Below, one piece after another: positions 1 to 64,000 of a stretch of DNA of 64,000 bases. The notes below the pieces were generated by a model. The model was not told where the DNA came from. It did not search any database and saw only the letters and a list, made by a program, of their open reading frames with translations. The position numbers were made by a program, and so were the translations under genes. The first letter of the stretch is position 1; the number at the start of each line of letters is the position of its first letter. Origin of the DNA: Candidatus Latescibacterota bacterium (GTDB taxonomy: Bacteria > Latescibacterota > UBA2968); NCBI GenBank assembly GCA_965204745.1, contig OZ242010.1, positions 3,808,001-3,872,000 of the forward strand, given 5' to 3'.

Positions 1-115
1 GACAACCGACAACTGACAACTGACAACTCGGACGGTGGCGGGGTTGCCTCACCTCTCCCGTCTCCCGTCTTACGTCTCACCGAAGGGGGTTGGGCGATGC
101 GGACTAACAACTGAC
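1..115. repeat. ~115-bp composite repeat (GACAACT heptamers + GC-rich core), direct copy at ~1260-1375
   Basis: gacaactcggRcggtggcggggtYgcctcacctctc...acgtctcaccgaagggg occurs on both sides of the 118-1143 gene. Confidence 0.85.
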
Positions 116-117
116 CG

Positions 118-1143
118 TCAATCCCGAATCGAAACCTCGCCGCCGCTCAACTCTTTCACCTTAACGGGCGTCGCGCCGCCGCGGACCACGATAGCACCGC
201 CGGAACTGGCATAGGCTGTGACGGTCTCCGTCAACCGCACGACGACATCGGCACCACTGGTCGCTCGCAAGTCGCCGCGCTGACACGTCAGACCGTTCGC
301 ATCCACGTCCCCACTGCTACTCGCCTCAACGTCCAACTCGCCGCACGTTCCAGACACAGTCACATCCCCACTGCTGGTCGCTTTCACAGACACATCGCCG
401 CCGGAAACTTTGGCTTCGATATCCCCAGAGGACGACGCACGCAAATTGCTGTGCTGACACGTCAGGCCATCGGCCTTTACATCCCCACTGCTACTCGCCT
501 TAACATCCAACTTGTCGCACGTTCCAGACGCGGTCACATCCCCACTGCTGGTCGCCTCGACATCCAATTTGCCATAAGTCCCGGATACGGTCACATCCCC
601 ACTGCTGTCCGCATCCACGGACACATCGCCGCCGGTGACTTCGGCGTTGACATTCGCAGAGGACGACGCACGGATGGCGAGTTTTTCGGTTTCAATCCCC
701 TTTGCCGTGACCCTGCTGTTGACAGACGCGCCGAGATGCTCAATGCGGGGCATTGTGACGCGCACCGTGTACGTGGGCACGCGCTCGCCATCTATCAAAA
801 CAACGCGCTGACCATCTTTGCGCTGGACCCGAATAGTTTTGTGCTTCCACACCTCTTCGGGCCGCGTCGCAATGAGCACACCATCTGCCACCTCGATCTC
901 CAAACCGCTGAAATCCCCAGCCTCGGTATGGGCCACCACGCTGAACGCATCGCCCTGCGCGAGTTCGACATCAACCGCAACACTGGCGCGCACCTTGGTA
1001 AAACCGCTCAAATCGTACACCTTGGACTCGGCATGCCCATCGACCGTCGGGCCGCCCACGAGTGTTGCCATCATCAAAACGCCAAGGCCCCATCGCGGAA
1101 ATCGCGCGAGCCTGCGAACGGGTTTGCTATCTCGATTTTTCAT
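118..1143 (-). CDS. Secreted GIN/DUF2807 (toastrack-like beta-solenoid) protein
   Basis: Signal-peptide-like N-terminus, VTMPRIEHL motif, repeated (L/V)xVxA(S/T)SSGDV beta-helix turns; last gene of the pspA operon. Confidence 0.8.
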   Translation of the reverse strand: MKNRDSKPVRRLARFPRWGLGVLMMATLVGGPTVDGHAESKVYDLSGFTKVRASVAVDVELAQGDAFSVVAHTEAGDFSGLEIEVADGVLIATRPEEVWKHKTIRVQRKDGQRVVLIDGERVPTYTVRVTMPRIEHLGASVNSRVTAKGIETEKLAIRASSSANVNAEVTGGDVSVDADSSGDVTVSGTYGKLDVEATSSGDVTASGTCDKLDVKASSSGDVKADGLTCQHSNLRASSSGDIEAKVSGGDVSVKATSSGDVTVSGTCGELDVEASSSGDVDANGLTCQRGDLRATSGADVVVRLTETVTAYASSGGAIVVRGGATPVKVKELSGGEVSIRD

Positions 1144-1360
1144 GTTGAACCTCCTCCTAATTTTTGGACGGGCATGCTTTAATTCATTGGGCCTGTCCCT
1201 ACGATTGATTGCTGACCGCTAACCGCTGACCGCTTGGGGGCTGAAGGGCGGTGCGGACTGACAACTGACAACTGACTACTGACAACTCGGGCGGTGGCGG
1301 GGTCGCCTCACCTCTCACCTCTCACCTCTTACGTCTCACCGAAGGGGTTGGGCGGTGCGG

Positions 1361-1450
1361 ACTGACAACTGACAACTGACAACTGACAACTGACAACTGA
1401 CAACTGACAACTGACAACTGACAACTGACAACTGACAACTGACAACTGAC
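1361..1450. repeat. Heptamer tandem repeat (ACTGACA), about 12-13 copies
   Basis: Read directly; shorter arrays of the same unit at 7578-7612 and 27050-27087 (reverse) and 47726-47743. Confidence 0.95.
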
Positions 1451-1452
1451 CC

Positions 1453-1623
1453 TCAATCCCTCCTGATCAACCGATAGCCCACCGCGATGACGCCGATGAA
1501 AATGGCGAGTGTGAGCAGGAGAAAGATCATCTTAAACATAGAGCCGATAAGCGGGAGGAGAAGATAGAGGGCGATAACGCCGCCGATGACGATGAGCAAG
1601 AGACCGATGAGTTTTGCAAACAT
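1453..1623 (-). CDS. 56-aa two-TM small membrane protein (absent from the ORF track)
   Basis: Manual translation MFAKLIGLLLIVIGGVIALYLLLPLIGSMFKMIFLLLTLAIFIGVIAVGYRLIRRD*, preceded by an AAAGGA RBS. Confidence 0.8.
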   Translation of the reverse strand: MFAKLIGLLLIVIGGVIALYLLLPLIGSMFKMIFLLLTLAIFIGVIAVGYRLIRRD

Positions 1624-1638
1624 GGGGTGTCCTTTCTG

Positions 1639-1977
1639 CTAATCCCGAATGATCTTCGGGTCTATTGGCGTGACGAGGGTTTCCCGTTCGAGACGCTTGA
1701 TTTTTTCATCGTTGGCAAGCACGATGTCTTGAAGGTCTCTAAGGCGTGTCTCGCATTCTGACAGGCGTTTGGATTGTTTTGCCGAATCTGCATTTTTTTT
1801 CCCCTTGGACACGGGCGGTTCGCCTTGTTGGACAATGGCGAGAACCGTGATTGTGACCCAAGCAGCCACCAAGATGCAACCGCCGCCAAATGTCGGCCCG
1901 TCGAGAACATAAGCAATCGTGCCGCTTGCGAGAATAATCAAACTGATGCCAGTGATGATCCCAAAAAAGATACGCAT
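1639..1977 (-). CDS. Two-TM + coiled-coil protein (PspB-like accessory)
   Basis: Hydrophobic N-half; C-terminal RLSECETRLRDLQDIVLANDEKI resembles the tail of the neighbouring 65-aa protein; GGAGG RBS. Confidence 0.65.
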   Translation of the reverse strand: MRIFFGIITGISLIILASGTIAYVLDGPTFGGGCILVAAWVTITVLAIVQQGEPPVSKGKKNADSAKQSKRLSECETRLRDLQDIVLANDEKIKRLERETLVTPIDPKIIRD

Positions 1978-1988
1978 GGTGTCCTCCC

Positions 1989-2186
1989 TTATTTTTTGCT
2001 GAGTTTTTCGTCGATGGCGATCATGACATCTTGAATGTCCGTCAGCCTGCGTTCGAGTTCGTCCATTCTTGCGGACAGCCGCGCTTCCGCGTCGCTGGGG
2101 ATGGTGCCCTTGCCGCGCCTGTCGACGTATTTGTGGACCGCAGATGCGAGAATGATGATCGCAACCATGATGCCAATTTCAAACAT
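1989..2186 (-). CDS. Single-TM coiled-coil protein (PspB-like)
   Basis: N-terminal TM then RLSARMDELERRLTDIQDVMIAIDEKL; AGGAGG RBS; in the pspA operon. Confidence 0.7.
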   Translation of the reverse strand: MFEIGIMVAIIILASAVHKYVDRRGKGTIPSDAEARLSARMDELERRLTDIQDVMIAIDEKLSKK

Positions 2187-2212
2187 GATTTTGCCCTCCC
2201 TCCTGTTGCCGA

Positions 2213-2863
2213 TTAAAGTTCATCCACGGGCCTTGCCCAGTGTTTTTCATCCCAGCGTTCGATTTCCAAGAAGTGGTACACGACCAGCCCTGACTCGGAG
2301 ATTCGCATTTCCGCGTGACCGCTCAAGACCAATTCGCGCAGAAGTTCCTCGGTTTTTTCAACCGTGATTTTGCTCTCTGTCGCCGCTTCTATCACCGTGA
2401 GACTGCCCCCTTTTTCCCTGGCCAGACGCAGGATGCGAAGTTGGTTTTTGGCGCGTGCTTTCTCGTCTGCGGATCGCTTGATGCGGCGACCTGCCCAATA
2501 GGTGAACTGCGCCATGACCATCAGCACGAGGCCGATGCTGACGGGTTCGAGCATTGCGGAAGTTGTGCCATTTGCCCAAGGCCGGTGTTCGGTCAATGAA
2601 TACAGCACGAGCATGAGGCCGCTAAACCCTTGCAGCGCGGCCATTCCGATAAAACCATAAGCAAAGAGATAACGCATGACACAACTCCCATCCGTGGCGA
2701 GATCAGAGAGGCGGTCGGGCACGCGCTTGAACGGATGGGTCGCGCTGTGAACGAGCACCTCCCATTGCCCGTTCCACCTGTTTTTCACTTTTTGCTCGAC
2801 CCCGTTGACCGCGCGGTCAATTTTGCGGGCGATTTCGTCGGCGAGTTTTTCCAGATCACGCAT
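2213..2863 (-). CDS. Two-TM membrane protein with C-terminal winged-helix-like domain
   Basis: Two hydrophobic helices then ILRLAREKGGSLTVIEAA...LRELVLSGHAEMRISESGLVVYHF; overlaps the pspA stop. Confidence 0.7.
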   Translation of the reverse strand: MRDLEKLADEIARKIDRAVNGVEQKVKNRWNGQWEVLVHSATHPFKRVPDRLSDLATDGSCVMRYLFAYGFIGMAALQGFSGLMLVLYSLTEHRPWANGTTSAMLEPVSIGLVLMVMAQFTYWAGRRIKRSADEKARAKNQLRILRLAREKGGSLTVIEAATESKITVEKTEELLRELVLSGHAEMRISESGLVVYHFLEIERWDEKHWARPVDEL

Positions 2864-3533
2864 CTTTTTGTCCCAATTTCTGTTTCAGCGCGTCGAGTTC
2901 GTCTTCAACCGCGTTTTTGCGCTCGAGTCGGGAAAATTCTTCTTCCAGCGAGGGATCGGAATCGGCCATGGCCTGATGCGCTTCGGCCTCGGCTTCTTCG
3001 GTTTCGATGCGCTGGCGGAACCGGTCAAAGCTCGAAAACGCGTCGTCGCCCACGCCCGAGAGGCCCTTGGCGATTTGCTTGCGCGCTTCGGCTGCGCGGC
3101 GGCGGGCAATCAGCGCGCCTTGGCGGGTGCGCGCTTCGTCGAGTTTGGCTTTGAGTTGGGTGAGTTGTTGCTTGAGTTGGGCAGAGGTTTTTTGGCTTTC
3201 TTCCAAAGCCGCTTCGAGGTCGCGGGCCGCTTCTTGCGTTGCGGCTTTGCGCTCGAGGGCGCGACGGGCCAGGTCGTCTGCGCCGGCTTCAACGGCCAAT
3301 TCGGCCTTTTTTTGCCACGCTTCGATCTGATCTTGCTTTTCGATGTGCTGTCTCTCCAAGCGTTTTTCATTGGCAACCGCCGTGCCGACCGAGGCCGTGG
3401 CTTTGTTGACGGCTTCTTCCATTTCCAAGATCATCTGCCGGATCATCTTCTCCGGGTCTTCTGCCCGGGTGATGAGGTCGTTGACATTGGCCTTGACGAT
3501 GTCGGCCATTCTCGAAAAAATTCCGCGTGCCAT
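2856..3533 (-). CDS. pspA: PspA/IM30 (ESCRT-III-like) phage shock protein A
   Basis: GIFSRMADIVKANVNDLITRAEDPEKMIRQMILEME N-terminus, long coiled coil, VEDELDALK tail. Confidence 0.93.
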   Translation of the reverse strand: MARGIFSRMADIVKANVNDLITRAEDPEKMIRQMILEMEEAVNKATASVGTAVANEKRLERQHIEKQDQIEAWQKKAELAVEAGADDLARRALERKAATQEAARDLEAALEESQKTSAQLKQQLTQLKAKLDEARTRQGALIARRRAAEARKQIAKGLSGVGDDAFSSFDRFRQRIETEEAEAEAHQAMADSDPSLEEEFSRLERKNAVEDELDALKQKLGQKDA

Positions 3534-3591
3534 GTTCTGCTCCTTTCGTTGGGACTTGGGGAATGTGGGTTTAATCTGACGCCCTTTTAAC

Positions 3592-3606
3592 GCAAGGCGC
3601 GTGCCA
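3592..3606 (-). promoter_or_regulatory. Sigma54 -24/-12 promoter of pspA
   Basis: Minus strand reads TGGCAC-GCGCC-TTGC, matching the TGGCAC-N5-TTGC consensus, ~60 bp upstream of the pspA ATG. Confidence 0.85.
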
Positions 3607-4089
3607 AAGTTGCGCGTTCTGCATTACGCCCTGTTTTTCAACCAGATAGATATTTTGTGCCCATGAGACGGGCAAAGCCATTTGGCAAATATTGCCATGC
3701 GCGCTGGCGGGATTGACCAAAAATCAGTGGTCAGTTTCCACCCCGCACAACCCCCTTCGGTGAGAGGTAAGACAGGAGAGGTAAGAGGGTTGGTCAGTCC
3801 CAGTTTATCCTCAAGTGGTCAGTGGTCAGTGGTCAGTCCTCCGTTGCTCCAAATCAGTACAAACTCAGCGGTATCCCCCCGTTTCGCAGATGAACTGCTA
3901 TGCAGTTGTACCCCGATTCATGATGAGCGGTATTCTCGCAAGTCATTCCTTGTCTTTTTTACGCAAAAGGTCTATTATCTGCGCTACCTTGTTGATCGGA
4001 CAATCGCCGCTGAAAGATGGCTTCTCGAGAGCCACCCTCTGCTTCAGCAAGGGGAGTACGTCACCCAACACCACACACTGGAGGTCGAT

Positions 4090-5127
4090 ATGTACATCGG
4101 AACACAGACCAGTTGTCGGAACGAAACGGACATTGAGGTTCTCGCGCAACTCGGGGTGTTTAACGTGGATCAAACGCCGAGCGGGCCGTGGGCGGACTGG
4201 ACGACCGATACGATCAAATCCCTGCGCGACCAGTTCGACAAGTACGGCATCAATGTCGAAATGATGCAGTTGAGCCGTTGCTCGCTCGGCGCTTGCCAAG
4301 GCACAAAAGGCATGCGCGGCATAGTTCCCTTGGGCTCGCAAAGCGCGTTCAAAAATGAGGCCGGCGCGATTTTCCTGGGGCCCAGCGACGCACGCGACCG
4401 CGCATTGGATCGCATGTGCGAGACAATCAGAATGGCCGCAGAAGCGGGCCTGCGCGGGCTGAATTACAACATCACCATCTTGGGACACCTCCGCACAGAA
4501 GCGCGATACGGCCGCGGACACGCACGGCTGTCGTCGTTTGAATACGACAAATTGGACCAATCCCTAGGCATGTTTGAGGGCGGGCCGGCAGACGAGGACG
4601 AGATGTGGGAACGCATTGACCACTGGCTGCAGTGCATCATCCCAGTGGCCGAGGAGTACAAAATTCAGATGGCCTGTCACCCCTCTGACCCGGGCATCGG
4701 ATACGGCACGACGTATCGGGGAGTCGCGCGCGTGCTCGGCATGGTGGATGGCTTCAAGAAGCTCGTCGACCTGTACGACAGCCCGTACAACGGCCTGAAC
4801 TTCTGCTTGGGTTGCATGGCCGAGAGCCTCGAAAATCCCGCGGAAGAGATCTATGACGTGATCCGGTATTTTGGATCGCGCAAGAAAATTTTCAATGTCC
4901 ACTTCCGCAACATCAAGGGCGGGCTCCGCAATTTCGTCGAAGTGTTCCCAGACGAGGGCGACGTGAACATGCTCAAAGCCCTGCGGACATTTAAAGAAGT
5001 CGGGTACGAATACATGATCATGCCCGACCATGTCCCGGGCATCTCCGGCCCCGAAGCCAGACAGGTCGGCTTTGCCTATACGTACGGGTACATCCACGCG
5101 CTGTTGCAGGCGGTTCATGAGCGTTAG
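4090..5127 (+). CDS. Mannonate dehydratase (UxuA)-like TIM-barrel enzyme
   Basis: MACHPSDP, GLNFCLG, NVHFRN, MPDHVP motifs; start taken at the ATG after GGAGG, not at 3682. Confidence 0.85.
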   Translation: MYIGTQTSCRNETDIEVLAQLGVFNVDQTPSGPWADWTTDTIKSLRDQFDKYGINVEMMQLSRCSLGACQGTKGMRGIVPLGSQSAFKNEAGAIFLGPSDARDRALDRMCETIRMAAEAGLRGLNYNITILGHLRTEARYGRGHARLSSFEYDKLDQSLGMFEGGPADEDEMWERIDHWLQCIIPVAEEYKIQMACHPSDPGIGYGTTYRGVARVLGMVDGFKKLVDLYDSPYNGLNFCLGCMAESLENPAEEIYDVIRYFGSRKKIFNVHFRNIKGGLRNFVEVFPDEGDVNMLKALRTFKEVGYEYMIMPDHVPGISGPEARQVGFAYTYGYIHALLQAVHER

Positions 5128-5238
5128 AGACCTACCCCCCTTCCTTCCCTCACAGGCACAGGCGTAGCCTACAACGAAGCGTAGCGAGTAACGGGAGCCA
5201 GGGGGGTAGGTCCCTCAGCTTCTTAATTTTTCTTGGTA

Positions 5239-6417
5239 TCAAGCGGTTTTTTGAAGAGCGAGTTCGCGGGCGAGCAAACGCTCGAGGGTGGGGTTGATGT
5301 GATAGAAGTCGCGTAGGGCGCGATACGCTTGAACAGCGGTTTGATCGCCTGTTCGGGAGGTTTTTGTTGCGCGGATGAGGAGGTTCTTGGGCGTGTGTTT
5401 GGAGTCGATAAATTCCATGACTTCGGCGCGATAGCCCACGATGCGGAGGAGTTGTGCGCGGCAGGCGTCTGTGAGGATGTCCGCGGTGCGGTTCTTGAGA
5501 ATGCCGTGTGCCATCACTGGCGCGAAAACAGACGCGCTGAGTTGTTCGCGCAGTTCGCGTTGGCAACAAGGCGCGGCGAGGATGACCGCACTGCGCCACT
5601 GCACGGCGCGGGCGATGGCGTCGTCGGTTGCGGTGTCGCAGGCGTGCAAGCTAAACACAATGTCGGGCCGCGCTCGCGGTGTGAAGGCGGCGATGCTGGC
5701 TTTGCAAAACGCGATGTCTGTCCAGCCGAGGGTGTGGGCTAAGGCGCGGCATTTGGCGATGAGGGAGGGGTTGTGGTCGATGCCGATGAGGCGTGCGGGG
5801 ATGTGCTGGATGTGGTTCAAGTAGTGATACGCCGCAAACGTGAGATACGCACTGCCGCAACCGCAGTCGATGAGCGTAAGCGGGCGGTTCGATTTTGGAA
5901 TGACGGGATGTAAGTGGTCGAGAAACGCATTGATCTGCTTGAACTTGTCGCGCCTGGATGTGCGGACGCGGCCCTCGGCATCCATAATCCCGAGGCCCTG
6001 CAAAAAGGCGTCTGGCCGATTGTCCGGCAAGGGGTGGTGCTTGACGCGATTGTGCGACAGCGCGGGTTGGACATTGGGCCGCGAGGGGTTTGCGCGTTTG
6101 AACAATGCCCTGCCTTTTTTGGTGATGCGAATGTGGAGGTCTTCGCGCCTGGTTTGCACATGGATTTGCGCGAAGGGCAAGGCCAAGACCTCGTTGAGCG
6201 CGGCAGGTGCCGCTACCATCGGGACGTTTTCCGCGAGGGCTTGCACTTGGCTAAACCGCGCGATCTGGAGGTGGGGCATGCCTTTGATCGCGACAGGGCG
6301 AACCGCGATTTTGCGCCAAGCCGTGCCCGCACGCGGCTGGCTGAGGGTCAGCTTGAGAAAGGTCTTCGCGCTTGAGACCGCGTTGAGGACGGCGGTTTTG
6401 TAATCTGTGGTGGACAT
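5239..6417 (-). CDS. SAM-dependent methyltransferase (Methyltransf_32-like)
   Basis: DCGCGSAYLTF, SLHACDTATD, APCC, HTPKN motifs. Confidence 0.88.
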   Translation of the reverse strand: MSTTDYKTAVLNAVSSAKTFLKLTLSQPRAGTAWRKIAVRPVAIKGMPHLQIARFSQVQALAENVPMVAAPAALNEVLALPFAQIHVQTRREDLHIRITKKGRALFKRANPSRPNVQPALSHNRVKHHPLPDNRPDAFLQGLGIMDAEGRVRTSRRDKFKQINAFLDHLHPVIPKSNRPLTLIDCGCGSAYLTFAAYHYLNHIQHIPARLIGIDHNPSLIAKCRALAHTLGWTDIAFCKASIAAFTPRARPDIVFSLHACDTATDDAIARAVQWRSAVILAAPCCQRELREQLSASVFAPVMAHGILKNRTADILTDACRAQLLRIVGYRAEVMEFIDSKHTPKNLLIRATKTSRTGDQTAVQAYRALRDFYHINPTLERLLARELALQKTA

Positions 6418-6422
6418 AATTG

Positions 6423-7550
6423 CTACACCGCATACGCGATGGATCCATCCGCACGCAGAGGGGTTTGGACCTTGGTCAAGGGCGCGAAGGGCGCGTCCGG
6501 GATTTTGGCGTCGTGGAGTTCAACGCCAATGCCGGGGGCTTCGGGAAGGGGAATATATCCGCCTTCGCGTTTGTGCGCGCATTTGTAAATCGCGTTGTGC
6601 TCGCGTTCGTCGTTTTTGGAATATTCCTGCGTGATGAAGTTGGGAATGCTGGCGTCGAGGTGAACCGATGCGGCGGTGCCCAAGGGGCTGAGAAAATTGT
6701 GCGTGACCACCGCGCAGTGATGGGATTCGGCGATGGCAGCGATTTTTTTGCAGTGGGTCAGGCCGCCTGCCAACGCCACGTCCGGGCGCACGTATTGCGG
6801 GCCGCCGCGCTCTAGGAGTTCCCGAAATTCCCAGATGGTGGTGAACCGCTCGCCATTGCCCAAGGGAACGGGCATGCGTTTGGCAATGTCCGCCTGCGTG
6901 GTGATGGTGTCGATCTGAATGGGGTCTTCCATAAAGTAGAGGTGATAGGGCGTCAAAGCATTGCCCAACGCGACGGCGACCATTGGGGTGAGTTTGCGGT
7001 GGACTTCCACGATGAGATCCACATCGGGGCCGGCGCCCTCGCGGGCAGCAGCGACAATGTCGACGGCGTTCTGGATGAGGCGCGCTTGCGCTTGGTTCTG
7101 ATAGCCACCCGTGAGCGGATCGAATTTGATCGCGGTAAAACCCTCGGCAACCGCGGCTTTGGCGTTTTCGTACATCGCTTCCGGCGTGGGGCCGCCAGCG
7201 AGCAAGTGCAGGCGGATTTTGTCCCGGCAGTTGCCGCCGAGCAATTCCCAAACGGGCACCTGAAAGTGCTTGCCTTTGATGTCGTAGAGGGCGATGTCGA
7301 TGGCACTGACCGCGCCGCAAAGCATTGTGCCGCGAAACGGGGCCATGCGGTAGAGGTGTTGCCAATGGTGTTCGATACGCAGTGGATTTTGTCCGATGAG
7401 GTATTCTCTAAAAACGGCAACCACGCGCTCGACCGCTTCGGGATAGCCCCAACAGGCCGAGGTGCCGATGCCGGAAATGCCGCTGTCGGTGGTGAGACGC
7501 ACGACGTAGCTGTTGCCGAGGAGGAAGTGTTCGAGTTGGTCAATTTTCAT
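6423..7550 (-). CDS. Enolase-superfamily galactonate dehydratase-like enzyme (MR/MLE family)
   Basis: SAIDIALYDIKGK, AIKFD, FMEDP, GNGER, RPD motifs. Confidence 0.88.
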   Translation of the reverse strand: MKIDQLEHFLLGNSYVVRLTTDSGISGIGTSACWGYPEAVERVVAVFREYLIGQNPLRIEHHWQHLYRMAPFRGTMLCGAVSAIDIALYDIKGKHFQVPVWELLGGNCRDKIRLHLLAGGPTPEAMYENAKAAVAEGFTAIKFDPLTGGYQNQAQARLIQNAVDIVAAAREGAGPDVDLIVEVHRKLTPMVAVALGNALTPYHLYFMEDPIQIDTITTQADIAKRMPVPLGNGERFTTIWEFRELLERGGPQYVRPDVALAGGLTHCKKIAAIAESHHCAVVTHNFLSPLGTAASVHLDASIPNFITQEYSKNDEREHNAIYKCAHKREGGYIPLPEAPGIGVELHDAKIPDAPFAPLTKVQTPLRADGSIAYAV

Positions 7551-7647
7551 GATCGGTCTCCAAAGGTGAGATGGAAGTTGTCAGTTGTCAGTTGTCAGTT
7601 GTCAGTTGTCAGTCCCCACCCGACCACCCAACCTGAAGTGAGACACG

Positions 7648-7742
7648 AGCGGGGTACAACTGGCGACAGACCGTTCAAAGGCGATTAGCCACAAAAGGCA
7701 CAAAAGGCACGAGCGGGGTACAACTGGCGATAGCCCGTTCAA
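7648..7742. repeat. Two copies of the gcggggtacaactggcgaYagccgttcaaa repeat family
   Basis: Further copies at ~40467-40497 and, reversed, ~51590-51622. Confidence 0.8.
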
Positions 7743-7874
7743 AAGCGATCAGTGAGTGTAGGTCTTCTCCCGTCTTGCCTCTCTCCTCTCACCTTTTTGG
7801 GCGATGCCCGTGCGTTGGAATGCGTATATTACGCGATGAAATTGCAATAAGCAACCAAATACGAGGAGGGCGAG

Positions 7875-8633
7875 ATGCCGAATTTGCGGTTTGCAAAAAA
7901 AAAGGAGCGGCGGGTGGCACTGATTACCGGCGGTGCGCGGGGCATTGGCGGGGCAACGGCCCTGCGAATTGCAGCGGAAGGACGCGATGTAGTCATCGCC
8001 GATGTGTTGGCAGATGAGGGCGCAGAGACGGTTGCAAAAATTGAAGCGGTGGGCCAGCGCACCCTGTTCGTCAAGACCGATGTGACAGACGAGACTGCGG
8101 TTCAGGCGTGCGTGGCGCGAACAGTGGAGGCGTTTGGGCGGTTGGATATTTTGGTGTGTTGCGCCGGCATTTTGGGATGGGAGAAGCCATTTTCTGAGCA
8201 ACCCGTGGCGCAGTTTGATCGGGTGATGCGGATCAATGTGTACGGGGTGTATCACTTTCATCAGGCCGCGATTCCCCACATGCTCAACCGGGGATGGGGA
8301 CGCTGCGTGACCATCACATCGGGGGCGCGCAATGGCAGTCCGAATCAGGTGCCGTATTCCGTGTCCAAAGGCGCGGTGTATTCCTTCATCGGCGCGTTGG
8401 GCAACGCCTATTGCAAGGACGGGGTGTTCGTCAATGGCGTGGAACCCGGGCGTGCGTTGACGGAGATGGTCATACCGAGGTTTTCGCCCGAGTATATCGC
8501 CAATCCCCCCGGTCAGGCGATGGGGCGATACTCGGACCCGGAGGAGGTCGCCGAGGTGATCGAGTTTTTGTGTTCCGAGCGCAATACCTATACGTCGGGA
8601 TCCGTGTGGAGTGTGAAGGGCGGGAGGGGGTAG
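7875..8633 (+). CDS. Short-chain dehydrogenase/reductase (SDR)
   Basis: TGGARGIG Rossmann motif, YSVSK catalytic motif. Confidence 0.92.
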   Translation: MPNLRFAKKKERRVALITGGARGIGGATALRIAAEGRDVVIADVLADEGAETVAKIEAVGQRTLFVKTDVTDETAVQACVARTVEAFGRLDILVCCAGILGWEKPFSEQPVAQFDRVMRINVYGVYHFHQAAIPHMLNRGWGRCVTITSGARNGSPNQVPYSVSKGAVYSFIGALGNAYCKDGVFVNGVEPGRALTEMVIPRFSPEYIANPPGQAMGRYSDPEEVAEVIEFLCSERNTYTSGSVWSVKGGRG

Positions 8634-8675
8634 GGAAAACCAAAGCGGATTACCCCACACATCCCTACCGCCATA

Positions 8676-9108
8676 GACCTATCCCCCGGCCCCTTTCCTA
8701 CGAGGAAAGGGGAGTAGAGTTCCTTTGATGGCTTATATCTATGCTTGTTCTGATGGCTTTACACGAATGGATCGCGCCATAGAAACCCAATCTCGCACAA
8801 ATCCCTCGCAAGACCCATCGCCATTCCCCCTTCCTTCCTCGTAGGAAGGGGGCTAGGGGGTAGGTCCCACCTCGCAAAACCTATCCCCCCGGCCCCCGTT
8901 ATTCGCTTCGCTCATTGTAGGCTACGCCTGTGCCTACAAGGAAAGGGGGAGCGCATGGCTTTCTGAAAGGTTTATATCCCCTGGCTGTTTTGATGGCTTT
9001 GAGCGAATGGATCAATGAACCCCAAAAAACCTCTCGCCATTCCCTCGGAAAACCTCTCGCCATTCCCCCCTTCCTCGCAGGAAGGGGGGTTAGGGGGGTA
9101 GGTCCCAA
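8676..9108. repeat. Cluster of palindromic REP/BIME-like units (CCCCCTTTCCT-N3-AGGAAAGGGGG plus ~100-bp linker)
   Basis: Same family at 5128-5215, 15338-15710 and 43432-44052. Confidence 0.85.
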
Positions 9109-9188
9109 AAAGTAACGCCCGAGTTCACTGTGAACCCGGGCGTTACTTTTTTTCCATCGTATGCGTGCCCTTTCGCGTCTTTCGTCGT

Positions 9189-9389
9189 TCAACCTGATGA
9201 GCCAAAGTCGGCGGTGAAGATGAGGAAATCGTCGAATCCAATTTGACCATCGCCATTGAGATCGCACCGGGGGTCATATCGCTCCTGACCGAGGCGCGAG
9301 CCGAACTTGCTGGCAAAGGTCAAGAAGTCGGCGAAATTCACATCGCCATCGCCATCGCTGTCTGTGGCGGTCAGAGAACAGGCTTTCAT
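9189..9389 (-). CDS. Small EF-hand/dockerin-like protein or orphaned C-terminal domain
   Basis: DSDGDGDVNFADFLTF and DLNGDGQIGFDDFLIF paired Ca-binding loops; ATGA overlap with the upstream gene. Confidence 0.55.
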   Translation of the reverse strand: MKACSLTATDSDGDGDVNFADFLTFASKFGSRLGQERYDPRCDLNGDGQIGFDDFLIFTADFGSSG

Positions 9390-12300
9390 TGGAAGTGGGA
9401 GGCGGGATAGAGGCTTCGGATGTAGGGTTCAATGGCTTGAGCGGTCGTGCGCGTAGCATTTTGCTCGATGACGTTCCCTCTGAGGAGGGCCTCGTTCCGG
9501 AAGAAGAGGACGTATCGAATGATCAGGATTATATCCGAGAACAGCCTCACATCGCCATCGCCATCCACATCGAGAATGTTCTGATTGACCAACGTGTCGA
9601 GGTAGGGTTCAATTTCTTGAGCGGTCGTGCGCGTAGCAGTTGGCTCGATGACGTTCCCTCTGAGGAGGGCCTCGTTCCGGAAGAAGAGGACATATCGAAT
9701 GACCAGGATTATATCCGAGAACAATCTCACCCGGCCATCGCCATCCACATCCAAGTTGGCACTCGATGTTTCGTCATCGATAATCGTCCCGGTGCCTTGC
9801 GCCGTGCTTATGGTCGCATTGGTCGCACTGCTCAACTCGACGATCACGGTCTCGTTCTGCTCATCATCCGAGTCGTCGGTCACAGAAACAGGGATGGTCT
9901 GGATGGTATCGCCCATCGCGAAGGTCAGGGTCCCTGCGGTGAGCGCGGTATAATCCGTCCCCGAAGTCGCGGTGCCCGTGCCCGCGTCTGCATACCCCAC
10001 CGTCACCTGTGCCGTGTGCGCCGGGCGTAGGTACACCTGAAAGGTCAGGGTCGCGCCGGTCGCGCCTTCAATCACGCTTGGCGAACCGATACTCAGCGCA
10101 GGCATGCCATCGTCATCGATAATCGTACCGGTGCCGGTGAGGCTCGTAGCCCCGCCATCAAAGGTGGCATTGACCGCGTTGCTCAAAGTCACCTCCACGG
10201 TCTCGTTCTGCTCATCATCCCCGTCGTCGCTCACAGAAACAGCGAAGGTCTGGCTGGTCGTGCCCGCCGCAAAGGTCAGGGTTCCTGCGGTGAGCGCGGT
10301 GTAATCGGTCCCCGAAGTCGCGCTGCCCGTGCCCGCGTCTGCATACGCCACCGTCACCTCCTTGCCGCTCGCCGCATGCAATCTAACGGTGAACGTCAGG
10401 GCAGTGCCCTCAACCGCACTCGGCGAACTGATCGAGAGCCTCGGCGGCGCGTCATCATCTGTGATCGTTATCACAGTCGAGAGGAACACTGCCTGGGCGT
10501 TGTCTGCCACAACGGTCACGGTCACGTCGCGATTAGGCGCGTCTTGGGTATTGTCCACCGCTGTAATGACCACCGTATCCGACGCGTTCGCCGTACTCCC
10601 TGCCGCGATGGTGATCGTCGAATCCATCCCCACCGTGTAAGCATCCGCCACCGGGCGCACCTTGATCGTTGTCGCCGCACTCAACGGGTGTGCCAGCGTC
10701 GCGGTCACGGTGCTCATCCCCCCGCTTTCCGAGATCGTCGAGGGCGTCAGTGCCAACGTCACTATCGCGGGTTGGAGCTGAAATTGCACGGTGGTGTCCA
10801 TGCCGGCATACTTCAAGACCGGATACTGATTCATCGCGCCAAAGGTCCACGGATCATCGTTGCCCGCCTGTCCGTCGAGGTTGGCGTCCCAGCCGTAGTA
10901 GGTGTCGCTGGGGGTGGCACCGTAGGTGGTGGGGCTCTGGAGCTCACTGGTGGTCTTGCCCGTGCCGCCGCCCCCGCTGGTGGCACGGTCGCTGGTGGAG
11001 GTGTCCCAGTAGCTATTGGTCGTGCTGCCTTGACTAGAGGATCCTATTAGCCCGCCGACGTTTGAGGACCCGCTGACTCGGCCGATGGAGTATGAGTTCG
11101 TTACACTGCCGAACTTTTGCCCCAACACCCCGCCGACATGGTTGCTACCGCTGACGTCGGCGGTGGAGTAGCTGGAATTGATAACCGCCGCGTTTCGGCC
11201 TTGATAGCCAACTATGCCGCCGACGCGGTCTGTGCCGGTGACCGATCCCGTGGTGTAGCAGGCGACGATTGTGCCGTTATTGCTGCCGACCAGAATGCCT
11301 GTGTAGAGGGCTCCGGTGACATCGGCGTTGGTTACGCCCACGGTTTCTATTTGAACTCCGGTGTCAACATCGCCGAACAGCCCGATGCTATTCACGTTGC
11401 CACGGTTGATGAACAGGTTGTTGATGGTGTGGCCGTTGCCCTTGAAATCGCCTTGGTATTGGGTGGAGAAAGTTCCGATGGGATTCCAGCCCATGCCGCT
11501 GTTCCAATATGTGGGGTCGCCGGTTTGGGTAATGTCGCCATCGCCGTTTTCGTCGAAGTCAAGGCTTGCGAAAAGTTCGTAGCCGGTGCATGTCCCGGAA
11601 GGACAACCCATACGGACGTTGCTGGTGGTGTCTCGGTTGGGAAAGGCGGCGTTGTAGGTCATGGTATCACTAGCGGCGACGACCCCATCGCCGTTGAGAT
11701 CCCAGCGAATGGCATTGAGTTGCGCCAGCGTCGTAATGTCGATGAGGCCATCGCCATCGCTGTCGTAATCGATCCTTTGGGGCGTGCCCATGACCTCGTC
11801 CGAGGGATCGCTATCCATCCCACCTGCCAAGGTGGCAATGACGCGCACGGTGTAGATCGTGCCAATCGTCAGGTTCTCTATCGTGTAGGTCGTGGTGTTT
11901 CCTCCAGAGACCGTCGCCTGGCGATCAGAGGTGTTGTAGCTTTGTCCGCCGGACTTCCACTGCACCTTGTACCCCCTCGCGCCGGTTGCCTCGGTCCAAC
12001 GCACGATGAGTTGAAGCGGCCCCGGCGTCACGCGCACATTGGTGGGCTTGGCTGGCGCCGTGGTCACCATGACTGCGTCCGAAGGGGTGCTGTTGGCGGC
12101 CGTTGTGGTGTGCGTGGCGATCACTCGAATCGTGTAGGTCGTCTCTGCGGTCAGCCCAGAAATATCGTAGGTCGTGGTGCTCCCGTCAGCGATTGTGGCT
12201 TGCCCGCGCAAGGCGGACACCAGATCGGAGGTGGGATAAGTCTCTGACCCGGATTTCCACTGCACCTTATACCCGATGGCATCGTCCACCGCATTCCAAG

Positions 12301-14962
12301 TCACGGTCAGCGTGTCCGCCGTCGCACTCACCTCCACACCCGTCGGGCTACCCAGCAGGGGAACGTCGGTCACTTCATCCGAGGGGTCACTGTCGGCTAC
12401 ATTGGCACGCGTGGCGATCACTCGAATCGCGTAGGTCGTCCCTGCGGTCAGCCCAGAAATATCGTAGGTCGTGGTGCTCCCGTTAGCGATTGTGGCTTGC
12501 CCGCGCGTGGCGGACGCCAGATCGGAGGTGGGATAAGTCTCTGACCCGGATTTCCACTGCACCTTATACCCGGTTGCATCGTCCACTGCGTTCCAAGTCA
12601 CGGTCAGCGTGTCCGCCGTCGCACTCACCTCCACACCCGTCGGGCTACCCAGCAGGGGAACGCCGGTCTGCTCTGCCGAGGGGTCACTGTCGGCTACATT
12701 GGCACGCGTGGCGATCACTCGAATCGCGTAGGTCGTCCCTGCGGTCAGCCCAGAAATATCGTAGGTCGTGGTGCTCCCGCCTGCGATTGTGGCTTGCCCG
12801 TGCGTGGTGGACTGCTCATCAGAGGTGGGATAAGTCTCTGACCCGGATTTCCACTGCACCTTATAGCCATCCGCGTCATCCACCGCGTCCCATGACACGC
12901 GCAACGTGTCCACCTGCGCGAGCACGCTAACGTTTTTAGGCGGCAACAGCCTTAGCGCGCCAGTCGCCTCGTTGGAGGCTTCACTGTCATCGTAATTCGC
13001 ACGGGTGGCGATCACCCGAACCGCGTAGGTCGTTCTGGCAGTCAGATCGGGAATCTTGTAATTCGTCGTACTGCCCACTGTGGCCTGTCCATGCGTCGCG
13101 GCATGCCCATCAGCAGTGGGGTAATTTTCTTCGCCAGACTTCCACTGCACCTTGTAACCCGTCGCACCGGTCACAGCGTCCCAATTCACCGATAGGGTAT
13201 CCATCAAGGCCATCACACGCACATTCATCGGCATGCCTAGCGTCTCGTCGTCGTCCACCGTCACCGTCACGCTGGCGATAGACAGACCAGTCGTATAGAC
13301 CCCTGAATCGGTGGTAACGCGGTGACTCACAAGCGCGGTGTCGTCCAGGCCATCGGCATCATGCCCTGCGGTTACGGTCACCGTCTGCGCCGTGTTCCAA
13401 TTCGAATTTGTGAAGGTCAGCGTCGAAGAGGACACGGTGACATCGGTGTTATTGCTCATGACGCCAATCACGACGTCGTTAGCGGGTTGGGCATCCAATA
13501 CGACCGTATAGGTGCCTCTGTTGGCGTTGGTGGTGCTGGGATCCTCCTTTAATGCCAGATTGCTTTCGCTGACGGTCACGCCCAGAGTCGGCGTCAGCGT
13601 TATTGTGCCCGTGGTCAGATCGCCACTTTTATCATGAGCCGATGCCCACACCTTCACTGCCAAGGTCTGGTCAGTGTCGAAGTCGCCGGTGAAGGCCAGA
13701 CGCAGAAACACCGCATCGGAATTGCCCCCAGATACAAAGGAGATGGACAAATTCGGGATGGTCGTCACCAATCCGAAGTGAGAAGCATTCAAATAAGAAC
13801 CATGGCCGAAGCGGGTGTGGTGCAGCTGCAGATCGATCCTCGCACCGTTCAGATTGGCTTCGGTTAACTGGGTGGGGGTAGTTGAACGGATCGTGACCCC
13901 TATCACGTTGATGTTGAATAACAGACTGGCGCGATCGCTATTGGCCATGTTGGCGTCCGAGTCCGTCGCATAGAGGGTGACGGAGAAGGTGCCCCCCACC
14001 CCATTGTCAGGCGTGCCGCAGATGGTACGCGCCGCCGTGCCGGGACAAGTCCCACTGCCATCGGCATCAAAGGTCAAACCCGCAGGCAAGCCGATGGCTT
14101 CATAGGTTAAGGCACCATCGCCGCCAGTCGCCGCAGGCATTTGCCACGCCAAAGTGTCCACGCCCGCAGTAATGGTCGTATCAGGCACTGAGTTATTACC
14201 GAAAGACGGAACCTCATCGCTCGACAATGTCGCCGTGTAGGTCGTGTTAAGGCTATTGTCCGTGACGATGACCGAAACGGTTATGGCTCCGCTACTCAGG
14301 GAACTGATGGTGTGTGAGCTACCACTGGCGACCGTGGTCGTGTCTCCACTATTGACGCTGACGCCGATGGTGCCCGAACTGGCCGTGGGTGTAACCTTCA
14401 GGCCGTTGGCGGTGGAGGGGATACTCCCGGTGTAAGTGAGCGTGGACGAGGCGAAGGTCGGCATCAACGTGACCGACGAGGAAGTGGGAATGGGTATCCA
14501 GTCTGCAAAGGCGGTAATTTCAACCTCCCCCTCCCAAACGTGCCACATGACCCCGCCATGGTCGATCTCGGTTTGTTCAAGCGTGATCGATGTGGGATGA
14601 GTGAGGAAACCGACTTGACGACATCCCGCCCTCCCGCCAGGGCTAACATCTCGTCGAGTATCCTTATCGGCACAAACATAGTGATAAAAATTCTGAGTCG
14701 AACCATCAGAAGCGGGGCCAGTAATCCTTATCGTTTGCGAAGTCGTTTGCGGCAAGAGGGTAGTGAAGCCAAACGAGAACGAGTAGGAGCTACTGCTATA
14801 TCTGGGTGAAGCCGGCGGATCAACTGAAATGGTAGCAACCAGTGCCAGGCCGGACAGAGTCGGTGCAGATTGCGCCTTAGCGGACGGAACAAAGCCGATC
14901 ATTGTAACCAGCCAACCGAAAAGCACGATAAAAACTGGATAGATTCGGGAGAACATCGTCAT
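9386..14962 (-). CDS. 1858-aa secreted surface protein: cadherin-like/Ig domains, about five FN3, GLUG repeats, two Calx-beta, duplicated dockerin-like C-terminus
   Basis: Signal peptide (SAKA-Q); W..V..A.GYKVQWKSG repeats; VGGIVG/VGGLIG repeats; GTATSGTDY...GTLTF repeats; LDVDGDG x2. Confidence 0.88.
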   Translation of the reverse strand: MTMFSRIYPVFIVLFGWLVTMIGFVPSAKAQSAPTLSGLALVATISVDPPASPRYSSSSYSFSFGFTTLLPQTTSQTIRITGPASDGSTQNFYHYVCADKDTRRDVSPGGRAGCRQVGFLTHPTSITLEQTEIDHGGVMWHVWEGEVEITAFADWIPIPTSSSVTLMPTFASSTLTYTGSIPSTANGLKVTPTASSGTIGVSVNSGDTTTVASGSSHTISSLSSGAITVSVIVTDNSLNTTYTATLSSDEVPSFGNNSVPDTTITAGVDTLAWQMPAATGGDGALTYEAIGLPAGLTFDADGSGTCPGTAARTICGTPDNGVGGTFSVTLYATDSDANMANSDRASLLFNINVIGVTIRSTTPTQLTEANLNGARIDLQLHHTRFGHGSYLNASHFGLVTTIPNLSISFVSGGNSDAVFLRLAFTGDFDTDQTLAVKVWASAHDKSGDLTTGTITLTPTLGVTVSESNLALKEDPSTTNANRGTYTVVLDAQPANDVVIGVMSNNTDVTVSSSTLTFTNSNWNTAQTVTVTAGHDADGLDDTALVSHRVTTDSGVYTTGLSIASVTVTVDDDETLGMPMNVRVMALMDTLSVNWDAVTGATGYKVQWKSGEENYPTADGHAATHGQATVGSTTNYKIPDLTARTTYAVRVIATRANYDDSEASNEATGALRLLPPKNVSVLAQVDTLRVSWDAVDDADGYKVQWKSGSETYPTSDEQSTTHGQATIAGGSTTTYDISGLTAGTTYAIRVIATRANVADSDPSAEQTGVPLLGSPTGVEVSATADTLTVTWNAVDDATGYKVQWKSGSETYPTSDLASATRGQATIANGSTTTYDISGLTAGTTYAIRVIATRANVADSDPSDEVTDVPLLGSPTGVEVSATADTLTVTWNAVDDAIGYKVQWKSGSETYPTSDLVSALRGQATIADGSTTTYDISGLTAETTYTIRVIATHTTTAANSTPSDAVMVTTAPAKPTNVRVTPGPLQLIVRWTEATGARGYKVQWKSGGQSYNTSDRQATVSGGNTTTYTIENLTIGTIYTVRVIATLAGGMDSDPSDEVMGTPQRIDYDSDGDGLIDITTLAQLNAIRWDLNGDGVVAASDTMTYNAAFPNRDTTSNVRMGCPSGTCTGYELFASLDFDENGDGDITQTGDPTYWNSGMGWNPIGTFSTQYQGDFKGNGHTINNLFINRGNVNSIGLFGDVDTGVQIETVGVTNADVTGALYTGILVGSNNGTIVACYTTGSVTGTDRVGGIVGYQGRNAAVINSSYSTADVSGSNHVGGVLGQKFGSVTNSYSIGRVSGSSNVGGLIGSSSQGSTTNSYWDTSTSDRATSGGGGTGKTTSELQSPTTYGATPSDTYYGWDANLDGQAGNDDPWTFGAMNQYPVLKYAGMDTTVQFQLQPAIVTLALTPSTISESGGMSTVTATLAHPLSAATTIKVRPVADAYTVGMDSTITIAAGSTANASDTVVITAVDNTQDAPNRDVTVTVVADNAQAVFLSTVITITDDDAPPRLSISSPSAVEGTALTFTVRLHAASGKEVTVAYADAGTGSATSGTDYTALTAGTLTFAAGTTSQTFAVSVSDDGDDEQNETVEVTLSNAVNATFDGGATSLTGTGTIIDDDGMPALSIGSPSVIEGATGATLTFQVYLRPAHTAQVTVGYADAGTGTATSGTDYTALTAGTLTFAMGDTIQTIPVSVTDDSDDEQNETVIVELSSATNATISTAQGTGTIIDDETSSANLDVDGDGRVRLFSDIILVIRYVLFFRNEALLRGNVIEPTATRTTAQEIEPYLDTLVNQNILDVDGDGDVRLFSDIILIIRYVLFFRNEALLRGNVIEQNATRTTAQAIEPYIRSLYPASHFQ

Positions 14963-15285
14963 TTTGACTCTCCTCTCGAGGGGGACACTGTACTGATTAT
15001 CCTAACAAACTGTTTTGCAATGAAATAGAACCGCACTCCAAGACGGGAATGGGCACCATGAACGCCTCTTTTCGCGGAGGGAACATAGGGTAAAATGAGG
15101 TTCAAACAGCGTTTGAAAATGGTGGGAATCATCTGGAGCCTCCTTTGCAAAAACTGTCGCACAAATTAGGCGCGGCTTTTCCTCCGCGCTCAAAATCGAA
15201 ATCGTGAACGGGAAAAAAATACAACATCACGCTATTGTTTGTCAAGTGGTAAAGTGACGATGGGATCGGTACCGCCGGATATGAG

Positions 15286-15312
15286 GACAGGCACGGGGGC
15301 CTGTCCCTACGA
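15286..15312. repeat. GTAG-type REP hairpin (GTAGGGACAGGCCCCCGTGCCTGTCC on minus)
   Basis: Copies near 45523-45549 and a partial one near 47692-47711. Confidence 0.7.
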
Positions 15313-15337
15313 CGGATGGCGGCGGGGGATGCGAGGG

Positions 15338-15710
15338 GGACCTACCCCCTGGCCCCCTTCCTAAGAGGAAGGGGGAATGGCGGTGGGTTTTGCGAGGGAT
15401 TGTGTGTAAGGGTTTTTGGATTTTCATGGCGTGCTCCATTCGCTCAAAGCCATCAAAACAGCCCTGGATGCAAACCTTTAAGAAAGCCATGCGCTCCCCC
15501 TTTCCTCGTAGGAAAGGGGGCCGGGGGGATAGGTCCTGCGAGGAAGGGGGAATGGCGATGGGTCTTCCGAGGGGAATGGCGAGAGGTTTTTTGGGGTTCA
15601 TGGCATTATCCATTCGCGCAAAGCCATCAGAATAGCCAGGGATACAAATCTTCAAGAAAACCATGCGCTCCCCCTTTCCTCGCAGGAAAGGGGGCCGGGG
15701 GGATAGGGCT
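15338..15710. repeat. REP/BIME-like cluster, inverted relative to 8676-9108
   Basis: ccattcgctcaaagccatcaaaacagcc...aaagccatgcgctccccctttcct is the reverse complement of the 8940-9010 text. Confidence 0.85.
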
Positions 15711-15857
15711 ATGGCGGTGGGGCGTGCGAAGGACATAGCAGAGGGGAAGGACGGAGCGGCGGTAGGGATGTGTGGGGTAATCCGCGCAATCCCCTAATCC
15801 GTTTAATCCGCGATTCAGACACGGCGGGGCGGTTGGGCGGGGACTGACCACTGCCCC

Positions 15858-18068
15858 TCATTCCCCGATGCAATCCACAAAAATGGGACTGCTCCAAGCC
15901 ATTTCCATATCGGTTTGCACCACGCGGACATAGTATGGATTGATGCCCGGCTCGGCGTCTTTGTCGATAAAATCGAATGACACCTCGCCCGCGGCTCGGG
16001 GTTCGGGCGCGAAATCCACGGTGATGCGGCGGTTCAATGCGCCGAGTTCTACGCTTATCGGGCCGCGTTCCAAGTCGCGCGGGCCAATGTGAAAGCCCAC
16101 CTTTTCCGCCGGCGCGTAGGACATGCGCCGCGGCGGCTCGATGCCTTGATCTCCGAACAGGGGGCCGGTGATTACGGACGTGTTGACCGCCAATTCGATA
16201 TCCATATCCCCGTCCCCCGGCAGGTCCAAAATGATGCCGCTGCGATACCCGCACGTCACCGAATACCAGCGCAGGCCGCGATCCGCAACATCAAAAACGC
16301 GCGAGCGCGGGCTGTCAAACCGAATCCGCTCAACCCCTTTGATGGCGCGGCCCGACACCTGTAATTTTCCCTCCCAGACCACGCCGGAATAACTGCTCTT
16401 GCGACTCGCGCCCTCCCACATCACGCGCACGCGATGGCGGTCTTTTTTTTCGCGAATCGGATGCCTGTAAATGCGGGCCAACCCGCGGTACAGATCGACC
16501 GATTCAAACGGCGCCGTGCCGGCCACAAAAGCCGAGATGCGCGGCGCGTTTCGCGTGGTGAACTCCTCGCCCATGCCGTGGCCCTCGCAAGCGGTACGCA
16601 ACAAAATCCGCGCGCCCGTCGTCGCGTAAATCCGCCGCGCCTTGTACGCGGCAAGGATGCTTTCGATGGTCAATTCCGGCGCGTACACCGCGGCCAACCC
16701 GGCCTTGGCATATCGCCTGTGCTGAAACCCGGGCGTGTCGCTGCCCGGCCGCCCATTGTGGCTGTCGCTCCCACCGAAAAATCCCATGCGATAATCGCGC
16801 TCAAACGTCTCTTGCAAAATCCACTCAAACGTGCCGTGATCCGAGGTGACTTCCACTGCGGGCTCGAGGTGGGGATCGTGGTATTGCAAATCCGAATGCT
16901 CCCCGCCCACATGCGCGGTGATCAGGGTGTCCGTGCCGCGATACGCTTCGTACACCGCTGTGATGTGCGTCAAATCCGTATCCGCATCCGATTTGTCGGC
17001 TAGGCCCTCGTGCCCGGACCGGCGGATGGGTTGGTCGTGTCTGCGAAAATACACGTTGTGATGCCCGCCGCGCGTGGTTTGTGCGGACCACTCAAAGCCC
17101 GGCAGGGCCACAAACCGGCCGGGCTGGTGATAGGCGCGCTCGGCTTCTCGTTGCAACGCCCAATCCCGCGTGCTCAAGACGTGGTCATTGCGCTGGTACC
17201 CCGCAAAGTGGATGCCCGCCACATCGCGTGCGTACTCAAAAAAATCGGGGATTTTCTCTGCCATCGCCACCTGCCCGCCGTGCGAATCCCCCCAGTAGAG
17301 CATCATGGCTGGCGCGGTCTGGCGGCAATCTATCGGGTTGCTCTGCGCGGTCAACGCGCCATCCGTAGCTCGGAGGCGACAAATCCCCTCGGCCTGCGCG
17401 ATGCACCCCTCGACCCAGCAGATCCCCCCAGTTGCGCGGTCAAAGGTCACGCTTGCCGGCACGCGCACCTCACCGCCAGTGACCGCGACCTCCCCGCGAT
17501 ACGCGATAGCGGGATTGCCCCAGGCGTCTTCCGCCTTGACCTGAATGCGAAACGGCTCGCCCACTGCCGCGAGAGATGGCGCGTTGACCGTCAGCGATGC
17601 GGCCTCGCCGCCGATGATTCGCAACGCAGGCGGATCCGGCAGGGTTATGACCTCGCCATCGCCCGCATCCACGCCCACCCAAAAGTAGTGCCGCGCTTCG
17701 GCAAAGGTCTGCGCCCGAAATCCCGGGCCGCCCGCACTCGTATCGCCATACACCACAGAGACCCGCTCGCCTGGGGCCAAGGCGCGTCCGTTCACGGTCA
17801 GCAAAAGCGACATCATGCTCTGCACCAAAACCCCGACTCGCGCCTCTTTGGGCGCGTCCACCGTCAGATAATCCGCGCCTGCGGGGTCATCCACCTGCGG
17901 GGTTGCGCGGTCTGAATCCGCATCCGTATAAATCCGGATCGTCCCGCCCGGGGCAACGCCTTTTTCGCCTGCGGTGTACGTCACTGTCCATGTGCCATAA
18001 GACCCGGCCACCACGTCTGTCGTGGGATGCAGGGTCGCACGGCCGTACAATTTCGTTCTGTCTGACAT
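15858..18068 (-). CDS. DUF3604 / PHP-like metallohydrolase family protein
   Basis: YWGDSHG, GFEWS, GGHHNV, HVGG, GGSDSH, YATTG, AWSSP motifs; start at MSDR after GGAGG. Confidence 0.8.
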   Translation of the reverse strand: MSDRTKLYGRATLHPTTDVVAGSYGTWTVTYTAGEKGVAPGGTIRIYTDADSDRATPQVDDPAGADYLTVDAPKEARVGVLVQSMMSLLLTVNGRALAPGERVSVVYGDTSAGGPGFRAQTFAEARHYFWVGVDAGDGEVITLPDPPALRIIGGEAASLTVNAPSLAAVGEPFRIQVKAEDAWGNPAIAYRGEVAVTGGEVRVPASVTFDRATGGICWVEGCIAQAEGICRLRATDGALTAQSNPIDCRQTAPAMMLYWGDSHGGQVAMAEKIPDFFEYARDVAGIHFAGYQRNDHVLSTRDWALQREAERAYHQPGRFVALPGFEWSAQTTRGGHHNVYFRRHDQPIRRSGHEGLADKSDADTDLTHITAVYEAYRGTDTLITAHVGGEHSDLQYHDPHLEPAVEVTSDHGTFEWILQETFERDYRMGFFGGSDSHNGRPGSDTPGFQHRRYAKAGLAAVYAPELTIESILAAYKARRIYATTGARILLRTACEGHGMGEEFTTRNAPRISAFVAGTAPFESVDLYRGLARIYRHPIREKKDRHRVRVMWEGASRKSSYSGVVWEGKLQVSGRAIKGVERIRFDSPRSRVFDVADRGLRWYSVTCGYRSGIILDLPGDGDMDIELAVNTSVITGPLFGDQGIEPPRRMSYAPAEKVGFHIGPRDLERGPISVELGALNRRITVDFAPEPRAAGEVSFDFIDKDAEPGINPYYVRVVQTDMEMAWSSPIFVDCIGE

Positions 18069-18081
18069 CTCATCCTCCGGA

Positions 18082-20031
18082 TTACCAACCATGCACAAAA
18101 TGCCCGGCATCTGGAAACCAGATCGCGTCGATGACGCTCGACAGGGAAATGCCGAACAAATACCCGACTATCGCGCCGTACCAAAACGGCAGGGATCGCC
18201 TGTACAGATGCACCCCGCCGAATCGCAGCACCGCGACCTTGACCAGCCACACGATCAACAGGCAAAACGCATATCGCCCGGGCGGGAACGCAATGGCGAC
18301 CGGGTGAAAGGGCCACCACGAGAATTGCGAGCGCAAATAGGTCAAGACCCCGGCTTCGGCAAACCCGAACAACCACACGCCGAGTTTTTGCGTGTCGAAC
18401 ACCGACAACTTGCTACCCTCGATATAGGCCACTCGGGAAACCAGCGCGTCCATGGGCCATGACACCAACAGGCCATTCAGCCCGCCCTCGTCATAGCAGC
18501 GAAACAAATAAAACCCGCCCCCACTCGCAAACCCGATCAAATAGGCCAGCGGCACCATCCCCCAGAGCCATGGATGCCGGCGCAGCGAACGCCCGAACAT
18601 GCGAAAAATATGCGGCACCGCGGCCAAACAAGTCGTGCGGCTCGAATCGCCCAAGAACACATTGCGGTTGAACAAGATCAGCATCGACTGCGACCCCGGC
18701 GAGAGTTTGGACGTGCCGACGAGCGAGTGGATGAGGGACCCGCCTTTGCCCCCTGCCGGATTGAGAAAGGTAAAGCCGGTCGTTGCCGCGTACTTTGCAA
18801 TCCCGAAATAGCACATGAACATCAGGCCGAGTTGCGCGACCACGGCCCAAAATGCCACGCCTGCGGACGACATCCATCCCCCGATGCCCACGGTTGCCAT
18901 GCCCAGGCCCACCCAAGCCGTGCGGTACGTCACGGGCGCGCCATCGTCCAGGGCGCGGGTTCGGCTCAATGCTTTTTGCACGGTCTCTTTGAGGTGGTGG
19001 CGCGCGACCCACACGGACCAGATCACCAGACAGGCCAGCGCGCCGTGCATCTCGAGCATGGCGATTTCGCCGGCCTTGGCCGGTTGGTCCGGCAGGCCCA
19101 CGCTGAAGCCCGTGCGGTTGAGCAGGCCCACTTTGAAGATGTTGACCACGTTGTAAAACCAAACGCTGAACAAAATATCGACCGGGCACAAATAGGCCAA
19201 GCCCATGATCAGGGGTTGCACGCGCAAATAATACGCCGGGAAGTACCGGCCCAAATCCACGGCTTTGGTGCGATATTGGTCGAAAACCGTGATGCGCGGC
19301 AAATTCAGTTGAAAATACCCGATGATGTTCCAGCATATTATGCCGGCCACGCACCAGAACCCGATCCAGAAAATTTTGTCCCGAAACACCGCGGGCACGC
19401 GGCCTTCATCCGCGCCTTCGAGCAGGGCCACCGGGAACTCGGACATGGGAAAGACCAACCGCTCTTTTTCCTGCCATTGCTTGAAGAAGAGCACGCTGCC
19501 AAAAAAGCCGGCCATCACCGCGCTGATACAACCGACAAACCACCCAAAAAAGGGCCGCACCCACAGCAACCACGGCACCGGTTCGCCGCGATGCCGCCCG
19601 GTGTACACTTGCCGCACATCCGCGCGGTTCGCATCCAAAAAGAGCCAGTCCGGCAAAAAGGGAATGACCACGTCTCGCAAGCGGTTTTCCGGGGAGGCGT
19701 AAAACTCGGGCGCGGGAATCAGGCTGACCGCGTAAAACCCCCATCCCACTGCGGGCAAGTTGCCCACGATCCACATCATCGAGAAAATGGTGAGCAATTC
19801 CATGCGGGACAGGGCAAACCGGGGCGCGAAGTGGTTCAGCCCAATGTTGATGCCCACCCACATCACAAAGGGAATCAGCGCGGCCACGGGCAAATAACTC
19901 TTGACCAAGTTCCCGGCAAAATAGGTCATATACCACGTGGCGATGACAATGGTCGCCAACCCCAATAAGATGGATCGCAACGTGATGGCATCCGCCGCGG
20001 GTTCGGGTTGTATGTCGGATGATAGAGCCAT
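18082..20031 (-). CDS. Polytopic membrane protein, DUF6785/DUF6784 (OPT-like transporter) family
   Basis: Many TM helices; QWQEKERLVFP and WWPFHPVA motifs. Confidence 0.75.
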   Translation of the reverse strand: MALSSDIQPEPAADAITLRSILLGLATIVIATWYMTYFAGNLVKSYLPVAALIPFVMWVGINIGLNHFAPRFALSRMELLTIFSMMWIVGNLPAVGWGFYAVSLIPAPEFYASPENRLRDVVIPFLPDWLFLDANRADVRQVYTGRHRGEPVPWLLWVRPFFGWFVGCISAVMAGFFGSVLFFKQWQEKERLVFPMSEFPVALLEGADEGRVPAVFRDKIFWIGFWCVAGIICWNIIGYFQLNLPRITVFDQYRTKAVDLGRYFPAYYLRVQPLIMGLAYLCPVDILFSVWFYNVVNIFKVGLLNRTGFSVGLPDQPAKAGEIAMLEMHGALACLVIWSVWVARHHLKETVQKALSRTRALDDGAPVTYRTAWVGLGMATVGIGGWMSSAGVAFWAVVAQLGLMFMCYFGIAKYAATTGFTFLNPAGGKGGSLIHSLVGTSKLSPGSQSMLILFNRNVFLGDSSRTTCLAAVPHIFRMFGRSLRRHPWLWGMVPLAYLIGFASGGGFYLFRCYDEGGLNGLLVSWPMDALVSRVAYIEGSKLSVFDTQKLGVWLFGFAEAGVLTYLRSQFSWWPFHPVAIAFPPGRYAFCLLIVWLVKVAVLRFGGVHLYRRSLPFWYGAIVGYLFGISLSSVIDAIWFPDAGHFVHGW

Positions 20032-20081
20032 GAAAATGATAGCCGAAAAGGGCACGGGGTTTGACGATTGCTTTTCTCCAA

Positions 20082-20110
20082 TTGACAGCGCGTGAGAATA
20101 GCGGTATAAA
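20082..20110 (+). promoter_or_regulatory. Sigma70 promoter of the DUF4160/DUF2442 TA locus
   Basis: TTGACA-N17-TATAAA. Confidence 0.75.
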
Positions 20111-20156
20111 TTTACCAGACAGCACTACATTATTCCAAAAATACAGGGAGAAAGCT

Positions 20157-20707
20157 ATGCCTGTCATCACTAGATTGCGTTGACATTTACGAGCCTGCAA
20201 CTGGCTTGAGCGGTTTCTAAAAAAAACCAAGCCCTATCGCAGGATATGCTCTCGGCTTGAGAAACTGAAACAGTCGCTACTTCAGCATTCTCGTTTTTGC
20301 TACCACGCTCATTGTATTCACGGATGTTCCGCAGTTCAAAGAAGGCATCCCAACAAGTGCCATCGCAAAACCCCCTCCGATCAAGCTATCACGCACAGCG
20401 CGCAAGGCCGTCTCGCAACCAACGTCCATTATGCAACCCACTTTGCAGGCCAACGCATGTCGTCCTGCTACAAAAGCGTTTTGCGCTGTGCAAGCCTCTC
20501 GGCGTTTGAGAGCGGCATTTTTTGCCTACTTTTTTTTGCTGTTGAAAAAAAGTAGGTCGCCGAAGGCATCGGAGGCAACCAACGAGGCTGTAGGACCAAA
20601 CGCATTAAATGAGTAAGCAACACATTTGCTACTCTTGCTAATCTGTGCGTAATGTCAAAAAAAATAAAATGTCAACACGACCTAGGCATCTACCTAGCTT
20701 GGAGTAA
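20157..20707 (+). pseudogene. DUF4160-type toxin gene destroyed at a MITE insertion
   Basis: AGGGAG RBS + MPVIT before the element and HLPSLE* after it, directly upstream of DUF2442. Confidence 0.55.
20170..20685. mobile_element. MITE copy 1 (IS5-like ends)
   Basis: CTAGATTGCGTTGACATTT ... AAATGTCAACACGACCTAG inverted ends; second copy at 51627-52043; no transposase. Confidence 0.8.
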
Positions 20708-20712
20708 TTCAA

Positions 20713-20973
20713 ATGCCGACCTATCCAAAAGTCAGATCCGTCGTTGCCCTTCCAAACAGGAAGCTCAAAGTGGCCTTTGTTTCTGGCGAGGTGAAAATCT
20801 ATAACTGCACGCCCCTGATCGCAGAAGACGCATTTCGTCCATTGAAGGACGAGGCATTTTTCAAAAATGTGCGCGTGGATTCAACGGGTTATGGCATCTC
20901 TTGGAATGACGATATCGATCTCAGTGAATCAGAACTTTGGATTCGCGGGGTAACGGTCAGCGGCGGGAGTTGA
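20713..20973 (+). CDS. DUF2442 antitoxin-like protein
   Basis: V.AL...KL.V.F..GE.K...F.PLKD..FF.NV.VD..GYGISWNDDIDLS pattern. Confidence 0.85.
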   Translation: MPTYPKVRSVVALPNRKLKVAFVSGEVKIYNCTPLIAEDAFRPLKDEAFFKNVRVDSTGYGISWNDDIDLSESELWIRGVTVSGGS

Positions 20974-21148
20974 TGATGGGCGTTCGTCCCGCATCTAGGG
21001 CCTCGATATCCCAACCGAGTGTGCGCAGCAGCAAGGGGTCGATCAGCGCGTAGCGGGTCAGCATTTCGTTTTTTTTTAGCGCATCGCCGTAATCGTCCAC
21101 GCGGTCGCGGAGCGTTTCGACCAGTGTCAGCAGATTTTCCAGCGGCAT
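20957..21148 (-). pseudogene. N-terminal fragment of an HsdR_N-like restriction endonuclease
   Basis: NEMLTRYALIDPLL.TLGWD motif, then abrupt end. Confidence 0.6.
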
Positions 21149-21160
21149 ATCTCCCCTCTC

Positions 21161-21985
21161 CTATCTCTTCCGCTTCTTCTTTTTTTTGCGATTTTGCTTG
21201 CGGGACTTTCGCGCCATCTTGCGTTTTGATTTTGCTTTTTCGCGTTTTGCGGAACTCTGCGGCGTAACACTGAAAATGAGATCGTCTTCAGTGAGAAAGT
21301 CATCATCCAAAGCGGCCTCTTCTGTTTCAACCCAGTCTTTCAATCCCAACTCGATCTGCACCTCTTCCCAGTCGCCGCAAATCCACTCATCGACGCACTT
21401 GGCCGCGTACGCCCTTTGGATGAGCGGCGCGGTTTCCGTTGCGTTTAGATCGATCAAATAAGAGACCAGAAAGCCATTCAACTCGGGGTGATTTTTCCGA
21501 AACCTCTCCAATTGCCGTGCGATAGCCGCGATACTTGCATCCCGCGCTTCGGGGTGCCTCTCGCCGATTTGAACCAGCCCATGCGCCACGCAAAGCTGAG
21601 ATGCCAAACCGTGCGCAGAATCCGCGAGATAGGCCGCCAGCGCGGGAATGGCAACCGCGCCGATCATGCCATACACTTTGGGCAATTCTTCGCCGATCCA
21701 GTCGTCCCACCCATCTTCATCCAGCCTGTGAAACACAGTGAGAAGCGGCTCGATAGCCTCCTCTGATCGCAACTGCCCCAAGGCCCACCGAGCATGGATC
21801 GGCGCCCAAATTTTTAGACTGTCTGGAGCTGCGCTTTGCAATTCTGAATCGGTCGCCATCGCGATCAATTCGGAACTGTGTTCCGCGCCAATCCCCAGGG
21901 CTGTGTAATCGGGCCACTCCCGGAAAAATTCTCGCGCATCGCCAAATGTGAGCAATCTCGCAACGGGTTCTGTATAGTCGGCCAT
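21161..21985 (-). CDS. DUF1186/HEAT-repeat-like protein with basic C-terminal tail
   Basis: WAPIHA.WALGQL, NGFLVSYLIDL.A.E, VDE.ICGDWE motifs; KRKMARKSRKQNR tail. Confidence 0.7.
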   Translation of the reverse strand: MADYTEPVARLLTFGDAREFFREWPDYTALGIGAEHSSELIAMATDSELQSAAPDSLKIWAPIHARWALGQLRSEEAIEPLLTVFHRLDEDGWDDWIGEELPKVYGMIGAVAIPALAAYLADSAHGLASQLCVAHGLVQIGERHPEARDASIAAIARQLERFRKNHPELNGFLVSYLIDLNATETAPLIQRAYAAKCVDEWICGDWEEVQIELGLKDWVETEEAALDDDFLTEDDLIFSVTPQSSAKREKAKSKRKMARKSRKQNRKKKKKRKR

Positions 21986-22017
21986 AGTCTCTCCTCTCTG
22001 GCGGGCAAGGGCCTGCG

Positions 22018-24108
22018 CTAGGGGTTGTTTTTTGCCTGCTGGATCGCCTCGCGGTTGGCCCGTGCGTCTTCGAGCGTGGGGTCGAGGGACAGCGCACGGT
22101 TGAGGTTGGTCAGGGCCTCGTCAGCGCGGCCCAAGTAGTAAAGTGCGATGCCCATATCCGCGTAGGCCCGCGCATTGTCGGGCATGAGTTTGACGACGCG
22201 CTGGTAGAGCGCGAGGGCTTTGGCGTAGTGTTGTTGCCGCAGGTGTGCCAAAGCCAAGTTGTGAAGGGCTTTTGAATCGCGCGGGTTGATGCCCAAGGCG
22301 CGGTGCAAGTGGGAGGCCGCGTCCTCGAACCTGCCCGCGCCGATGAGCATGGCACCGAGGTTGGTCAGGGCTTCAAAGTGGGACGGGTCGATTTCCACAG
22401 CGCGGAGGTAGTGGTGTTCCGCGTCGTCTATCCGCCCCAAGTTGGCGAGCACCATGCCCGCGCTGTAGTGTGCGTCTCGAGAGTGGGGATTGAGTTCTAT
22501 GGCCCGGCGCAGGTGGTCTGCGGACGCGTCGAACCGCGACAAGTGCATGAGCATCAGCCCCGCGCTGAGCCGTGCTTTGAAGGAGGTGGGTCGTTGTGCC
22601 ACTGCGATTTGGATGGCGGCGAGACCGTCTTCCCGTCGCCCGGCCTCGAACAGGGCTTTGCCCAGATTGAGGTGTGCGTTTCGCGCTGTGGGGTTGTGCG
22701 CGATGACGTGGTTGAAGAACGTCAACTCATCCCGATAAATGCTTGCGTGACGCCAAGTTAGCACCCCCATCGTCGCCAATGCGATGAGGAGAACAACCCG
22801 TTGCCACGCGCCCGGCAGCCTGCCCGCATAATGCACCGCCGCGCTGACGATGACCGCCAAGACCCCGATGCCGGCCAAATACTGATACCGATCCGCGACA
22901 AAGGAGAACTGCATATAGCCAAAGTCGATAAACCCGAGCACGGGCGACAGGGTCACCGCAAAGAACAACGCGCCAGATAGTGGCCCACGGCCGATGCGAT
23001 GCCGATAGCGATAGAGCACCGCGAGCACCGCGACACCGGCTGCGACGTAGCCCCACGCGAACGGGTCCGCAACCTCAACCGCCCAATGCGGATAGATGAC
23101 CGCCAGCCTGACCGGGCACAGCAATTTCCCGACGTAAAACCACAGGACACGCGCCGCGATGATCACCCGCTCGAGCAGAGCATAATCCATCGCGATGGCC
23201 TCTTTGTAGTAGGACAGATCCGCGATGACCATGCCCAATCCCACGGCAAAGAACGGCGTTAGCCCGAGCACCTCCGCGCCGGTCACGCGGCCCTGTTGCC
23301 ACCAGTGACAGATCAACAACGCCACCGGCAGGGTAACGACAATGGACTTGCACAACATCCCGAGCACAAACAGCGCGAGTGCGAGGAAGTAGGGACGCCA
23401 TCTCGTCTCGCACGCGCCTTTAAGCGAATTCACCCGCGCCGTTGCAAAACGCAGATAGGCCCAAAACGCTGTGAGATAGAACGCCCCCGAGAGCACGTCC
23501 TTGCGCTCGATTACCCACGCCACGGACTCCACATGCAAGGGATGTACCGCGAACACCGCGGCGACAACCCACGCGCCGGGCACGGTCAACCGCGCCAGCA
23601 AGCCCCACAACAGCAGCGTATTGGCGAGATGCAACACCACATTGACGATGTGATACCCGGTCGGATCGAACCCCCACAACTCGTGTTCTAGCCAAAAGGT
23701 CGTATAAGTCAACGGCCAATAGTGCCCCTCGCTCGTGATGTCGCTCGGCGAGAACCAGATCCGCCACAGGCCGCCAATTCCGTCTCGTACAGGCTCGGCC
23801 TCGGTGAATACCCGATCATCCCACACAAACCCGCCCCACAACATGGCCGGCAAATAACAAACGCCCACCGCCAAACCGAGCGCGAGGACGCCCCAAACAT
23901 CCCGCCGAGTCAGTTCGCGCCCTGACGCTCGCTCCTGCGAGGACGGAGACTGCGCGAGGCGACGTTTGTCGCGCAATTCGTCGCGCCCTGACGCTCGCGT
24001 AGCCGAGGACACTGACCGCCGCGCCCTCGCATCCTCCCTCGCCACCCGCCGCGCCCTCGCAGTTGACCTACTCCTGCGCGGATTGTTTGTCTTTCTCTTT
24101 TTCGCCAT
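22018..24108 (-). CDS. TMTC-like GT-C glycosyltransferase with TPR repeats
   Basis: GFVWDD, YWPL, HPLHVESVAWVIERKD, ADRYQY plus C-terminal TPRs. Confidence 0.88.
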   Translation of the reverse strand: MAKKRKTNNPRRSRSTARARRVAREDARARRSVSSATRASGRDELRDKRRLAQSPSSQERASGRELTRRDVWGVLALGLAVGVCYLPAMLWGGFVWDDRVFTEAEPVRDGIGGLWRIWFSPSDITSEGHYWPLTYTTFWLEHELWGFDPTGYHIVNVVLHLANTLLLWGLLARLTVPGAWVVAAVFAVHPLHVESVAWVIERKDVLSGAFYLTAFWAYLRFATARVNSLKGACETRWRPYFLALALFVLGMLCKSIVVTLPVALLICHWWQQGRVTGAEVLGLTPFFAVGLGMVIADLSYYKEAIAMDYALLERVIIAARVLWFYVGKLLCPVRLAVIYPHWAVEVADPFAWGYVAAGVAVLAVLYRYRHRIGRGPLSGALFFAVTLSPVLGFIDFGYMQFSFVADRYQYLAGIGVLAVIVSAAVHYAGRLPGAWQRVVLLIALATMGVLTWRHASIYRDELTFFNHVIAHNPTARNAHLNLGKALFEAGRREDGLAAIQIAVAQRPTSFKARLSAGLMLMHLSRFDASADHLRRAIELNPHSRDAHYSAGMVLANLGRIDDAEHHYLRAVEIDPSHFEALTNLGAMLIGAGRFEDAASHLHRALGINPRDSKALHNLALAHLRQQHYAKALALYQRVVKLMPDNARAYADMGIALYYLGRADEALTNLNRALSLDPTLEDARANREAIQQAKNNP

Positions 24109-24356
24109 TGTTGTACTCTGGATCACGCCATTGCGCGTTTGCAAACAATATCGCCATTGCTATGTTACTATATCGCGTCTGGTCTGACAAGGAGTAAGTC
24201 AGGGGTCAGCACATACGCGACAGAAAACCCCCTCGCGATTTATCCTCTCAGCGCAACGCCTCCTTGACGATTCACCATTGACTGAGTATAATGCTGGGGC
24301 AAAGGAAACGCCATGCAACCCGGTTCGCCCCGGTCCTTTCGCTTCAGCCAGCGCAT

Positions 24357-24570
24357 GATGGACAACTGGCAGACCGCTTATCGCCAACTTCAGGCCATTG
24401 GGATGATGGCGACCCCACTTTGGGCTTCTATCGTTTTGACGTGACAGACGCTGGCATAACCGATACATTTATCCCGTGCGCCCGCGAATCGCAATCCACC
24501 GCAGGCTATGGCCCGGGCGCGCATCCCAAACCCGGGGAACGCGATTATTCGTTGGCGTGGGAAAAGGAGA
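24357..24570 (+). pseudogene. Orphan 3' gene fragment (possibly a metallophosphoesterase C-terminus)
   Basis: Protein-like WDDGDPTLGFYRFDV...GYGPGAHP...DYSLAWEK with no matching N-terminus. Confidence 0.35.
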
Positions 24571-24577
24571 GAATAAG

Positions 24578-24748
24578 ATGGATCATTCTCGCGGACTCGA
24601 TCCCGTCATCGAGGCGTACAAAAAGGATGTTGACAGAACACTCATCCGCAAAAATCTCAAACTCTCTTATGAAGAACGCTTGCAAAATTTGATGCAACTC
24701 CAAAAATTTGCCGATGAGTTGCAAAAAGCCGGAGGTCGCAAACAGTGA
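24578..24748 (+). CDS. 56-aa partner of a nucleotidyltransferase (antitoxin-like)
   Basis: AAGGAG RBS; DVDRTLIRKNLKLSYEERL; GTGA overlap with the next gene. Confidence 0.7.
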   Translation: MDHSRGLDPVIEAYKKDVDRTLIRKNLKLSYEERLQNLMQLQKFADELQKAGGRKQ

Positions 24749-25230
24749 CGGATTTTGCCAAGATGCTGCAATTATTGTCAGATCGCGGTGTTGAATTTAT
24801 CATCATCGGGGGGGCGGCAGCTATCGTTCATGGCAGCAGTCGTTTGACACAAGACCTCGACGTGGTATATCGCAGGTCGCAGGAGAATATCGCACGCCTT
24901 TCCAACGCATTGCAGGCACAAAATCCCTATCTGCGTGGCGCACCCCCGGGGTTGCCTTTTCAATGGTCGGAAGCTACCATTCGCATGGGTCTGAATTTTA
25001 CTTTACAAACGAATCTCGGAGATCTCGATTTACTCGGCGAGGTGACAGGGGGCGGGAATTATGAGAACCTCGTGGATCGCGCATTTGAGATTGAGGTGTT
25101 CGGAGTTCGCTGTTTATGTCTCGATTTGGAAACCCTCATCCACGTCAAGCGCGCGGCGGGCAGACCCAAGGATCTCGAAACGATTTCAGAACTCGAAGCG
25201 ATTCGTGAAACGCAACGCGATCAGGAGTAA
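24745..25230 (+). CDS. Minimal nucleotidyltransferase (Pol-beta superfamily)
   Basis: IIGGAAAIVHG..R.TQDLD and KRAAGRPKD motifs. Confidence 0.85.
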   Translation: MTDFAKMLQLLSDRGVEFIIIGGAAAIVHGSSRLTQDLDVVYRRSQENIARLSNALQAQNPYLRGAPPGLPFQWSEATIRMGLNFTLQTNLGDLDLLGEVTGGGNYENLVDRAFEIEVFGVRCLCLDLETLIHVKRAAGRPKDLETISELEAIRETQRDQE

Positions 25231-25235
25231 TTTCC

Positions 25236-26978
25236 ATGTCCATTTTTCACATAACCTCACCTGCTGCGCCGCCCGAGTGGGCATTGTTGCAGCGCGAACT
25301 GATGCGCGCACAAGTTACGGCGTGCCGCGTTTTTTATCACCGGTATTTCGACGGGCGCGGGTATCTCAAGTGCGTGCCGCGCTGGGGCGGGAATGATGGG
25401 CCCGATGACGCCATTGAAAATTTGACCGGGTATTCGATGGTGCATACCTTGGGCGGGCCGGCGCATCTTCTCGACCTGTACAAGCAGGCGTGGGAAGGGC
25501 ATCTCGAACAATACTCCGAAGCGAGGACGCAGGTCGTTCCCATCGGGCGTAGCGGCATGTACTACAAGGAATTTCCCGCGTGCTTCGACTGGTTTCACCA
25601 CGGCGAGTCGCTCACGGTGTTCAACCTTCAGGGGTTGTCCGACCCGCACGAAGTCGAATTTGGGCACCGCGTGCGCCGGTACGCGGGGTTTTACATGGAC
25701 GAAGACCCGCAAGCGAAAAACTACGATCCAGAGCACAAGATCATCCGCAGCCTTTTTAACGGTAGCCGAGGGCCATTGTTGCGGAAGGCCACGGCTTTGG
25801 ACTGGGCCGGAGATCCCTTTGAAGTGGAAGGCCGGTTTCCCGCGCCGCGGCACGGGGAACGCAATTTTGAGGAAATGCTCATGCATTTTCAAGATTACAC
25901 GGACGTGATCGGCGACCATCCGCTCAACCTCGCGGCAACCACGCTCGGGCTGAATGCGTTCGCGCTGACAGGCGAGGAGAAATACCGCGCCTGGGTGTGC
26001 GAATACGCGGATGCGTGGGCAGAACGCGCAGCCAAAAACAGCGGTGTTCTGCCATCCAACATCGGGCTTGATGGCGCGATTGGGGGCGCGTGCAATGGCA
26101 AGTGGTACGGCGGTTGTTACGGCTGGGGATTTACAGTGGTCGTGCCGCAAACCGGCGCGCTCGCCGACCGCAATGCCCTGTACCGCGGCGTCGCCGGGTT
26201 TGGCAATGCCCTGCTCCTGACGGGCGACTTCAAATATCCCGCAGTCTGGCGCGACATGCTCAACGCGGTCAACAGCCACAGCAAAACCATTGACGGGCAG
26301 CCCCACTACCCGCACATGCACGGCGACGACGGATGGTATGGTTACGCCCCGCAACCCTACAGCCAAGGCGCGCTCGACGTGTACTATTGGACGATAGACG
26401 ACTCGGATTTGCAGTGCGTTCCCGCGGACCCGTGGCTGGCCTATTTGCGGGGCGAGAATCCCGGGCATCCCACGCGCACGTTGCGAAATGCCATCGGCAC
26501 AATTCGCACAAAAATGGAGCATGTGCGGCATGACACGTCCTCCGCAGACACCCGTTTGTCAGACGATCCCTTGCCCTATAACCCCGCAACGACGGTCAAC
26601 GCGCTGATCCAACTCCAACTCGGAGGGCTTGCGCCGCGCCACGGCGAGCCCCTGCATTGCCGCGTGCGCTATTTCGATCCCGAAGCCCGTCGCCCCGGAT
26701 TGCCGCCCGACGTGGCGGCCCTGGTCGAAACCCTGACCGCAGAGGAAGTCACACTGTCGCTCGTGAACATCGACCAGACCGAACACCGGGATCTCATCGT
26801 CCAAAGCGGCGCGTATGCCGAACACCAAATCACTGCGGTCAAAACCGATGGCACTGCGGCTGATTTGGACACTTCGTGGATTCCCATTCGCCTAGGGCCT
26901 GGCTGCGGCGCGCAACTCACCCTCAAAACCGAACGCTATGTCAACCCGCCCACGTTTGCGTTTCCGTGGGAGAGATGA
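25236..26978 (+). CDS. Conserved hypothetical protein (alpha/alpha-toroid, glycosidase/lyase-like)
   Basis: 580-aa ORF with host-like codon pattern; RWGGNDGPDD, DWFHHGE motifs. Confidence 0.7.
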   Translation: MSIFHITSPAAPPEWALLQRELMRAQVTACRVFYHRYFDGRGYLKCVPRWGGNDGPDDAIENLTGYSMVHTLGGPAHLLDLYKQAWEGHLEQYSEARTQVVPIGRSGMYYKEFPACFDWFHHGESLTVFNLQGLSDPHEVEFGHRVRRYAGFYMDEDPQAKNYDPEHKIIRSLFNGSRGPLLRKATALDWAGDPFEVEGRFPAPRHGERNFEEMLMHFQDYTDVIGDHPLNLAATTLGLNAFALTGEEKYRAWVCEYADAWAERAAKNSGVLPSNIGLDGAIGGACNGKWYGGCYGWGFTVVVPQTGALADRNALYRGVAGFGNALLLTGDFKYPAVWRDMLNAVNSHSKTIDGQPHYPHMHGDDGWYGYAPQPYSQGALDVYYWTIDDSDLQCVPADPWLAYLRGENPGHPTRTLRNAIGTIRTKMEHVRHDTSSADTRLSDDPLPYNPATTVNALIQLQLGGLAPRHGEPLHCRVRYFDPEARRPGLPPDVAALVETLTAEEVTLSLVNIDQTEHRDLIVQSGAYAEHQITAVKTDGTAADLDTSWIPIRLGPGCGAQLTLKTERYVNPPTFAFPWER

Positions 26979-27232
26979 GAGGCAAGAGGCAAGAGGCAAG
27001 AGGCAAGAGGTAAGAGGCAAGAGGCAAGAAGGCCGACCCGCCCAAAGGCAGTTGTCAGTTGTCAGTTGTCAGTTGTCAGTTGTCAGTCCCCACACATCCA
27101 CCCCAGGGCAATGTATGTGTTGACCGCTCTTTCGGATTGGGGGGATTATTCGCTACGCTCCGTTGATTCGTTTAGCCTCTCGTCCGTTGTTCTTATGTGG
27201 TTGTTTTTGCCTTTCATCCAAAGGAGTTTTTC

Positions 27233-28183
27233 ATGTCCAAAGTTAATGTCGGTCTCGCCCGGCGCGAGAATCGCCGCCAGAATGTGTTTGGCGCGCTCAA
27301 CCTCATCCGCGATGACGCGATTCCCAAACTCGCCGAGCAAGTCATGCTCAAACCCAATTTCCTCTCGTCCCAAAATCAGTTGGCCTCGTCCCATGCCGAT
27401 GCCATGCGCGGGGCGATTGATTTTTTGCTCAGCGTGCCCAATCCGCCCGAAGAAATCCTCATCGCCGAAGGGGGCAATGAGGAGTATTCGGGACAGGCGT
27501 TTGAAAATTTTGGGTATCACGCCCTCAAACGAGAATACGACATTCCCATTCGGCTGGTCGATCTCAACCGCGAAACTCGGTGGGAGACCGTGCCCATTTT
27601 GCTCGACGACCGCACCGAGTACGCAGTCCACATGCCCAAAACCGTGCTCGACTGTCCCTGTACCATTTCAATGGCCGTTGCTAAAACCCACGACGTCACG
27701 GTGGTCACTCTGGCTCTAAAAAACATGATCATGGGCACGATTCGCAAAGAGGACCGCGTCAAGATGCACGGCTTTCCCACGCATGGAGAACGCCTGCGTC
27801 CCAACGAGTCCAAACGGCTCAACATCAATCTCATTCGGCTCGCCAAATACATGGCACCCGACATCGGCGTCATCGACGGCACGGTGGGCTTGCAGGGCAA
27901 TGGCCCGGGCGGCACAGATGCGGTCGATCTCGGCGTCGCCGCTGCCAGTGTCGATGTATTCGCGGTCGACGCGGTTATGACCAAGGTGATGGGATTCGAC
28001 CCAGCAGAACAAGGACTGCTACACTACGCAGGACAACTCGGCATGGGCGTCACCGGTCTCCGCGACATCAATATCCTCGAAAACGCCATCGAAACCATCG
28101 CCACCTCCTTCAAACCCCACAAATGGATCGAACAACAACGCCAATGGCACGAACCCAATGCCATGGCGGAAATTCATGCGTGA
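27233..28183 (+). CDS. DUF362 domain protein
   Basis: LKPNF, IAEG, KTH, LKN..G, IDG..GLQGNGP, AVD motifs; AAGGAG RBS. Confidence 0.85.
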   Translation: MSKVNVGLARRENRRQNVFGALNLIRDDAIPKLAEQVMLKPNFLSSQNQLASSHADAMRGAIDFLLSVPNPPEEILIAEGGNEEYSGQAFENFGYHALKREYDIPIRLVDLNRETRWETVPILLDDRTEYAVHMPKTVLDCPCTISMAVAKTHDVTVVTLALKNMIMGTIRKEDRVKMHGFPTHGERLRPNESKRLNINLIRLAKYMAPDIGVIDGTVGLQGNGPGGTDAVDLGVAAASVDVFAVDAVMTKVMGFDPAEQGLLHYAGQLGMGVTGLRDINILENAIETIATSFKPHKWIEQQRQWHEPNAMAEIHA

Positions 28184-28341
28184 TTCAGAAGCGGTAAAAG
28201 GTGAGACGCAAGAGGGGAGAAGGCCGCACAAAAGCGGTAAGAGGTGAGACGTGAGACGCAAGAGGGAAGAAGGCCGCACAGCCGCACAAAAGGCGATCCG
28301 CTGTACACCTTCCGTTGATTCGCCGATATGACGATAAATGC

Positions 28342-28378
28342 AAAACGCCCGAAGCCATACGGAGATGACTTCGGGCGT
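28342..28378 (-). terminator. Intrinsic terminator
   Basis: ACGCCCGAAG...CTTCGGGCGT stem followed by a T run on the minus strand. Confidence 0.65.
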
Positions 28379-28535
28379 CTCTATCCGCCACTGGGCGTAG
28401 TGACTGCTATCGGCATTCCTCTTTGCTAACGCTGTACTCAGAGGGCGACGCCTGCTCATCCCCTCTTGAAAGCGACTTGGTTTGCCGACCGCGACCTTGG
28501 ACGTAAAGCCCCTCACCGTTGCCAGCACCGTTTTG

Positions 28536-29243
28536 TCAAATTTTGCTATAGTCGGGTTCTTCGGGTTCGATGACCTCAATGCCCTTATCGCGCAGGACTT
28601 GCGCCCGGTGGCTGTGGATATCCGCCGTGGCCAGAATGATCCGCGTGGGTTCGATTCCAGTGGACTTGGTGTACAGAAGACGCTTGCGTTCCAGACGCTC
28701 TCCAATGGTGCGTCCCACGCTCGCGGCGATTTCGATAAGGATATGCTGATGGTCGTAAATGACGACGTCGAATTGTTCGCCTTCGATGACGCGCTGCTCG
28801 ACCTCAACCCCAAAGGATTCTTCAAGCAATGTGGCAATGGTCTTGCGAAACACGATTTCATTGCGGATTCCCCAGCGCGATCCCAGCCGATCAATGGCCT
28901 GATGGAGTCCGAACTCGAGGTCAACCATACGCTGATTCATCTCGTTGCGAAATGCCTCTATCTTTTGATCGACTTGCTCAAAGCGTTGGTTCATCTCTGC
29001 GCGCAAGGCAATTATCGCTCCCTCTGCTTTCTCAAGGCGTTGATCAACTTGCTCGAAACGTTGATCGACCTCAGCGCGCAACTCGCGCAATTCATCCAAG
29101 ATCACGGCCAGCTCTTCGCGGCGCCCGAACGCTTTCAAGAACCCCTGGAAAATCACCGGCTCGAGTTCTGGGCGGCGTTCTAACAGATCGGGTAATTGCC
29201 GGTTGAACACGTCAATCAATTCTTCATCGCTGAATGTCACCAT
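28536..29243 (-). CDS. Heptad-repeat coiled-coil + PD-(D/E)XK nuclease-like protein (DUF3782-like)
   Basis: QRFEQVD repeats, LGSRWG..NE, FDVV....HILIEI. Confidence 0.75.
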   Translation of the reverse strand: MVTFSDEELIDVFNRQLPDLLERRPELEPVIFQGFLKAFGRREELAVILDELRELRAEVDQRFEQVDQRLEKAEGAIIALRAEMNQRFEQVDQKIEAFRNEMNQRMVDLEFGLHQAIDRLGSRWGIRNEIVFRKTIATLLEESFGVEVEQRVIEGEQFDVVIYDHQHILIEIAASVGRTIGERLERKRLLYTKSTGIEPTRIILATADIHSHRAQVLRDKGIEVIEPEEPDYSKI

Positions 29244-29403
29244 AGATCGCTCCTTTCTCATAAAATAGCGATGGGTTCACATGGGATTGCGTTTTCAAAC
29301 AAAGATAGCGTATAATCGAATTTTTTGCAATATCGTCGTGGAACATTTTTCGCATCCTCGCTATATTTTTTTGTCATTTTCAAATCGCGCACAGGAGGCA
29401 TTT

Positions 29404-29484
29404 TTGCCGACCATCGTTCTCATTGGCGGGGGTACGGCCGGGCACGTTACCCCGTACCTGATGAGAAATCCGCTCTTGCGATAA
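29404..29484 (+). pseudogene. 5' remnant of a MurG-like glycosyltransferase
   Basis: AGGAGG RBS + TTG, PTIVLIGGGTAGHVTP (MurG G-loop), stop at codon 27. Confidence 0.55.
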
Positions 29485-29575
29485 GGCTTGATTTTCTCGA
29501 TAAAGTGCCCCATCCCGTTGCATTGCTCGTAAATGTCAACACAATCTAAATCCAAGATCATTGTTGGAGGTCGCC

Positions 29576-30043
29576 ATGTCCAAAACGATTTATCTCGCCA
29601 GTCCCTACGGGTTTTCCGCGCAGCAAAAGCAGCATCTCTTGCCCGAATTTGTGCGCGTGCTCGAATCCCTGGGCGCGGAAGTTTGGGAACCGTTTGAACG
29701 CAACAACCAAATCGACAGGACGCAGGCGGGTTGGGCGTATCAGATCGGGCAGGCAGACCTGCGCGATGTCAGGGAAGCGGACGCTGTATTTGCCATTGTC
29801 AATGGCACGCCGCCGGATGAAGGCGTGATGGTCGAGCTCGGCGTTGCGATAGCACTGGGCAAGAAAACCTTTCTCTTCCGCGATGATTTCCGCCGTTGCA
29901 CGGATTCGGAACGCTATCCCCTCAATCTCATGCTCTTTACGGGTTTGCCCAAACGCGGCTGGCAAAATTATTACTACACGTCCCTCGCAGACATTGCCAA
30001 TCCGGACAAAGCCCTTGCGCGCTGGCTGAACGACTCGCGTTGA
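29576..30043 (+). CDS. Nucleoside 2-deoxyribosyltransferase family protein
   Basis: IYLASP.GF, D..D, DEGVMVELG, NLM motifs. Confidence 0.88.
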   Translation: MSKTIYLASPYGFSAQQKQHLLPEFVRVLESLGAEVWEPFERNNQIDRTQAGWAYQIGQADLRDVREADAVFAIVNGTPPDEGVMVELGVAIALGKKTFLFRDDFRRCTDSERYPLNLMLFTGLPKRGWQNYYYTSLADIANPDKALARWLNDSR

Positions 30044-30109
30044 CATACTGTTTTGGATATCCTTTTAGGAGTGGCCGGGAGAGGGGCATACCAACAAAAA
30101 GGTTCAGCT

Positions 30110-30658
30110 ATGGCAACACCAACGCTTGCGACCATGACCGCGGATGAGCTTCTTACAATGCCGCACAATGGGTATCGCTTTGAACTCATCAAAGGAGAAT
30201 TGCACCAGATGCCACCTGCGGGCAGTCAGCACGGACGGATTGCATTGAAAATCGGATGGCGCCTCGCCCAGTACGTGGAAGAAAACGGACTTGGCGAAAC
30301 ATACGCTGCGGAGACGGGATTCATCATTGATACGGCACCGGATACAGTGCGCGCCCCGGATGCCAGCTTTGTAGCCAAAGAACGCGCTGGCACCTTGGGC
30401 GCAGAGGGCTTTTTCCCCGGCGCGCCGGACCTCGCCATCGAGGTCGTTTCGCCAAATGATCGCCCGGTTGAAGTAGAGGACAAAGCCCTCGATTGGTTGC
30501 ACGCCGGCACGCGCATGGTCATCGTGCTCGATCCTCGCAATCGCACGGCGACCATCTATCGCGGCCTCGACGAGGTTCAAACGCTCACCCGTGCCGACAC
30601 CATCGACGGCGGCGATGTCGTGCCCGGATGGACATTGCCGCTTGCTGATGTGTTGTAA
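30110..30658 (+). CDS. Uma2/DUF820 endonuclease-like protein
   Basis: ELIKG, VRAPDASF, PDLAIEVVSP motifs. Confidence 0.9.
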   Translation: MATPTLATMTADELLTMPHNGYRFELIKGELHQMPPAGSQHGRIALKIGWRLAQYVEENGLGETYAAETGFIIDTAPDTVRAPDASFVAKERAGTLGAEGFFPGAPDLAIEVVSPNDRPVEVEDKALDWLHAGTRMVIVLDPRNRTATIYRGLDEVQTLTRADTIDGGDVVPGWTLPLADVL

Positions 30659-30675
30659 AACAAAAAAGTTCAGCT

Positions 30676-30780
30676 ATGACAGCACCACCGCTTGCGACCA
30701 TGACCGCGGATGAGCTTCTTATAATGCCGCACAATGGGTATCGCTTTGAACTCATCAAAGGCGAAAATCAACCAATGTAA
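30676..30780 (+). pseudogene. Truncated tandem duplicate of the Uma2 5' end
   Basis: MTAPPLATMTADELLIMPHNGYRFELIKG is near-identical to the 30110 gene, including upstream caaaa..ttcagct. Confidence 0.85.
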
Positions 30781-30879
30781 CCGTCTCTTTGACAATTCAT
30801 TACAAAGCTGTGTTAAACCCTTAGCCCAAAACGCCATCGGCAAATCGCTGATGGCGTTTGTGTTTGTTGGGCGCGTAGG
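30757..30879. repeat. ~125-bp repeat, copy 1 (direct copy at 32277-32408)
   Basis: aaggcgaaaatca...ttgacaattcattacaaag...aaacgccatcggcaaatcgctgatggcgttt...gggcgcgYagg. Confidence 0.85.
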
Positions 30880-30967
30880 AGTGTGGTTGCTGGATTAAGC
30901 CTTCCATGCATGTGCTAAACCAGGTGCTGATTTGTCGCCTGCTCTTTCTCTTTCCGTTCCACTATTT

Positions 30968-32215
30968 TTACTCGCAGGTGAGTCCGCGGCGCAAGTAGAT
31001 GTTTGTTTTTAAGGGGCTTTGATTGTCGCCGCCGATGCCGCCTGCATTTAGGCCGTGCGTGTAAAGCAACCAGTGACCGCCCGCGAATTTTTGATCGGGT
31101 CGCGTCCAGTCCCAGGCCTCCAGCGCGGGGAGCCAGTTTGCCGCCGTGCCATCGGATTTTGTGAGTTGCGAAAGCACCGCGCCATGTTCGTCGAGCACCG
31201 CGTAGAACAACTCCAACTCGGGGCTGAACCATTCGCACCGCGCTTTGCCCGTTGCAAAGGCAAAGTGCAACCTGCCGCCGCCATCCCTTGACAGCGAGGT
31301 TGCGCGGCCCCCTTCCATGTTCAGGCCATTGAGCGCGGCGGACAAGTCTATCGCGTCCCACCCGTCCTCGTCGCGTTGCCACATCACACCGCTGGCGTAC
31401 CCGGGATACGAGCAGAAGAACCGCGGCTGATCGCGCTCATCCACCACATGATTGCCCACGCGCACGCTGTGCTGACTGTCGCCCCCATCAGGCGCGTGAC
31501 ACACGGCCCGCACCGTTTCTATCGTCAGCGCGTCTTCAACCCGTGCGCCCTCGTTCCACCACGTATCGCCCCCATCTTCTGAGCGCACATAGACCGCTGC
31601 GCGTCCCCGGCAATCGGTTGCGGATCCCGTGTCTCCAAAATGAAATTGGAAGACCACATGCACGGTTCCGGTTGGCCCCACGGTCAACGACTGCATGAAA
31701 TGGTTGTATCCCGGCACCGGACTTATGGCAAGCGTGCGCGGCGCTTCCCAACGCTTGCCCGATTTTTTCCGCAGATACCACAACTGCCACCTGTCCGCAC
31801 GCTCTCGATGCGTTAGATGCAGGGTTCCCTCGCGGTCCACAGCCAAGCTGGGATACGTGGCCCCCGCGCCAAATGCCTCTGGATCGCTCCACGCATTCGG
31901 GTCTTCGGGCCTGTCCGACCACCGATAGACAAATGGCCCATGGTGCGCGCCGATCACCGCGTGCAATCGCCCATTGCGGTCCAATGCCAGTGCAGGGCCG
32001 CAGTGGTTGTCGATGCCCGCGCCAAGTTGAAAGGCCCGCGCCATCGCGCCAGACGCGCTATCGCACACCCCGATCATAATGCGCGCCAATGTGCCCTTTT
32101 GGGCCGGCGCATCCAACCACCCGATGAACAATTTGCCATCGCGCCGAATCAACTTCCCGCTCATGTTGTATCCGGTTCCCCGATCCGATCCCTGCGTCGA
32201 AATCAATGTGTTCAC
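30968..32215 (-). CDS. BNR-repeat (sialidase-fold, BNR_4-like) protein
   Basis: DNHCGPAL, GAHH, ATYP, RSEDGGDTW Asp-box. Confidence 0.8.
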   Translation of the reverse strand: MNTLISTQGSDRGTGYNMSGKLIRRDGKLFIGWLDAPAQKGTLARIMIGVCDSASGAMARAFQLGAGIDNHCGPALALDRNGRLHAVIGAHHGPFVYRWSDRPEDPNAWSDPEAFGAGATYPSLAVDREGTLHLTHRERADRWQLWYLRKKSGKRWEAPRTLAISPVPGYNHFMQSLTVGPTGTVHVVFQFHFGDTGSATDCRGRAAVYVRSEDGGDTWWNEGARVEDALTIETVRAVCHAPDGGDSQHSVRVGNHVVDERDQPRFFCSYPGYASGVMWQRDEDGWDAIDLSAALNGLNMEGGRATSLSRDGGGRLHFAFATGKARCEWFSPELELFYAVLDEHGAVLSQLTKSDGTAANWLPALEAWDWTRPDQKFAGGHWLLYTHGLNAGGIGGDNQSPLKTNIYLRRGLTCE

Positions 32216-32276
32216 AACGACCTTCCTTTCTCAAGATAGCGATCACGGCTAAAAAATAAAATCATGCTACGCGGAT

Positions 32277-32408
32277 AAAAGGCGAAAATCACCCCTTGTA
32301 ACCGTCTCGTTGACAATTCATTACAAAGATGTGTTAAACCCTTAGCCCACGTCAAAAAAACGCCATCGGCAAATCGCTGATGGCGTTTGTGTTTGTTGGG
32401 CGCGCAGG
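32277..32408. repeat. ~130-bp repeat, copy 2, with internal terminator-like hairpin
   Basis: Matches 30757-30879; AAAAAAACGCCATC...GATGGCGTTT stem. Confidence 0.85.
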
Positions 32409-32468
32409 TTGTGTTGCCACATCCTTGAGACAACACACACGCAATATAGCCCAAATTCAACAGGGCAT

Positions 32469-32831
32469 CTACGCTTTCCCAAGTGCGATTGCCTCGCCCG
32501 GCTGGCGTTGGTCAATTCGTTCTCCAACAGACGGGATTTCTGCGAGTTCGCCTTGCAAACGCTGTTCTGCATGCCACAGATCGCACGCTTGTTGCATCCG
32601 CAACCAAAGTTCTGGCCCATTGCCGACGAGTTTCCCTATTCTGAGTGCCATTTCCGGGGTCAAGGGATGCGTGCAAGCCAAAACGCGATGCAATGCTCGA
32701 CGCGAGACCCCGAGGCGTTGCGCCGCTTCGGCAACCGATAAGGCGAGCGATGGCAAGACCTCTTCGCGCAAAATTTCGCCCGGATGAATCGGCACATGCG
32801 CCAATAGACGCTTGACGAGATATTCTGTCAT
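32469..32831 (-). CDS. higA: HigA-family antitoxin (HTH), no adjacent HigB
   Basis: PIHPGEILRE..L....SV.EAA..LGVSR..L, TPEMALRI.K..G.GPELWLRMQ. Confidence 0.88.
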   Translation of the reverse strand: MTEYLVKRLLAHVPIHPGEILREEVLPSLALSVAEAAQRLGVSRRALHRVLACTHPLTPEMALRIGKLVGNGPELWLRMQQACDLWHAEQRLQGELAEIPSVGERIDQRQPGEAIALGKA

Positions 32832-32833
32832 TG

Positions 32834-35800
32834 TCACCCTAAATGATGCCGCATATCCCACAATCTCTTTCGCAGTTGCTCAAAGGTGTAGAAGCTAAAG
32901 CCAATGCCGCGAACCCGCCTGAGTTCGTCAAGGCGTTGAAATGGTCCATTCCGCGTGCGGTAAGCCACGATGTTTTTCGCAACGTCAGGGCGAAGGTCGA
33001 GCCTGTCCGCAAGCACTTTTGCACTTTCACTATTGATAAAGCGCAAGGCAGATTGTCCAATTTGTTCGGTTTGGGTGGCTTGTTCGTCGCTAATTTTGGC
33101 TTCTCTGTGGGCAGTGACCACATTGCTACTCAAACGATGCCGCATATCCCACAATCTCTTTCGCAGTTGCTCAAAGGTGTAGAAGCCGATGCCGCGAACC
33201 CGCCTGAGTTCGTCAAGGCGTTGAAACTGCCCGTTCTGTGTGCGGTAGGCCACGATTTTTTTCGCAACGTCAGGGCTGCGGAGCTTTCCAAACTCGTCTG
33301 CAAGCGAATCCGCGCTTGCACTATTGATGAATTGCAAGGCAGATTGTTCAAATTGTTCGGTGGCGGATTGGGTGGCTTGTTCGTCGCTAATTTTGGCTTC
33401 TCTGTGGGCAGTGACCACATTGCTACTCGCTGGTAGTTCCGGGTTCTCAAAGCGAGGTTTGTCCGTTCTTTTTGGGGGTTGCGAATGTTCTTGGGGCAGA
33501 GCAGATGGTTTTTCAGGCTGTTCAGCGGTGGTCGGGATGTATTTCCCACCTTTGATAGAACCTTGCCGTTTCACCGCTGATCCCTTGTTGCTTGGCGGTG
33601 GCGAGGCTTGTTCGGACTTCGGGGCAGGGGCAGATGACAGACGGGTCATTGCTTCGTTGCCCTGCGGTCGCAATGACCAAAAAACTTCATCAACCGCTTT
33701 GAGCATCTCTTTTTTAATTTTCTCCATCTTGGCCTTAATTGGGGTAAAATCCCTTTCTTGAGAATTTTTGATATTGTCAATTTTTTCTGATAGGACATCC
33801 TGTTCATCAAGAGGAATCTTAGTAGAAAGTATCTCGAGATCGAGAGAATTGAGTTCTTTCATCAATAATTCAGCGGTGTGCTCGTCTTTGCGAATCGCAT
33901 CCTCGTACATTGCAAAAACGCTTTCAATCCCCCCTCTCAATTCAGTCTCAATCTCCTCTTTCGGCTGATTTTCCCTGCGGAAAAAGTCATGCAAAGACAC
34001 CCCATCCTCATCAAACGAGTATTCCTTGCCGCGGATGGCACTGTACGCGCTGATTCCCACAGGCTCAATGTCCACATCCTCAAGCGTCTCCTTTACCTCA
34101 TCCAAAATATCTTTTAAGTCGCTTGGACTTTTGAGATCTGCCTTGTTCAAAACCACGTAAAACGGCAATCCGTTCAGTTCCAGATCTTCTATGAAATCGA
34201 GATCGTCCTGTGGAATGGTACCGGTGGCGTCCAACCCAATCATCCAGATCAGGGCATCCCGGTCTTTTAGAACCTCGGCGGCGGTTTTCCTGTCCTCGCC
34301 GGTATTCCCTCCGGCCGGGTTGTAGCCCGGCGTGTCTATCAGACAGATATTTTCAAACAGACCTTCGTCTAAAGGGACTTCCACAGTAATATAAGGCATG
34401 TGGTCTTTGAGCTTAAAGGAAAATGACTCGACGAACCTGTGGGACAGTTGGCTGTAAAGGTCAGGCGCGATATCCACTGTGGCCCCGTCACGGGAGAATC
34501 CCTTGATAGAAACCTCGGGATTGGAGATCACAAAAGAGGGGATGGCTGTGGCGGGTTCGATGCCAACGGGCATTTTCACGTCTGGCTTTTTGATAAAGCT
34601 ATTGACGAACTCGGACTTGCCACTGCTGAAGCCCCCACCAATGGCAATGGATTTCTTCATGAAAGTGTGGGGGAAGGCCACGATCTCTTCCAAGCGTTTC
34701 TCGAGAGATTGCAATTTTTGCACGGCATCCGCCTCGTCGGCCAGCGAGGATTCCTCATTGGCAAAGTCCATAAACTCCTTGTCAAAGAGTTTCTTGAATT
34801 TCACAAATGCCTCATTTTCACTGGATTTGGGAGTAAGCAGGTCGGAGACCAATTTGTATTTCTGATCCAACTCATCGAAGTTGTGACGCGCTTTGGTCAA
34901 ATCGGTCTCTGTTTGATCGTGCTCCTCGCGCAACGCATTGTGCTCCTCATGCAACGCATTGAGGGCGTCCGTTTTCTCGGCATGTTTTTCGCGCTCTTCG
35001 GTCAGGGCCGTCGTTGTCTGGTTGTGTTCCTCCAACAATTTGGGCCAATCTGTCTGCATGTATTCCTCATGCAGTGAGTTGTATTTTTTTTGTTCATCGC
35101 GCAACTCGGCCTTTGTTTGCTCGTGTTCTGCACGCGCTTCGTCCAAGGCGGTCGTTGCACGCTCCAATTCCATTGTTGTCCGCTCGTGTTTTGCATGCAA
35201 CTGTTGAAGGTCATGCTGGGCCTTGTCTAAGGCGGCTGTTACGCGCTCGTGTTCTGCACGCGCTTCGTCCAAGGCCCCAGTTTTGCGATTCAAATCCGCC
35301 GTTGTCTGTTCGTGCGCTTTTTGCAACTGCTGAACGCGATGCCGGGCCTGCTCTAAATCGGTTGCTGTCCGATCATTCTTTTCCGTTAGGGCACCATGCG
35401 CTTTTTGCAACTGCTGAAAACGATGCCGTGAGTTGTCCAAGGCGGCCTTTGTCTGAGCGTGTTCTGCACGCGCTTCGCCCAAGGCCCCGGTTTTGCGATT
35501 CAAATCGACCGTTGTCTGCTCGTGCGCTTTTTGCAACTGCTGAACGCGATGCCGGGCCTGCTCTAAATCGGTTGCTGTCCGATCATTCTTTTCAGTTAGG
35601 GCACCATGCGCGGTTTGCAACTGCTGAAAACGATGCCGCGAGTTGTCCAAGGCGGTCTTTGTCTGAGCGTGTTCTGCATGCGCTTCGCCCAAGGCCCCGG
35701 TTTTGCGATTCAAATCGGCCGTTGTCTGTTCGTGCGCGGTTTGCAACTTTGCCAAATTTTTGGTCGCACGCTCGTATGCTACACGCAACTTCTGATAGAC

Positions 35801-35845
35801 TGGCCGATTTTGAATAAATTTTTCCCAAAGAGATTTCAGACTCAT
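32834..35845 (-). CDS. Dynamin-like GTPase with N-terminal 70-aa coiled-coil repeats and two C-terminal ComEA-type HhH domains
   Basis: GGFSSGKS (G1), ATAIP (G2), DTPG (G3), NKAD (G4); INSAS..L...A..IV.YR..NG.F..LDEL.RV.GIG..T.E.LR twice. Confidence 0.85.
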   Translation of the reverse strand: MSLKSLWEKFIQNRPVYQKLRVAYERATKNLAKLQTAHEQTTADLNRKTGALGEAHAEHAQTKTALDNSRHRFQQLQTAHGALTEKNDRTATDLEQARHRVQQLQKAHEQTTVDLNRKTGALGEARAEHAQTKAALDNSRHRFQQLQKAHGALTEKNDRTATDLEQARHRVQQLQKAHEQTTADLNRKTGALDEARAEHERVTAALDKAQHDLQQLHAKHERTTMELERATTALDEARAEHEQTKAELRDEQKKYNSLHEEYMQTDWPKLLEEHNQTTTALTEEREKHAEKTDALNALHEEHNALREEHDQTETDLTKARHNFDELDQKYKLVSDLLTPKSSENEAFVKFKKLFDKEFMDFANEESSLADEADAVQKLQSLEKRLEEIVAFPHTFMKKSIAIGGGFSSGKSEFVNSFIKKPDVKMPVGIEPATAIPSFVISNPEVSIKGFSRDGATVDIAPDLYSQLSHRFVESFSFKLKDHMPYITVEVPLDEGLFENICLIDTPGYNPAGGNTGEDRKTAAEVLKDRDALIWMIGLDATGTIPQDDLDFIEDLELNGLPFYVVLNKADLKSPSDLKDILDEVKETLEDVDIEPVGISAYSAIRGKEYSFDEDGVSLHDFFRRENQPKEEIETELRGGIESVFAMYEDAIRKDEHTAELLMKELNSLDLEILSTKIPLDEQDVLSEKIDNIKNSQERDFTPIKAKMEKIKKEMLKAVDEVFWSLRPQGNEAMTRLSSAPAPKSEQASPPPSNKGSAVKRQGSIKGGKYIPTTAEQPEKPSALPQEHSQPPKRTDKPRFENPELPASSNVVTAHREAKISDEQATQSATEQFEQSALQFINSASADSLADEFGKLRSPDVAKKIVAYRTQNGQFQRLDELRRVRGIGFYTFEQLRKRLWDMRHRLSSNVVTAHREAKISDEQATQTEQIGQSALRFINSESAKVLADRLDLRPDVAKNIVAYRTRNGPFQRLDELRRVRGIGFSFYTFEQLRKRLWDMRHHLG

Positions 35846-38070
35846 GGGTTCACCTCCACTTTTTTCAATTCATCCTTGAGGCGGCTGATTCGCTTCAATT
35901 CCATTTCCTTGTTTTCAATGGATTTCTCAAGCGCGTCAAGTTCCTTTTTCGTGCGCTCTAGAAGTTGCTCATCCAACCGAACTCTCTTCATTTCTGCGGT
36001 GAGACTTCTCGTGTACTCTTTTATTTTTGTATTAAATTCATTGTAAAGTGTGAAGCGAAGGTATTCGTCCGCCTCCTGAGCAAATTTTTCCGCCTTTTTG
36101 CCCTTCAACACGCCTTGGGGTCTTAAGGACTTTGGCAGTGAGGGGCCAAACGTATCGTCAGGAAGGGATATGTCGGCGACAGCATTCCTGATGACCCGCC
36201 TGATCATCGAGGCTTCCAAACTCTCATCATCAAAGTGTTCCTGCAAAATTTTGGCCATCTCCTTGATGAGTTCATTCCGCCACTCAGTCTTTTTATTTTC
36301 TGCTATGGTTTTGAACTCTCTACCGATATCACTGGCAAACAGCGACAGGTCATGAGAAACGGCATTGGTGCGAATGGTCTTACTGGTTTCACTATACTGT
36401 TCGTAACCACCTCCAAACCATCTGGCAATCCCTGCAAAAACCCCTCTCTTTTTACGCTCTTTGGTTTCAGTCACTTCGCCTATCGCACTCTCGATATTTT
36501 TGCTTAACGCCTGTTTTTGTCTGTCGAGTTCTCCCCGAAGTTCCCGATTCAGCGAGTTTGTGCGCTGTGTCACCGATTCCTCGTAATCCAATTTGATGTC
36601 CCATGAAGCATCATTGAGAGCCTTTGTCAATGTTGCGCGCTGTGCCTTGATTTTTCCAATATCCGTACGTTTGATTTCGGACTGCCGCTCGTCGGCAAAC
36701 GCGAGCAGGCCATCCTTCAAGGCGTGCAGAGACTGGCGTTTGGCGTGGATGTACTCCATCCGCCTTTGCGTGATGATGTCGTCCTTTTTCGCGCGCACCG
36801 TCGAGACGATGTTTTGGATGGTCAAGATGTTGGACAACTTGTTCAAATTGACGCCCGACAAGCGCGCGTCCGCATCGGAGAAATAGTCTGGATAATCGTA
36901 CAGCAGATTGCCCCAAGCGTTCTGCATCCCCTCGTCCCACTTCTCCCGTTGTCCAAAAAGTTGCTTCAGGCTTTCGCACATTCCCGACGAGTAAATGATC
37001 TTGCTCTGGCCTTCGAGCAACTGATCGTAGGTATCGCCCACTTCGGGATTGTTATCTTTCAAATCCGCGATAACCTTGCTCAATTGGTCTCCAAGCACCC
37101 TGGTGAGACTCTCCAACACGCGATCCAACTGCCCGCCGTTCTCATCCTTCAGATTGCCGAAAAGCTGGGTATCTGCTTGGGCCGCCACGACAAACAGTTC
37201 CCGGATGCCTTCCTTACTGGTGATTCGGTCCATCAATTCCAAATCCACAGTATTCAAAAACTGCCCCGACGGACTGAGAACCAACACCACATCGCATTGG
37301 TTCAAGTGTTCTCGCGTCCGCTCCTCGCGGGACTGCACCGGGTCGTTGATGCCCGGCGTATCCACGATTTCTATGTCCTTCAGATTTTCTTGGGGAAGCC
37401 GAATGTTGACGCTTTTGGTAAAGGGCATGTACCTGCCATCCGCGCCGACATACGCCTCTAATTGAGCCTGCAAATCAGAATCACTGCCGAACTCGAGAAG
37501 GCGATTCTCGGTCAAGGATTCCCCGGTAGCCTCCATTTTCTCGTATTGTTCATGCGCGGCAGAGAGTTCGACATTCTCCCGCATCTCCCGATTGGCCCTG
37601 CTTTTCGCCCGCTCCTCTGGGGATCGAGATCGGGTTTTTCTCTGCTGTTCTTGCGCTAGGGCTGTCCTGTACCGGTCGTCCCATTGCCTGTTGTACTCGT
37701 CGTAATTCGCCTTGATATTCTCAATGTCGGCTTGGGTAAAAAATTCCACTTCCGCGGACGGGGTTTTGCCATGCGAAAGCGTGGTCAAGGCCGCGGTCAT
37801 CGGCGTAGCGGCCTTGGGGAGAATGCTTTGCCCGTCAAAGATGAGGGCGTTCAGCAACGAGGATTTCCCGGATTTGACCCGGCCCAAGATGCCGATCTTC
37901 AGCAGACGACCTTCAGTGGCAATCGACTCCAAATCCGTTTGCAAGTTCTCGCTCGTGGGAACGCTGTGTTCCCGACAGATGCGTTGGGCCTCGTCCCCGA
38001 GAAAATCGTGGTAACGGCCCGTGACACCTTCCAACTTTTCCCTGAAAGCGACAATTCCATTCTGATTCAT
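35842..38070 (-). CDS. Dynamin-like GTPase (742 aa from the native ATG)
   Basis: GRVKSGKS, TPMT, DTPGINDP, AQAD; helical C-terminus with amphipathic GVFAGIARWFGG; ATGA overlap with the next gene. Confidence 0.9.
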   Translation of the reverse strand: MNQNGIVAFREKLEGVTGRYHDFLGDEAQRICREHSVPTSENLQTDLESIATEGRLLKIGILGRVKSGKSSLLNALIFDGQSILPKAATPMTAALTTLSHGKTPSAEVEFFTQADIENIKANYDEYNRQWDDRYRTALAQEQQRKTRSRSPEERAKSRANREMRENVELSAAHEQYEKMEATGESLTENRLLEFGSDSDLQAQLEAYVGADGRYMPFTKSVNIRLPQENLKDIEIVDTPGINDPVQSREERTREHLNQCDVVLVLSPSGQFLNTVDLELMDRITSKEGIRELFVVAAQADTQLFGNLKDENGGQLDRVLESLTRVLGDQLSKVIADLKDNNPEVGDTYDQLLEGQSKIIYSSGMCESLKQLFGQREKWDEGMQNAWGNLLYDYPDYFSDADARLSGVNLNKLSNILTIQNIVSTVRAKKDDIITQRRMEYIHAKRQSLHALKDGLLAFADERQSEIKRTDIGKIKAQRATLTKALNDASWDIKLDYEESVTQRTNSLNRELRGELDRQKQALSKNIESAIGEVTETKERKKRGVFAGIARWFGGGYEQYSETSKTIRTNAVSHDLSLFASDIGREFKTIAENKKTEWRNELIKEMAKILQEHFDDESLEASMIRRVIRNAVADISLPDDTFGPSLPKSLRPQGVLKGKKAEKFAQEADEYLRFTLYNEFNTKIKEYTRSLTAEMKRVRLDEQLLERTKKELDALEKSIENKEMELKRISRLKDELKKVEVNP

Positions 38071-38071
38071 G

Positions 38072-39151
38072 TAGGACTTACGCAAAAAAGAACAGGATCG
38101 AACCCCCATCCTCACTTTGGAGGTCTGTATGGCGAAACCAACGCGCTTGGATTACTGCCAGTATCTGCTTAGCAGTCCGCTCAATTATACCCTGACTCAT
38201 TTCGCAGATCACAGCGACCGGTTCACGCATGATATGCTCAACCGCTATCTGGGTGGGGATCGCGTCTCGCCGCGTGTGATCTGGAAAAACGTCAAACCCC
38301 ACCTCACGTCGACCGCAAAGGGCGTAATTCTCTTTGATGACACGGTCTTAGATAAGCGCTATGCCAAAAAGATGGCTCTCGTGCGTCGGCAATACAGTGG
38401 CAATGCGAAGGGGGTCATCTCGGGGATCGGTGTGGTGACGTGTGTGTATGTCAATCCGATTCAAGATCGGTTTTGGCTGATTGACTATCGCATTTACGAT
38501 CCGCAAGGGGATGGAAAAACCAAGTTAGACCACGTCAAAGAGATGTTGTCACTCTTGGTCTATCACAAAAAACTGCCTTTTGAGCGAGTGGTGATGGATA
38601 CTTGGTATGCCACCAAAGCGGTCATGCTTCACATTGAGCACTTGCAAAAGACCTATTACTGTCCTATCAAAAAGAATCGCCTCGTGGACGATTCGTCAGG
38701 TGAAAACCCCTATCAACGGGTCGATGCCTTAACTTGGACAAAACGCGAACAGGCCACAGGAAAACGCATGAAACTCAGAGGGTTCCCTAAAAACCACAAG
38801 GTGAACGTATTCCGGGTCGCGTCTGCGACGAGACGCACGGCGTATATCGTAACCAACGACTTGACTCAAACCGACCCGTCAGTGGCACAAGCGGTGTGCC
38901 ACTTGCGTTGGAAGATTGAGCAAGTTCACCGGGAAGCAAAACAGGTAACGGGGCTTGAAAAGTGTCAATGCCGATTGGCACGCATTGTGCGAAACCACAT
39001 CGCGTGTGCCTTTCTCGTTTGGGGACGACTGACCCAAGTCGCCTATCAGACTGGACAAACCATCTATCAAGTCAAACATGGCTTATGGGAGGATTATTTG
39101 AGACAACAACTCAAAACACCGGCGATACCAATGACCCTGGCGTAAGTCCTA
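38072..39151 (+). mobile_element. IS701-like insertion sequence, copy 1
   Basis: TAGGACTTACGC terminal inverted repeats; 5-bp TCATG target duplication (38067-71 and 39152-56). Confidence 0.9.
38117..39145 (+). CDS. IS701-family DDE transposase
   Basis: FDDTVLDK, QYSG, MDTWY, RWKIEQVHREAKQ..G...CQ.R motifs. Confidence 0.88.
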   Translation: MEVCMAKPTRLDYCQYLLSSPLNYTLTHFADHSDRFTHDMLNRYLGGDRVSPRVIWKNVKPHLTSTAKGVILFDDTVLDKRYAKKMALVRRQYSGNAKGVISGIGVVTCVYVNPIQDRFWLIDYRIYDPQGDGKTKLDHVKEMLSLLVYHKKLPFERVVMDTWYATKAVMLHIEHLQKTYYCPIKKNRLVDDSSGENPYQRVDALTWTKREQATGKRMKLRGFPKNHKVNVFRVASATRRTAYIVTNDLTQTDPSVAQAVCHLRWKIEQVHREAKQVTGLEKCQCRLARIVRNHIACAFLVWGRLTQVAYQTGQTIYQVKHGLWEDYLRQQLKTPAIPMTLA

Positions 39152-39259
39152 TCATGTTCGTTCTCCTTGTAAGGCGGTAAGAGGTAAGGCGGGAGACGGG
39201 AGAGGTGAGACAACCCCGCCCAACGCCTAAGTGGTCAGCGGAAGTTTAGCCACAAAAAC

Positions 39260-40444
39260 GGCGTTGTTGCATAAATGTTGTCGTGGCGAAGTTCGTCCCT
39301 TTCCCGCGAGATTTAAGCCCCTCTTTCTATGGGATAGGACACGGGTTTCGCGATCCTCATCATGCGATTGAGCACCGCACATCCCAACCGCGCTTCCGTT
39401 TCTTGGTTCTTCTGACTTCGTGCGCGCAACTGCCGTCCAATGAGTTGCTTGTAGCGGCATAGTTGGGTTTCAACGACCGAGCGACGATGATAGCCACTGG
39501 TGCGTTTCCACTTTCGGCGGCCTTGACGCCGGATGGCTCGGATGATTTCATCGCGGGCGAGGGGAGGTGCCTTCCTGTTTCCGTGTTGTTCAATTTTGGC
39601 ATCATGGCGCGGGGGAAGAAGAGGTCGGATGGGGGCTCCTTGTTTGGGGGCGGCGCATGTGTTGAAGACCTTGCGTTTGTCATAGCCGCCATCGGCACCC
39701 ATCGTATGGACAGGGGCCAGGACTTGATCGAGCAAGGGGTTGACCTGCCAAGCGTCATCAACGCTTGCCGAAGTCAGGGTCTGTGCGACAATCTCCCCGG
39801 TGGCCTCATCGACGCCGATGTGCAATTTGCGCCAAGTCCGGCGCTTGTAAAAGCCGTGTTGACGCACCTTCCATTCCCCTTCGCCATACACTTTCAGGCC
39901 GGTGGAATCCACCACTAAATGGATCGGCGCATGACGGGATTGGACAGGTAAATCCACGTTCAAATCGCCCTGTCGCCGGCAGAGGGTCGTGTGATCGGGC
40001 ACGCGCAAAGCCACCCCCATCAACGCCAGGATGGACGTGAGAAACCCCTCGGTTTGACGCAGGGGCAAGGCAGAGACCAAGCGCAACATCAATGCCGTTT
40101 GAATAGCCAAATCTGAAAAGGTGTTTTGCCGCCCCCGTTGCGTTGGCCCTTGATGGTACCACCCCCGAAGGGCTTGCGGCGTGATCCAAAACGTCAGACT
40201 GCCCCGCTGCTTGAGACCGGCCTCGTAGGCCGCCCAGTTCCGAACCCGATAGACAGGCGCACAGCGCGGGCGACGCGGGCGACGCGGGGACTTGACAGCG
40301 GTCTTGGAAGCGGTTATCTTGGGCATGACAGGTTCCTGGTGAGAAAGGGTGAGTGGTTTCGATGATCTATATGCCCAATCTACGAAGGAGCCTGTCTTTT
40401 TGCAATCCCAACTTGCAGGTAATTGCTATTTATGCAACAAAGCC
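39260..40444 (-). mobile_element. IS5-family (IS903 group) insertion sequence
   Basis: GGCGTTGTTGCATAAAT / ATTTATGCAACAAAGCC inverted ends; 9-bp CACAAAAAC target duplication. Confidence 0.92.
39313..40326 (-). CDS. IS5/IS903 transposase
   Basis: NW..Y..GL.QRGSLTFW, DSTGLKVYGEGEW, WRKLH, ADGGYD, YHRRS..ET. Confidence 0.93.
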   Translation of the reverse strand: MPKITASKTAVKSPRRPRRPRCAPVYRVRNWAAYEAGLKQRGSLTFWITPQALRGWYHQGPTQRGRQNTFSDLAIQTALMLRLVSALPLRQTEGFLTSILALMGVALRVPDHTTLCRRQGDLNVDLPVQSRHAPIHLVVDSTGLKVYGEGEWKVRQHGFYKRRTWRKLHIGVDEATGEIVAQTLTSASVDDAWQVNPLLDQVLAPVHTMGADGGYDKRKVFNTCAAPKQGAPIRPLLPPRHDAKIEQHGNRKAPPLARDEIIRAIRRQGRRKWKRTSGYHRRSVVETQLCRYKQLIGRQLRARSQKNQETEARLGCAVLNRMMRIAKPVSYPIERGA

Positions 40445-40881
40445 CACAAAAACACAAAAAACACAAGCGGGGTACAACTGGCGATAGGCCGTTCAAAGAC
40501 ACAATCGGAGACTATCTCCCCTTCCCGAATCGGGGTGAAAGTCTTGTAGTTAATTTGTTGGTCATTGTTGATTGTTTGGTGTATGTTTTGTGTCGTATTT
40601 GTTCTTTGAAAAGTGAAGCGGGATAGGCCGTTGCTGATAAAGACATGTCTGCGACAGCGACAACCAAGCGGCAGACCTAAAATCTCCTATCAGCATAAAA
40701 TCCACAGGAAGAATAGTAAATAATAGACTATTCACTTGCGCGGCTAGCTTGACCGAGCAAGTAAAAAACGGACATGGAGGTGCTGTAAGACGGACAAGAG
40801 GTTGTATGTGCTTGGACGCTGGCCTGATGAAGCGTCAATTTCAGTTGGTCAACAATGATCAACAAGAAAGGAGCGGAGAGC

Positions 40882-42597
40882 CTATTGTTCAAAAAGCACC
40901 GGCGTTGCCAGCAAGCGGATGTTCTCTCGAATGCTGGTCAGATCGGCAATGGTTTGTTCAATGTCCTGAAGCGCGTCCTTCTTGGCCCGCTCGGCTTCGG
41001 CGATTTCGCTTTGTTTGGCTTTGATCTGCGAATCCAAGGCCGCCGCGTTCTCATCGATGAGGGCGTTCACTTGCTCCTCGAAATTTTTGGGCAGTTCGCT
41101 CCGCAATTTGCTTTTGATGGACGGGATAACGCTTCCAATCAGTTGGTTGCGAATCTGATCCTCCTGCTTCCGCTTTTGAAAGTAGGCAATAATGTCGGGC
41201 AGGAAGATAATGACGAGTTCCAACAGTGGCATCACAAAACTGGTGGTAATGGCGAGCGTGGTGGCGACAACACGGTACAAATTCCGCCCACCTTTGACTG
41301 CACTGCCGATCCCTTTGATAATCGCGCTCCCCGTGGAAAGAATCTGTGGGGCGTGGTACACTGCTTTTTCCAGCCAATTTTCATCTCTCGTATAAGAGGA
41401 CAGAATGTGGTCAATGCCTTTGACGCTGTTAGACAAGTCTTCGCCGATCTGTCTGTTCAACTGCTCCATTTCGGTTTTCACATGGCTCCCGAGCGAGGTG
41501 CGGAGGATTTCCGCCATCTGTTGCTGAAAAGCATCTTCGCCGCCGGACAGGGCGATGTTGGTCAACTCCTCTACGGCATTGTTCAAGTCCGCGCCCACGC
41601 GCTCCACAATGGTATTGACACGGGTCGTGGAATACCGCGAGCGGATGTCCTGAATCATAGCGTTTTTCTCGCGCTCCAAATCCCGGATGGCTGTGGCGAG
41701 TTTGTCAATGGCCGCTTGGTTCTCGCCCTCGTCCTTTTTCAAGGAACTGATCCAAGTGTTCAAGCTGCCGTCAATATCGAAGAAACTCGCCTCCAAGCTG
41801 GGGCGATAAAGCCGGGTGAAAAGTTTTTCCGGATCGATGGCATCGAGCGTTTTTCCAAGACTCGCCCCGCCATCCATGTCCACGGGCACGACCACATCGG
41901 CAAAGTCGAAATCGTCTTGGAGCCGATCCTTGACGTTCTGCGCGATCTCTCGAACCTCGGATTCCGAGCGCAAATTCGCCTTGCTCAAAAACACGGAAAA
42001 CGGCTTGTCGAACTCGTCAAACTCGGACAACTGCCGATGGGTCGATTGCGTGACCGTGCCCTCTTCCACGCTGATCAAGACCGCGTAATGGCTCCCTCGG
42101 TCAAGGTACGTCAAAATGGCTTTCTGGTGCAAATCCAGCGGCGAATCAAACCCCGGCATATCCACGAGCACGAGGGGCGCGATCCCCTTGAGTTGCTCGC
42201 TGTTGAGAAAGACCTCGACATATTGATATTGCGCCGCCTTTTCCTTAATCGCGCCGATCTCCTCAATGGCGTAGCGATCCGCCTCGCCATTTTCCATGAT
42301 GGCCTCGACGCGCTCCCTGTCGGAATAACGCAACTCGGTTGCCAGCGCGGTTTCCGGGGTGATGTTGACGGGCAGGAGTTCAGACCCCAAAAACGAGTTG
42401 ATCAACGTGCTCTTGCCCGCGCTGAATGCCCCGATCACCGGCACGACCAACTCGGCCTCGGCGATCTCCCGTTTCAACGCCTCTGCGGACTGGATGTTTT
42501 TCCCAAGTTCCTCAAACACCCCCAAAGCACTCGCCCTAGTCAATTCCGCCTTCACCCCATCCAAATAATCGCAAAACGTCCTCTGCGTCTGAAGCAT
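40882..42597 (-). CDS. Dynamin-like GTPase (571 aa) with hydrophobic membrane paddle
   Basis: GAFSAGKS, TPET, DMPG, SKAN; VVATTLAITTSFVMPLLELVIIFLP segment; AGGAG RBS. Confidence 0.9.
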   Translation of the reverse strand: MLQTQRTFCDYLDGVKAELTRASALGVFEELGKNIQSAEALKREIAEAELVVPVIGAFSAGKSTLINSFLGSELLPVNITPETALATELRYSDRERVEAIMENGEADRYAIEEIGAIKEKAAQYQYVEVFLNSEQLKGIAPLVLVDMPGFDSPLDLHQKAILTYLDRGSHYAVLISVEEGTVTQSTHRQLSEFDEFDKPFSVFLSKANLRSESEVREIAQNVKDRLQDDFDFADVVVPVDMDGGASLGKTLDAIDPEKLFTRLYRPSLEASFFDIDGSLNTWISSLKKDEGENQAAIDKLATAIRDLEREKNAMIQDIRSRYSTTRVNTIVERVGADLNNAVEELTNIALSGGEDAFQQQMAEILRTSLGSHVKTEMEQLNRQIGEDLSNSVKGIDHILSSYTRDENWLEKAVYHAPQILSTGSAIIKGIGSAVKGGRNLYRVVATTLAITTSFVMPLLELVIIFLPDIIAYFQKRKQEDQIRNQLIGSVIPSIKSKLRSELPKNFEEQVNALIDENAAALDSQIKAKQSEIAEAERAKKDALQDIEQTIADLTSIRENIRLLATPVLFEQ

Positions 42598-43056
42598 GGT
42601 TGTCTCCTCTGTCTGAATCGCGGATTGTCGCGGATTTATGGATTGCGCGGATTAAACCCGTCCATTCGCGTTTTGTCATAATAACAATAAAAGGCCATTG
42701 CGTCAAGCCTCTTAGGTCGGTGGTGGATTAAAGGGTGGGACTTCCAGCCCAGGTGCTATGGTACCGTTTCAATTCCATAACACGACCATCGCTACATGCT
42801 TTGGGAGCGTGGGGGGAGTGTAACGACAGAGATACGATACGATTACTGTGTTGCATTTATCCCTGGAAAATGGCAGGTAGGCAAGTGTGCAACTCACTGT
42901 TGTAGCCTACTGATGAATCTTCTCGCCTATGCACTCCACCCCACGCAAAACTGCAATTCGCTCTTTACTATTTATTTACGGGGAATATATCCCCTATGTC
43001 ACAACATGCAAGCCGAAAAAAGTTTGTAGGGCTAAAGCCCTTCTAAAAATTTGTCC

Positions 43057-43086
43057 TTGACATGCCCCCTCTCATCGGGTTATATT
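43057..43086 (+). promoter_or_regulatory. Sigma70-like promoter
   Basis: TTGACA-N18-TATATT immediately before a structured region. Confidence 0.6.
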
Positions 43087-43090
43087 TTGC

Positions 43091-43430
43091 GTGAACAGAC
43101 GACGCAAAACGTCAGGCGGCAAGCCGCTCGAAAGGGTTCGCGCCCGCGTGTTCACCTTCGGTCTTTTTCACGGCCGGCTCGCGACCGGCATTCGGTACCC
43201 GGCTCGGAATGCGATTTCTCCAAAGACCACCACGCACACGTCAGGCAAGCGGAAAATTCACAGAACCGCGAGTGGGAGTGACAGGCTACAACGCACACAA
43301 GAGGAGGTCAATATGCCACCTATCAGTACCACGCGGTCGGGCATCATCATGACCTCACCCCCGACCGTCTGACATTTGAGGTTGTGCAATATACAAACGG
43401 CCACGATCACAAGATCGCGGCCGTTTTTTT
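43091..43430 (+). ncRNA. Candidate structured ncRNA / small-ORF transcript (~330 nt)
   Basis: Nested stems GTGAACA/TGTTCAC, GGTCTTT/AAAGACC, GCATTC/GAATGC, GTCAGGC/GTCTGAC, GAGGTCA/TGACCTC; own promoter and terminator. Confidence 0.5.
43395..43430 (+). terminator. Intrinsic terminator
   Basis: AAACGGCCACGATC-acaa-GATCGCGGCCGTTTTTTT. Confidence 0.8.
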
Positions 43431-43431
43431 A

Positions 43432-44052
43432 GACCTACCCCCTGCTGGCCCCGGTTACTCGCTCCGCTCCATTATAGGCTACGCCTGTGCCTGCGAGGAA
43501 GAGGGAATGGCGATGGGGATTGCGAGGGGATTGGGACCTACCCCCTGGCCCCCTTCCTACGAGGAAGGGGGAATGGCGAGAGGTCTTCCGAGGGATTGTG
43601 TGTAAGGGTTTTTTGATTTTCATGGCGTGATCCATTCGCTCAAAGCCATCAGAATAGCTAGGGATGCAAACCGTCAAAAAGCCATGCGCTCCCCCTTTCC
43701 TCGCAGGAAAGGGGGCCGGGGGGATAGGTTTTGCGATGTGGGACCTACCCCCTGGCCCCCTTCCTACGAGGAAGGGGGAATGGCGAGAGGTTTTGCGAGG
43801 GATTGTACGAGGTGGGTTTGGATTTTCATGGCGTGATCCATTCGCCCAAAGCCATCAGAATAGCCAGGGATGCAAACCTTCAAAAAGCCATGCGCTCCCC
43901 CTTTCCTCGCAGGAAAGGGGGCCGGGGGGATAGGTCGATTTTTCATGGCGTGATCCATTCGCCCAAAGCCATCAAAACAGACAGGGATACAAACCTTCAA
44001 AAAGCCATGCGCTCCCCCTTTCCTCGCAGGAAAGGGGGCCGGGGGGATAGGT
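43432..44052. repeat. REP/BIME-like cluster with three ~115-bp units
   Basis: catggcgtgatccattcgc...aaagccatgcgctccccctttcctcgcaggaaagggggccggggggatagg three times. Confidence 0.9.
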
Positions 44053-44094
44053 CGATGGCGGTGGAACGGATGGGCACGCACGGGCAGATTTCGT

Positions 44095-44664
44095 CTATTC
44101 GTCTATTGAATCCAACAGGCGGCGCGTTTCTCGGGGCGAGCGCAGGCGGAAGACCGCGAGGTGGCGGTGTTGCGGCAGGTCGAACGCGGCGAGCAGGCTC
44201 GGTTTGCGCGACCAGTGGGTTTGGAACGCCCACAAAAACAGGGAGTCCTTTGTGAAAAAGTGCCACCACAGCTTTTCTCGGTTGCCGTTCCACAGCACGG
44301 TGCGCTTGGCGGCGCGGGAAATGGTGCGACAGAAGAGACGATAGAAGACGACCGGGAAGGCATAGTCGAGATAGATGATAGCGGTTGCGTGCGGCCATAC
44401 GAGGTCGCGGACGACGCTGTAATTGCCGTCTGCGATCCATCGGTCTGCGGCGATGGCTTTGGCGACGTTCTGCCTGAGAATGTGATTGGGCGTCGGGGCC
44501 CAGTTGGGGCCGTGCCGATACGCGTCGAACTCGATGTGGGGCACGTTCAGCCGAGACGCGAGGTGCCGGGCGAGTGTCGTCTTTCCCGCGCCCGACGTTC
44601 CGATGATGACCACGCGGCGCAAGGCGTCTTTATGAGGGGTATCGGTCACGGGGATGCCTCTCAC
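44095..44664 (-). CDS. Adenylate-kinase-like / FlaR-type P-loop protein
   Basis: GTSGAGKTT, WIADGNY, LWNGNRE. Confidence 0.85.
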   Translation of the reverse strand: MRGIPVTDTPHKDALRRVVIIGTSGAGKTTLARHLASRLNVPHIEFDAYRHGPNWAPTPNHILRQNVAKAIAADRWIADGNYSVVRDLVWPHATAIIYLDYAFPVVFYRLFCRTISRAAKRTVLWNGNREKLWWHFFTKDSLFLWAFQTHWSRKPSLLAAFDLPQHRHLAVFRLRSPRETRRLLDSIDE

Positions 44665-45450
44665 TTATCTCGCGCCGATCAAATACGCGACAGCCACCTT
44701 TGCCATTCCCGCATTGTCGTGTCCCACATCGGGCACGGTATCCAATACCCAATGACAGGGCGCGCCCAGGGCTTTGGCCTCGCGGTTAGCGGTTTCAAAA
44801 AACGTGTGACCGCGTTCAAACCGGTGCATGCCCTGCCGCATTGCCCCTCGCGTGCGCCGCAATTTGGGATGGTTCACATCCACGTCATCGCTGCCCAAAA
44901 GCACCACGACCCGCTGGCGCAACGCCCGCTTCAAATCCGCCGCAGTCAGGCCAGACCCGGCCAAGCCGTAGGGATAGGCCAAGTCGAAGGTGGGCATCGT
45001 GTACCACCCAGCATTGGCCGCAACAAAAAGACGCGCCCGCGCCCGAGGCATAAAGTACAAAAACCGATGGACAAACTGGCTACCCGCCGAATGCCCGTAA
45101 AATCCGTAGGACGTCGCGTGCAATCCCGCACGTTTTTTCACGCGATCAAAAATGCCTTCGATCACCTGAAATGACCAATCGGCCTCGGGATTTCGCGCGC
45201 CGCCTTTGGCAAACACATTGCCGAGATTAAACGACCGTTCATCCGGATAATGCGCCAAAGAAAACGCCGGCGCCAACAACAAAAATCCATGTGCATCGGC
45301 ATGGCGCGCCCATGTATCGCGGTAAGCGCTGGCATTGCGCGACGCACCGTGCAATGCGAACACCACAGGCAAATCGGTCAGGCGACCTTTCGGGCAGTGA
45401 TACCACACCCGCACGCGACCAAAATCAAAAGTTCCAGAACTTCGATTCAT
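44665..45450 (-). CDS. Alpha/beta hydrolase
   Basis: HGA.RN, GHSAGSQF nucleophile elbow, ANAGWY, VGHD. Confidence 0.85.
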   Translation of the reverse strand: MNRSSGTFDFGRVRVWYHCPKGRLTDLPVVFALHGASRNASAYRDTWARHADAHGFLLLAPAFSLAHYPDERSFNLGNVFAKGGARNPEADWSFQVIEGIFDRVKKRAGLHATSYGFYGHSAGSQFVHRFLYFMPRARARLFVAANAGWYTMPTFDLAYPYGLAGSGLTAADLKRALRQRVVVLLGSDDVDVNHPKLRRTRGAMRQGMHRFERGHTFFETANREAKALGAPCHWVLDTVPDVGHDNAGMAKVAVAYLIGAR

Positions 45451-45592
45451 CGTTTATTCTCCAAGGGGGACGCCCCTACGATTGCCTTTGACCTATACGA
45501 CACCTCGACCCGTCATTGCTTCGGACAGGCACGGGGGCCTGTTCCTACGATTGCCTTTCATCTGCGTTCTTATGCGTTCTAATTTTCGTCGT

Positions 45593-46552
45593 TTATTCTC
45601 CAAACCGATTGACGGCATTTCGCACCGGGGGAACGGTTTGCAAATAGGCGTAGATGGCGTTGAGGTCTTCGTCCGTCATGCCCGCGTACATGGTCCACGG
45701 CATCACGGTGTTCATCCCGTCTTGCAGGGGGATTTGCGTTGCGGTTGCGAATTGCCTGAAGCGGCTCGTAAAATACTGTTTTTGCCAGTGCCCGATGCCG
45801 GTTTCCATATCTGGGGTGATGTTGGCCGATTGCACGACTTTCCCGCTGGGCAACACAAATTGAAATCCCCCGGCGAATTGCATGCCCGCGATGGGCTGCC
45901 GCTGGATGTGCGGCGTGTGGCAAGTGGCGCATCCGGCAATGGTCGCCAAATATTTGCCATAACCGACTGCGTCTGAACGGTCTATCGGCGCGGGTGGACG
46001 ATATGCTCGAGGCATGGTGCGGACTATCAAATCGGTGGGAAAATTCAACGCGGAACGCGGGGGCTTATGGTCGATGGGGCGCAACGTACGCAGGTACGCC
46101 ACGATGGCCTCGGCGTCCGCTCGCATCAAAAACCGGTACGCGCGATAGGGCATCAGGGGAAACAGGGGATCGCCAGCTTTGGTCACCCCACTCGTAAAAG
46201 CGCGGATGATCTCGCCATCGGTCCAATGATCCAGCGCGGCAGGCGTGATGTTGGGCGCGACCAAGGTGCCCGGAAATCCCGCGGCTTCGGAAAACACCTC
46301 GCCGCCCTTGCCCTCGGTGCCCGGTATAGGCGGCGCGGAAAAATGCGTCCAATCGCGCGTGGAATGGCATTCGAGGCACACGGTCACATGGTGGGCCAAA
46401 TAACGCCCGCGTGCGACCTGCTCGGGCGTTCCCGCCACGCGAACATCGGGCGGCGGCCCCACATTGGGCAACTGGGTTTTCACATAGTACATTCCGCAGA
46501 GCGCGGCCCCAACCACGAGCGCGACCATCGCGACCACAACGACTCGCTTCAT
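45593..46552 (-). CDS. Membrane-anchored diheme cytochrome c
   Basis: CLECH and CATCH heme motifs, NITP repeats, MP ligands. Confidence 0.9.
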   Translation of the reverse strand: MKRVVVVAMVALVVGAALCGMYYVKTQLPNVGPPPDVRVAGTPEQVARGRYLAHHVTVCLECHSTRDWTHFSAPPIPGTEGKGGEVFSEAAGFPGTLVAPNITPAALDHWTDGEIIRAFTSGVTKAGDPLFPLMPYRAYRFLMRADAEAIVAYLRTLRPIDHKPPRSALNFPTDLIVRTMPRAYRPPAPIDRSDAVGYGKYLATIAGCATCHTPHIQRQPIAGMQFAGGFQFVLPSGKVVQSANITPDMETGIGHWQKQYFTSRFRQFATATQIPLQDGMNTVMPWTMYAGMTDEDLNAIYAYLQTVPPVRNAVNRFGE

Positions 46553-46606
46553 CGATCCATCTCTCCGAGTATGACGCCCACACAAAAACTATGGCAAACG
46601 ATAAAT

Positions 46607-47647
46607 TTATCCGCCCTCGTTGTCAATGCGTTCCACGGCATTGCGGATCCCCACCATCTGCCCGATAGCAAATGCCCATCCGATGCGGGTATCGGGCGTG
46701 TCGCCCAAAATCCCCGGCGTGTGGTCCGGGTCGATCAGGCCATCGTACCCCACGTCTTGAAACGCCTGCACGCAAGCAACCATATCGCACTCGCCATCAT
46801 CGTGAAACGTCTCCACGTACTTAAACCGCGGAACCTCGACCTTCACGTTTCGGAAATGCACGGTGCCAATGCGGTTGCGCGCCCCAAAATAGCGGATCAT
46901 CGCCACGGCATCCGCGCCCTTTTCCGTCATCACGCCCGTGTCAAAAAAAACGCAGTTGGACGGACTATCCACCACCTCGATCAGCCGCATCATCCCCGCC
47001 ACATCGCCTAGGGGTTGGGCCACCCCGCGATAGTCCGGCACTGGCGGATCATTGGGATGCGCGGCGAGTTGAACGCCCGCGCTTTCCGCTGTGGGGATCG
47101 CGCTTTCGAGAAAATACGTCAGATTGTCCCACATCTCGTCCATGCCGATTCGCCCGATAGAATCGAGTGGGGGCAACTGGGCGATCCGCTCGTGGTCAAA
47201 GTCGCGCAAATCCGCGCCGCCGCGCCCGGCACCGCGCTGCGCCGCATATCCCTCTGACGCTCGGAGGGCCGTAAAACTGTAATGCAGTGCCCGAAGCCCG
47301 AGCCGCCCGGCGATTTCGATATTGGCTTTTGCGATCTCCAAATCGTCCGCCCGGCCCGGCTGGCCCATCAAAACGCGCCCGGAAAGATCCAATCTGGCGA
47401 TGAGCGGTTGCAACTCAAATGCCTCGATCCGCGCTTTGATGCGCTGCAATTCGCGCTCATCCCAAACCCCTCCCTGTGCGCCTTTTGGCCCGGTCTGGAT
47501 CGGAGGCACCAATTGGCGTTCCCCGGCGCCTGGGACCTCTCGCCATCGCGTTGGCATCGAGACCGCCTCCACGCCGATCTGCCGATAAAATCGCAAGGTG
47601 TGTTCTGAAACATCGCCAACACCCTTGCCAATTTTGATTTGCGACAT
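46607..47647 (-). CDS. Mannonate dehydratase (UxuA)-like enzyme
   Basis: AAHPNDPP, VHFRNV, PDHTP motifs. Confidence 0.85.
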   Translation of the reverse strand: MSQIKIGKGVGDVSEHTLRFYRQIGVEAVSMPTRWREVPGAGERQLVPPIQTGPKGAQGGVWDERELQRIKARIEAFELQPLIARLDLSGRVLMGQPGRADDLEIAKANIEIAGRLGLRALHYSFTALRASEGYAAQRGAGRGGADLRDFDHERIAQLPPLDSIGRIGMDEMWDNLTYFLESAIPTAESAGVQLAAHPNDPPVPDYRGVAQPLGDVAGMMRLIEVVDSPSNCVFFDTGVMTEKGADAVAMIRYFGARNRIGTVHFRNVKVEVPRFKYVETFHDDGECDMVACVQAFQDVGYDGLIDPDHTPGILGDTPDTRIGWAFAIGQMVGIRNAVERIDNEGG

Positions 47648-47753
47648 TGCGTATCCTCCTTTTTTTGAGTATCATAGAGCAACCCCGCCGCCACGGGGGC
47701 CTGTCTCTACGGGGGATGGGGGTGGACTGACAACTGACAACTGGATCATTTCC

Positions 47754-49409
47754 ATGCTCAAATACGAATCACTGCTGGACAAGTTGAACGAACAGACAGA
47801 AGCTCTGTTGCCCCGTCAGGTGATGGATGCGCGGAGGGCGGATTACGGCGGGTTTGTCAGCGAGGGCATTGCCGGGGCTTCTAATGTGAGCGCGGTGACG
47901 ACTCTGGGATATGCCTATCTTTTGGAAGGCGGGCGGTATTACCGGAGCGAGGCCATTTTGACGCGCATTCTCACGGGCGCGACCTTTGCCCGAAATGTCC
48001 GCCGGGAGAGCGGGTGTTATGATTTGGTGACGACCAATTTCGATTCGTCGCCGGATACGGGGTTTATCGTCATGGCACTCGCGCCCGTGGTTCGGGCCGC
48101 GCGCAAAGCCGAAGATGAGGGCGCAGGGCAGATCGCCGAGGCCCTGGGGGAGGTGATTCAAACCGGGGTTCCGGGCATGATCGCGGGGGGGTTTCACACG
48201 CCAAATCACCGCTGGGTGCTGGTGGCCGCGCTATCCCTCGCGCTGGAGCTCTTTCCCGAGTTAGAGGGGATGGACGCGATAGAAAGCTATCTCGCGGAGA
48301 CGGTAGATATAAACGCGGATGGCGAATACATCGAGCGCAGCGCGGGCACGTACAATGCGATCTGCAATCGCGCGCTGAGGTTGGCCGCCGCCGCGCTCGA
48401 CCGGCTCGACCTGTTAAAACCCGTGCGGAAAAATCTCGATTTGTCCTATCACATGTTGCACGCGGACGGAACGGTTGTGACGAGTTTTTCGCACAGGCAG
48501 GATTTTGGCACGCGCACGGTGCTGGTCAATATGGTCGATAGCTACTACGACATGGCGCGGCGCGATGGCAATGGGTTTTACGCGGCCGTGGCCGATTGGC
48601 TGTACGCGATGTCCCCGGGCGGATTGCCGTGGACGCTGGAGCCGTTTTTGACCCATCCCGAATGGCGCGTGGATGATCTGCAACGCGAGCCGTTGCCCGA
48701 GTCCTACGCAAAGGTGTATCCCACGGCGCGATTGTGGCGCGTGCGGCGCGGGAAAACGAGCGCGACCGCCGGCGCGGGGGTGACGTCGCCATTTGCTGTC
48801 AAACATGGGGAAGTGGAATTGGCGTCCGTGAATTTGTGCGCGAGTTATTTTGCTATCGCACAATTTTCAGGCGAGACTTTTGAAGCAGTGGATGGCAAAA
48901 TTACAATGGCGCACGAGAGTCGAAGCGCGGATGGCAGCAGGCCCGGCTACGACCTGCCCTTGGGCCGCGAGGTCGCGTTTGATAAATTCTACGAGGTGCG
49001 GAAAGAACGCGAGGTGTACGCACTGCCACCGCTGACGACCACGCTGGAAATTGCAGAGGTGGCAGGCGGGTTTGATCTGCATGTGAACGCGGCGGGTTAT
49101 GATGGCGTGCCGTTTCAAATCGCGTGCGATTTCGTACCGGGCGGCGAGTTGGATTTTGACAGTGGGATTGTGCGCGGGCAAGCGGGCGAGGTGGCATTTC
49201 TCAAGGATGGATACGCGACTTATCACCTGGGCAATGACGCGATTTCCATTGGGCCGGGCGCGTACGCCCACCGGTTTTGGCAGATGCGCGGCAGCGAGTC
49301 CGCCCCCACCGCCTTTCGCGTTTTGCTGACGTTTGTCACGCCCGTGGATCGCGTTCTGAAAATCAGATGCGGAACGTGGTCAGCAACAGAGGAGATAGCC
49401 CATGAATGA
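47754..49409 (+). CDS. Hypothetical protein, heparinase II/III-like
   Basis: GGFHTPNHRW, DGEYIERS..Y motifs; start at MLKY. Confidence 0.65.
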   Translation: MLKYESLLDKLNEQTEALLPRQVMDARRADYGGFVSEGIAGASNVSAVTTLGYAYLLEGGRYYRSEAILTRILTGATFARNVRRESGCYDLVTTNFDSSPDTGFIVMALAPVVRAARKAEDEGAGQIAEALGEVIQTGVPGMIAGGFHTPNHRWVLVAALSLALELFPELEGMDAIESYLAETVDINADGEYIERSAGTYNAICNRALRLAAAALDRLDLLKPVRKNLDLSYHMLHADGTVVTSFSHRQDFGTRTVLVNMVDSYYDMARRDGNGFYAAVADWLYAMSPGGLPWTLEPFLTHPEWRVDDLQREPLPESYAKVYPTARLWRVRRGKTSATAGAGVTSPFAVKHGEVELASVNLCASYFAIAQFSGETFEAVDGKITMAHESRSADGSRPGYDLPLGREVAFDKFYEVRKEREVYALPPLTTTLEIAEVAGGFDLHVNAAGYDGVPFQIACDFVPGGELDFDSGIVRGQAGEVAFLKDGYATYHLGNDAISIGPGAYAHRFWQMRGSESAPTAFRVLLTFVTPVDRVLKIRCGTWSATEEIAHE

Positions 49410-49594
49410 TGGCCCGACCACCCCAGTCCGTACGGCTATTTTTTTTGCAAAAAAAGTGCAGTCGCGCTCTGGTGCGTGATTTTCGCGTGGTGATAGAACG
49501 CGATCTGTTCCGCGAGCCGCCGCATCCACGCCATTCCAGTCGATCTGACCATGCGGGCAGGGCGCATCGTCTTTGCGCGCGATGGGGCCGGGTT

Positions 49595-50545
49595 TTAAGG
49601 CGCGAGGGCCACAGCGCGGACTTCGCCGAACTCGCGGGTGAGTTTCGTCCACGAATCGCCGCTGTCCGTGCTTTTGAAGAGTTGCCCGGCAATGCTGTAA
49701 GCCATCATCCAGTTGGGGATGGCGGGATTGTAGATGACGGCCCAAACCGTGCTGTTGGTGTTGCCGCCCAGGTCCGCACGTTTCCATGAACGCCCCAAGT
49801 CCTCGGTGTAGAACAACCCGCCCTGGTCGCCCGGAGGCCCGTTGCCCGCGCCGACATACACGCGGCCCTTGGATGTGTACAGGACGCCCCGGCAATAGGG
49901 CCACGGAAAATGGTCTTTCACATTCAGGCGCGTCCAGTGGGTCATGTCCGTGCTGAGGCACACGTCGTTGTTGGTGCCGGCCACCAGTGTTTTTGGGGTT
50001 CCGGGCACGACGGCGAGGCCGTGAATGTCGAGGCTCGAGAGGCCCTCGTTGCCCGCTGTCCATGTTTGCCCGCCGTCTGTGCTGCGGCGCATGCCGTCGA
50101 TTTCAATGCCGGCATAGACGGTTTGATCGTCTTGCGGGTCGATGATGATGGTCGTCACGCGCGGGATGATGGGGCCGCAGTCTTCCACGAGTTCCACGCA
50201 AAGTCGTTGCCACGTCTCGCCGCTATCGTCCGACCGAAACAGCGCGGAAGGGCAAGTGCCGGCAAAAATTGTGTCGGGATGGTTGGGGTGAATGGCGAGG
50301 GACCAGATTTGCAGGTCGTTCATCGGCGAATCCAGTTTTGCCCAGTTGTCGCCGCAATTTTGCGACCGGTAAACGCCGGTCTCTGTGCCCGCGAAGAGAA
50401 TGGACGCATCTTCCGGATGCACGGCAATGGCACGAATGTCCGATTCCGAAAACATGCCGTTGCTGGTGCGCCGCCACGAGTCCCCGCCATCTCCGCTTCG
50501 CCAGATGCCTTGCCCGATAGTGCCGACATAAAGCGTTGGTTTCAT
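49595..50545 (-). CDS. BNR/Asp-box beta-propeller protein
   Basis: Repeated RS.DGG.(S/T)W Asp boxes. Confidence 0.85.
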   Translation of the reverse strand: MKPTLYVGTIGQGIWRSGDGGDSWRRTSNGMFSESDIRAIAVHPEDASILFAGTETGVYRSQNCGDNWAKLDSPMNDLQIWSLAIHPNHPDTIFAGTCPSALFRSDDSGETWQRLCVELVEDCGPIIPRVTTIIIDPQDDQTVYAGIEIDGMRRSTDGGQTWTAGNEGLSSLDIHGLAVVPGTPKTLVAGTNNDVCLSTDMTHWTRLNVKDHFPWPYCRGVLYTSKGRVYVGAGNGPPGDQGGLFYTEDLGRSWKRADLGGNTNSTVWAVIYNPAIPNWMMAYSIAGQLFKSTDSGDSWTKLTREFGEVRAVALAP

Positions 50546-50715
50546 CGTTTCCTCCTCGTTAAAAATTTGGGTACTTGGGGATAAGATACGGCTTCAAATC
50601 AAAAACACAAGTGCCTACGCAATGGCGAGGCAAAAGGCAAAAAATGGTTGTGCAAATGCCTGTAACTCATTAGATTCCGCGCTTCAACTCTCAACCCCCG
50701 AAGGAGGTGAATCCC

Positions 50716-50973
50716 TTGCCCAAACTGGCATCGTCAAAAAAACGCCTGCGCCAGGCCCAAAAAGCCAGGCTTCGCAATAAAAGTGCGCGCTCGCTGTTGC
50801 GGTCTTCCCTGAAAAAGATGTTGGCGACAACGAGCAGAGCGGAAGCCGAAGCCCTGATCAACCGCACGCAGTCCATCATCGATAAAACCGCCCAAAAAGG
50901 CGTTATCCACCTCAATGCAGCGGCCCGATACAAAGCGAGAATCATGACGCACGTCGCCGCACTCGAGTCATAG
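50716..50973 (+). CDS. rpsT: 30S ribosomal protein S20
   Basis: SSKKRLRQ..K.RLRN...RS.LR, IDK.A.KGVIH.N.AAR.K; AGGAGG + TTG start. Confidence 0.93.
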   Translation: MPKLASSKKRLRQAQKARLRNKSARSLLRSSLKKMLATTSRAEAEALINRTQSIIDKTAQKGVIHLNAAARYKARIMTHVAALES

Positions 50974-50993
50974 CCACATCACAGCCATAAAAC

Positions 50994-51033
50994 AAAAAGC
51001 CCGGCAATCTCAAAGAGATGCCGGGTTTTTTTT
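50994..51033 (+). terminator. Bidirectional intrinsic terminator after rpsT
   Basis: AAAAAGCCCGGCA-ATCTC-aaa-GAGAT-GCCGGGTTTTTTTT. Confidence 0.85.
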
Positions 51034-51042
51034 GTTACTGGC

Positions 51043-51234
51043 CTACGGGTCTAACTTGGACTTGTCTATACCTTGAGGCGCGTCCTGCTTTGGCGGCTTT
51101 GTGGCCGGCGTCTGGATTCTTAGAGAGGAAGACCAAAACGTTCCGCCGCGGTTGAGTTGCACCACCGGCGTACAACCCACCAAGTCCAGAACCGTATGTC
51201 CAACTTTCGCAGCATGTATAAGGGCGTGGCTCAT
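51043..51234 (-). pseudogene. 5' remnant of a second cysteine-synthase-like gene
   Basis: VLDLVGCTPVVQLNR matches the CysK/CysM N-terminus, then similarity is lost; ATGA-coupled to the Ubl gene. Confidence 0.6.
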
Positions 51235-51506
51235 CCGCCGGCAATGGCGGGAACGATAGTCACTTGGTCGCCATCTTTGACGTCCGTTTCGCTTCCGTCC
51301 AAGAAGCGAATGTCCTCTTCATTGACATACACATTGACGAATCGGCGGATCGCGCCCGATTCATCGACCATGCGTTCTTTGATGCCCGAATGCCGTGCTT
51401 CGAGGTTGTCGATGACTTCCCTGACGGTCGCGCCCCGCACTTCCACGTCGGCCCGATCGCCCGTGAATTTACGCAGGGGCGTTGGAATGCGAACTGTTAC
51501 AGCCAT
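51231..51506 (-). CDS. MoaD/ThiS/CysO ubiquitin-like sulfur carrier
   Basis: V.IPT.LR, RRFVNVYVNEEDIRF, C-terminal PAIAGG. Confidence 0.92.
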   Translation of the reverse strand: MAVTVRIPTPLRKFTGDRADVEVRGATVREVIDNLEARHSGIKERMVDESGAIRRFVNVYVNEEDIRFLDGSETDVKDGDQVTIVPAIAGG

Positions 51507-51626
51507 GGTTATCTCCTTGGTTAAATGCGGTGAGAGGTGAGAAGGAAGAAGTGAGAGGGCCGCCCAGCCCCGCTACACACTGCGCGCATTTGAACGGGCA
51601 GTCGCTCAGTTGTACTCCGCTCGGGG

Positions 51627-52043
51627 CTAGGTTGTGTTGACATTTACGAGCCCTGCAATGACTTGAGCGGTTTATCGAGAAAATCAAGCCCTGACGTTTC
51701 GCAGTTCAAAGAAGGCATCACAATAAGTGCTCTCGCAAAAGACCCTCCGATCAAGCCATCACGCACAGCGCGCAAGGCCGTCTCGCAACCAACATCCCTC
51801 TTGCAACCCACTTTGCAGGCCAACGCATGTCGTGCGATTACAAAAGCGATTTGCGCTGTGCAAGCCCCTCGGCGTTTGAGAGCGGCATTTTTTGCCTACT
51901 TTTTTTTGCTGTTGAAAAAAAGTAGGTCGCCGAAGGCATCGGAGGCAACCAACGAGGCTTTAGGACCAAACGCCTTAAATGAGCAAGCAACACATTTGCT
52001 AATCTGTGCGTAACAGAAAAAAATAAAATGTCAACACGACCTA
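51627..52043. mobile_element. MITE copy 2
   Basis: CTAGGTTGTGTTGACATTT ... AAATGTCAACACGACCTA; internal sequence near-identical to 20170-20685 but ~100 bp shorter. Confidence 0.8.
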
Positions 52044-52059
52044 AACTTCCATCTTACTT

Positions 52060-52539
52060 CTACCCTCTTACTTCCTCGAATTGCGATGATGAATCGCACC
52101 ATTGAAATACTTTTTTGTTGTGTTCATCTACCCGCGCGTGTTGGACCGCGATGACGGGATAGACCACGCCGGGGTAGGTGGGTTCGCCGAAGAAGGTTGC
52201 GGCGTTGTGGTCTTCTTCAGAGAAGTACGCGGGGACGTCGATGTGCGAATGGTAAATCGCGATCATCCGCCCGCCCGCTTTTTCGGCTTCGGATTGAATC
52301 CGCATCACTTGCATGTCGTCCATGCGATAAGCCATCTTTGAGGTGCGCGGATGGGTTTCGGGATCGGCGGCGTGCAATTTGTCTTGGATATTTTCGCAGG
52401 GATGCACCACCTGCACTCCCGAAGCGTCTTCGGTGACGATGCCGCAGCACTCGGCCGGGTACTCGCGTTTTGCGTGGGCAACCATGGCGTCCCAAACGGG
52501 TTTGTCAAACACGATCACCTCGCGGAGTTGAGCCGCCAC
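52060..52539 (-). CDS. JAB/Mov34 (M67, Mec-like) metallopeptidase
   Basis: P.ECCG and YHSH.....FS.ED JAMM motif. Confidence 0.9.
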   Translation of the reverse strand: MAAQLREVIVFDKPVWDAMVAHAKREYPAECCGIVTEDASGVQVVHPCENIQDKLHAADPETHPRTSKMAYRMDDMQVMRIQSEAEKAGGRMIAIYHSHIDVPAYFSEEDHNAATFFGEPTYPGVVYPVIAVQHARVDEHNKKVFQWCDSSSQFEEVRG

Positions 52540-53441
52540 AAGGGCGTGCTCATGTACTTTTCCCCACTGTCGGGAAACAGGGTGACGATGACCCCATGAT
52601 CCAGGGTTTCGGCGACTTTCAGGGCCGCGGCCATCGCAGCACCGCAGGACTGCCCCACGAGCAGGCCCATGTCTCGGGTCAACCAGCGCGCTATGTGATA
52701 GGCGTCTTCGGTTTCGATCCGCATTTTTTTATCCCACACAGCGGGGTCGTAAATGCCGGGCACAATGGACACATCCATGTTTTTGAGGCCCTCGATGCCG
52801 TGAAATTCGGGCGGTTCAACGGCGATGATTTGCACATTGGGATTGCGTTCTTTCAGGCCCTGCGCCGTGCCCATCAACGTGCCACTCGTGCCCAAGGTTG
52901 CCACAAAGTGCGTGATTCTGCCCCGGGTTTGCGCCCAGATTTCTGGGGCCGTGTGCAAGTAGTGCGCTTTGGGATTGGAGGGGTTGTTGTACTGATCGGG
53001 TTTGTAATACCGATCCGGTGCGGCCGCGAGGATGTCTCGGCATTTCAAGATCGCGCCGTCTGACCCCTCGAGCGGGTCGCTCAAGACCAATTCCGAGCCG
53101 TAATGCTGAATGACGTAGCGCCGCTCAATGCTCACGCTTTCGGGCATGACCAGTTCGACCCGGTACCCCTTTGCCGCGCCGATCATGGCATAGGCAATGC
53201 CGGTGTTGCCCGAGGTCGAATCCAAAATCACTTTGTCGGATGTGAGTTCGCCCGCTTGTTCCGCATCCTCGATCATCTGCAACGCAGGGCGATCCTTGAC
53301 CGATCCGCCCGGGTTAAACATTTCGAGCTTGGCCCAGATTTCAACACGCGGATCGATCTTTTTGCCCAACCCGCGAATGTGCAACAACGGCGTTTTGCCG
53401 ATGGCATCGAGAATGGAATGGCGAATGCCCTTGCGCTTCAT
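52515..53441 (-). CDS. cysM: PLP-dependent cysteine synthase (CysM-like)
   Basis: KLEMFNPGGSVKDR, TSGNTG, QYNN, GTSGT, DSGEKY. Confidence 0.85.
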   Translation of the reverse strand: MKRKGIRHSILDAIGKTPLLHIRGLGKKIDPRVEIWAKLEMFNPGGSVKDRPALQMIEDAEQAGELTSDKVILDSTSGNTGIAYAMIGAAKGYRVELVMPESVSIERRYVIQHYGSELVLSDPLEGSDGAILKCRDILAAAPDRYYKPDQYNNPSNPKAHYLHTAPEIWAQTRGRITHFVATLGTSGTLMGTAQGLKERNPNVQIIAVEPPEFHGIEGLKNMDVSIVPGIYDPAVWDKKMRIETEDAYHIARWLTRDMGLLVGQSCGAAMAAALKVAETLDHGVIVTLFPDSGEKYMSTPLWRLNSAR

Positions 53442-53464
53442 AAATGGCCTGCCCGATCTCGAGG

Positions 53465-53851
53465 TTAATACAGCTTTGCCAAAAATTCGGTGAAACTGCC
53501 CGATAGGTCGGATATCTCATCGCTTTCGTGATTCCAAAAAACCACCGAATCAATTCGCCCGTCTGCAATTTTGAAAGCGATGAAATTTCCGAATGGGTCT
53601 GTTGCAATGGGGATTAGGTTATCGGGAGGGATCGCTTGGGCAATGGCGATGGTGTCTTCGAGATCGACCATGTAATCGAGGACGCATTCCCTTTCGCGTT
53701 CCGCGTCAAATCGTTCCAAGGTGGGTTTTCCTCGGTTGCATGTCTCGAGCGATGCCTTGTAGTCATCCGGCAGGCTGAGGTCAAAGTGTGCCTCAATTTT
53801 TGCCACTTGGTCTTTGTCCAATGGCGAGACGTATTTCCATTCTAAGGTCAT
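53465..53851 (-). CDS. SMI1/KNR4 (SUKH) immunity protein
   Basis: IE..F...LP.DYK......N.G, IPIA.DPFGN, VVFWNHE, SFTEFL..L. Confidence 0.9.
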   Translation of the reverse strand: MTLEWKYVSPLDKDQVAKIEAHFDLSLPDDYKASLETCNRGKPTLERFDAERERECVLDYMVDLEDTIAIAQAIPPDNLIPIATDPFGNFIAFKIADGRIDSVVFWNHESDEISDLSGSFTEFLAKLY

Positions 53852-53867
53852 CACATGCTCTCCTGTT

Positions 53868-54353
53868 TTATCGTGCTTCGCTTCCACCGCCCCATAAGCT
53901 CCAGCCGCCTACATGCGGAGTTCTGCGGTGGACTTCAGAATCTACCAACTGCATGCGCCCCGGTTCTTCGTGGTGATGCCAAGTATATCCTTCGGGCTTA
54001 TCGCCATTGCGGATTTGTTCTAGTTGCCTGTCGGTGAATTGCTCGGTGTCGAGCGTGCCGTTCTCGTAAGCCTGATGCAACTGCTCGTTGCAATACTTGT
54101 CATGCAGATAACGAGAATCCTCGAGTTGATCCTCGGGGAGTTGGGTTTCATAGCGGCAATGTTCAGAGAAATCGTGTATCAACCCCTGTTCTTTCAAATC
54201 CGCGAGGCGAATCTCATACAAAATTTCAGCGCGGAAAGACTCATCTTGGAGCATCACATCAACTCGCTCACCGATGACTTCTTGCGGAATCTCTTTCTCG
54301 ATTGCCGAAGGGGTTTCGCTCAACTCGGTTGCCGTAGTCTCAATAACCATCAC
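53868..54353 (-). CDS. WHH/HNH (colicin-DNase-like) nuclease toxin
   Basis: P.GYTWHH....G.MQLV...VH....H.GG...WGG. Confidence 0.9.
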   Translation of the reverse strand: MMVIETTATELSETPSAIEKEIPQEVIGERVDVMLQDESFRAEILYEIRLADLKEQGLIHDFSEHCRYETQLPEDQLEDSRYLHDKYCNEQLHQAYENGTLDTEQFTDRQLEQIRNGDKPEGYTWHHHEEPGRMQLVDSEVHRRTPHVGGWSLWGGGSEAR

Positions 54354-57300
54354 ATCACTCGCTTTCTAATGGCGTTGCGTATCTCTTGCACGATTCGCTT
54401 TCTAATGGCGTTGCGTATCTCTTGCACGATCTCGCGGTCGTCAACGAGTAGCTTTTTGTCAACGATTTTATCAAGTGCTTCGGGTAGTTTAATGTCTGTT
54501 TTCTTTGATTTCTTCGTTCCACGTTCATAAATAGCCAGATTTGCTACGCTCTCCATGATTCTATCCCGACTGCTCTCACCCAGCCATTTGTCAAAGGCCG
54601 CCATGAACCGCACGCGATTAAAACGCAGGCGATCATCCCAAAGGCGATTAACAGCCTCTAAAACATCACCATCAATGACTCTTTCCTTCGCAAGCCCCAA
54701 AGTCAAAAAAAATAACACGCGGCAAAACCATTCGCGCAAGGCACGTTCTATGGTTTCATCAGTGACGTACATCAGTTGCTCTGCTTTTCTGGCCGTTTTT
54801 ATGGCTTCGGGCAAGAGATCGTCGAGTTCAGAATTTGAGAGAAATAACGAACGAAGCAATTTTATGGCTTCGGGCAAGAGATCGTCGAGTTCAGCGTTTG
54901 AAAGAAAAAGCGAATGGAGCAATCGCAGTGCGATGGCACGCAGGTCTCGGCTGTCCAGCAAGCCGCTCTCGTGTAATGCGAGTTCCGGCTCCTGGCCCTC
55001 GACTTTGATCCTTATATCTCCAATCGCCTCATTCGGCAGTTCATTAAAAACGGAAATTTCAACCGGCTTTGACATTCCCTCTTTGTGCGCGAGTGCCGTG
55101 CCCGCAGAAAGTTGGTTGAGGTACCGGCATTCCTGTTCCTCCAATCCCAAGCCCGTGCCGACGGCGATTTGGTCATCGATTGAAACGAGCCTGTGGATGA
55201 TCTTGGTGTTGGTGTTCTTGATGACATCCGGGGCGATTTTGGTCGGGATTTGCTCGGCGACAATCACGCCTTGGCCGTAGGAGCGCATCTCGGCAATGAG
55301 GTTGCAAAAAGACTCGACGGCTTTGCCTTTGGGATTGCCGATCATTTCACTGGTGCGCTCGGTTTGCACGTTTTTGAGCAACCTGTGCGCTTCTTCAATA
55401 ACCAAGACGTGGTGGAGATCATCCGTGTGTGTCAGAGTGCTTTCGCGGGCCGAACATTGCCGGTATTCGCTTACCAACGCGAGCATCAAACCGACGAAGA
55501 AGGCTTTGTCGTCGTCATCGGAAAGGGATTCGAGTTCAAACACAACGCGACCTTTTAGCAAATCCTCTATGTTTCTAAAATCGTGCGTGTTAAAGAGAAA
55601 GCCCTTCGCGCCAACGGCTAAGGATTCGAGACGGGCGACAATCGCGCTGCGGATATTGTCCTGCAATTCGCCTTTGTATTCCAATTCCTCTTTTACATAC
55701 CGGTTCACATCGTCGATCAAGTCTCTGATCGTGGGATAGATAAAGCGGTGAGTTTGGCAATCCGCGAACGTTTTTATTTTCACCCGCTGATGGTTGCCCG
55801 TGGTCAAGTTCCATCCGCGATCCTTGTAGATGTTGTAAATACATTTTTCGAGGATGTAGGGCATCGGCCCGTAGAGGGAGAAACTCGCGTAAAAGATGGA
55901 TTTGAGGTTGTCGATATGGGTGATGAGCGACACCCCGGGAAGCACCATAAACGGGTTGTGGCGTATTGGCGAAACACCCGAATCGCCAACCGTATAGACG
56001 CGCAAGTTGCCGTCGTATTTCGCATCGGTCAATAATCTGCGGTATTCCCTCTTGGCGGATTCGATGACGAGGAAGGGCGTGTCAATGCTGTGCAAGATGT
56101 GCTTGACTGTGGTCGTCTTGCCCGATCCGGTGAGGCCAGAGACAAAGATGTGTTTGCGGATGTCGTCTTTTGAGATGGTAAAGTCAGAGCCTTTTACAAC
56201 TCGTCCGTGTTCGGAAATGCGACCGATTGAATAACCTGCGCGGTCTCGGGTATCCGTCAGGCTCAAGGCGGGTTTGACGCGAATATCATAGCCGGGAACA
56301 GAAGAAAGCGGCGGGGCCATGAGCAAGGCGGCTTCGTCGCTCGACAAGAACGACAGCAATTTGTTGCCCGTGATGAGGGATCCCCCATCTCGCTCTTTGG
56401 GAACGAAGATCGGTATGTCGGCGGATAACGCACCGCTGACGTTTCGGATCGGCAGGGCGTCGGGATCGGCCTTGATGAGTTCGCCTGCCAAGGTGCCGGA
56501 TAAAATTTGCGAGGCCGTACGCGATCCTGTCGCGTATGTGATAAAACTTTCCCAAAGCCCGGTGTTCAAGCCATTACGCAATCGGGTGATCAGCTTATCG
56601 GCGATACTTTCCAACTCCCTCGCAAGCGTGTTCTGCTGTTCGTAGGAAAGACTGCGCCCGACGTTTTCCGACCAGCCTACGGAATCGGTTTCCGAACGGC
56701 TTGAGAATTTTGTTTTATTGTAAGAGTACCCCACAGAAGGCAGAAGCATCAGCCCCATCAGCCCCATCAGCCCCGTCATACCCACATTGAATCCATGAGA
56801 ACGCGATTCCCCTTCTGTCTCTTGAACCGCATGGCTTTGGTTTATGCCTGCACTCTCTTCCAGCCCGATTTGCCGATTTGCCAGCGCGTGGCACTGATCT
56901 TTTCGGTTCATCAGTTCGTGAAGTTGCTGTGCCGTCTCGTATTTCGCAACAGGACGTGAGACTATCGCCAAGAGAAATTCCTGCCCATTCATGCTTCTTA
57001 TGACCGAAGACAGATCGAAGGTCTGTTTTTTCTTATCTATTTTCTGTGTCGGAATACCTGTGAGGACGCCGCCATGCTTTTGTTCCTTTAGCCTGTTGAC
57101 GATTCTTTCTCTATCGGATTCGATGCCTTTCCCGGGATAAACCCCCTGCAATTGTTCCCTGAACACATCCTTCACATCTTCCTCACCTCTGACTCCAAGA
57201 AAAATGTCAACCGTGCCGCCGCCATCTCCTGAAATGATCGTCGTAAGCGTATAGCCTGCTTGGGCGGCGGCGACAATCGCGGCTTGCTGTCTTTTGTAGA

Positions 57301-57553
57301 TCAGATCAGCCACATCTTGAGCATCGGCGGACACAGAAATCTCCCCAACTCGAAACAAATAGAGCGAATCGAGAAATCGCTCAATGTCGCCGCGACCTCG
57401 CATGACGTTTTCGCGCAGGGTATCGGTGTCCGTTGACGCAATGGTCCAAGGGAGAAGGTCCGAGAAAATTGCGTTGAGTTCCCGCGCCCCATCTTCCTGA
57501 TCAGGCACTTTCTGTTTTTCAAGAGCCTTTGTCATAAATGCCTCTCTTGTCAT
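54350..57553 (-). CDS. HerA/FtsK/VirB4-like (DUF87) ATPase with large N-terminal domain
   Basis: HIFVSGLTGSGKT Walker A, VLVIEEAH Walker B, EMRSYG arginine finger, AEQIP sensor. Confidence 0.9.
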   Translation of the reverse strand: MTREAFMTKALEKQKVPDQEDGARELNAIFSDLLPWTIASTDTDTLRENVMRGRGDIERFLDSLYLFRVGEISVSADAQDVADLIYKRQQAAIVAAAQAGYTLTTIISGDGGGTVDIFLGVRGEEDVKDVFREQLQGVYPGKGIESDRERIVNRLKEQKHGGVLTGIPTQKIDKKKQTFDLSSVIRSMNGQEFLLAIVSRPVAKYETAQQLHELMNRKDQCHALANRQIGLEESAGINQSHAVQETEGESRSHGFNVGMTGLMGLMGLMLLPSVGYSYNKTKFSSRSETDSVGWSENVGRSLSYEQQNTLARELESIADKLITRLRNGLNTGLWESFITYATGSRTASQILSGTLAGELIKADPDALPIRNVSGALSADIPIFVPKERDGGSLITGNKLLSFLSSDEAALLMAPPLSSVPGYDIRVKPALSLTDTRDRAGYSIGRISEHGRVVKGSDFTISKDDIRKHIFVSGLTGSGKTTTVKHILHSIDTPFLVIESAKREYRRLLTDAKYDGNLRVYTVGDSGVSPIRHNPFMVLPGVSLITHIDNLKSIFYASFSLYGPMPYILEKCIYNIYKDRGWNLTTGNHQRVKIKTFADCQTHRFIYPTIRDLIDDVNRYVKEELEYKGELQDNIRSAIVARLESLAVGAKGFLFNTHDFRNIEDLLKGRVVFELESLSDDDDKAFFVGLMLALVSEYRQCSARESTLTHTDDLHHVLVIEEAHRLLKNVQTERTSEMIGNPKGKAVESFCNLIAEMRSYGQGVIVAEQIPTKIAPDVIKNTNTKIIHRLVSIDDQIAVGTGLGLEEQECRYLNQLSAGTALAHKEGMSKPVEISVFNELPNEAIGDIRIKVEGQEPELALHESGLLDSRDLRAIALRLLHSLFLSNAELDDLLPEAIKLLRSLFLSNSELDDLLPEAIKTARKAEQLMYVTDETIERALREWFCRVLFFLTLGLAKERVIDGDVLEAVNRLWDDRLRFNRVRFMAAFDKWLGESSRDRIMESVANLAIYERGTKKSKKTDIKLPEALDKIVDKKLLVDDREIVQEIRNAIRKRIVQEIRNAIRKRVM

Positions 57554-57573
57554 TCATCGAGAAACCGCCATCA

Positions 57574-57813
57574 CTACTCGGCATCCAACACGCGCTGAAA
57601 TGCCGCCAGATCGGTCACTTGCGCCGCCGAGCGAAGCAACTGCTTGAGGCGTTGCAAATCGTCAATGGCCCTGATACCGGCGGCGAATTGGTTAGCCGCG
57701 TTAGGGTCAAAGCGAACCTCCAACACGTCGAGGATATATTCAACTGCACGCTCTCTACCCGCTCTTTGCATGAGATATTGTGCAAACGATGATTCACGCA
57801 TAATCGCGTCCAT
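57574..57813 (-). CDS. Stand-alone copy of the Rpn C-terminal domain (RpnS-like)
   Basis: AGGAGG RBS + MDAIMRESSFAQY...FQRVLDAE, paralogous to the last 75 aa of the upstream gene. Confidence 0.75.
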   Translation of the reverse strand: MDAIMRESSFAQYLMQRAGRERAVEYILDVLEVRFDPNAANQFAAGIRAIDDLQRLKQLLRSAAQVTDLAAFQRVLDAE

Positions 57814-57827
57814 AAGACCCTCCTGCA

Positions 57828-58694
57828 CTACTCGGCATCCAACACGCGCTGAAATTCATCTAGACCATCAACTTGCACTGCCGCATGAAGCAACTGCTTA
57901 AGCCGTTGTGTATCGTTGATGGTCGCAATGCGACCTGTGAACTGGCCGGCCGCGGCCGGACCAAAGCGAATCTCCAACACTTCTTGGATGCTCTCTTGCA
58001 TGCCCACTTGTTTAATGTATTGTGCAAACGACGATTCGCGCATAATCGCGTCCATAAGACCCTCCTGAGAAATGATGCTCGTAATAGTGCTTGGCTCGTA
58101 CACCAACCCACTCAATACCGCCAACCCACCCAAAAAATTAGCCTTGGTTGAATGATCCAACGACACCTCATCGGTTTTGAGGATACACTGACGCAACCAT
58201 TCCTGTGAAGCCATCCCCACAGGCGGTTTCATCAATGGCGCGAACGGTAGCAAACCTCGATGACCGCCCTCGATAATGCTTTGCCCGTCTATCTCGCTCA
58301 GCCGAATCACCTTGTAGCGCACCACCACTTGGAAGTCGGGATGCTCTTGGATGTAAAGCCCTGGATCGTGCCGCCCTGCATCGGGCCGCAAGTAGATTAC
58401 GCTGGAATAGACAGGTAGGCCATACTTCTCAATAGCGCGGCCGACATAGCTGGGTATGCGGTGCTGCATCGGGATGCCCGTGCTGTCCGTGGTTTGAAAT
58501 TCCGTGTGAACCACGACATCTTTGCCATCGATCCGCACGAGAATCAGGCTATCGGTTTGGCGCGTTTCAACCGTGGGTTGTTCCGTGTCGAGGATTGCTC
58601 GGAACTCAACGTCGGTTCGTTCAAGTGCGAATTGGACGAAGTCGTCGGGGTAAGTTTGAATCAGTCGTTTGGAAATCGTATCGTATTCGGCCAT
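57828..58694 (-). CDS. Rpn/YhgA-like PD-(D/E)XK nuclease
   Basis: YD..SK.L, R.TDSL......VHTEFQT, M..R...Y, V.S.VIYL, Y.VIRL, LLPFAPL. Confidence 0.85.
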   Translation of the reverse strand: MAEYDTISKRLIQTYPDDFVQFALERTDVEFRAILDTEQPTVETRQTDSLILVRIDGKDVVVHTEFQTTDSTGIPMQHRIPSYVGRAIEKYGLPVYSSVIYLRPDAGRHDPGLYIQEHPDFQVVVRYKVIRLSEIDGQSIIEGGHRGLLPFAPLMKPPVGMASQEWLRQCILKTDEVSLDHSTKANFLGGLAVLSGLVYEPSTITSIISQEGLMDAIMRESSFAQYIKQVGMQESIQEVLEIRFGPAAAGQFTGRIATINDTQRLKQLLHAAVQVDGLDEFQRVLDAE

Positions 58695-58758
58695 GTGGAT
58701 ACCTTCGGCTCAAAAAATAAAATCATCCCTGCTTACATCCGCAGGGCCATTGTATTCC

Positions 58759-58950
58759 CTATTCACTAAAAAGGTGCAGGCGCGCTCCACCGAGCGGTGG
58801 GGTGATATTGTATTTGGGTTTCGTATCGACCCCCAAGCGGTGCAATTCCAACTCCAACTTCTCGTGCCGCGCCACCAAATCTGGATCAACCATCGGGTTG
58901 CGCCTAAGAATTTCAGCCTTTTCCATCGGCTTGGGCATTTGATTGGTCAT
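58759..58950 (-). CDS. 63-aa hypothetical protein
   Basis: GAGGA RBS, 8 nt after the preceding stop. Confidence 0.65.
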   Translation of the reverse strand: MTNQMPKPMEKAEILRRNPMVDPDLVARHEKLELELHRLGVDTKPKYNITPPLGGARLHLFSE

Positions 58951-58958
58951 GGTATTCC

Positions 58959-59609
58959 TCAGCGTCTGAGGCGGATTCTCTCGCGGATTCTCTCGAGTTT
59001 TTCCTCTATGCGTTCCTGCAAGTATGCCTCTTGTACTAGTTCACCGTCCCATATATCGAAATCAGCAATACCTGATGCAACACGTATTGCTTCAACCAAA
59101 AGGTCAATGTCGTCAACGCCGCGGTGGAGTCCGCGGTAAAGGATGGCGTATGCCAATGTAGCATCGCGGAGATCAATATCACTGAATGAGCCAGCGATCC
59201 ATTGATAAGGAATATTTATTTTTTGAATTTCCTCTGCCATTTGTGTGCCATGTGCGCCGCCGCAACATGACATACACACACCAAGGCCACCGATATACTC
59301 ATGAATGTCAAGAAGGTAGTCAGCGAGTTCAGGCCACGGGATTCTGCTCTGATCGGTAAGTTGAATGCCTTGTTCGCTCCCGTGTGTACTGAGATGCAAA
59401 ATTGGAACTTTGCGGAACTTATCTATGGCTTCTTCAACCCTATTAGTCATTGCGATGTCGAATTGATCCAAGTCAATCGCAAGATTATATGAGTATTGAA
59501 TCCCAGCGATGTCGAGAAGCCCGTATAGAGCTCCGCCCTCGGTAATACCATCAAGCAGTTCGTCAGGCGATGGTGATTCGACTATATGGACATAGAAATT
59601 GTTAGCCAT
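58959..59609 (-). CDS. Caspase/CHAT-like (clan CD) protease candidate
   Basis: PILHLSTHG and GVCMSCCGG in His-Cys dyad order and spacing; GGAGG RBS, start at MANNF. Confidence 0.6.
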   Translation of the reverse strand: MANNFYVHIVESPSPDELLDGITEGGALYGLLDIAGIQYSYNLAIDLDQFDIAMTNRVEEAIDKFRKVPILHLSTHGSEQGIQLTDQSRIPWPELADYLLDIHEYIGGLGVCMSCCGGAHGTQMAEEIQKINIPYQWIAGSFSDIDLRDATLAYAILYRGLHRGVDDIDLLVEAIRVASGIADFDIWDGELVQEAYLQERIEEKLERIRERIRLRR

Positions 59610-59610
59610 T

Positions 59611-60216
59611 TCAATTTTCCTCCGCAGGTGTGATTTCCTCAAACAGCGCGACGTATTCATCAATGATTTTTCGCGCTTGTTCTTGGTAGCGCGTCTCAAC
59701 CGCATCGAGATGGGCATGCAACTGCTCTAAGGTCTTTGTCTTATTGCGCTTATCCACGACGCGGGGAATGAGAAAGAACATGCCCGCTGCCACAACGACG
59801 ATAAACGCGCCAGAGGGAAAAGCGGTAGCGACAACAGCGCGATAGATGCCGCCAGCAGCGACAACACCAGAGGCGATCTGGATGTATTTTTTGGGCAAAA
59901 TTTTAGGCGAAAAGGACGCGGTCTCGTCAATGCGGGATGAGACCTGATCGCGGATTTTACTGTCGTAATACCGATTTTGATCCACGGGTGCCCAGTTGGA
60001 GATCGCTTGGCGGGCGTCTTTGTCCAGATAGGTCAGCAAGGTCGTCTGGATGACGCCATTGATATTTTCGATGCGCGCCCTCAACTCTTGGGCGATTCGC
60101 TCCGCGTACATTTCGCTTCCGCTGTTCTCTGAGTCCAGATCATTGAAATACGCTTTGATCTCTTGCACCATAGACCCAATATCAGAGAAGATGAGTTCAG
60201 CGTGGGTGAGTTTCAT
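59611..60216 (-). CDS. Helical protein with hydrophobic hairpin (dynamin partner)
   Basis: IASGVVAAGGIY...AFIVVVAAGMFFLIP flanked by coiled helices; TGATG overlap with the dynamin stop. Confidence 0.7.
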   Translation of the reverse strand: MKLTHAELIFSDIGSMVQEIKAYFNDLDSENSGSEMYAERIAQELRARIENINGVIQTTLLTYLDKDARQAISNWAPVDQNRYYDSKIRDQVSSRIDETASFSPKILPKKYIQIASGVVAAGGIYRAVVATAFPSGAFIVVVAAGMFFLIPRVVDKRNKTKTLEQLHAHLDAVETRYQEQARKIIDEYVALFEEITPAEEN

Positions 60217-62255
60217 CACAATTCTCCTGCGATTTGCGTACACTTTTTGATGTTGTCCTCGAAAGTTTTTTTTTGTTTTTTCAGATCGGAAATCTCATCT
60301 CCCAATTCTTCATTTGTTCTTTTGTCTCCCTCAAGATTTTCCATAAACTCCTGTCGCTTCTGAAGTTCCCCATTGAATTGACGCTCATATCTGTCGCAGA
60401 AATTATTTATTAGCCGATCAATTTGTTGCTGAACTTCCGTCTCAATTTCTTGAGATAAGGTTACAAACGGCCCTCTAATCATCTCCCAAAACACATATGC
60501 ACGTTTTTCTTCAATTTCATTTATTTGTGTATTCCTAGAGTCGCAACAACTTCCCTTTGCGCTTTCTTTGGCTACCAAGTCCTTGATTTTTTTTTCGGTA
60601 GCCTTTATCCCTCTCGTCCAAAAATTTCTATCCAATGGGACTTTGGGCACAGTTATTGAGTAATCACTCTGCACACCAATAGCTCTTTCCTCTATTCTTT
60701 TCTTAAAATCTGACTCCAGTGAATTAACGAATTGGGTCATTTCATCATAGTAATCTTCTCGCAATTTTTCTCCATAAGATTCGACATTTTTGGGTTCCTC
60801 TCCGGGTCTAAAACTTTTTTGGTTGATCTCGTTGCGGAAGCTATTCACTATTTGATGTATTTCTCGATAATATCTGCTGTTTCTATTTTTTGGAGAGAAA
60901 TCATCTCTCAATTCGGCGGTAAATTCATTGTAATCCCTTCTCATTCTCTCCGTTTCATCTTTATGCTTCTGTATTTCCGATGCAAAAGACTGAGGGTTCT
61001 GATACTTCTTTCGCAGGGGTTCTATGCGTGCGCTAATGTTGTTGTCAAGGACTTCATACCCCTCTTTTAAGTCAGTAGCAAATTTCTTCATTTGAATAGA
61101 TGCTGACTTTTGTGCATCGCGTTCAATTCTTTTGCGAATCTCGTCGAAATTCGCCTGCGCTTCTAATAGGTCGAGAAACTCATTTATATCGTCATTGGCC
61201 TTAAAAAAGCACGGCGCAGTCAGCCCCATTATTTTCGAGTCCGCAGAAAGAATGGCCTGGACTTCATCCATTGTTTTTGCTTTGTAAAAGGATTTTTTCA
61301 GATAGAGTTCAGTTAGACTATCGACAAGGAAGATATTATCCGCGCCAATTCCGGGATAATAGCTCTTGGTCGCATCCAATATTCTCTCGCGTTCATCTTC
61401 ATCGATCTGGCTCCTATGCGTCAGGACGAGTATCAAACGCCCTTTGACCCGTTCGGGAATCACATTCTCCAAGGCATTGCGGAGTGCGATACTTTCCTGC
61501 TGTCCCACTTTGTGTAAATAGATAACCGCATCCGCTTGGTTGATGAAATTCTTCGTCTGATCTTCTATGCCGCCAATCGCGTTGATTCCCGGCGTATCGA
61601 CAATTTTGAAATGCTTGGACTGCAAAAACTCAATCGGATAACCGAGTGCGACCGTTTTGGGAATCTCAGCACAAGAGATGTTGTGCTGGACATATTCGCG
61701 GATTTTTCGGGCAAATGCCTCTTTCTCCAAGTTGTGTACATTTTCGAGTTCGGGATCATCAATGAAGTCTCTCAATTCTTTCTCGCTGAATACCGCCTTC
61801 TTGCTTCTGTCGCTGTAACGATCCATCAAGAATTTGTTGACTTGGACGACGGGGATGTCGCGGTATTCATCTTTGACAGCAGCGATTTTCTTCAAAAACG
61901 GCACGGTCTCGTTTTCAGGCGTTCGCAGGTCGTCCTCAACGACTTGCTCTGTGCCATTGGCAAAGGAGACGCGCACTTCCTTTTTGTCGGACTTGTCGAT
62001 CTCAATGATTTCAGAGGTCGCTTGCAGGGCTTCATAAGGCAAGATCGCCTCGCCGAGAAGCGCGTTGATAAAGGTCGATTTCCCGGCTTTCACTTCCCCG
62101 ACAATGGCGAGCAAAAACTTTTCCGCTTCGATATTTTTTTGCGCCGCCCTCAAGCCCGCGTCAATGTGCTTGCCCTCTTTGCCAAGGTCCGCGTGCAGGG
62201 ATGTATAGAGATCTAGCAAAACCGTTCGGTGTCCTGCGAGTTGTTCGTAATTCAT
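60216..62255 (-). CDS. Dynamin-like GTPase (679 aa), AT-rich
   Basis: GEVKAGKST, QATS, DTPG; atypical G4 LTHRS; coiled-coil C-terminus. Confidence 0.88.
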   Translation of the reverse strand: MNYEQLAGHRTVLLDLYTSLHADLGKEGKHIDAGLRAAQKNIEAEKFLLAIVGEVKAGKSTFINALLGEAILPYEALQATSEIIEIDKSDKKEVRVSFANGTEQVVEDDLRTPENETVPFLKKIAAVKDEYRDIPVVQVNKFLMDRYSDRSKKAVFSEKELRDFIDDPELENVHNLEKEAFARKIREYVQHNISCAEIPKTVALGYPIEFLQSKHFKIVDTPGINAIGGIEDQTKNFINQADAVIYLHKVGQQESIALRNALENVIPERVKGRLILVLTHRSQIDEDERERILDATKSYYPGIGADNIFLVDSLTELYLKKSFYKAKTMDEVQAILSADSKIMGLTAPCFFKANDDINEFLDLLEAQANFDEIRKRIERDAQKSASIQMKKFATDLKEGYEVLDNNISARIEPLRKKYQNPQSFASEIQKHKDETERMRRDYNEFTAELRDDFSPKNRNSRYYREIHQIVNSFRNEINQKSFRPGEEPKNVESYGEKLREDYYDEMTQFVNSLESDFKKRIEERAIGVQSDYSITVPKVPLDRNFWTRGIKATEKKIKDLVAKESAKGSCCDSRNTQINEIEEKRAYVFWEMIRGPFVTLSQEIETEVQQQIDRLINNFCDRYERQFNGELQKRQEFMENLEGDKRTNEELGDEISDLKKQKKTFEDNIKKCTQIAGEL

Positions 62256-62400
62256 GGTGTGACCTCGTGTTTTGAAGTGTCAAGACAAAACCGCTCCTGA
62301 GTTGGGGTTGCGTCAAAGTAGCAGGCGATTTTTGAAGTGTCAAGACGAAACCGCTCCGGAGTTGGGGTTGCGTCGAAGTAGCAGGCGACTGCTTCTTTAA
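62252..62400 (-). pseudogene. 3' remnant of a gene truncated by the IS, with a 60-bp tandem duplication
   Basis: ACYFDATPTxERFxLDTSK twice, TGA overlapping the dynamin ATG. Confidence 0.5.
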
Positions 62401-63480
62401 TAGGACTTACGCCAGGGTCATTGGTATCGCCGGTGTTTTGAGTTGTTGTCTCAAATAGTCCTCCCATAAGCCATGTTTGACTTGATAGATGGTTTGTCCG
62501 GTCTGATGGGCGACTTGGGTCAGTCGTCCCCAAACGAGGAAGGCACACGCGATATGGTTTCGCACAATGCGTGCCAATCGGCATTGACACTTTTCAAGTC
62601 CCGTCACCTGTTTTGCTTCCCGGTGAACTTGCTCAATCTTCCAACGCAAGTGACACACCGCTTGTGCCACTGACGGGTCGGTTTGAGTCAAGTCGTTGGT
62701 TACGATATACGCCGTGCGTCTCGTAGCAGACGCGACCCGGAATACGTTCACCTTGTGGTTTTTAGGGAACCCTCTGAGTTTAATGCGTTTCCCTGTGTCC
62801 TGTTCGCGTTTTGTCCAAGTTAAGGCATCGACCCGTTGATAGGGGTTTTCACCTGACGAATCGTCCACGAGGCGATTCTTTTTGATAGGACAGGAATAGA
62901 TCTTTTGTAAGTGCTCAATGTGAAGCATGACCGCTTTGGTGGCATACCAAGTATCCATCACCACTCGCTCAAAAGGCAGTTTTTTGTGATAGACCAAGAG
63001 CGACAACATCTCTTTGACGTGATCTAACTTGGTTTTCCCATCCCCTTGCGGATCGTAAATGCGATAGTCAATCAGCCAAAACCGATCTTCAACCGGATTG
63101 ACATACACACACGTCACCACACCGATCCCCGAGATGACCCCCTTCGCATTGCCACTGTATTGCCGACGCACGAGGGCCATCTTTTTGGCATAGCGCTTGT
63201 CTAAGACCGTGTCATCAAAGAGAATCACGCCCTTTGCGGTTGACGTGAGGTGGGGTTTGACGTTTTTCCAGATCTCACGCGGCGAGACGCGATCCCCACC
63301 CAGATAGCGGTTGAGCATATCATGCGTGAACCGGTCGCTGTGATCTGCGAAATGAGTCAGGGTATAGTTGAGCGGACTGCTAAGCAGATACTGGCAGTAA
63401 TCCAGGCGTGTTGGTTTCGCCATACAGACCTCCAAAGTGAGGATGGGGGTTCGATCCCGTTCTTTTTTGCGTAAGTCCTA
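62401..63480 (-). mobile_element. IS701-like insertion sequence, copy 2
   Basis: TAGGACTTACGC inverted ends; same 1080-bp length as copy 1; no target duplication. Confidence 0.9.
62407..63435 (-). CDS. IS701-family transposase
   Basis: Differs from the 38117-39145 protein at about 8 of 342 residues (counted by eye). Confidence 0.88.
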   Translation of the reverse strand: MEVCMAKPTRLDYCQYLLSSPLNYTLTHFADHSDRFTHDMLNRYLGGDRVSPREIWKNVKPHLTSTAKGVILFDDTVLDKRYAKKMALVRRQYSGNAKGVISGIGVVTCVYVNPVEDRFWLIDYRIYDPQGDGKTKLDHVKEMLSLLVYHKKLPFERVVMDTWYATKAVMLHIEHLQKIYSCPIKKNRLVDDSSGENPYQRVDALTWTKREQDTGKRIKLRGFPKNHKVNVFRVASATRRTAYIVTNDLTQTDPSVAQAVCHLRWKIEQVHREAKQVTGLEKCQCRLARIVRNHIACAFLVWGRLTQVAHQTGQTIYQVKHGLWEDYLRQQLKTPAIPMTLA

Positions 63481-63486
63481 TTTGGG

Positions 63487-63589
63487 ATGAATAATGGTCA
63501 ATCTTTTTGTTGACGTAAATAAAGATAGAATACCTATCACCATTTGTCAACCTTTTTTGGCATGAATAATAGTCAATCTTTTTGTTGAC
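63487..63589. repeat. Two 28-bp direct repeats with internal GTCAA-N8-TTGAC palindrome, 47 bp apart
   Basis: ATGAATAATRGTCAATCTTTTTGTTGAC at 63487-63514 and 63562-63589. Confidence 0.8.
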
Positions 63590-63597
63590 AATGCGAA

Positions 63598-64000
63598 TCA
63601 AGAGTAGAAAGCGAGTAAGAAGCAAGCCGCGGTCAATCGCCCAAAGACATGAACGAGTAAGCCCTCATAGGATCGTACCCGAGACGCCATCGAGATGTTC
63701 GTCTTTCGTTCAATCCAACTGAACAAGGCCTCTATAGGCTGTCGCATGCTCGAAACCGCCCGAGAAAAGTCTTTTTCGGCCTCGGTCAGGCTTTCTTGCC
63801 CCTTCTTTCGCTTCACCGGCGTCTTGAAGATCAGGTTCTGCTGTTTGCTAAGCGTGTCTTTTAAGGGCTGATCGGCGTAGATTTTATCGCCGTAGAGGTG
63901 TCCATCCCGCAAAACGGGTAAGCCTTGTCGCAAAGCGGTCAGGTCATGCTCTGCTGCGCCTGTCAAGCCGAAGTACTCTGCTTTGGGCAGGCCATTCGCT
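63598..64000 (-). mobile_element. 3' part of an IS982-family transposase (runs off the window)
   Basis: HD, GDKIY, TPVK, RQPIE.LF.W...KT.I..AS.VRS..GL. Confidence 0.8.

Follow-up and report, generated by a model that had tools for sequence, protein, structure and literature searches.

A third dynamin-like GTPase carrying tandem ComEA-type HhH units in a three-dynamin operon of a Latescibacterota genome

A three-gene operon of dynamin-like proteins (DLPs), present in many bacterial phyla and apparently not described before, was identified in the window, by which we mean the whole 64,000-nucleotide stretch of the Candidatus Latescibacterota genome that was analysed. Its third gene encodes P0001, in which an N-terminal helical rod, a dynamin-like GTPase, a three-helix neck, a disordered linker, and two ComEA-type (HhH)2 units follow one another. 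We see about an even chance that P0001 is a third, soluble, DNA-tethering adaptor subunit of a three-DLP membrane machine, encoded by an accessory cassette with a likely role in defence or stress. The three genes lie as follows:

40882..42597, minus strand: gene 1 (P0256), a 571-aa dynamin-like GTPase of the Cj-DLP2/LeoA type
35842..38070, minus strand: gene 2 (P0002), a 742-aa BDLP/Cj-DLP1-like GTPase read from the ATG at 38070
32834..35845, minus strand: gene 3 (P0001), 1003 aa, a single ORF with zero internal stops

Within gene 3 the following regions were delineated:

34841..35845, minus strand: N-terminal all-helical region (residues 1-335), which holds a 210-bp tandem repeat
33671..34660, minus strand: GTPase (about residues 396-625) and three-helix neck (about 631-725), the core common to the whole family
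33398..33661, minus strand: Pro/Ser/Lys-rich disordered linker (residues 729-816)
32837..33430, minus strand: two tandem ComEA-type (HhH)2 units, with DNA copies at 33132-33428 and 32841-33131

P0001 has both the G1-G4 motifs of the dynamin superfamily and its fold with an adjoining helical neck. When aligned with 30 relatives, the P-loop residues G404/G409/K410/S411, switch-I T433, and G3 residues D504/P506 were found to be invariant, and T505, G507, and the G4 residue K568 were conserved at 90% or more, with G4 in P0001 itself reading N567-K568-A569-D570. The Pfam Dynamin_N profile scored 25.9 bits on P0001, slightly below the 27-bit cut-off, and 34.5, 50.9, and 35.0 bits on the third genes of the related genome G020, Thiothrix, and Helicobacter, respectively. 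An AlphaFold2 model of P0001 (mean pLDDT 79.8) was compared with the PDB by Foldseek, and the top matches were all of the dynamin superfamily (IniA, BDLP, mitofusin-1, Cj-DLP2, and EHD; probability 1.00), with E-values of 2e-11 to 1e-8 for the first four. These conserved motifs and fold matches bear out the description of an intact G1-G4 dynamin GTPase given in the first-pass annotation. Relatives of the core in the protein library numbered 3517 at E ≤ 1e-3 and 339 at E ≤ 1e-30. After the GTPase, the model has three helices only (model residues 251-345), followed by the disordered linker in place of a trunk/paddle; neither a membrane-binding paddle in the model nor a hydrophobic segment in the sequence of P0001 was seen, so that any membrane remodelling would come from P0002 and P0256, the two canonical dynamin-like proteins encoded directly upstream, which the first-pass annotation had overlooked.

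The N-terminal region was modelled as helices spanning residues 3-152, 158-264, and 267-337 (AlphaFold2 single-sequence model, mean pLDDT 81.8). Tandem Repeats Finder reported a 210-bp unit in 2.4 copies with 94% matches at 35248-35748, as well as a second, weaker periodicity of 126 bp at 35119-35356. About 330 aa of 70-aa coiled-coil repeats had been proposed for this region; some 335 aa are indeed helical, but near-exact 70-aa repeats account for only about 170 aa, the remainder being degenerate. The coiled coil had also been called a stalk, a term that has to be dropped, since it sits N-terminal to the GTPase and is thus no dynamin stalk. Matches of this region to SMC, Rad50, JetC, and LmuB were far below the cut-offs and were ascribed to coiled-coil composition rather than homology.

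The linker, earlier recognised as Pro-rich, was modelled at pLDDT <50, with a small beta-hairpin at model residues 382-391, and its motif KRQGxIKGGKYI is also present in the HhH-type relatives P0008, P0013, P0054, and P0070. That two recently duplicated units with a ComEA-like HhH motif follow the linker was confirmed by (i) the duplicated 3′ end found by repeat search (32841-33131 versus 33132-33428, spacing 285-297 bp, segments 80-98% identical); and (ii) profile scores above cut-off for Pfam HHH_3 (85.7 bits against 27, in two stretches) and for NCBIfam TIGR00426, the ComEA HhH repeat region (60.2 bits against 53.1). The full-length ComEA profile TIGR01259 scored 75.3 bits against a cut-off of 152.35, and P0001 is therefore not a full-length ComEA. 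The best PDB sequence match of the units was ComEA 8dfk (E 1.3e-6), and the genome's separate ComEA-like ORF (~157 aa) is 43% identical to an HhH unit. ComEA-type HhH domains are non-specific DNA binders, and the same is predicted for the P0001 units. In both, the second hairpin reads G-I-G. The first hairpin departs from the Gly-hydrophobic-Gly pattern, since unit 1 carries an insertion of two residues at this point and unit 2 lacks Gly, so that the predicted DNA affinity may be weak or lost; the relatives P0013 and P0070 retain the canonical first hairpin.

Judging by domain annotation, the gene 3 C-terminus is exchangeable, taking the form of HhH units, a Lys-rich tail, ankyrin repeats, or an FGE-sulfatase domain. 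Hand counts of the Pfam column placed ankyrin repeats in about 60 and FGE-sulfatase in 3 of the 120 listed homologue clusters; the relative P0018 ends in the Lys-rich tail, a sister clade has ankyrin repeats at the position of the HhH units, and most distant relatives stop at the GTPase/neck core. These observations bear on the alternative that survives best, namely that the HhH units have lost DNA binding and serve instead in protein-protein contact or self-association, as one among several adaptors that can replace each other. The degenerate first hairpins, the ankyrin repeats at the equivalent position, and the recent duplication, which could leave the units evolving freely, all speak for this possibility. 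Nonetheless, we consider it unlikely, as the second hairpin (G-I-G) and a ComEA-like core are retained in both units, which also exceed the TIGR00426 cut-off and were modelled mostly with pLDDT >90; K/R outnumber D/E in the unit core (manual sequence count); the Lys-rich tail of the close relative P0018 is of a nucleic-acid-binding kind; and the HhH architecture persists across 42-99% identity.

Genes 1 and 2 fit, by sequence, the paired BDLP operon of the Cj-DLP1/2 type, with a predicted membrane-binding segment in at least one product. For P0256, Dynamin_N scored 69.9 bits, the PDB sequence match was Cj-DLP2 (5owv_C, E 1.1e-6), and PADLOC returned LeoA (E 3.9e-12, 44 bits) and LeoBC (E 1e-9, 36 bits), both as partial matches; among NCBIfam profiles, CrfC matched weakly (30.5 bits) and DynA reached 32 bits against a cut-off of 1600. 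A hydrophobic hairpin near residues 440-475 was read from the P0256 sequence and is conserved in 14 orthologues. For P0002, whose stop codon overlaps the gene 3 start by 4 bp, Dynamin_N scored 81 bits, and PDB sequence matches were obtained to Cj-DLP1 (5owv_A, E 7.6e-10) and Nostoc BDLP (2j68, E 2.8e-8). P0002 was aligned with 15 orthologues; identities of orthologues to the window proteins are 32-86% for gene 1 and 25-69% for gene 2. PADLOC gave no match to P0002 at E ≤ 1 and matched P0001 only through its coiled coil, with none via the GTPase.

Related loci were found by an alignment-based genome scan, a single-protein query having given no relative. Nineteen loci were hand-picked from the 80 returned, and by hand count 17 of the 19 carry the operon as genes of ~570 aa, ~745 aa, and a third gene on one strand, with mostly overlapping stop and start codons. 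At loci L029 and L075, Dynamin_N was above cut-off for all three genes. The operon spans Pseudomonas, Helicobacter, Treponema, and Latescibacterota and occurs also in the tractable genera Marinobacter, Neisseria, and Leclercia; the Leclercia genes 2-3 had no blastn match in complete E. coli genomes. The ESM Atlas offered generic 'dynamin family protein' clusters only. A search of freely accessible article texts found a description of neither this architecture nor a three-DLP operon, in keeping with the earlier statement that no characterised dynamin of this architecture was known to its author.

Distribution within the phylum is patchy. Full-length gene 3 orthologues were detected in 2 of 20 same-genus genomes, and the gene 3 family in 11 of the 168 genomes of the phylum at E ≤ 1e-20, the window's own genome included; among the same 168 genomes the HhH form was confined to three, namely the window's own, G016, and G020. 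From locus to locus, different and unrelated genes precede the operon, and together with the 2 of 20 and 11 of 168 counts this points to an accessory nature. A conserved upstream regulator was considered and rejected, the 355-399-aa ORFs of G016, G020, L017, and L075 being unrelated to one another and to the WYL protein of L064.

In the window, 2.8 kb of mobile DNA separates gene 1 from genes 2-3, and a small ORF follows gene 3:

38072..39152, plus strand: IS element A, at the gene 2 start codon, with a DDE transposase ORF at 38117-39145 (plus)
39260..40444, minus strand: IS element B, with a DDE transposase ORF at 39313-40326 (minus; DDE_Tnp_1_5, 131.6 bits)
40532..40877, strand not assigned: MITE-like repeat (element C), 4 bp from the gene 1 stop codon
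32469..32831, minus strand: small XRE/HigA-like HTH ORF (HTH_31, 24.3 bits, below the cut-off of 27)

Element A parts the gene 2 ORF from its AGGAG ribosome-binding site, which gene 2 has thereby lost in this genome. Twelve other copies of A were found in the genome at 94-100% identity, five of them at 100%, and contigs from runs X1 and X5 carry the sequence without the element, with loose ends at 38072. Element B has 17-nt terminal inverted repeats, is flanked on both sides by a 9-bp direct duplication, and recurs about 19 times in the rest of the genome at full or nearly full length, mostly at 94-97% identity. Element C, with inverted arms at 40555-40571 and 40849-40865, has two further copies at 98% identity. 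As the insertions cut genes 2-3 off gene 1 and gene 2 off its ribosome-binding site, the system may be impaired in this genome. A promoter scan gave 8 sites against 7.0 ± 3.1 in shuffled sequence, that is, no excess; one 10-of-12 site lies ~80 nt upstream of gene 1. The likely ATG of the HTH ORF is 2 nt past the gene 3 stop, and conservation of this ORF was not seen in orthologous loci. The neighbouring genes in the window are otherwise mixed.

Defence genes adjoin the operon in three of the eight flanks scanned, namely GmrSD with an MmeI/Eco57I-type methylase at L038, BrxL and PglZ at L058, and GmrSD at L064; known defence genes were absent from the other five. A WYL-WCX regulator lies directly upstream at L058 and L064 and was seen at these two loci only. 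A two-gene dynamin operon shields Bacillus subtilis from jumbo phages, with both P-loops required (bioRxiv 10.1101/2022.05.11.491447, in part).

Overall, we propose that genes 1 and 2 would form a canonical membrane-active DLP pair and that gene 3 would add a stripped-down dynamin composed of a variable-length rod, GTPase, three-helix neck, and exchangeable targeting C-terminus. In this lineage, the targeting module would be the two ComEA-type (HhH)2 units, which on their ~90-aa flexible linker may grip the dsDNA backbone without sequence preference. Once bound to DNA, the gene 3 product might contact the GTP-driven DLP pair and bring it to, or activate it at, sites of contact between DNA and the inner membrane. 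The likeliest role of such a module would be defence or stress handling at the membrane, against phage or other incoming DNA. That P0001 senses phage DNA is our working hypothesis, to which the patchy distribution, the exchangeable C-terminus, and the defence genes in three of eight flanks lend indirect support. Against the proposal as a whole weigh the degenerate first hairpins, the partial PADLOC matches confined to gene 1, the five flanks with no known defence gene, the mixed neighbours in the window, and the splitting of the operon in this genome. The first-pass suggestion that the protein couples DNA sensing to membrane remodelling stands in part: the protein does have this conserved and uncharacterised architecture, with HhH units of the ComEA/HHH_3 kind, but the coiled coil is no stalk and P0001 has no visible membrane element. 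More tentatively, and with well short of an even chance, the operon may represent an undescribed, phylum-spanning, modular family of dynamin immune or surveillance systems, in which the third DLP steers the pair and its C-terminus decides the signal, the HhH form responding to foreign dsDNA at the inner membrane.

The adaptor reading has to be set against a housekeeping link between nucleoid and membrane, in which the three-DLP machine would tether the chromosome to the membrane in segregation or division, with E. coli CrfC and the Streptomyces divisome proteins DynA/DynB as models. Non-specific ComEA-type HhH domains would bind the cell's own nucleoid too, gene 1 has its weak CrfC match, and CrfC is a dynamin-like protein acting at DNA replication (PMC6104087, in part). 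Such a link is distinctly unlikely in view of the very patchy distribution (the HhH form in 3, and any family member in 11, of 168 phylum genomes), the flanks that vary between loci, the IS disruption of the operon tolerated here, and the swapping of the C-terminal domain for ankyrin or FGE-sulfatase in close relatives.

Alternatively, the system could serve membrane-vesicle formation or host interaction in the manner proposed for LeoABC, with gene 3 loading DNA or other cargo. Deletion of leoA or leoB roughly halved a vesicle-associated reporter and OmpA (PMC4159319, in part), gene 1 is partly similar to LeoA/LeoBC, and sequence of the Latescibacterota host was found in runs labelled sponge metagenome. 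We rate this as improbable, since neither a signal peptide nor secretion-related neighbours were seen, the LeoA/LeoBC HMM similarity is weak, and free-living as well as host-associated taxa carry the operon. Among related Latescibacterota, genomes with contigs in runs labelled sponge metagenome harbour ankyrin-carrying paralogues, and this could indicate a lifestyle function rather than immunity.

It is scarcely credible that misassembly created the fusion or that the gene is decaying into a pseudogene: the internal repeats and nearby IS elements are spots prone to misassembly, but the 1003-codon frame is intact, PF12836 and PF00350 occur together in 20 of the 120 listed homologue clusters from other assemblies (42-99% identity; hand count), the orthologues of two sister genomes have 3 and 2 HHH_3 stretches, and contigs from separate sequencing studies bridge the junction. 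Among the latter, contig record 21 of run X2 is continuous over 33399-35148, a span that takes in the GTPase and linker and the first part of the HhH units, and the others break at the internal repeats only. Two of the checks proposed at the outset, co-occurrence of Dynamin_N with HHH_3 and continuity of the fusion junction, thus came out in favour of a genuine gene.

Bacterial dynamins are known as membrane-reshaping pairs and, to our knowledge, how they are recruited to a site is largely unexplained. A third dynamin with a swappable targeting domain, here predicted to bind DNA, would provide a concrete and testable recruitment mechanism and, if true, would link a membrane machine directly to DNA. 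With the operon present in Pseudomonas, Marinobacter, Neisseria, and Leclercia, the idea can be tested without culturing the Latescibacterota host.

Among known systems, the mini-mitofusin construct (MFN1 GTPase plus HD1, 5gom/5yew) and IniA (6j72) are the best structural matches of the gene 3 core, sharing a GTPase with a small helical bundle, at target-normalised TM-scores of 0.33-0.44; they are truncations of membrane-active dynamins or complete ones, whereas gene 3 is naturally short, with no membrane-binding element seen. The alignment of each C-terminal unit to ComEA (8dfk, 8dss) covers the (HhH)2 DNA-binding domain, but in P0001 this domain is duplicated, fused to a GTPase, and degenerate in its first hairpin, and no N-terminal anchor or signal was seen. 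Bacillus subtilis DynA is likewise a dynamin-like protein, in its case a single two-headed fusion of two DLPs without a DNA-binding domain. It has been tied to membrane protection and phage resistance (PMC12998192 and bioRxiv 10.1101/2022.05.11.491447, both in part). Eleos, or LeoA-LeoBC (ETEC leoABC; Bacillus vietnamensis), resembles the present operon in that (i) dynamin-like GTPase genes are consecutive, with partial LeoA/LeoBC matches in gene 1 and a LeoBC match (E 2.3e-13) in the Pseudomonas gene 2 orthologue; and (ii) defence genes sometimes adjoin the three-DLP operon. It differs in having two genes rather than three, the HMM scores obtained here are low and partial, so that the full-length LeoA plus LeoBC pair of Eleos appears to be absent, and the third gene is without an Eleos counterpart. 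The closest likeness is to the Cj-DLP1/Cj-DLP2 pair (5owv/5oxf) and Nostoc BDLP1 (2j68/2j69): genes 2 and 1 match the pair, both match BDLP, and the gene 3 core shares the GTPase-plus-neck fold. Bacterial DLP pairs mostly adjoin in one operon, and the third member of the Cj operon is an HcpA-like gene, not a GTPase (PMC6104087, in part). Here, unlike in the Cj operon, the pair is followed by a third DLP gene, whose product dispenses with the trunk/paddle, carries its rod N-terminal to the GTPase, and bears an add-on domain.

The dynamin-like protein P0001 was found to be encoded by gene 3 of an operon with two further dynamin genes:

32834-35845, minus strand: P0001 (gene 3), a single uninterrupted ORF of 1003 codons.
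35842-38070: P0002 (gene 2), 742 aa from its ATG, directly upstream of P0001 with a 4-bp stop/start overlap.
40882-42597, minus strand: P0256 (gene 1), 571 aa, a third GTPase identified by a search of the own genome.

Within P0001, Tandem Repeats Finder detected a 210-bp tandem unit (2.4 copies, 94% matches) at 35248-35748 that is adjoined by a weaker 126-bp periodicity, and the 3′ end of the gene carries a duplication (32841-33131 versus 33132-33428) of 80-98% identity by segment. Pfam HHH_3 scored 85.7 bits over two stretches, and the NCBIfam model TIGR00426 for the ComEA helix-hairpin-helix (HhH) repeat region was passed (60.2 bits; cut-off 53.1), while the full-length ComEA model was failed (75 bits; cut-off 152). 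Dynamin_N reached 25.9 bits over residues 400-568, slightly below its 27-bit cut-off. Based on the open frame, the repeats and the domain scores, the first-pass annotation was therefore correct in both the features it described and their positions, including its assignment of the C-terminal units to HHH_3/ComEA. Its claim of an intact G1-G4 dynamin GTPase likewise held when P0001 residues 381-1003 were aligned with 29 relatives: (i) the P-loop residues G404, G409, K410, and S411 and the switch-I residue T433 were invariant; (ii) in the G3 motif, D504 and P506 were invariant, with T505 and G507 conserved in at least 90%; and (iii) in the G4 motif, which reads N567-K568-A569-D570 in P0001, K568 was conserved in at least 90%.

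An AlphaFold2 model of residues 381-1003 (mean pLDDT 79.8) predicted a GTPase at model residues 1-245, three long helices at 251-345, and two well-modelled HhH units; 88 residues with a pLDDT below 50 corresponded to P0001 residues 729-816. The top Foldseek matches in the PDB were all of the dynamin superfamily, namely IniA, BDLP, mitofusin-1, Cj-DLP2, and EHD (E-value 2e-11 to about 1e-8, probability 1.00). Nothing C-terminal of the GTPase in this model resembled a trunk or paddle, and no hydrophobic segment was seen in the P0001 sequence. A single-sequence model of residues 1-400 (pLDDT 81.8) consisted almost entirely of helices at 3-152, 158-264, and 267-337, which thus places the predicted coiled coil ahead of the GTPase; the coiled-coil repeats proposed at first pass are present, and they are not a dynamin stalk. 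The linker, otherwise disordered, includes a motif, KRQGxIKGGKYI, at about residues 762-785 (window positions about 33490-33560), which is predicted to form a small beta-hairpin, is common to the homologues P0008 (in three repeats), P0013, P0054, and P0070, and is not present in the ankyrin-type relatives P0024 and P0044. Each HhH unit aligned to the ComEA DNA-binding domain (8dfk, E-value 1.3e-6), and the second hairpin keeps G-I-G in both. The first hairpin departs from the canonical form, which relatives such as P0013 and P0070 retain: two residues are inserted in unit 1, and unit 2 lacks glycine. That the HhH units of P0001 no longer bind DNA is a less likely reading.

The occurrence of the fusion beyond this genome was examined with a word-indexed search using residues 381-1003, which returned 249 proteins. 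In hand counts of precomputed Pfam annotation for the best 120 listed of these 249, PF12836 accompanied the dynamin core in 20 (42-99% identity), ankyrin repeats took the place of the HhH units in about 60, and an FGE-sulfatase domain was present in 3. In an exhaustive HMMER search, 3517 library proteins matched at E ≤ 1e-3, with 339 reaching E ≤ 1e-30; the majority have a length of about 500 aa and end at the core boundary. The C-terminal domain is exchangeable, and both termini differ among the close relatives of gene 3. Among individual relatives, P0018 combines very regular coiled-coil repeats with a Lys-rich C-terminal tail, P0021 begins with a transmembrane helix and carries a Cys-rich insert, and P0013, P0054, and P0070 have an IF2_N-like domain N-terminal of their HhH units. 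The first ~20 residues of P0001 were found again in P0008, P0018, and P0043. Contigs of four public sequencing runs from four studies cover gene 3; the best-covering run may be the window's own sample, so contig support was counted from other studies only. None of the runs listed as matching the stretch was an RNA run. Record 21 of run X2 was unbroken from 33399 to 35148, thereby joining the GTPase, neck, and linker and reaching 31 nt into the HhH units, and the other contigs over the gene were interrupted only at internal repeats. The dynamin-HhH fusion of P0001 is real, and an assembly chimera is excluded by its presence in homologues and by the contig that spans the junction.

The two upstream genes were also identified as dynamins. 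P0002 scored 81 bits with Dynamin_N and matched Cj-DLP1 (5owv_A, E-value 7.6e-10) and Nostoc BDLP, and P0256, which scored 69.9 bits and has a conserved hydrophobic hairpin, matched Cj-DLP2 (5owv_C, E-value 1.1e-6). Full-length P0001 orthologues were found in two sister genomes placed in Latescibacterota, G016 (79% identity) and G020 (52%), with the three genes contiguous in both (589/733/1188 aa and 570/745/789 aa, respectively). A core pattern scan with one genome per species gave 251 relatives, 80 of them listed, and 19 loci were hand-chosen for taxonomic spread. Seventeen of these 19 had the same one-strand order of a ~560-615 aa gene, a ~733-787 aa gene, and a gene 3 homologue, in taxa that include Pseudomonas, Burkholderia, Neisseria, Leclercia, Luteibacter, Marinobacter, Thiothrix, Sulfurovum, Helicobacter, Spirochaetaceae, Treponema, and Latescibacterota. 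The exceptions were one locus of Campylobacter, with just two 537-aa dynamin genes, and one of Paludibacteraceae (L085), in which two Sel1/double-zinc-ribbon genes lie immediately 5′ of gene 2 (L085:3831-6401). The latter pair recalls the HcpA-like Sel1 gene that PMC6104087 places in the C. jejuni dlp operon. In Thiothrix and Helicobacter, all three genes passed the Dynamin_N cut-off. Identity of the orthologues to the window proteins was 32-86% for gene 1 and 25-69% for gene 2, and the loci show a conserved three-gene module that is mostly translationally coupled. Two ankyrin-type gene 3 copies were detected at separate sites in several Latescibacterota genomes (G137, G140, and G145; locus pairs L016/L020, L018/L021, and L019/L022), which suggests that these have paralogous three-dynamin modules within one cell.

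In the genome examined here, three mobile elements lie between the gene 1 stop (40882) and the gene 2 ATG (38070):

38072-39152: IS A, with 12 other genome copies (94-100% identity; 100% in 5).
39260-40444: IS B, bounded by 17-nt inverted ends and flanked by a 9-bp target duplication.
40532-40877: a 345-bp MITE-like repeat, with two other genome copies at 98%.

About 19 full-length or near-full-length copies of IS B were found in the genome, most at 94-97% identity. IS A is positioned exactly at the gene 2 start codon, such that an AGGAG ribosome-binding site now lies beyond the element, apart from the ATG. In runs X1 and X5, contigs lead from 38072 straight into the sequence past IS A; therefore, an IS A-free allele exists in those communities. 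All three dynamin ORFs are intact despite the insertions, which thus look recent.

The distribution of the module was found to be patchy. Of 20 congeneric genomes, 2 had full-length P0001 orthologues; in the phylum, matches at E ≤ 1e-20 were present in 11 of 168 genomes (own included; 3 of 49 genera), and the HhH form in only the own genome, G016, and G020 among the 168. The genes 5′ of the operon were unrelated from locus to locus, and the three-dynamin module behaves as an accessory cassette. When the flanks of a small sample of eight hand-picked loci were searched with Pfam, known defence genes adjoined the operon in three: (i) L038 (Pseudomonas), where GmrSD lies on one flank and both an ADP-ribosylglycohydrolase and an MmeI/Eco57I-type methylase on the other; (ii) L058 (Marinobacter), with a same-strand WYL-WCX regulator directly upstream (L058:3063-4262) and the BREX genes BrxL and PglZ downstream; and (iii) L064 (Luteibacter), with a same-strand WYL-WCX regulator directly upstream (L064:3395-4462) and, downstream, GmrSD together with a large protein that has an FtsK domain. 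An ADP-ribosylglycohydrolase flanked L041 (P. lactis), the Neisseria, Leclercia, and Thiothrix flanks held metabolic, regulatory, or IS605 genes, and those of L031 gave no Pfam match. The neighbours of the operon in the window are mixed and include HigA-like HTH, BNR_4, Uma2, nucleoside deoxyribosyltransferase, PD-(D/E)XK protein, and transposases. ORFs noted in the window are listed below:

32469-32831, minus strand: XRE/HigA-like HTH ORF, its likely ATG 2 nt past the P0001 stop, with HTH_31 below cut-off.
40855-42681, plus strand: 608-aa ORF antisense to gene 1, with no Pfam match.
9386-14962, minus strand: very large ORF of 1858 aa from the ORF list.

No HigB-like partner was seen near the HTH ORF, and this ORF was not seen in the orthologous loci. 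The antisense ORF most probably represents a shadow frame of gene 1. Upstream of gene 1, at about 43430-44100 and in a 44-bp piece at 42610-42654, lies a short interspersed/tandem repeat family (~110-300 bp) for which the 5.48-Mb genome gives more than 150 matches; ORFs called in this region look like repeat-derived frames.

Taken jointly, these results lead us to a scheme that we hold with evenly balanced confidence. Genes 1 and 2 would form a membrane-tethering/remodelling pair like Cj-DLP1/2, gene 3 would dock on or regulate this pair via its GTPase and neck or via its conserved N-terminus, and the C-terminal module of gene 3 would recruit the machine to a target, here double-stranded DNA. 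In bioRxiv 10.1101/2022.05.11.491447, a two-gene dynamin operon was shown to give P-loop-dependent defence against jumbo phages. This precedent, together with the accessory-cassette behaviour, makes a role in defence or stress, at the site of DNA passage through the membrane, our leading idea. For the two-gene system, a share of 60% beside defence systems is reported. Less probably, the module would provide a housekeeping connection of the nucleoid to the membrane, or have a vesicle role like that of LeoABC (PMC4159319); PADLOC matches of P0256 to LeoA and LeoBC were partial, and the PADLOC Eleos models were not matched over their full length by the operon proteins.

Neither a fusion of a dynamin to HhH units nor an operon of three DLPs was found described in the open-access literature, with subscription papers and supplementary tables outside the search, and within that literature the initial statement that no dynamin of this architecture is known to have been characterised is borne out. 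Should both DNA binding and complex formation be confirmed, the finding would be of interest. Among known systems, the paired BDLPs (Cj-DLP1/2 and Nostoc BDLP1/2) and the Eleos/LeoABC operon come closest. The present operon differs from them in (i) a third dynamin that lacks a paddle and has a rod at its N-terminus; (ii) the variable C-terminal domain of this gene 3 protein; and (iii) its fusion to ComEA-type HhH units.

Follow-up and report, generated by a model that had tools for sequence, protein, structure and literature searches.

Background

Where the gene of an FtsK/HerA-type ATPase overlaps that of a toxin-family nuclease, itself followed by an immunity gene, the question arises whether the ATPase moves the nuclease out of the cell or works with it inside. 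We addressed this question for one such locus in a 64,000-nt stretch of a Candidatus Latescibacterota genome (contig OZ242010.1; hereafter, the window), for which a first-pass annotation had proposed a three-gene unit whose ATPase either builds its own beta-barrel channel for the nuclease or forms a HerA-nuclease defence complex. That interpretation is partly supported, and between export machine and defence complex the evidence from genomic context leans toward the latter. A literature search found no published account of this gene combination, which probably serves defence against phages or plasmids, or bacterial warfare.

Results and discussion

Gene content and borders of the locus

ORF calling and translation of the window confirmed all three ORFs of that annotation (ATPase, WHH nuclease, and SUKH immunity protein), all on the (-) strand. 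They are the 3' half of a larger five-gene cassette with the order dynamin-like GTPase, transmembrane (TM)-hairpin protein, ~1050-aa ATPase, leader-bearing nuclease, and immunity protein; the first two genes, conserved upstream in relatives, had been missed.

62407..63435 (-): IS701-family transposase, island border next to the cassette (NCBIfam NF049921, E 3.5e-116)
60216..62255 (-): dynamin-like GTPase, first cassette gene, 679 aa (Pfam Dynamin_N, E 2.8e-17)
59611..60243 (-): p214, ~210 aa, central ~35-50-aa hydrophobic stretch, helical ends
58959..59717 (-): extra ORF x252, inserted between p214 and ATPase
57828..58694 (-): extra ORF x288, inserted; 3' end partly duplicated at 57565-57735
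54350..57553 (-): ATPase ORF, 1067 aa, ATG start
56219..57553 (-): ATPase N-terminal domain, residues 1-445, predicted VirB4/TrwK N-domain fold
56645..56878 (-): variable S/T/G-rich insert, residues 226-303, hydrophobic tip VGMTGLMGLMGLMLLPSVGYSY
55004..56218 (-): P-loop ATPase domain, FtsK/HerA/VirB4-type, residues ~446-850 (invariant columns, PADLOC, PDB)
54350..55003 (-): ATPase C-terminal tail, residues ~851-1067, all-helical (DSSP of the full-length model)
53868..54353 (-): WHH nuclease ORF, 161 aa, GTG start
54192..54353 (-): toxin leader, residues 1-54 (M-[ILV]-E start, spacer, conserved helix motif)
53868..54191 (-): WHH/colicin-DNase nuclease domain (Pfam)
53465..53887 (-): SUKH ORF, 140 aa, GTG start
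53465..53851 (-): SUKH (SMI1/KNR4) immunity gene, 128 aa from the ATG at 53851

For SUKH, translation most likely begins at position 53851 (ATG), with AGGAGA 8-9 nt upstream and a 128-aa product of the length seen in relatives; this start leaves the 16-nt gap to the nuclease gene that had been noted earlier. The ATPase/toxin junction (...GTG ATG TGA TGG...), previously given as an ATGA overlap, reads instead as GTGA (GTG start, 4 nt) or TGATG (ATG start, 1 nt). The true ATPase start is probably the ATG at 57535, because the database record (P0004) holds 1061 aa. On the far side, cysM lies directly after the immunity gene. A 60-nt repeat (two copies, 62270-62388) separates the IS701 transposase from the GTPase gene, and GC content drops from ~0.60 to 0.40-0.53 across 50500-64000.

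Upstream of the ATPase, the GTPase partially matched the PADLOC LeoBC model (E 7.4e-14). The central stretch of p214 is a probable TM hairpin by hydropathy (Kyte-Doolittle 2.24 in window 133-165, homologs alike); p214 may begin at an internal ATG 27 nt downstream, in agreement with relatives, and its homologs form a single BLAST cluster of 59 members with no family assignment in Pfam, NCBIfam, or PADLOC. The inserted ORFs x252 and x288 are otherwise absent from the cassette, each having a homolog solely in L002, one of 80 related loci. The former matched Pfam iREC weakly (E 0.0074) and no PDB sequence, the latter no Pfam or NCBIfam family and no PDB entry, and the x288 duplication is seen as direct repeats D1 and D4.

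Conservation and mobility of the cassette

The locus belongs to a conserved, horizontally mobile conflict cassette. Across the neighbourhoods of the 80 related loci, which span at least 16 phyla (many of them bacterial, with some archaea as well; many loci are from MAGs, so that some host assignments may be binning errors), the ATPase backbone was constant while toxin/immunity pairs varied. The dynamin-like GTPase lay upstream of the ATPase in 64/66 loci with at least 3 kb of upstream DNA, and a p214-type TM protein was present in 51 of these 66. With at least 1.3 kb of downstream DNA, a leader-bearing toxin and then a small ORF followed the ATPase in 69/71 loci, a recurrence that places the order of ATPase, leader-bearing nuclease, and small immunity gene far beyond chance. 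The ATPase stop overlapped the toxin start in 56/74 loci (median -4 nt). The earlier claim that ATPase, nuclease, and immunity genes form a functional unit is supported. The five genes are shared by monoderms, diderms, and archaea, none of which adds an envelope component to them, and host types mix in well-supported ATPase clades (for example, a Bacillota clade that includes Halomonas, Succinatimonas, and Fusobacterium), the ATPase tree indicating strong horizontal transfer.

Such transfer would also suit an addiction or inter-element competition role, in which a stable nuclease and immunity pair stabilises its carrier island or plasmid or excludes rivals, with the ATPase and GTPase as modulators. 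Variants indeed lie on conjugative plasmids (E. coli IncI pTW10590_133; Lactococcus cremoris pB26B and four similar plasmids), in a two-dynamin form of the cassette, and several loci are flanked by integrases, recombinases, IS elements, or a relaxase, as the window is by IS701. However, a two-gene toxin-immunity pair would suffice for this, leaving three large conserved NTPase/membrane genes, the leader, and translational coupling to the ATPase unexplained; most loci are chromosomal, and the cassette is rare in E. coli (1/5426 complete genomes). We consider this role improbable.

Predicted architecture of the ATPase

The HerA/FtsK assignment of the first-pass annotation held for the P-loop domain and does not extend to the N-domain, which structural modelling places with VirB4/TrwK rather than with the HerA HAS-barrel or pore-former domains. 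The AF2 model of this domain (pLDDT 79.1, pTM 0.75) aligned to 7o42_A with Z 15.1 (VIA-align, rmsd 3.6, 251 residues; next best Z 8.3), and its top 10 Foldseek matches were all TrwK/VirB4. The P-loop domain carries a Walker A motif (G473-T480) whose K479 is invariant in 74 aligned sequences. Against Pfam, the ATPase gave sub-threshold P-loop matches alone (AAA_22 1.4e-4, DUF87 1.2e-3), while PADLOC matches were mad8 (9.3e-18) and HerA (1.7e-15), and PDB sequence matches were HerA chains. The full-length model matched TrwK/VirB4 (E 2.5e-13, ~950 columns aligned), HerA 4d2i (6e-13), and the solved complexes SIR2-HerA, DUF4297-HerA, and HerA-NurA. The tail is the least conserved part and contains, in the window, two in-frame tandem duplications (36 nt x2 at 54359-54430, 100% identical; 63 nt x2 at 54797-54922, 89%), both absent from 24 aligned homologs.

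Compared with VirB4/TrwK of type IV secretion (R388; PDB 7o42, 8rtd), the cassette ATPase shares the two-domain build, the FtsK/HerA-type P-loop domain, and, by prediction, action at the membrane, but at a sequence identity of ~10-12%. A helical tail of ~220 aa and the S/T/G-rich insert with its hydrophobic tip are additions relative to VirB4/TrwK, and the cassette lacks the other type IV core genes (VirB6/8/9/10, VirD4, pilin).

The insert sits at the end of a helical hairpin (H204-225/H304-331) and contains the 60-aa segment (residues 244-303, nt 56645-56824, inside ~56630-56870) in which the first-pass annotation had suspected a pore-like beta-hairpin. The S/T/G-rich composition and hydrophobic tip proved family-wide: in 74 homologs, the insert is 48-139 aa long (median S+T+G 0.455), with an uncharged run of at least 15 aa in 48 and a shorter one in 26. 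The alignment suggests a fast-evolving loop, usually with a hydrophobic Gly-rich tip. It is very improbable that six such segments build a beta-barrel channel of the aerolysin/anthrax-PA kind as an exit for the nuclease. AF2 does draw a long two-stranded hairpin (E244-253/E278-287), and some relatives (such as P0074 and P0077) show alternating small/hydrophobic patterns over 37-50 aa; however, pLDDT is below 50 over residues 230-300 and 28-39 across the segment, length and sequence are unconserved, and the window tip is partly a microsatellite (GLM x3, a 9-nt tandem repeat expansion at 56747-56778). Bacillota and Pseudomonadota have a Gly-zipper-like tip with Pro-Gly at its centre, which would be more typical of a helical or re-entrant hairpin, and the insert in most phyla resembles a Gly-zipper-type hydrophobic hairpin.

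Toxins, immunity proteins, and the case for export

Pfam confirmed the WHH and SMI1/KNR4 identities given earlier: the nuclease matched Colicin-DNase (E 7.6e-26, residues 55-149) and WHH (E 1.3e-16, residues 117-156), with its catalytic motif intact (W125 H126 H127, H142, H147; columns invariant in 28 WHH-type toxins), and the immunity protein matched SMI1_KNR4 (E 3.7e-20) and SUKH_6 (8.9e-19). The nuclease is also carrier-less as described: its N-terminus is not hydrophobic in the manner of a signal peptide, and Pfam assigns it no RHS, LXG, PAAR, or CDI family. An alignment of 75 toxin N-termini revealed a leader, with a shortened spacer in the window toxin, that is common to toxins with unrelated nuclease domains. 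The 77 toxins (161-356 aa) comprise 30 WHH, 33 LHH, 9 REase-like, and 5 others (two PoNi-partnered, one Endonuclea_NS_2, one HNH, and one further PD-(D/E)xK-like); every recognisable effector is a nuclease, with no non-nuclease effector among the 77. Pairing was strict for WHH with SUKH-1/6 (24/24), LHH with SUKH_5 (28/28), and REase-like toxins with a DUF7832-like protein (8/8), and the window SUKH type also follows WHH toxins in 24 other loci. These sequences indicate that nuclease domain and immunity gene are exchanged as a pair.

Such exchange bears on a second reading, that the cassette is a new export route delivering polymorphic nuclease toxins to neighbouring cells. A VirB4-type hexamer, anchored to the membrane through its loop and the TM-hairpin protein, would thread the toxin by its leader, strip off the immunity protein in the way known for EsaD in type VII secretion, and move the toxin out, while the dynamin-like GTPase would provide membrane fission or fusion (vesicles or cell-cell bridges). 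A conserved leader, a swapped C-terminal toxin, and cognate immunity form the layout that Zhang 2011 and Zhang 2012 describe for intercellular polymorphic toxins. Here, at least 7 swapped toxin domains each have their own immunity type, the ATPase tree implies 19 toxin swaps where 6 would suffice, and sister loci differ in toxin (L045/L046, 99*; L066/L080, 100*; Tenacibaculum, 100*). The VirB4 fold, the low-complexity leader of 50-150 aa before the folded domain, the hydrophobic hairpin of the ATPase in 48/74 homologs, and the TM hairpin of p214 likewise favour export, as do two precedents, namely nuclease toxins leaving by FtsK/HerA-family pumps in type VII secretion (EsaD; Zhang 2011) and the link of LeoA to vesicle-associated toxin release drawn in the PMC4159319 account. 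The closest likeness is to type VIIb EsaD/LXG toxins (FtsK-like EssC/YueA ATPase), which share a conserved N-terminal part, a swapped C-terminal WHH/LHH/REase/PoNe-type nuclease, cognate SUKH/PoNi immunity directly downstream, and, according to Zhang 2011, an FtsK/HerA-superfamily ATPase in the same operon.

Against export, the cassette is the same in diderms, monoderms, and archaea and brings no outer-membrane or cell-wall component; the small toxins leave no room for receptor-binding or translocation domains, and none of the 77 is periplasm- or wall-acting. Unlike polymorphic toxin systems, it has no WXG, LXG, PAAR, RHS, or signal-peptide trafficking domain, uses nucleases only, and lacks orphan toxin/immunity arrays, cysM directly following the immunity gene in the window. 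Within toxin types, toxin and immunity protein are about as conserved as the ATPase (22 pairs), with no hypervariable specificity. According to Zhang 2012, classical polymorphic toxins do not use type IV secretion. Colicin E-type and pyocin S-type pairs share the nuclease family (Colicin-DNase, PF12639) and a tightly linked immunity gene, but the window toxin lacks receptor-binding and translocation domains, its immunity protein is SUKH- and not Im-type, and there is no lysis gene. With the neighbouring genes described next also pointing to defence, we regard export as rather unlikely, if a serious contender.

Genomic neighbours and the case for defence

Our tentative preference, held at slightly under an even chance, is an intracellular anti-phage or anti-plasmid defence of the abortive-infection type, acting at the cytoplasmic membrane of the producing cell. 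The GTPase and TM protein would position the complex at the membrane or detect membrane disturbance, the S/T/G-rich loop would tether the hexameric ATPase, and the immunity protein would keep the non-specific nuclease harmless. Upon a trigger, the ATPase might engage the nuclease leader, freeing the nuclease from the immunity protein and/or feeding DNA to it, and invading DNA, or all DNA, would be cut.

Several lines of evidence favour this defence reading. First, HTH-WYL-WCX regulators adjoin the cassette in 24/80 loci (16 by direct Pfam/PADLOC hits, 8 by BLAST cluster). Second, defence genes are among the nearest flanking ORFs in 13/80 loci, a count that is not an unbiased enrichment because plainly housekeeping ORFs were removed before the PADLOC search; these include AbiEi/Eii, NERD helicase, PDC-S18, PDC-S02, RdrB, PbeA, IetA, and type I R-M with pAgo and Druantia genes. 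Third, in 3/3 Tenacibaculum loci, the cassette is nested between a type III methylase and its restriction subunit (L016, E 5e-227 and 7e-292; L018 and L034 match it in gene order and sizes, with methylases Pfam-confirmed and downstream subunits assigned by order and size). The shared architecture in monoderms, diderms, and archaea, the conservation of the whole cassette, the nuclease folds of all 77 toxins, the solved defence complexes in which HerA-type ATPases pair with nucleases, and a GTPase whose closest counterpart is LeoBC of the anti-phage dynamins (Eleos) point the same way, as do more distant plasmid-borne relatives of the ATPase that adjoin WYL or DUF2357 genes.

On the other side, the immunity gene always accompanies the toxin, as in intercellular polymorphic toxins, whereas characterised defence systems, to our knowledge, usually restrain their effectors by means other than a separate inhibitor protein. 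A VirB4 fold with membrane-associated parts is expected of an export machine, defence neighbours are limited to those 13 loci, and housekeeping genes surround the locus in the window and all 10 Latescibacterota loci, L003 alone having an AbiE pair beside it. No PADLOC model matches the toxin, immunity protein, or p214.

Known defence systems resemble the cassette in part. HerA-nuclease machines (SIR2-HerA/Nezha, DUF4297-HerA, HerA-NurA) likewise couple a hexameric HerA-type ATPase to a DNA- or NAD-destroying effector, and their structures match the cassette ATPase domain; the cassette differs in its VirB4-like N-domain in place of a HAS barrel, its small leader-tagged polymorphic nuclease with separate immunity protein, and its added GTPase and TM protein, and its ATPase falls far below the cut-off of the NCBIfam anti-phage HerA models (33.8 bits vs 800). 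Eleos/'Dynamins' and LeoABC of ETEC share a LeoBC-like dynamin GTPase in a mobile island, a likeness strengthened by the two-dynamin plasmid form, but Eleos has two dynamin genes only, whereas the cassette mostly has one GTPase plus ATPase, toxin, and immunity genes. GTPase motifs are needed for Eleos defence, as stated in the Millman preprint, and the leoABC account in PMC4159319 reports no neighbouring ATPase or nuclease.

The nested Tenacibaculum cassettes (L016, L018, L034) recall PrrC, the anticodon nuclease kept latent within the EcoprrI type I R-M locus, and the membrane complex of Zorya recruits nucleases to DNA entering the cell; both would be functional analogies, with no sequence relation to the cassette.

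Genes of the cassette in the window

The stretch at 53465–57553 forms part of a cassette comprising a GTPase, a ~210-aa putative TM-hairpin protein (hereafter p214), a large ATPase, a leader-bearing nuclease toxin, and an immunity gene, with the following genes in the window:

60216–62255, dynamin-like GTPase: Pfam Dynamin_N 2.8e-17; PADLOC LeoBC 7.4e-14
59611–60243, p214: no named family in Pfam, NCBIfam, or PADLOC
58959–59717 and 57828–58694, two ORFs of 252 and 288 aa between p214 and the ATPase: no recognised family
54350–57553, minus strand, ATPase (1067 aa): only sub-threshold Pfam P-loop matches
53868–54353, minus strand, WHH nuclease (161 aa): Pfam Colicin-DNase E 7.6e-26, WHH E 1.3e-16
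From 53465, with ATG at 53851, minus strand, SUKH immunity gene: Pfam SMI1_KNR4/SUKH E 3.7e-20

ORF calls and family matches bore out, with small corrections, the three packed minus-strand ORFs that a first-pass annotation had read at 53465–57553. The ATPase/nuclease junction, previously given as an ATGA overlap, actually reads GTGATG and thus yields a start/stop overlap of 4 nt or 1 nt, and the 16 nt reported between the toxin stop and the SUKH start hold with the ATG at 53851, which has AGGAGA ahead of it and is the most likely start of the immunity gene. Against the WHH/Colicin-DNase models (PF14414, PF12639; HNH/EndoVII fold), the nuclease reached 91.2 bits where the cut-off is 25, and 60.5 bits where it is 25.1; its membership is established both by these scores, which exceed the gathering thresholds, and by the retained WHH and downstream His residues, with W125, H126, H127, H142, and H147 invariant in an alignment of 28 sequences. 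The gene directly downstream of this toxin belongs to the SUKH/SMI1-KNR4 superfamily (SMI1_KNR4, 73.2 bits; cut-off 25.4). The ATPase, which is single-copy in the window's genome, matched PADLOC HerA models (E 1.7e-15), mad8 (9.3e-18), and solved HerA chains, and a PDB sequence search with it returned HerA-type chains and otherwise only chance rows at E ≥0.1. NCBIfam searches of the cassette proteins and their neighbours gave nothing above cut-off except cysM and an IS701 transposase.

Because the two ORFs between p214 and the ATPase (window 57565–59717) are common to the window and its close relative L002 only (homologous loci are designated L001, L002, etc.), they are an insertion; PDB sequence searches with both found no match. 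The 3′ end of the 288-aa ORF is partly duplicated (171 nt at 73% identity and 50 nt at 96%). Separately, a 60-nt direct repeat in two copies (62270–62388; 94–95% identical) separates the start of the GTPase gene from the IS701 transposase gene; it may serve in regulation or represent an IS end.

Conservation of the cassette across loci

The N-terminal 460 ATPase residues, used as a query, recovered 85 proteins, mostly of 1000–1130 aa and 38–100% identical, so that the ATPase N-domain is a conserved feature of the family. Scanning one genome per species revealed 96 loci with an ATPase relative, of which 80 were kept, each with as much as 8 kb of flanking DNA per side; record titles place these in 16 or more phyla and in two archaeal bins, and because many are from MAGs, single host assignments may be wrong. 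Gene order was established from mechanical ORF calling and all-against-all BLAST, and eight immunity genes absent from the greedy ORF calls were recovered by tblastn.

A recurring one-strand order was observed, consisting of the GTPase (~680 aa), p214 (~214 aa), the ATPase, a protein of the nuclease cluster (161–356 aa), and a protein of ~105–150 aa. Among the 66 loci that extend 3 kb or more upstream, 64 have the GTPase (63 by BLAST cluster and L002 by tblastn), which was not found in L001 and L039, and 51 have p214. Downstream, a leader-bearing toxin occurred in 69 of the 71 loci with at least 1.3 kb of sequence (66 by BLAST cluster, and L023, L051, and L053 by eye), the exceptions being L026, which has lost the toxin and kept the immunity gene, and L039. 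ATPase stop and toxin start overlapped in 56 of 74 loci, with a median of −4 nt. Given this conserved arrangement and the start/stop overlaps, we rejected the alternative of a toxin-immunity pair that simply neighbours an unrelated ATPase. The cassette is conserved as a unit of machine and cargo: some of its parts are membrane-associated, and its nuclease/immunity modules are exchangeable.

Individual loci depart from this layout. No p214 ORF was called in twelve GTPase-bearing loci (L003, L005, L007, L008, L046, L060, and others), several of which leave no room between the GTPase and ATPase genes, and p214 is therefore not obligatory in cis. L001, whose ATPase is nearest to that of the window (88% identity), has the toxin and immunity genes and no GTPase or p214 within 8 kb upstream. 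Two copies are decayed: L026 (11093–12128) keeps a SUKH_5 immunity gene without a toxin ORF, and in L040 (11120–11761) the REase-like toxin is truncated and the immunity gene is missing. L039 (5101–18444) holds a divergent ATPase homolog without GTPase, toxin, or immunity gene.

Exchangeable nuclease toxins and cognate immunity genes

Toxin alignment showed that the proteins directly downstream of the ATPase (+1 proteins) share only an N-terminal leader, which consists of an M-[ILV]-E start, an Ala/Glu-rich spacer whose length varies (it is shortened in the window), and a short conserved helix motif, and through which 74 of the 80 form one BLAST cluster. Toxin types were assigned in 77 of the 80 loci, leaving L026, L039, and L070 (contig end), and no non-nuclease toxin was found among the 77.

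Toxin types by number of loci and basis of assignment
WHH/Colicin-DNase: 30 loci; Pfam
LHH: 33 loci; Pfam
REase-like, without Pfam match: 9 loci, one copy truncated; PD-(D/E)xK-like motifs by eye and an Atlas Tox-REase lead at 0.87
Toxin partnered with PoNi immunity: 2 loci (L059, L066); Pfam on the immunity gene
Endonuclea_NS_2: 1 locus; Pfam
HNH: 1 locus; Pfam E 4e-4
Further PD-(D/E)xK-like: 1 locus; by eye only

For the REase-like toxin, the Atlas search returned Tox-REase families at 0.84–0.87, a lead that agrees with the D...E-x-[KT]-like motifs read by eye. Immunity type followed toxin type: a SUKH-1/6 type (imB) follows the WHH toxin in 24 of 24 loci, a SUKH_5 type (imA) the LHH toxin in 28 of 28 (and also occurs in the toxin-less L026), and a ~105-aa DUF7832-like protein (imC) the REase-like toxin in 8 of 8, with PoNi downstream of the toxin in L059 and L066 and a DUF1232 protein downstream of the Endonuclea_NS_2 toxin.

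A survey for a conserved ATPase with variable toxin/immunity pairs had been set beforehand as a check, and this pattern was seen, with at least seven toxin types. On the ATPase tree (IQ-TREE quick, LG+G4; 73 rows) the toxin label needed 19 changes, the minimum possible being 6. When the three unlabelled rows were counted as an eighth group, 22 changes were needed against a minimum of 7, compared with a shuffled mean of 35.2 and none of 200 shuffles as low. Starred sister pairs on this tree with unlike toxins were L045/L046, L066/L080, L015/L038, and Tenacibaculum WHH versus LHH.

The cassette thus shares with polymorphic toxin systems, in the sense of Zhang et al. 2012, a conserved N-terminal region with exchanged C-terminal toxin domains (at least seven types) and an immediately downstream cognate immunity gene that changes with the toxin. 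This textbook layout with its obligatory immunity gene, and a leader suited to threading, speak for export or delivery of the toxins, a reading that we consider somewhat unlikely. The window toxin has a polar N-terminus, and Pfam detected no polymorphic-toxin trafficking module (signal peptide, TPS, PAAR/VgrG, WXG/LXG, PVC, TcdB/TcaC, etc.) in it or in 77 homologs. Orphan toxin/immunity arrays are frequent, if not obligatory, in polymorphic toxin systems, and no repeated toxin or immunity ORFs were found at the +3/+4 positions. Within one toxin type (22 pairs), toxin and immunity proteins were about as conserved as the ATPase and the GTPase was least conserved; in these pairs toxin and immunity did not outpace the ATPase in divergence, as they would in between-strain specificity races, a result that does not decide the function. 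Complex prediction of the toxin with the ATPase N-domain and C-tail scored 0.11 against a mark of 0.32, which is not evidence either way.

A VirB4-like ATPase and its putative membrane-associated partners

The AF2 model of ATPase residues 1–445, built from a 74-sequence alignment (pLDDT 79.1, pTM 0.75), best matched 7o42_A in VIA-align (Z 15.1, rmsd 3.6 Å over 251 residues, model 53–437 on chain 16–437), and the rows after it (Z ≤8.3) covered just a helical hairpin. The full-length model (pLDDT 83.9, pTM 0.78) aligned with TrwK/VirB4 over ~950 columns (Foldseek E 2.5e-13). Since both the N-domain and full-length models match TrwK/VirB4, the ATPase is predicted to be a VirB4 build plus an all-helical tail of ~220 aa. 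Its P-loop half also aligned with HerA, SIR2-HerA, DUF4297-HerA, the VirB4 C-domain, and DndH-C; the earlier HerA-type assignment does not hold for the VirB4-like N-domain. The VirB4 fold lends weight to export, as does a precedent within the family, the export of nuclease toxins by FtsK/HerA pumps of type VII secretion (Zhang 2011; EsaD), but trans-envelope secretion is hard to square with one set of five genes in monoderms, diderms, and archaea.

An N-domain profile matched 1273 clusters (50% identity) at E ≤1e-3 among 1.84 billion representatives, 766 at E ≤1e-10, and 87 at E ≤1e-30, and the full-length proteins among the 150 best-scoring matches were mostly ~1000–1200 aa. The helical tail in the window's genome carries two in-frame tandem duplications (54359–54430, 36 nt ×2, identical; 54797–54922, 63 nt ×2, 89%) that were not found in aligned homologs; the tail tolerates length change.

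The S/T/G-rich segment that had been proposed as a pore-like beta-hairpin corresponds to ATPase residues 244–303 (nt 56645–56824) and is inserted at the end of the helical hairpin H204–225/H304–331. Both models do draw a long beta-hairpin here, but at pLDDT 28–39, below 50, and across 74 homologs the insert varies from 48 to 139 aa (median 82; median S+T+G 0.455), has an uncharged run that reaches 15 aa in 48 homologs, 20 aa in 42, and 30 aa in 26, and is often Gly-zipper-like, with a central Pro-Gly in Bacillota and Pseudomonadota; in some relatives it is nearly lost. We read the insert as a flexible tether with a membrane-seeking hairpin. A pore-former stem of the aerolysin or anthrax PA type, for which a conserved and confidently folded amphipathic beta-hairpin of constant length would be expected, is a conceivable alternative, and we consider the specific model of a beta-barrel channel highly improbable. 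The tip in the window, GLMGLMGLM, is encoded by a slippage-prone-looking 9-nt tandem repeat of 3.6 copies inside the coding region (56747–56778).

A central hydrophobic stretch of ~35–50 aa characterises p214 in the window and in every listed homolog longer than 180 aa. An Atlas search with p214 returned only "hypothetical" clusters, with mitofusin/LeoA-helical rows at 0.80–0.81 as weak leads, and one homolog had a weak TrbL/VirB6 match (E 6e-4, below cut-off). p214 may be a split-off membrane part of the dynamin.

Genomic neighbourhood and mobility

HTH-WYL(-WCX) regulators adjoin the cassette in 24 of the 80 loci, 16 by direct match (L011, L022, L023, L024, L032, L043, L046, L047, L049, L055, L058, L059, L065, L067, L076, and L078) and 8 via the same BLAST cluster. 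WYL-type regulators are known to accompany defence islands. We ran Pfam on 139 of the 150 nearest flanking ORFs (the 11 longest were left out) and PADLOC on 83 flanking ORFs from 48 loci, a sample that is biased because plainly housekeeping ORFs had been left out beforehand. Non-WYL defence families (E ≤1e-10) flank 11 of these 48 loci: AbiEi/Eii (L003), NERD helicase (L012), Type III R-M plus HKD-Snf2 (L016), PDC-S18 ×2 (L020), IetA (L026), PD-DExK (L029), Type I R-M (M and S subunits), pAgo (PADLOC E 3.9e-242), and Druantia-like DruE/F (L039), RdrB (L046), PDC-S02 (L060), PbeA (L062), and NERD helicase plus IetA (L069). Adding L018 and L034, identified by Pfam, brings defence neighbours to 13 of the 80 loci. 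In the Tenacibaculum locus L016 (728–15905), the whole cassette is bracketed by the genes for the type III methylase and restriction subunit, 76 and 105 nt away from it, and HKD-Snf2 comes after them; L018 and L034, both also Tenacibaculum, have the same gene order, and the toxin in these nested cassettes is WHH or LHH depending on species.

Beside other loci are mobile-element genes, including integrases, a serine recombinase, IS66, a relaxase, and TnsA. Addiction or competition between elements is an improbable account of what the cassette does. The window cassette is flanked by the IS701 transposase, with a drop in GC across the island, and Latescibacterota loci otherwise lie among housekeeping genes. 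There was no sign that the cassette is phage-borne, phage records giving two weak partial matches. Directly downstream of the window's immunity gene (52060–53441) are cysM (cysteine synthase B; TIGR01138, E 2.5e-107) and a Prok-JAB gene. The cassettes of L002, L007, and L009 are likewise followed by cysM (PALP); the JAB gene was encountered again in L007 alone. This cysM neighbourhood marks a shared insertion site in Latescibacterota.

Defence or delivery

We tentatively favour intracellular anti-phage or anti-plasmid defence as the function of the cassette, at slightly below an even chance. In favour of this, its effectors are nucleases without exception, its ATPase model matches solved complexes in which HerA and a nuclease act in defence, and its GTPase is related to LeoBC; WYL regulators and defence genes lie around it, and in Tenacibaculum it is nested in an R-M operon. 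Further, the five genes are unchanged in monoderms, diderms, and archaea, which are intermixed on the ATPase tree, and envelope-specific additions are absent. A more specific form of delivery, which we think unlikely, is a so far unrecognised, envelope-independent machine that hands nuclease toxins to other cells: the VirB4-type ATPase would strip leader-tagged nucleases from their immunity proteins and load them into or across the cytoplasmic membrane, and the mitofusin-like dynamin/TM-hairpin pair would pinch off vesicles or fuse membranes, so that the toxin reaches the neighbour's cytoplasm. Such a hand-over would explain why the cargo consists of nucleases only, all cytoplasm-acting, and how one set of five genes can serve monoderms, diderms, and archaea alike.

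Relation to known systems

The cassette is not a member of type IV secretion (T4SS), type VII secretion, Eleos, HerA-SIR2, HerA-DUF4297, or the NCBIfam "serine-rich protein" family. What it shares with T4SS is the fold of the VirB4-type ATPase and no more than the fold (NCBIfam VirB4_plasma, 35.4 bits; cut-off 590), and no other core parts (VirB3/6/8/9/10, VirD4, pilin) were found among the cassette genes by Pfam or NCBIfam; unlike type VII secretion, it is without WXG/LXG. SIR2-HerA and DUF4297-HerA have a HAS-barrel N-domain and a SIR2 or DUF4297 partner, whereas the cassette has a VirB4-like N-domain and a WHH nuclease; the ATPase scored 33.8 bits against NF042943 (cut-off 800). Eleos consists of LeoA and LeoBC, two adjacent dynamin-like genes, whereas the window cassette has one GTPase gene, whose LeoBC match is weak and partial (residues 18–254 on profile 50–165 of 601), and PADLOC found no match to the LeoA model in the window. 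The "serine-rich protein" model (NF033849) scored 100.6 bits in the window and 98.7–126.2 bits in five homologs against a cut-off of 650, aligning to the ATPase half only in the window and four of the five homologs and extending into the N-terminal half in L054.

This gene combination was not described in the full-text literature searched, a scope outside which supplements and subscription journals lie, and the gene set is not mentioned in available portions of Zhang 2011, Zhang 2012, Michie 2014, the Millman 2022 preprint, or the paper on the lactococcal plasmidome. We rate the cassette as related to NTPase-nuclease conflict systems and polymorphic toxin systems, with machinery that is undescribed. 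If it is a defence system, it would represent a new architecture of VirB4-type motor, dynamin, TM protein, and exchangeable nucleases that need dedicated inhibitors, and would connect immunity with the modules of polymorphic toxins. Should it instead export its toxins, polymorphic toxins would have a new secretion or delivery system independent of envelope type. Either way, it provides a function-linked context for several hundred clusters of ~1000-aa "ATP-binding proteins" (the 766 at 50% identity and E ≤1e-10) and a context for an unannotated TM-protein family.

Plasmid-borne and more distant versions

Conjugative plasmids carry distant versions in which there are two dynamin genes and the small membrane proteins differ, and those of Lactococcus and E. 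coli are tractable. L081 (1731–10130), on the E. coli IncI plasmid pTW10590_133, has a toxin that starts with MIE and ends in an LHH domain, and an extra protein with a C-terminal TM segment. L082 (257–9040) is on Lactococcus cremoris pB26B, with four further Lactococcus plasmids among the matches listed. The plasmid version was present in 1 of 5426 complete E. coli genomes, and still more distant ATPases are paired with WYL or DUF2357 genes.
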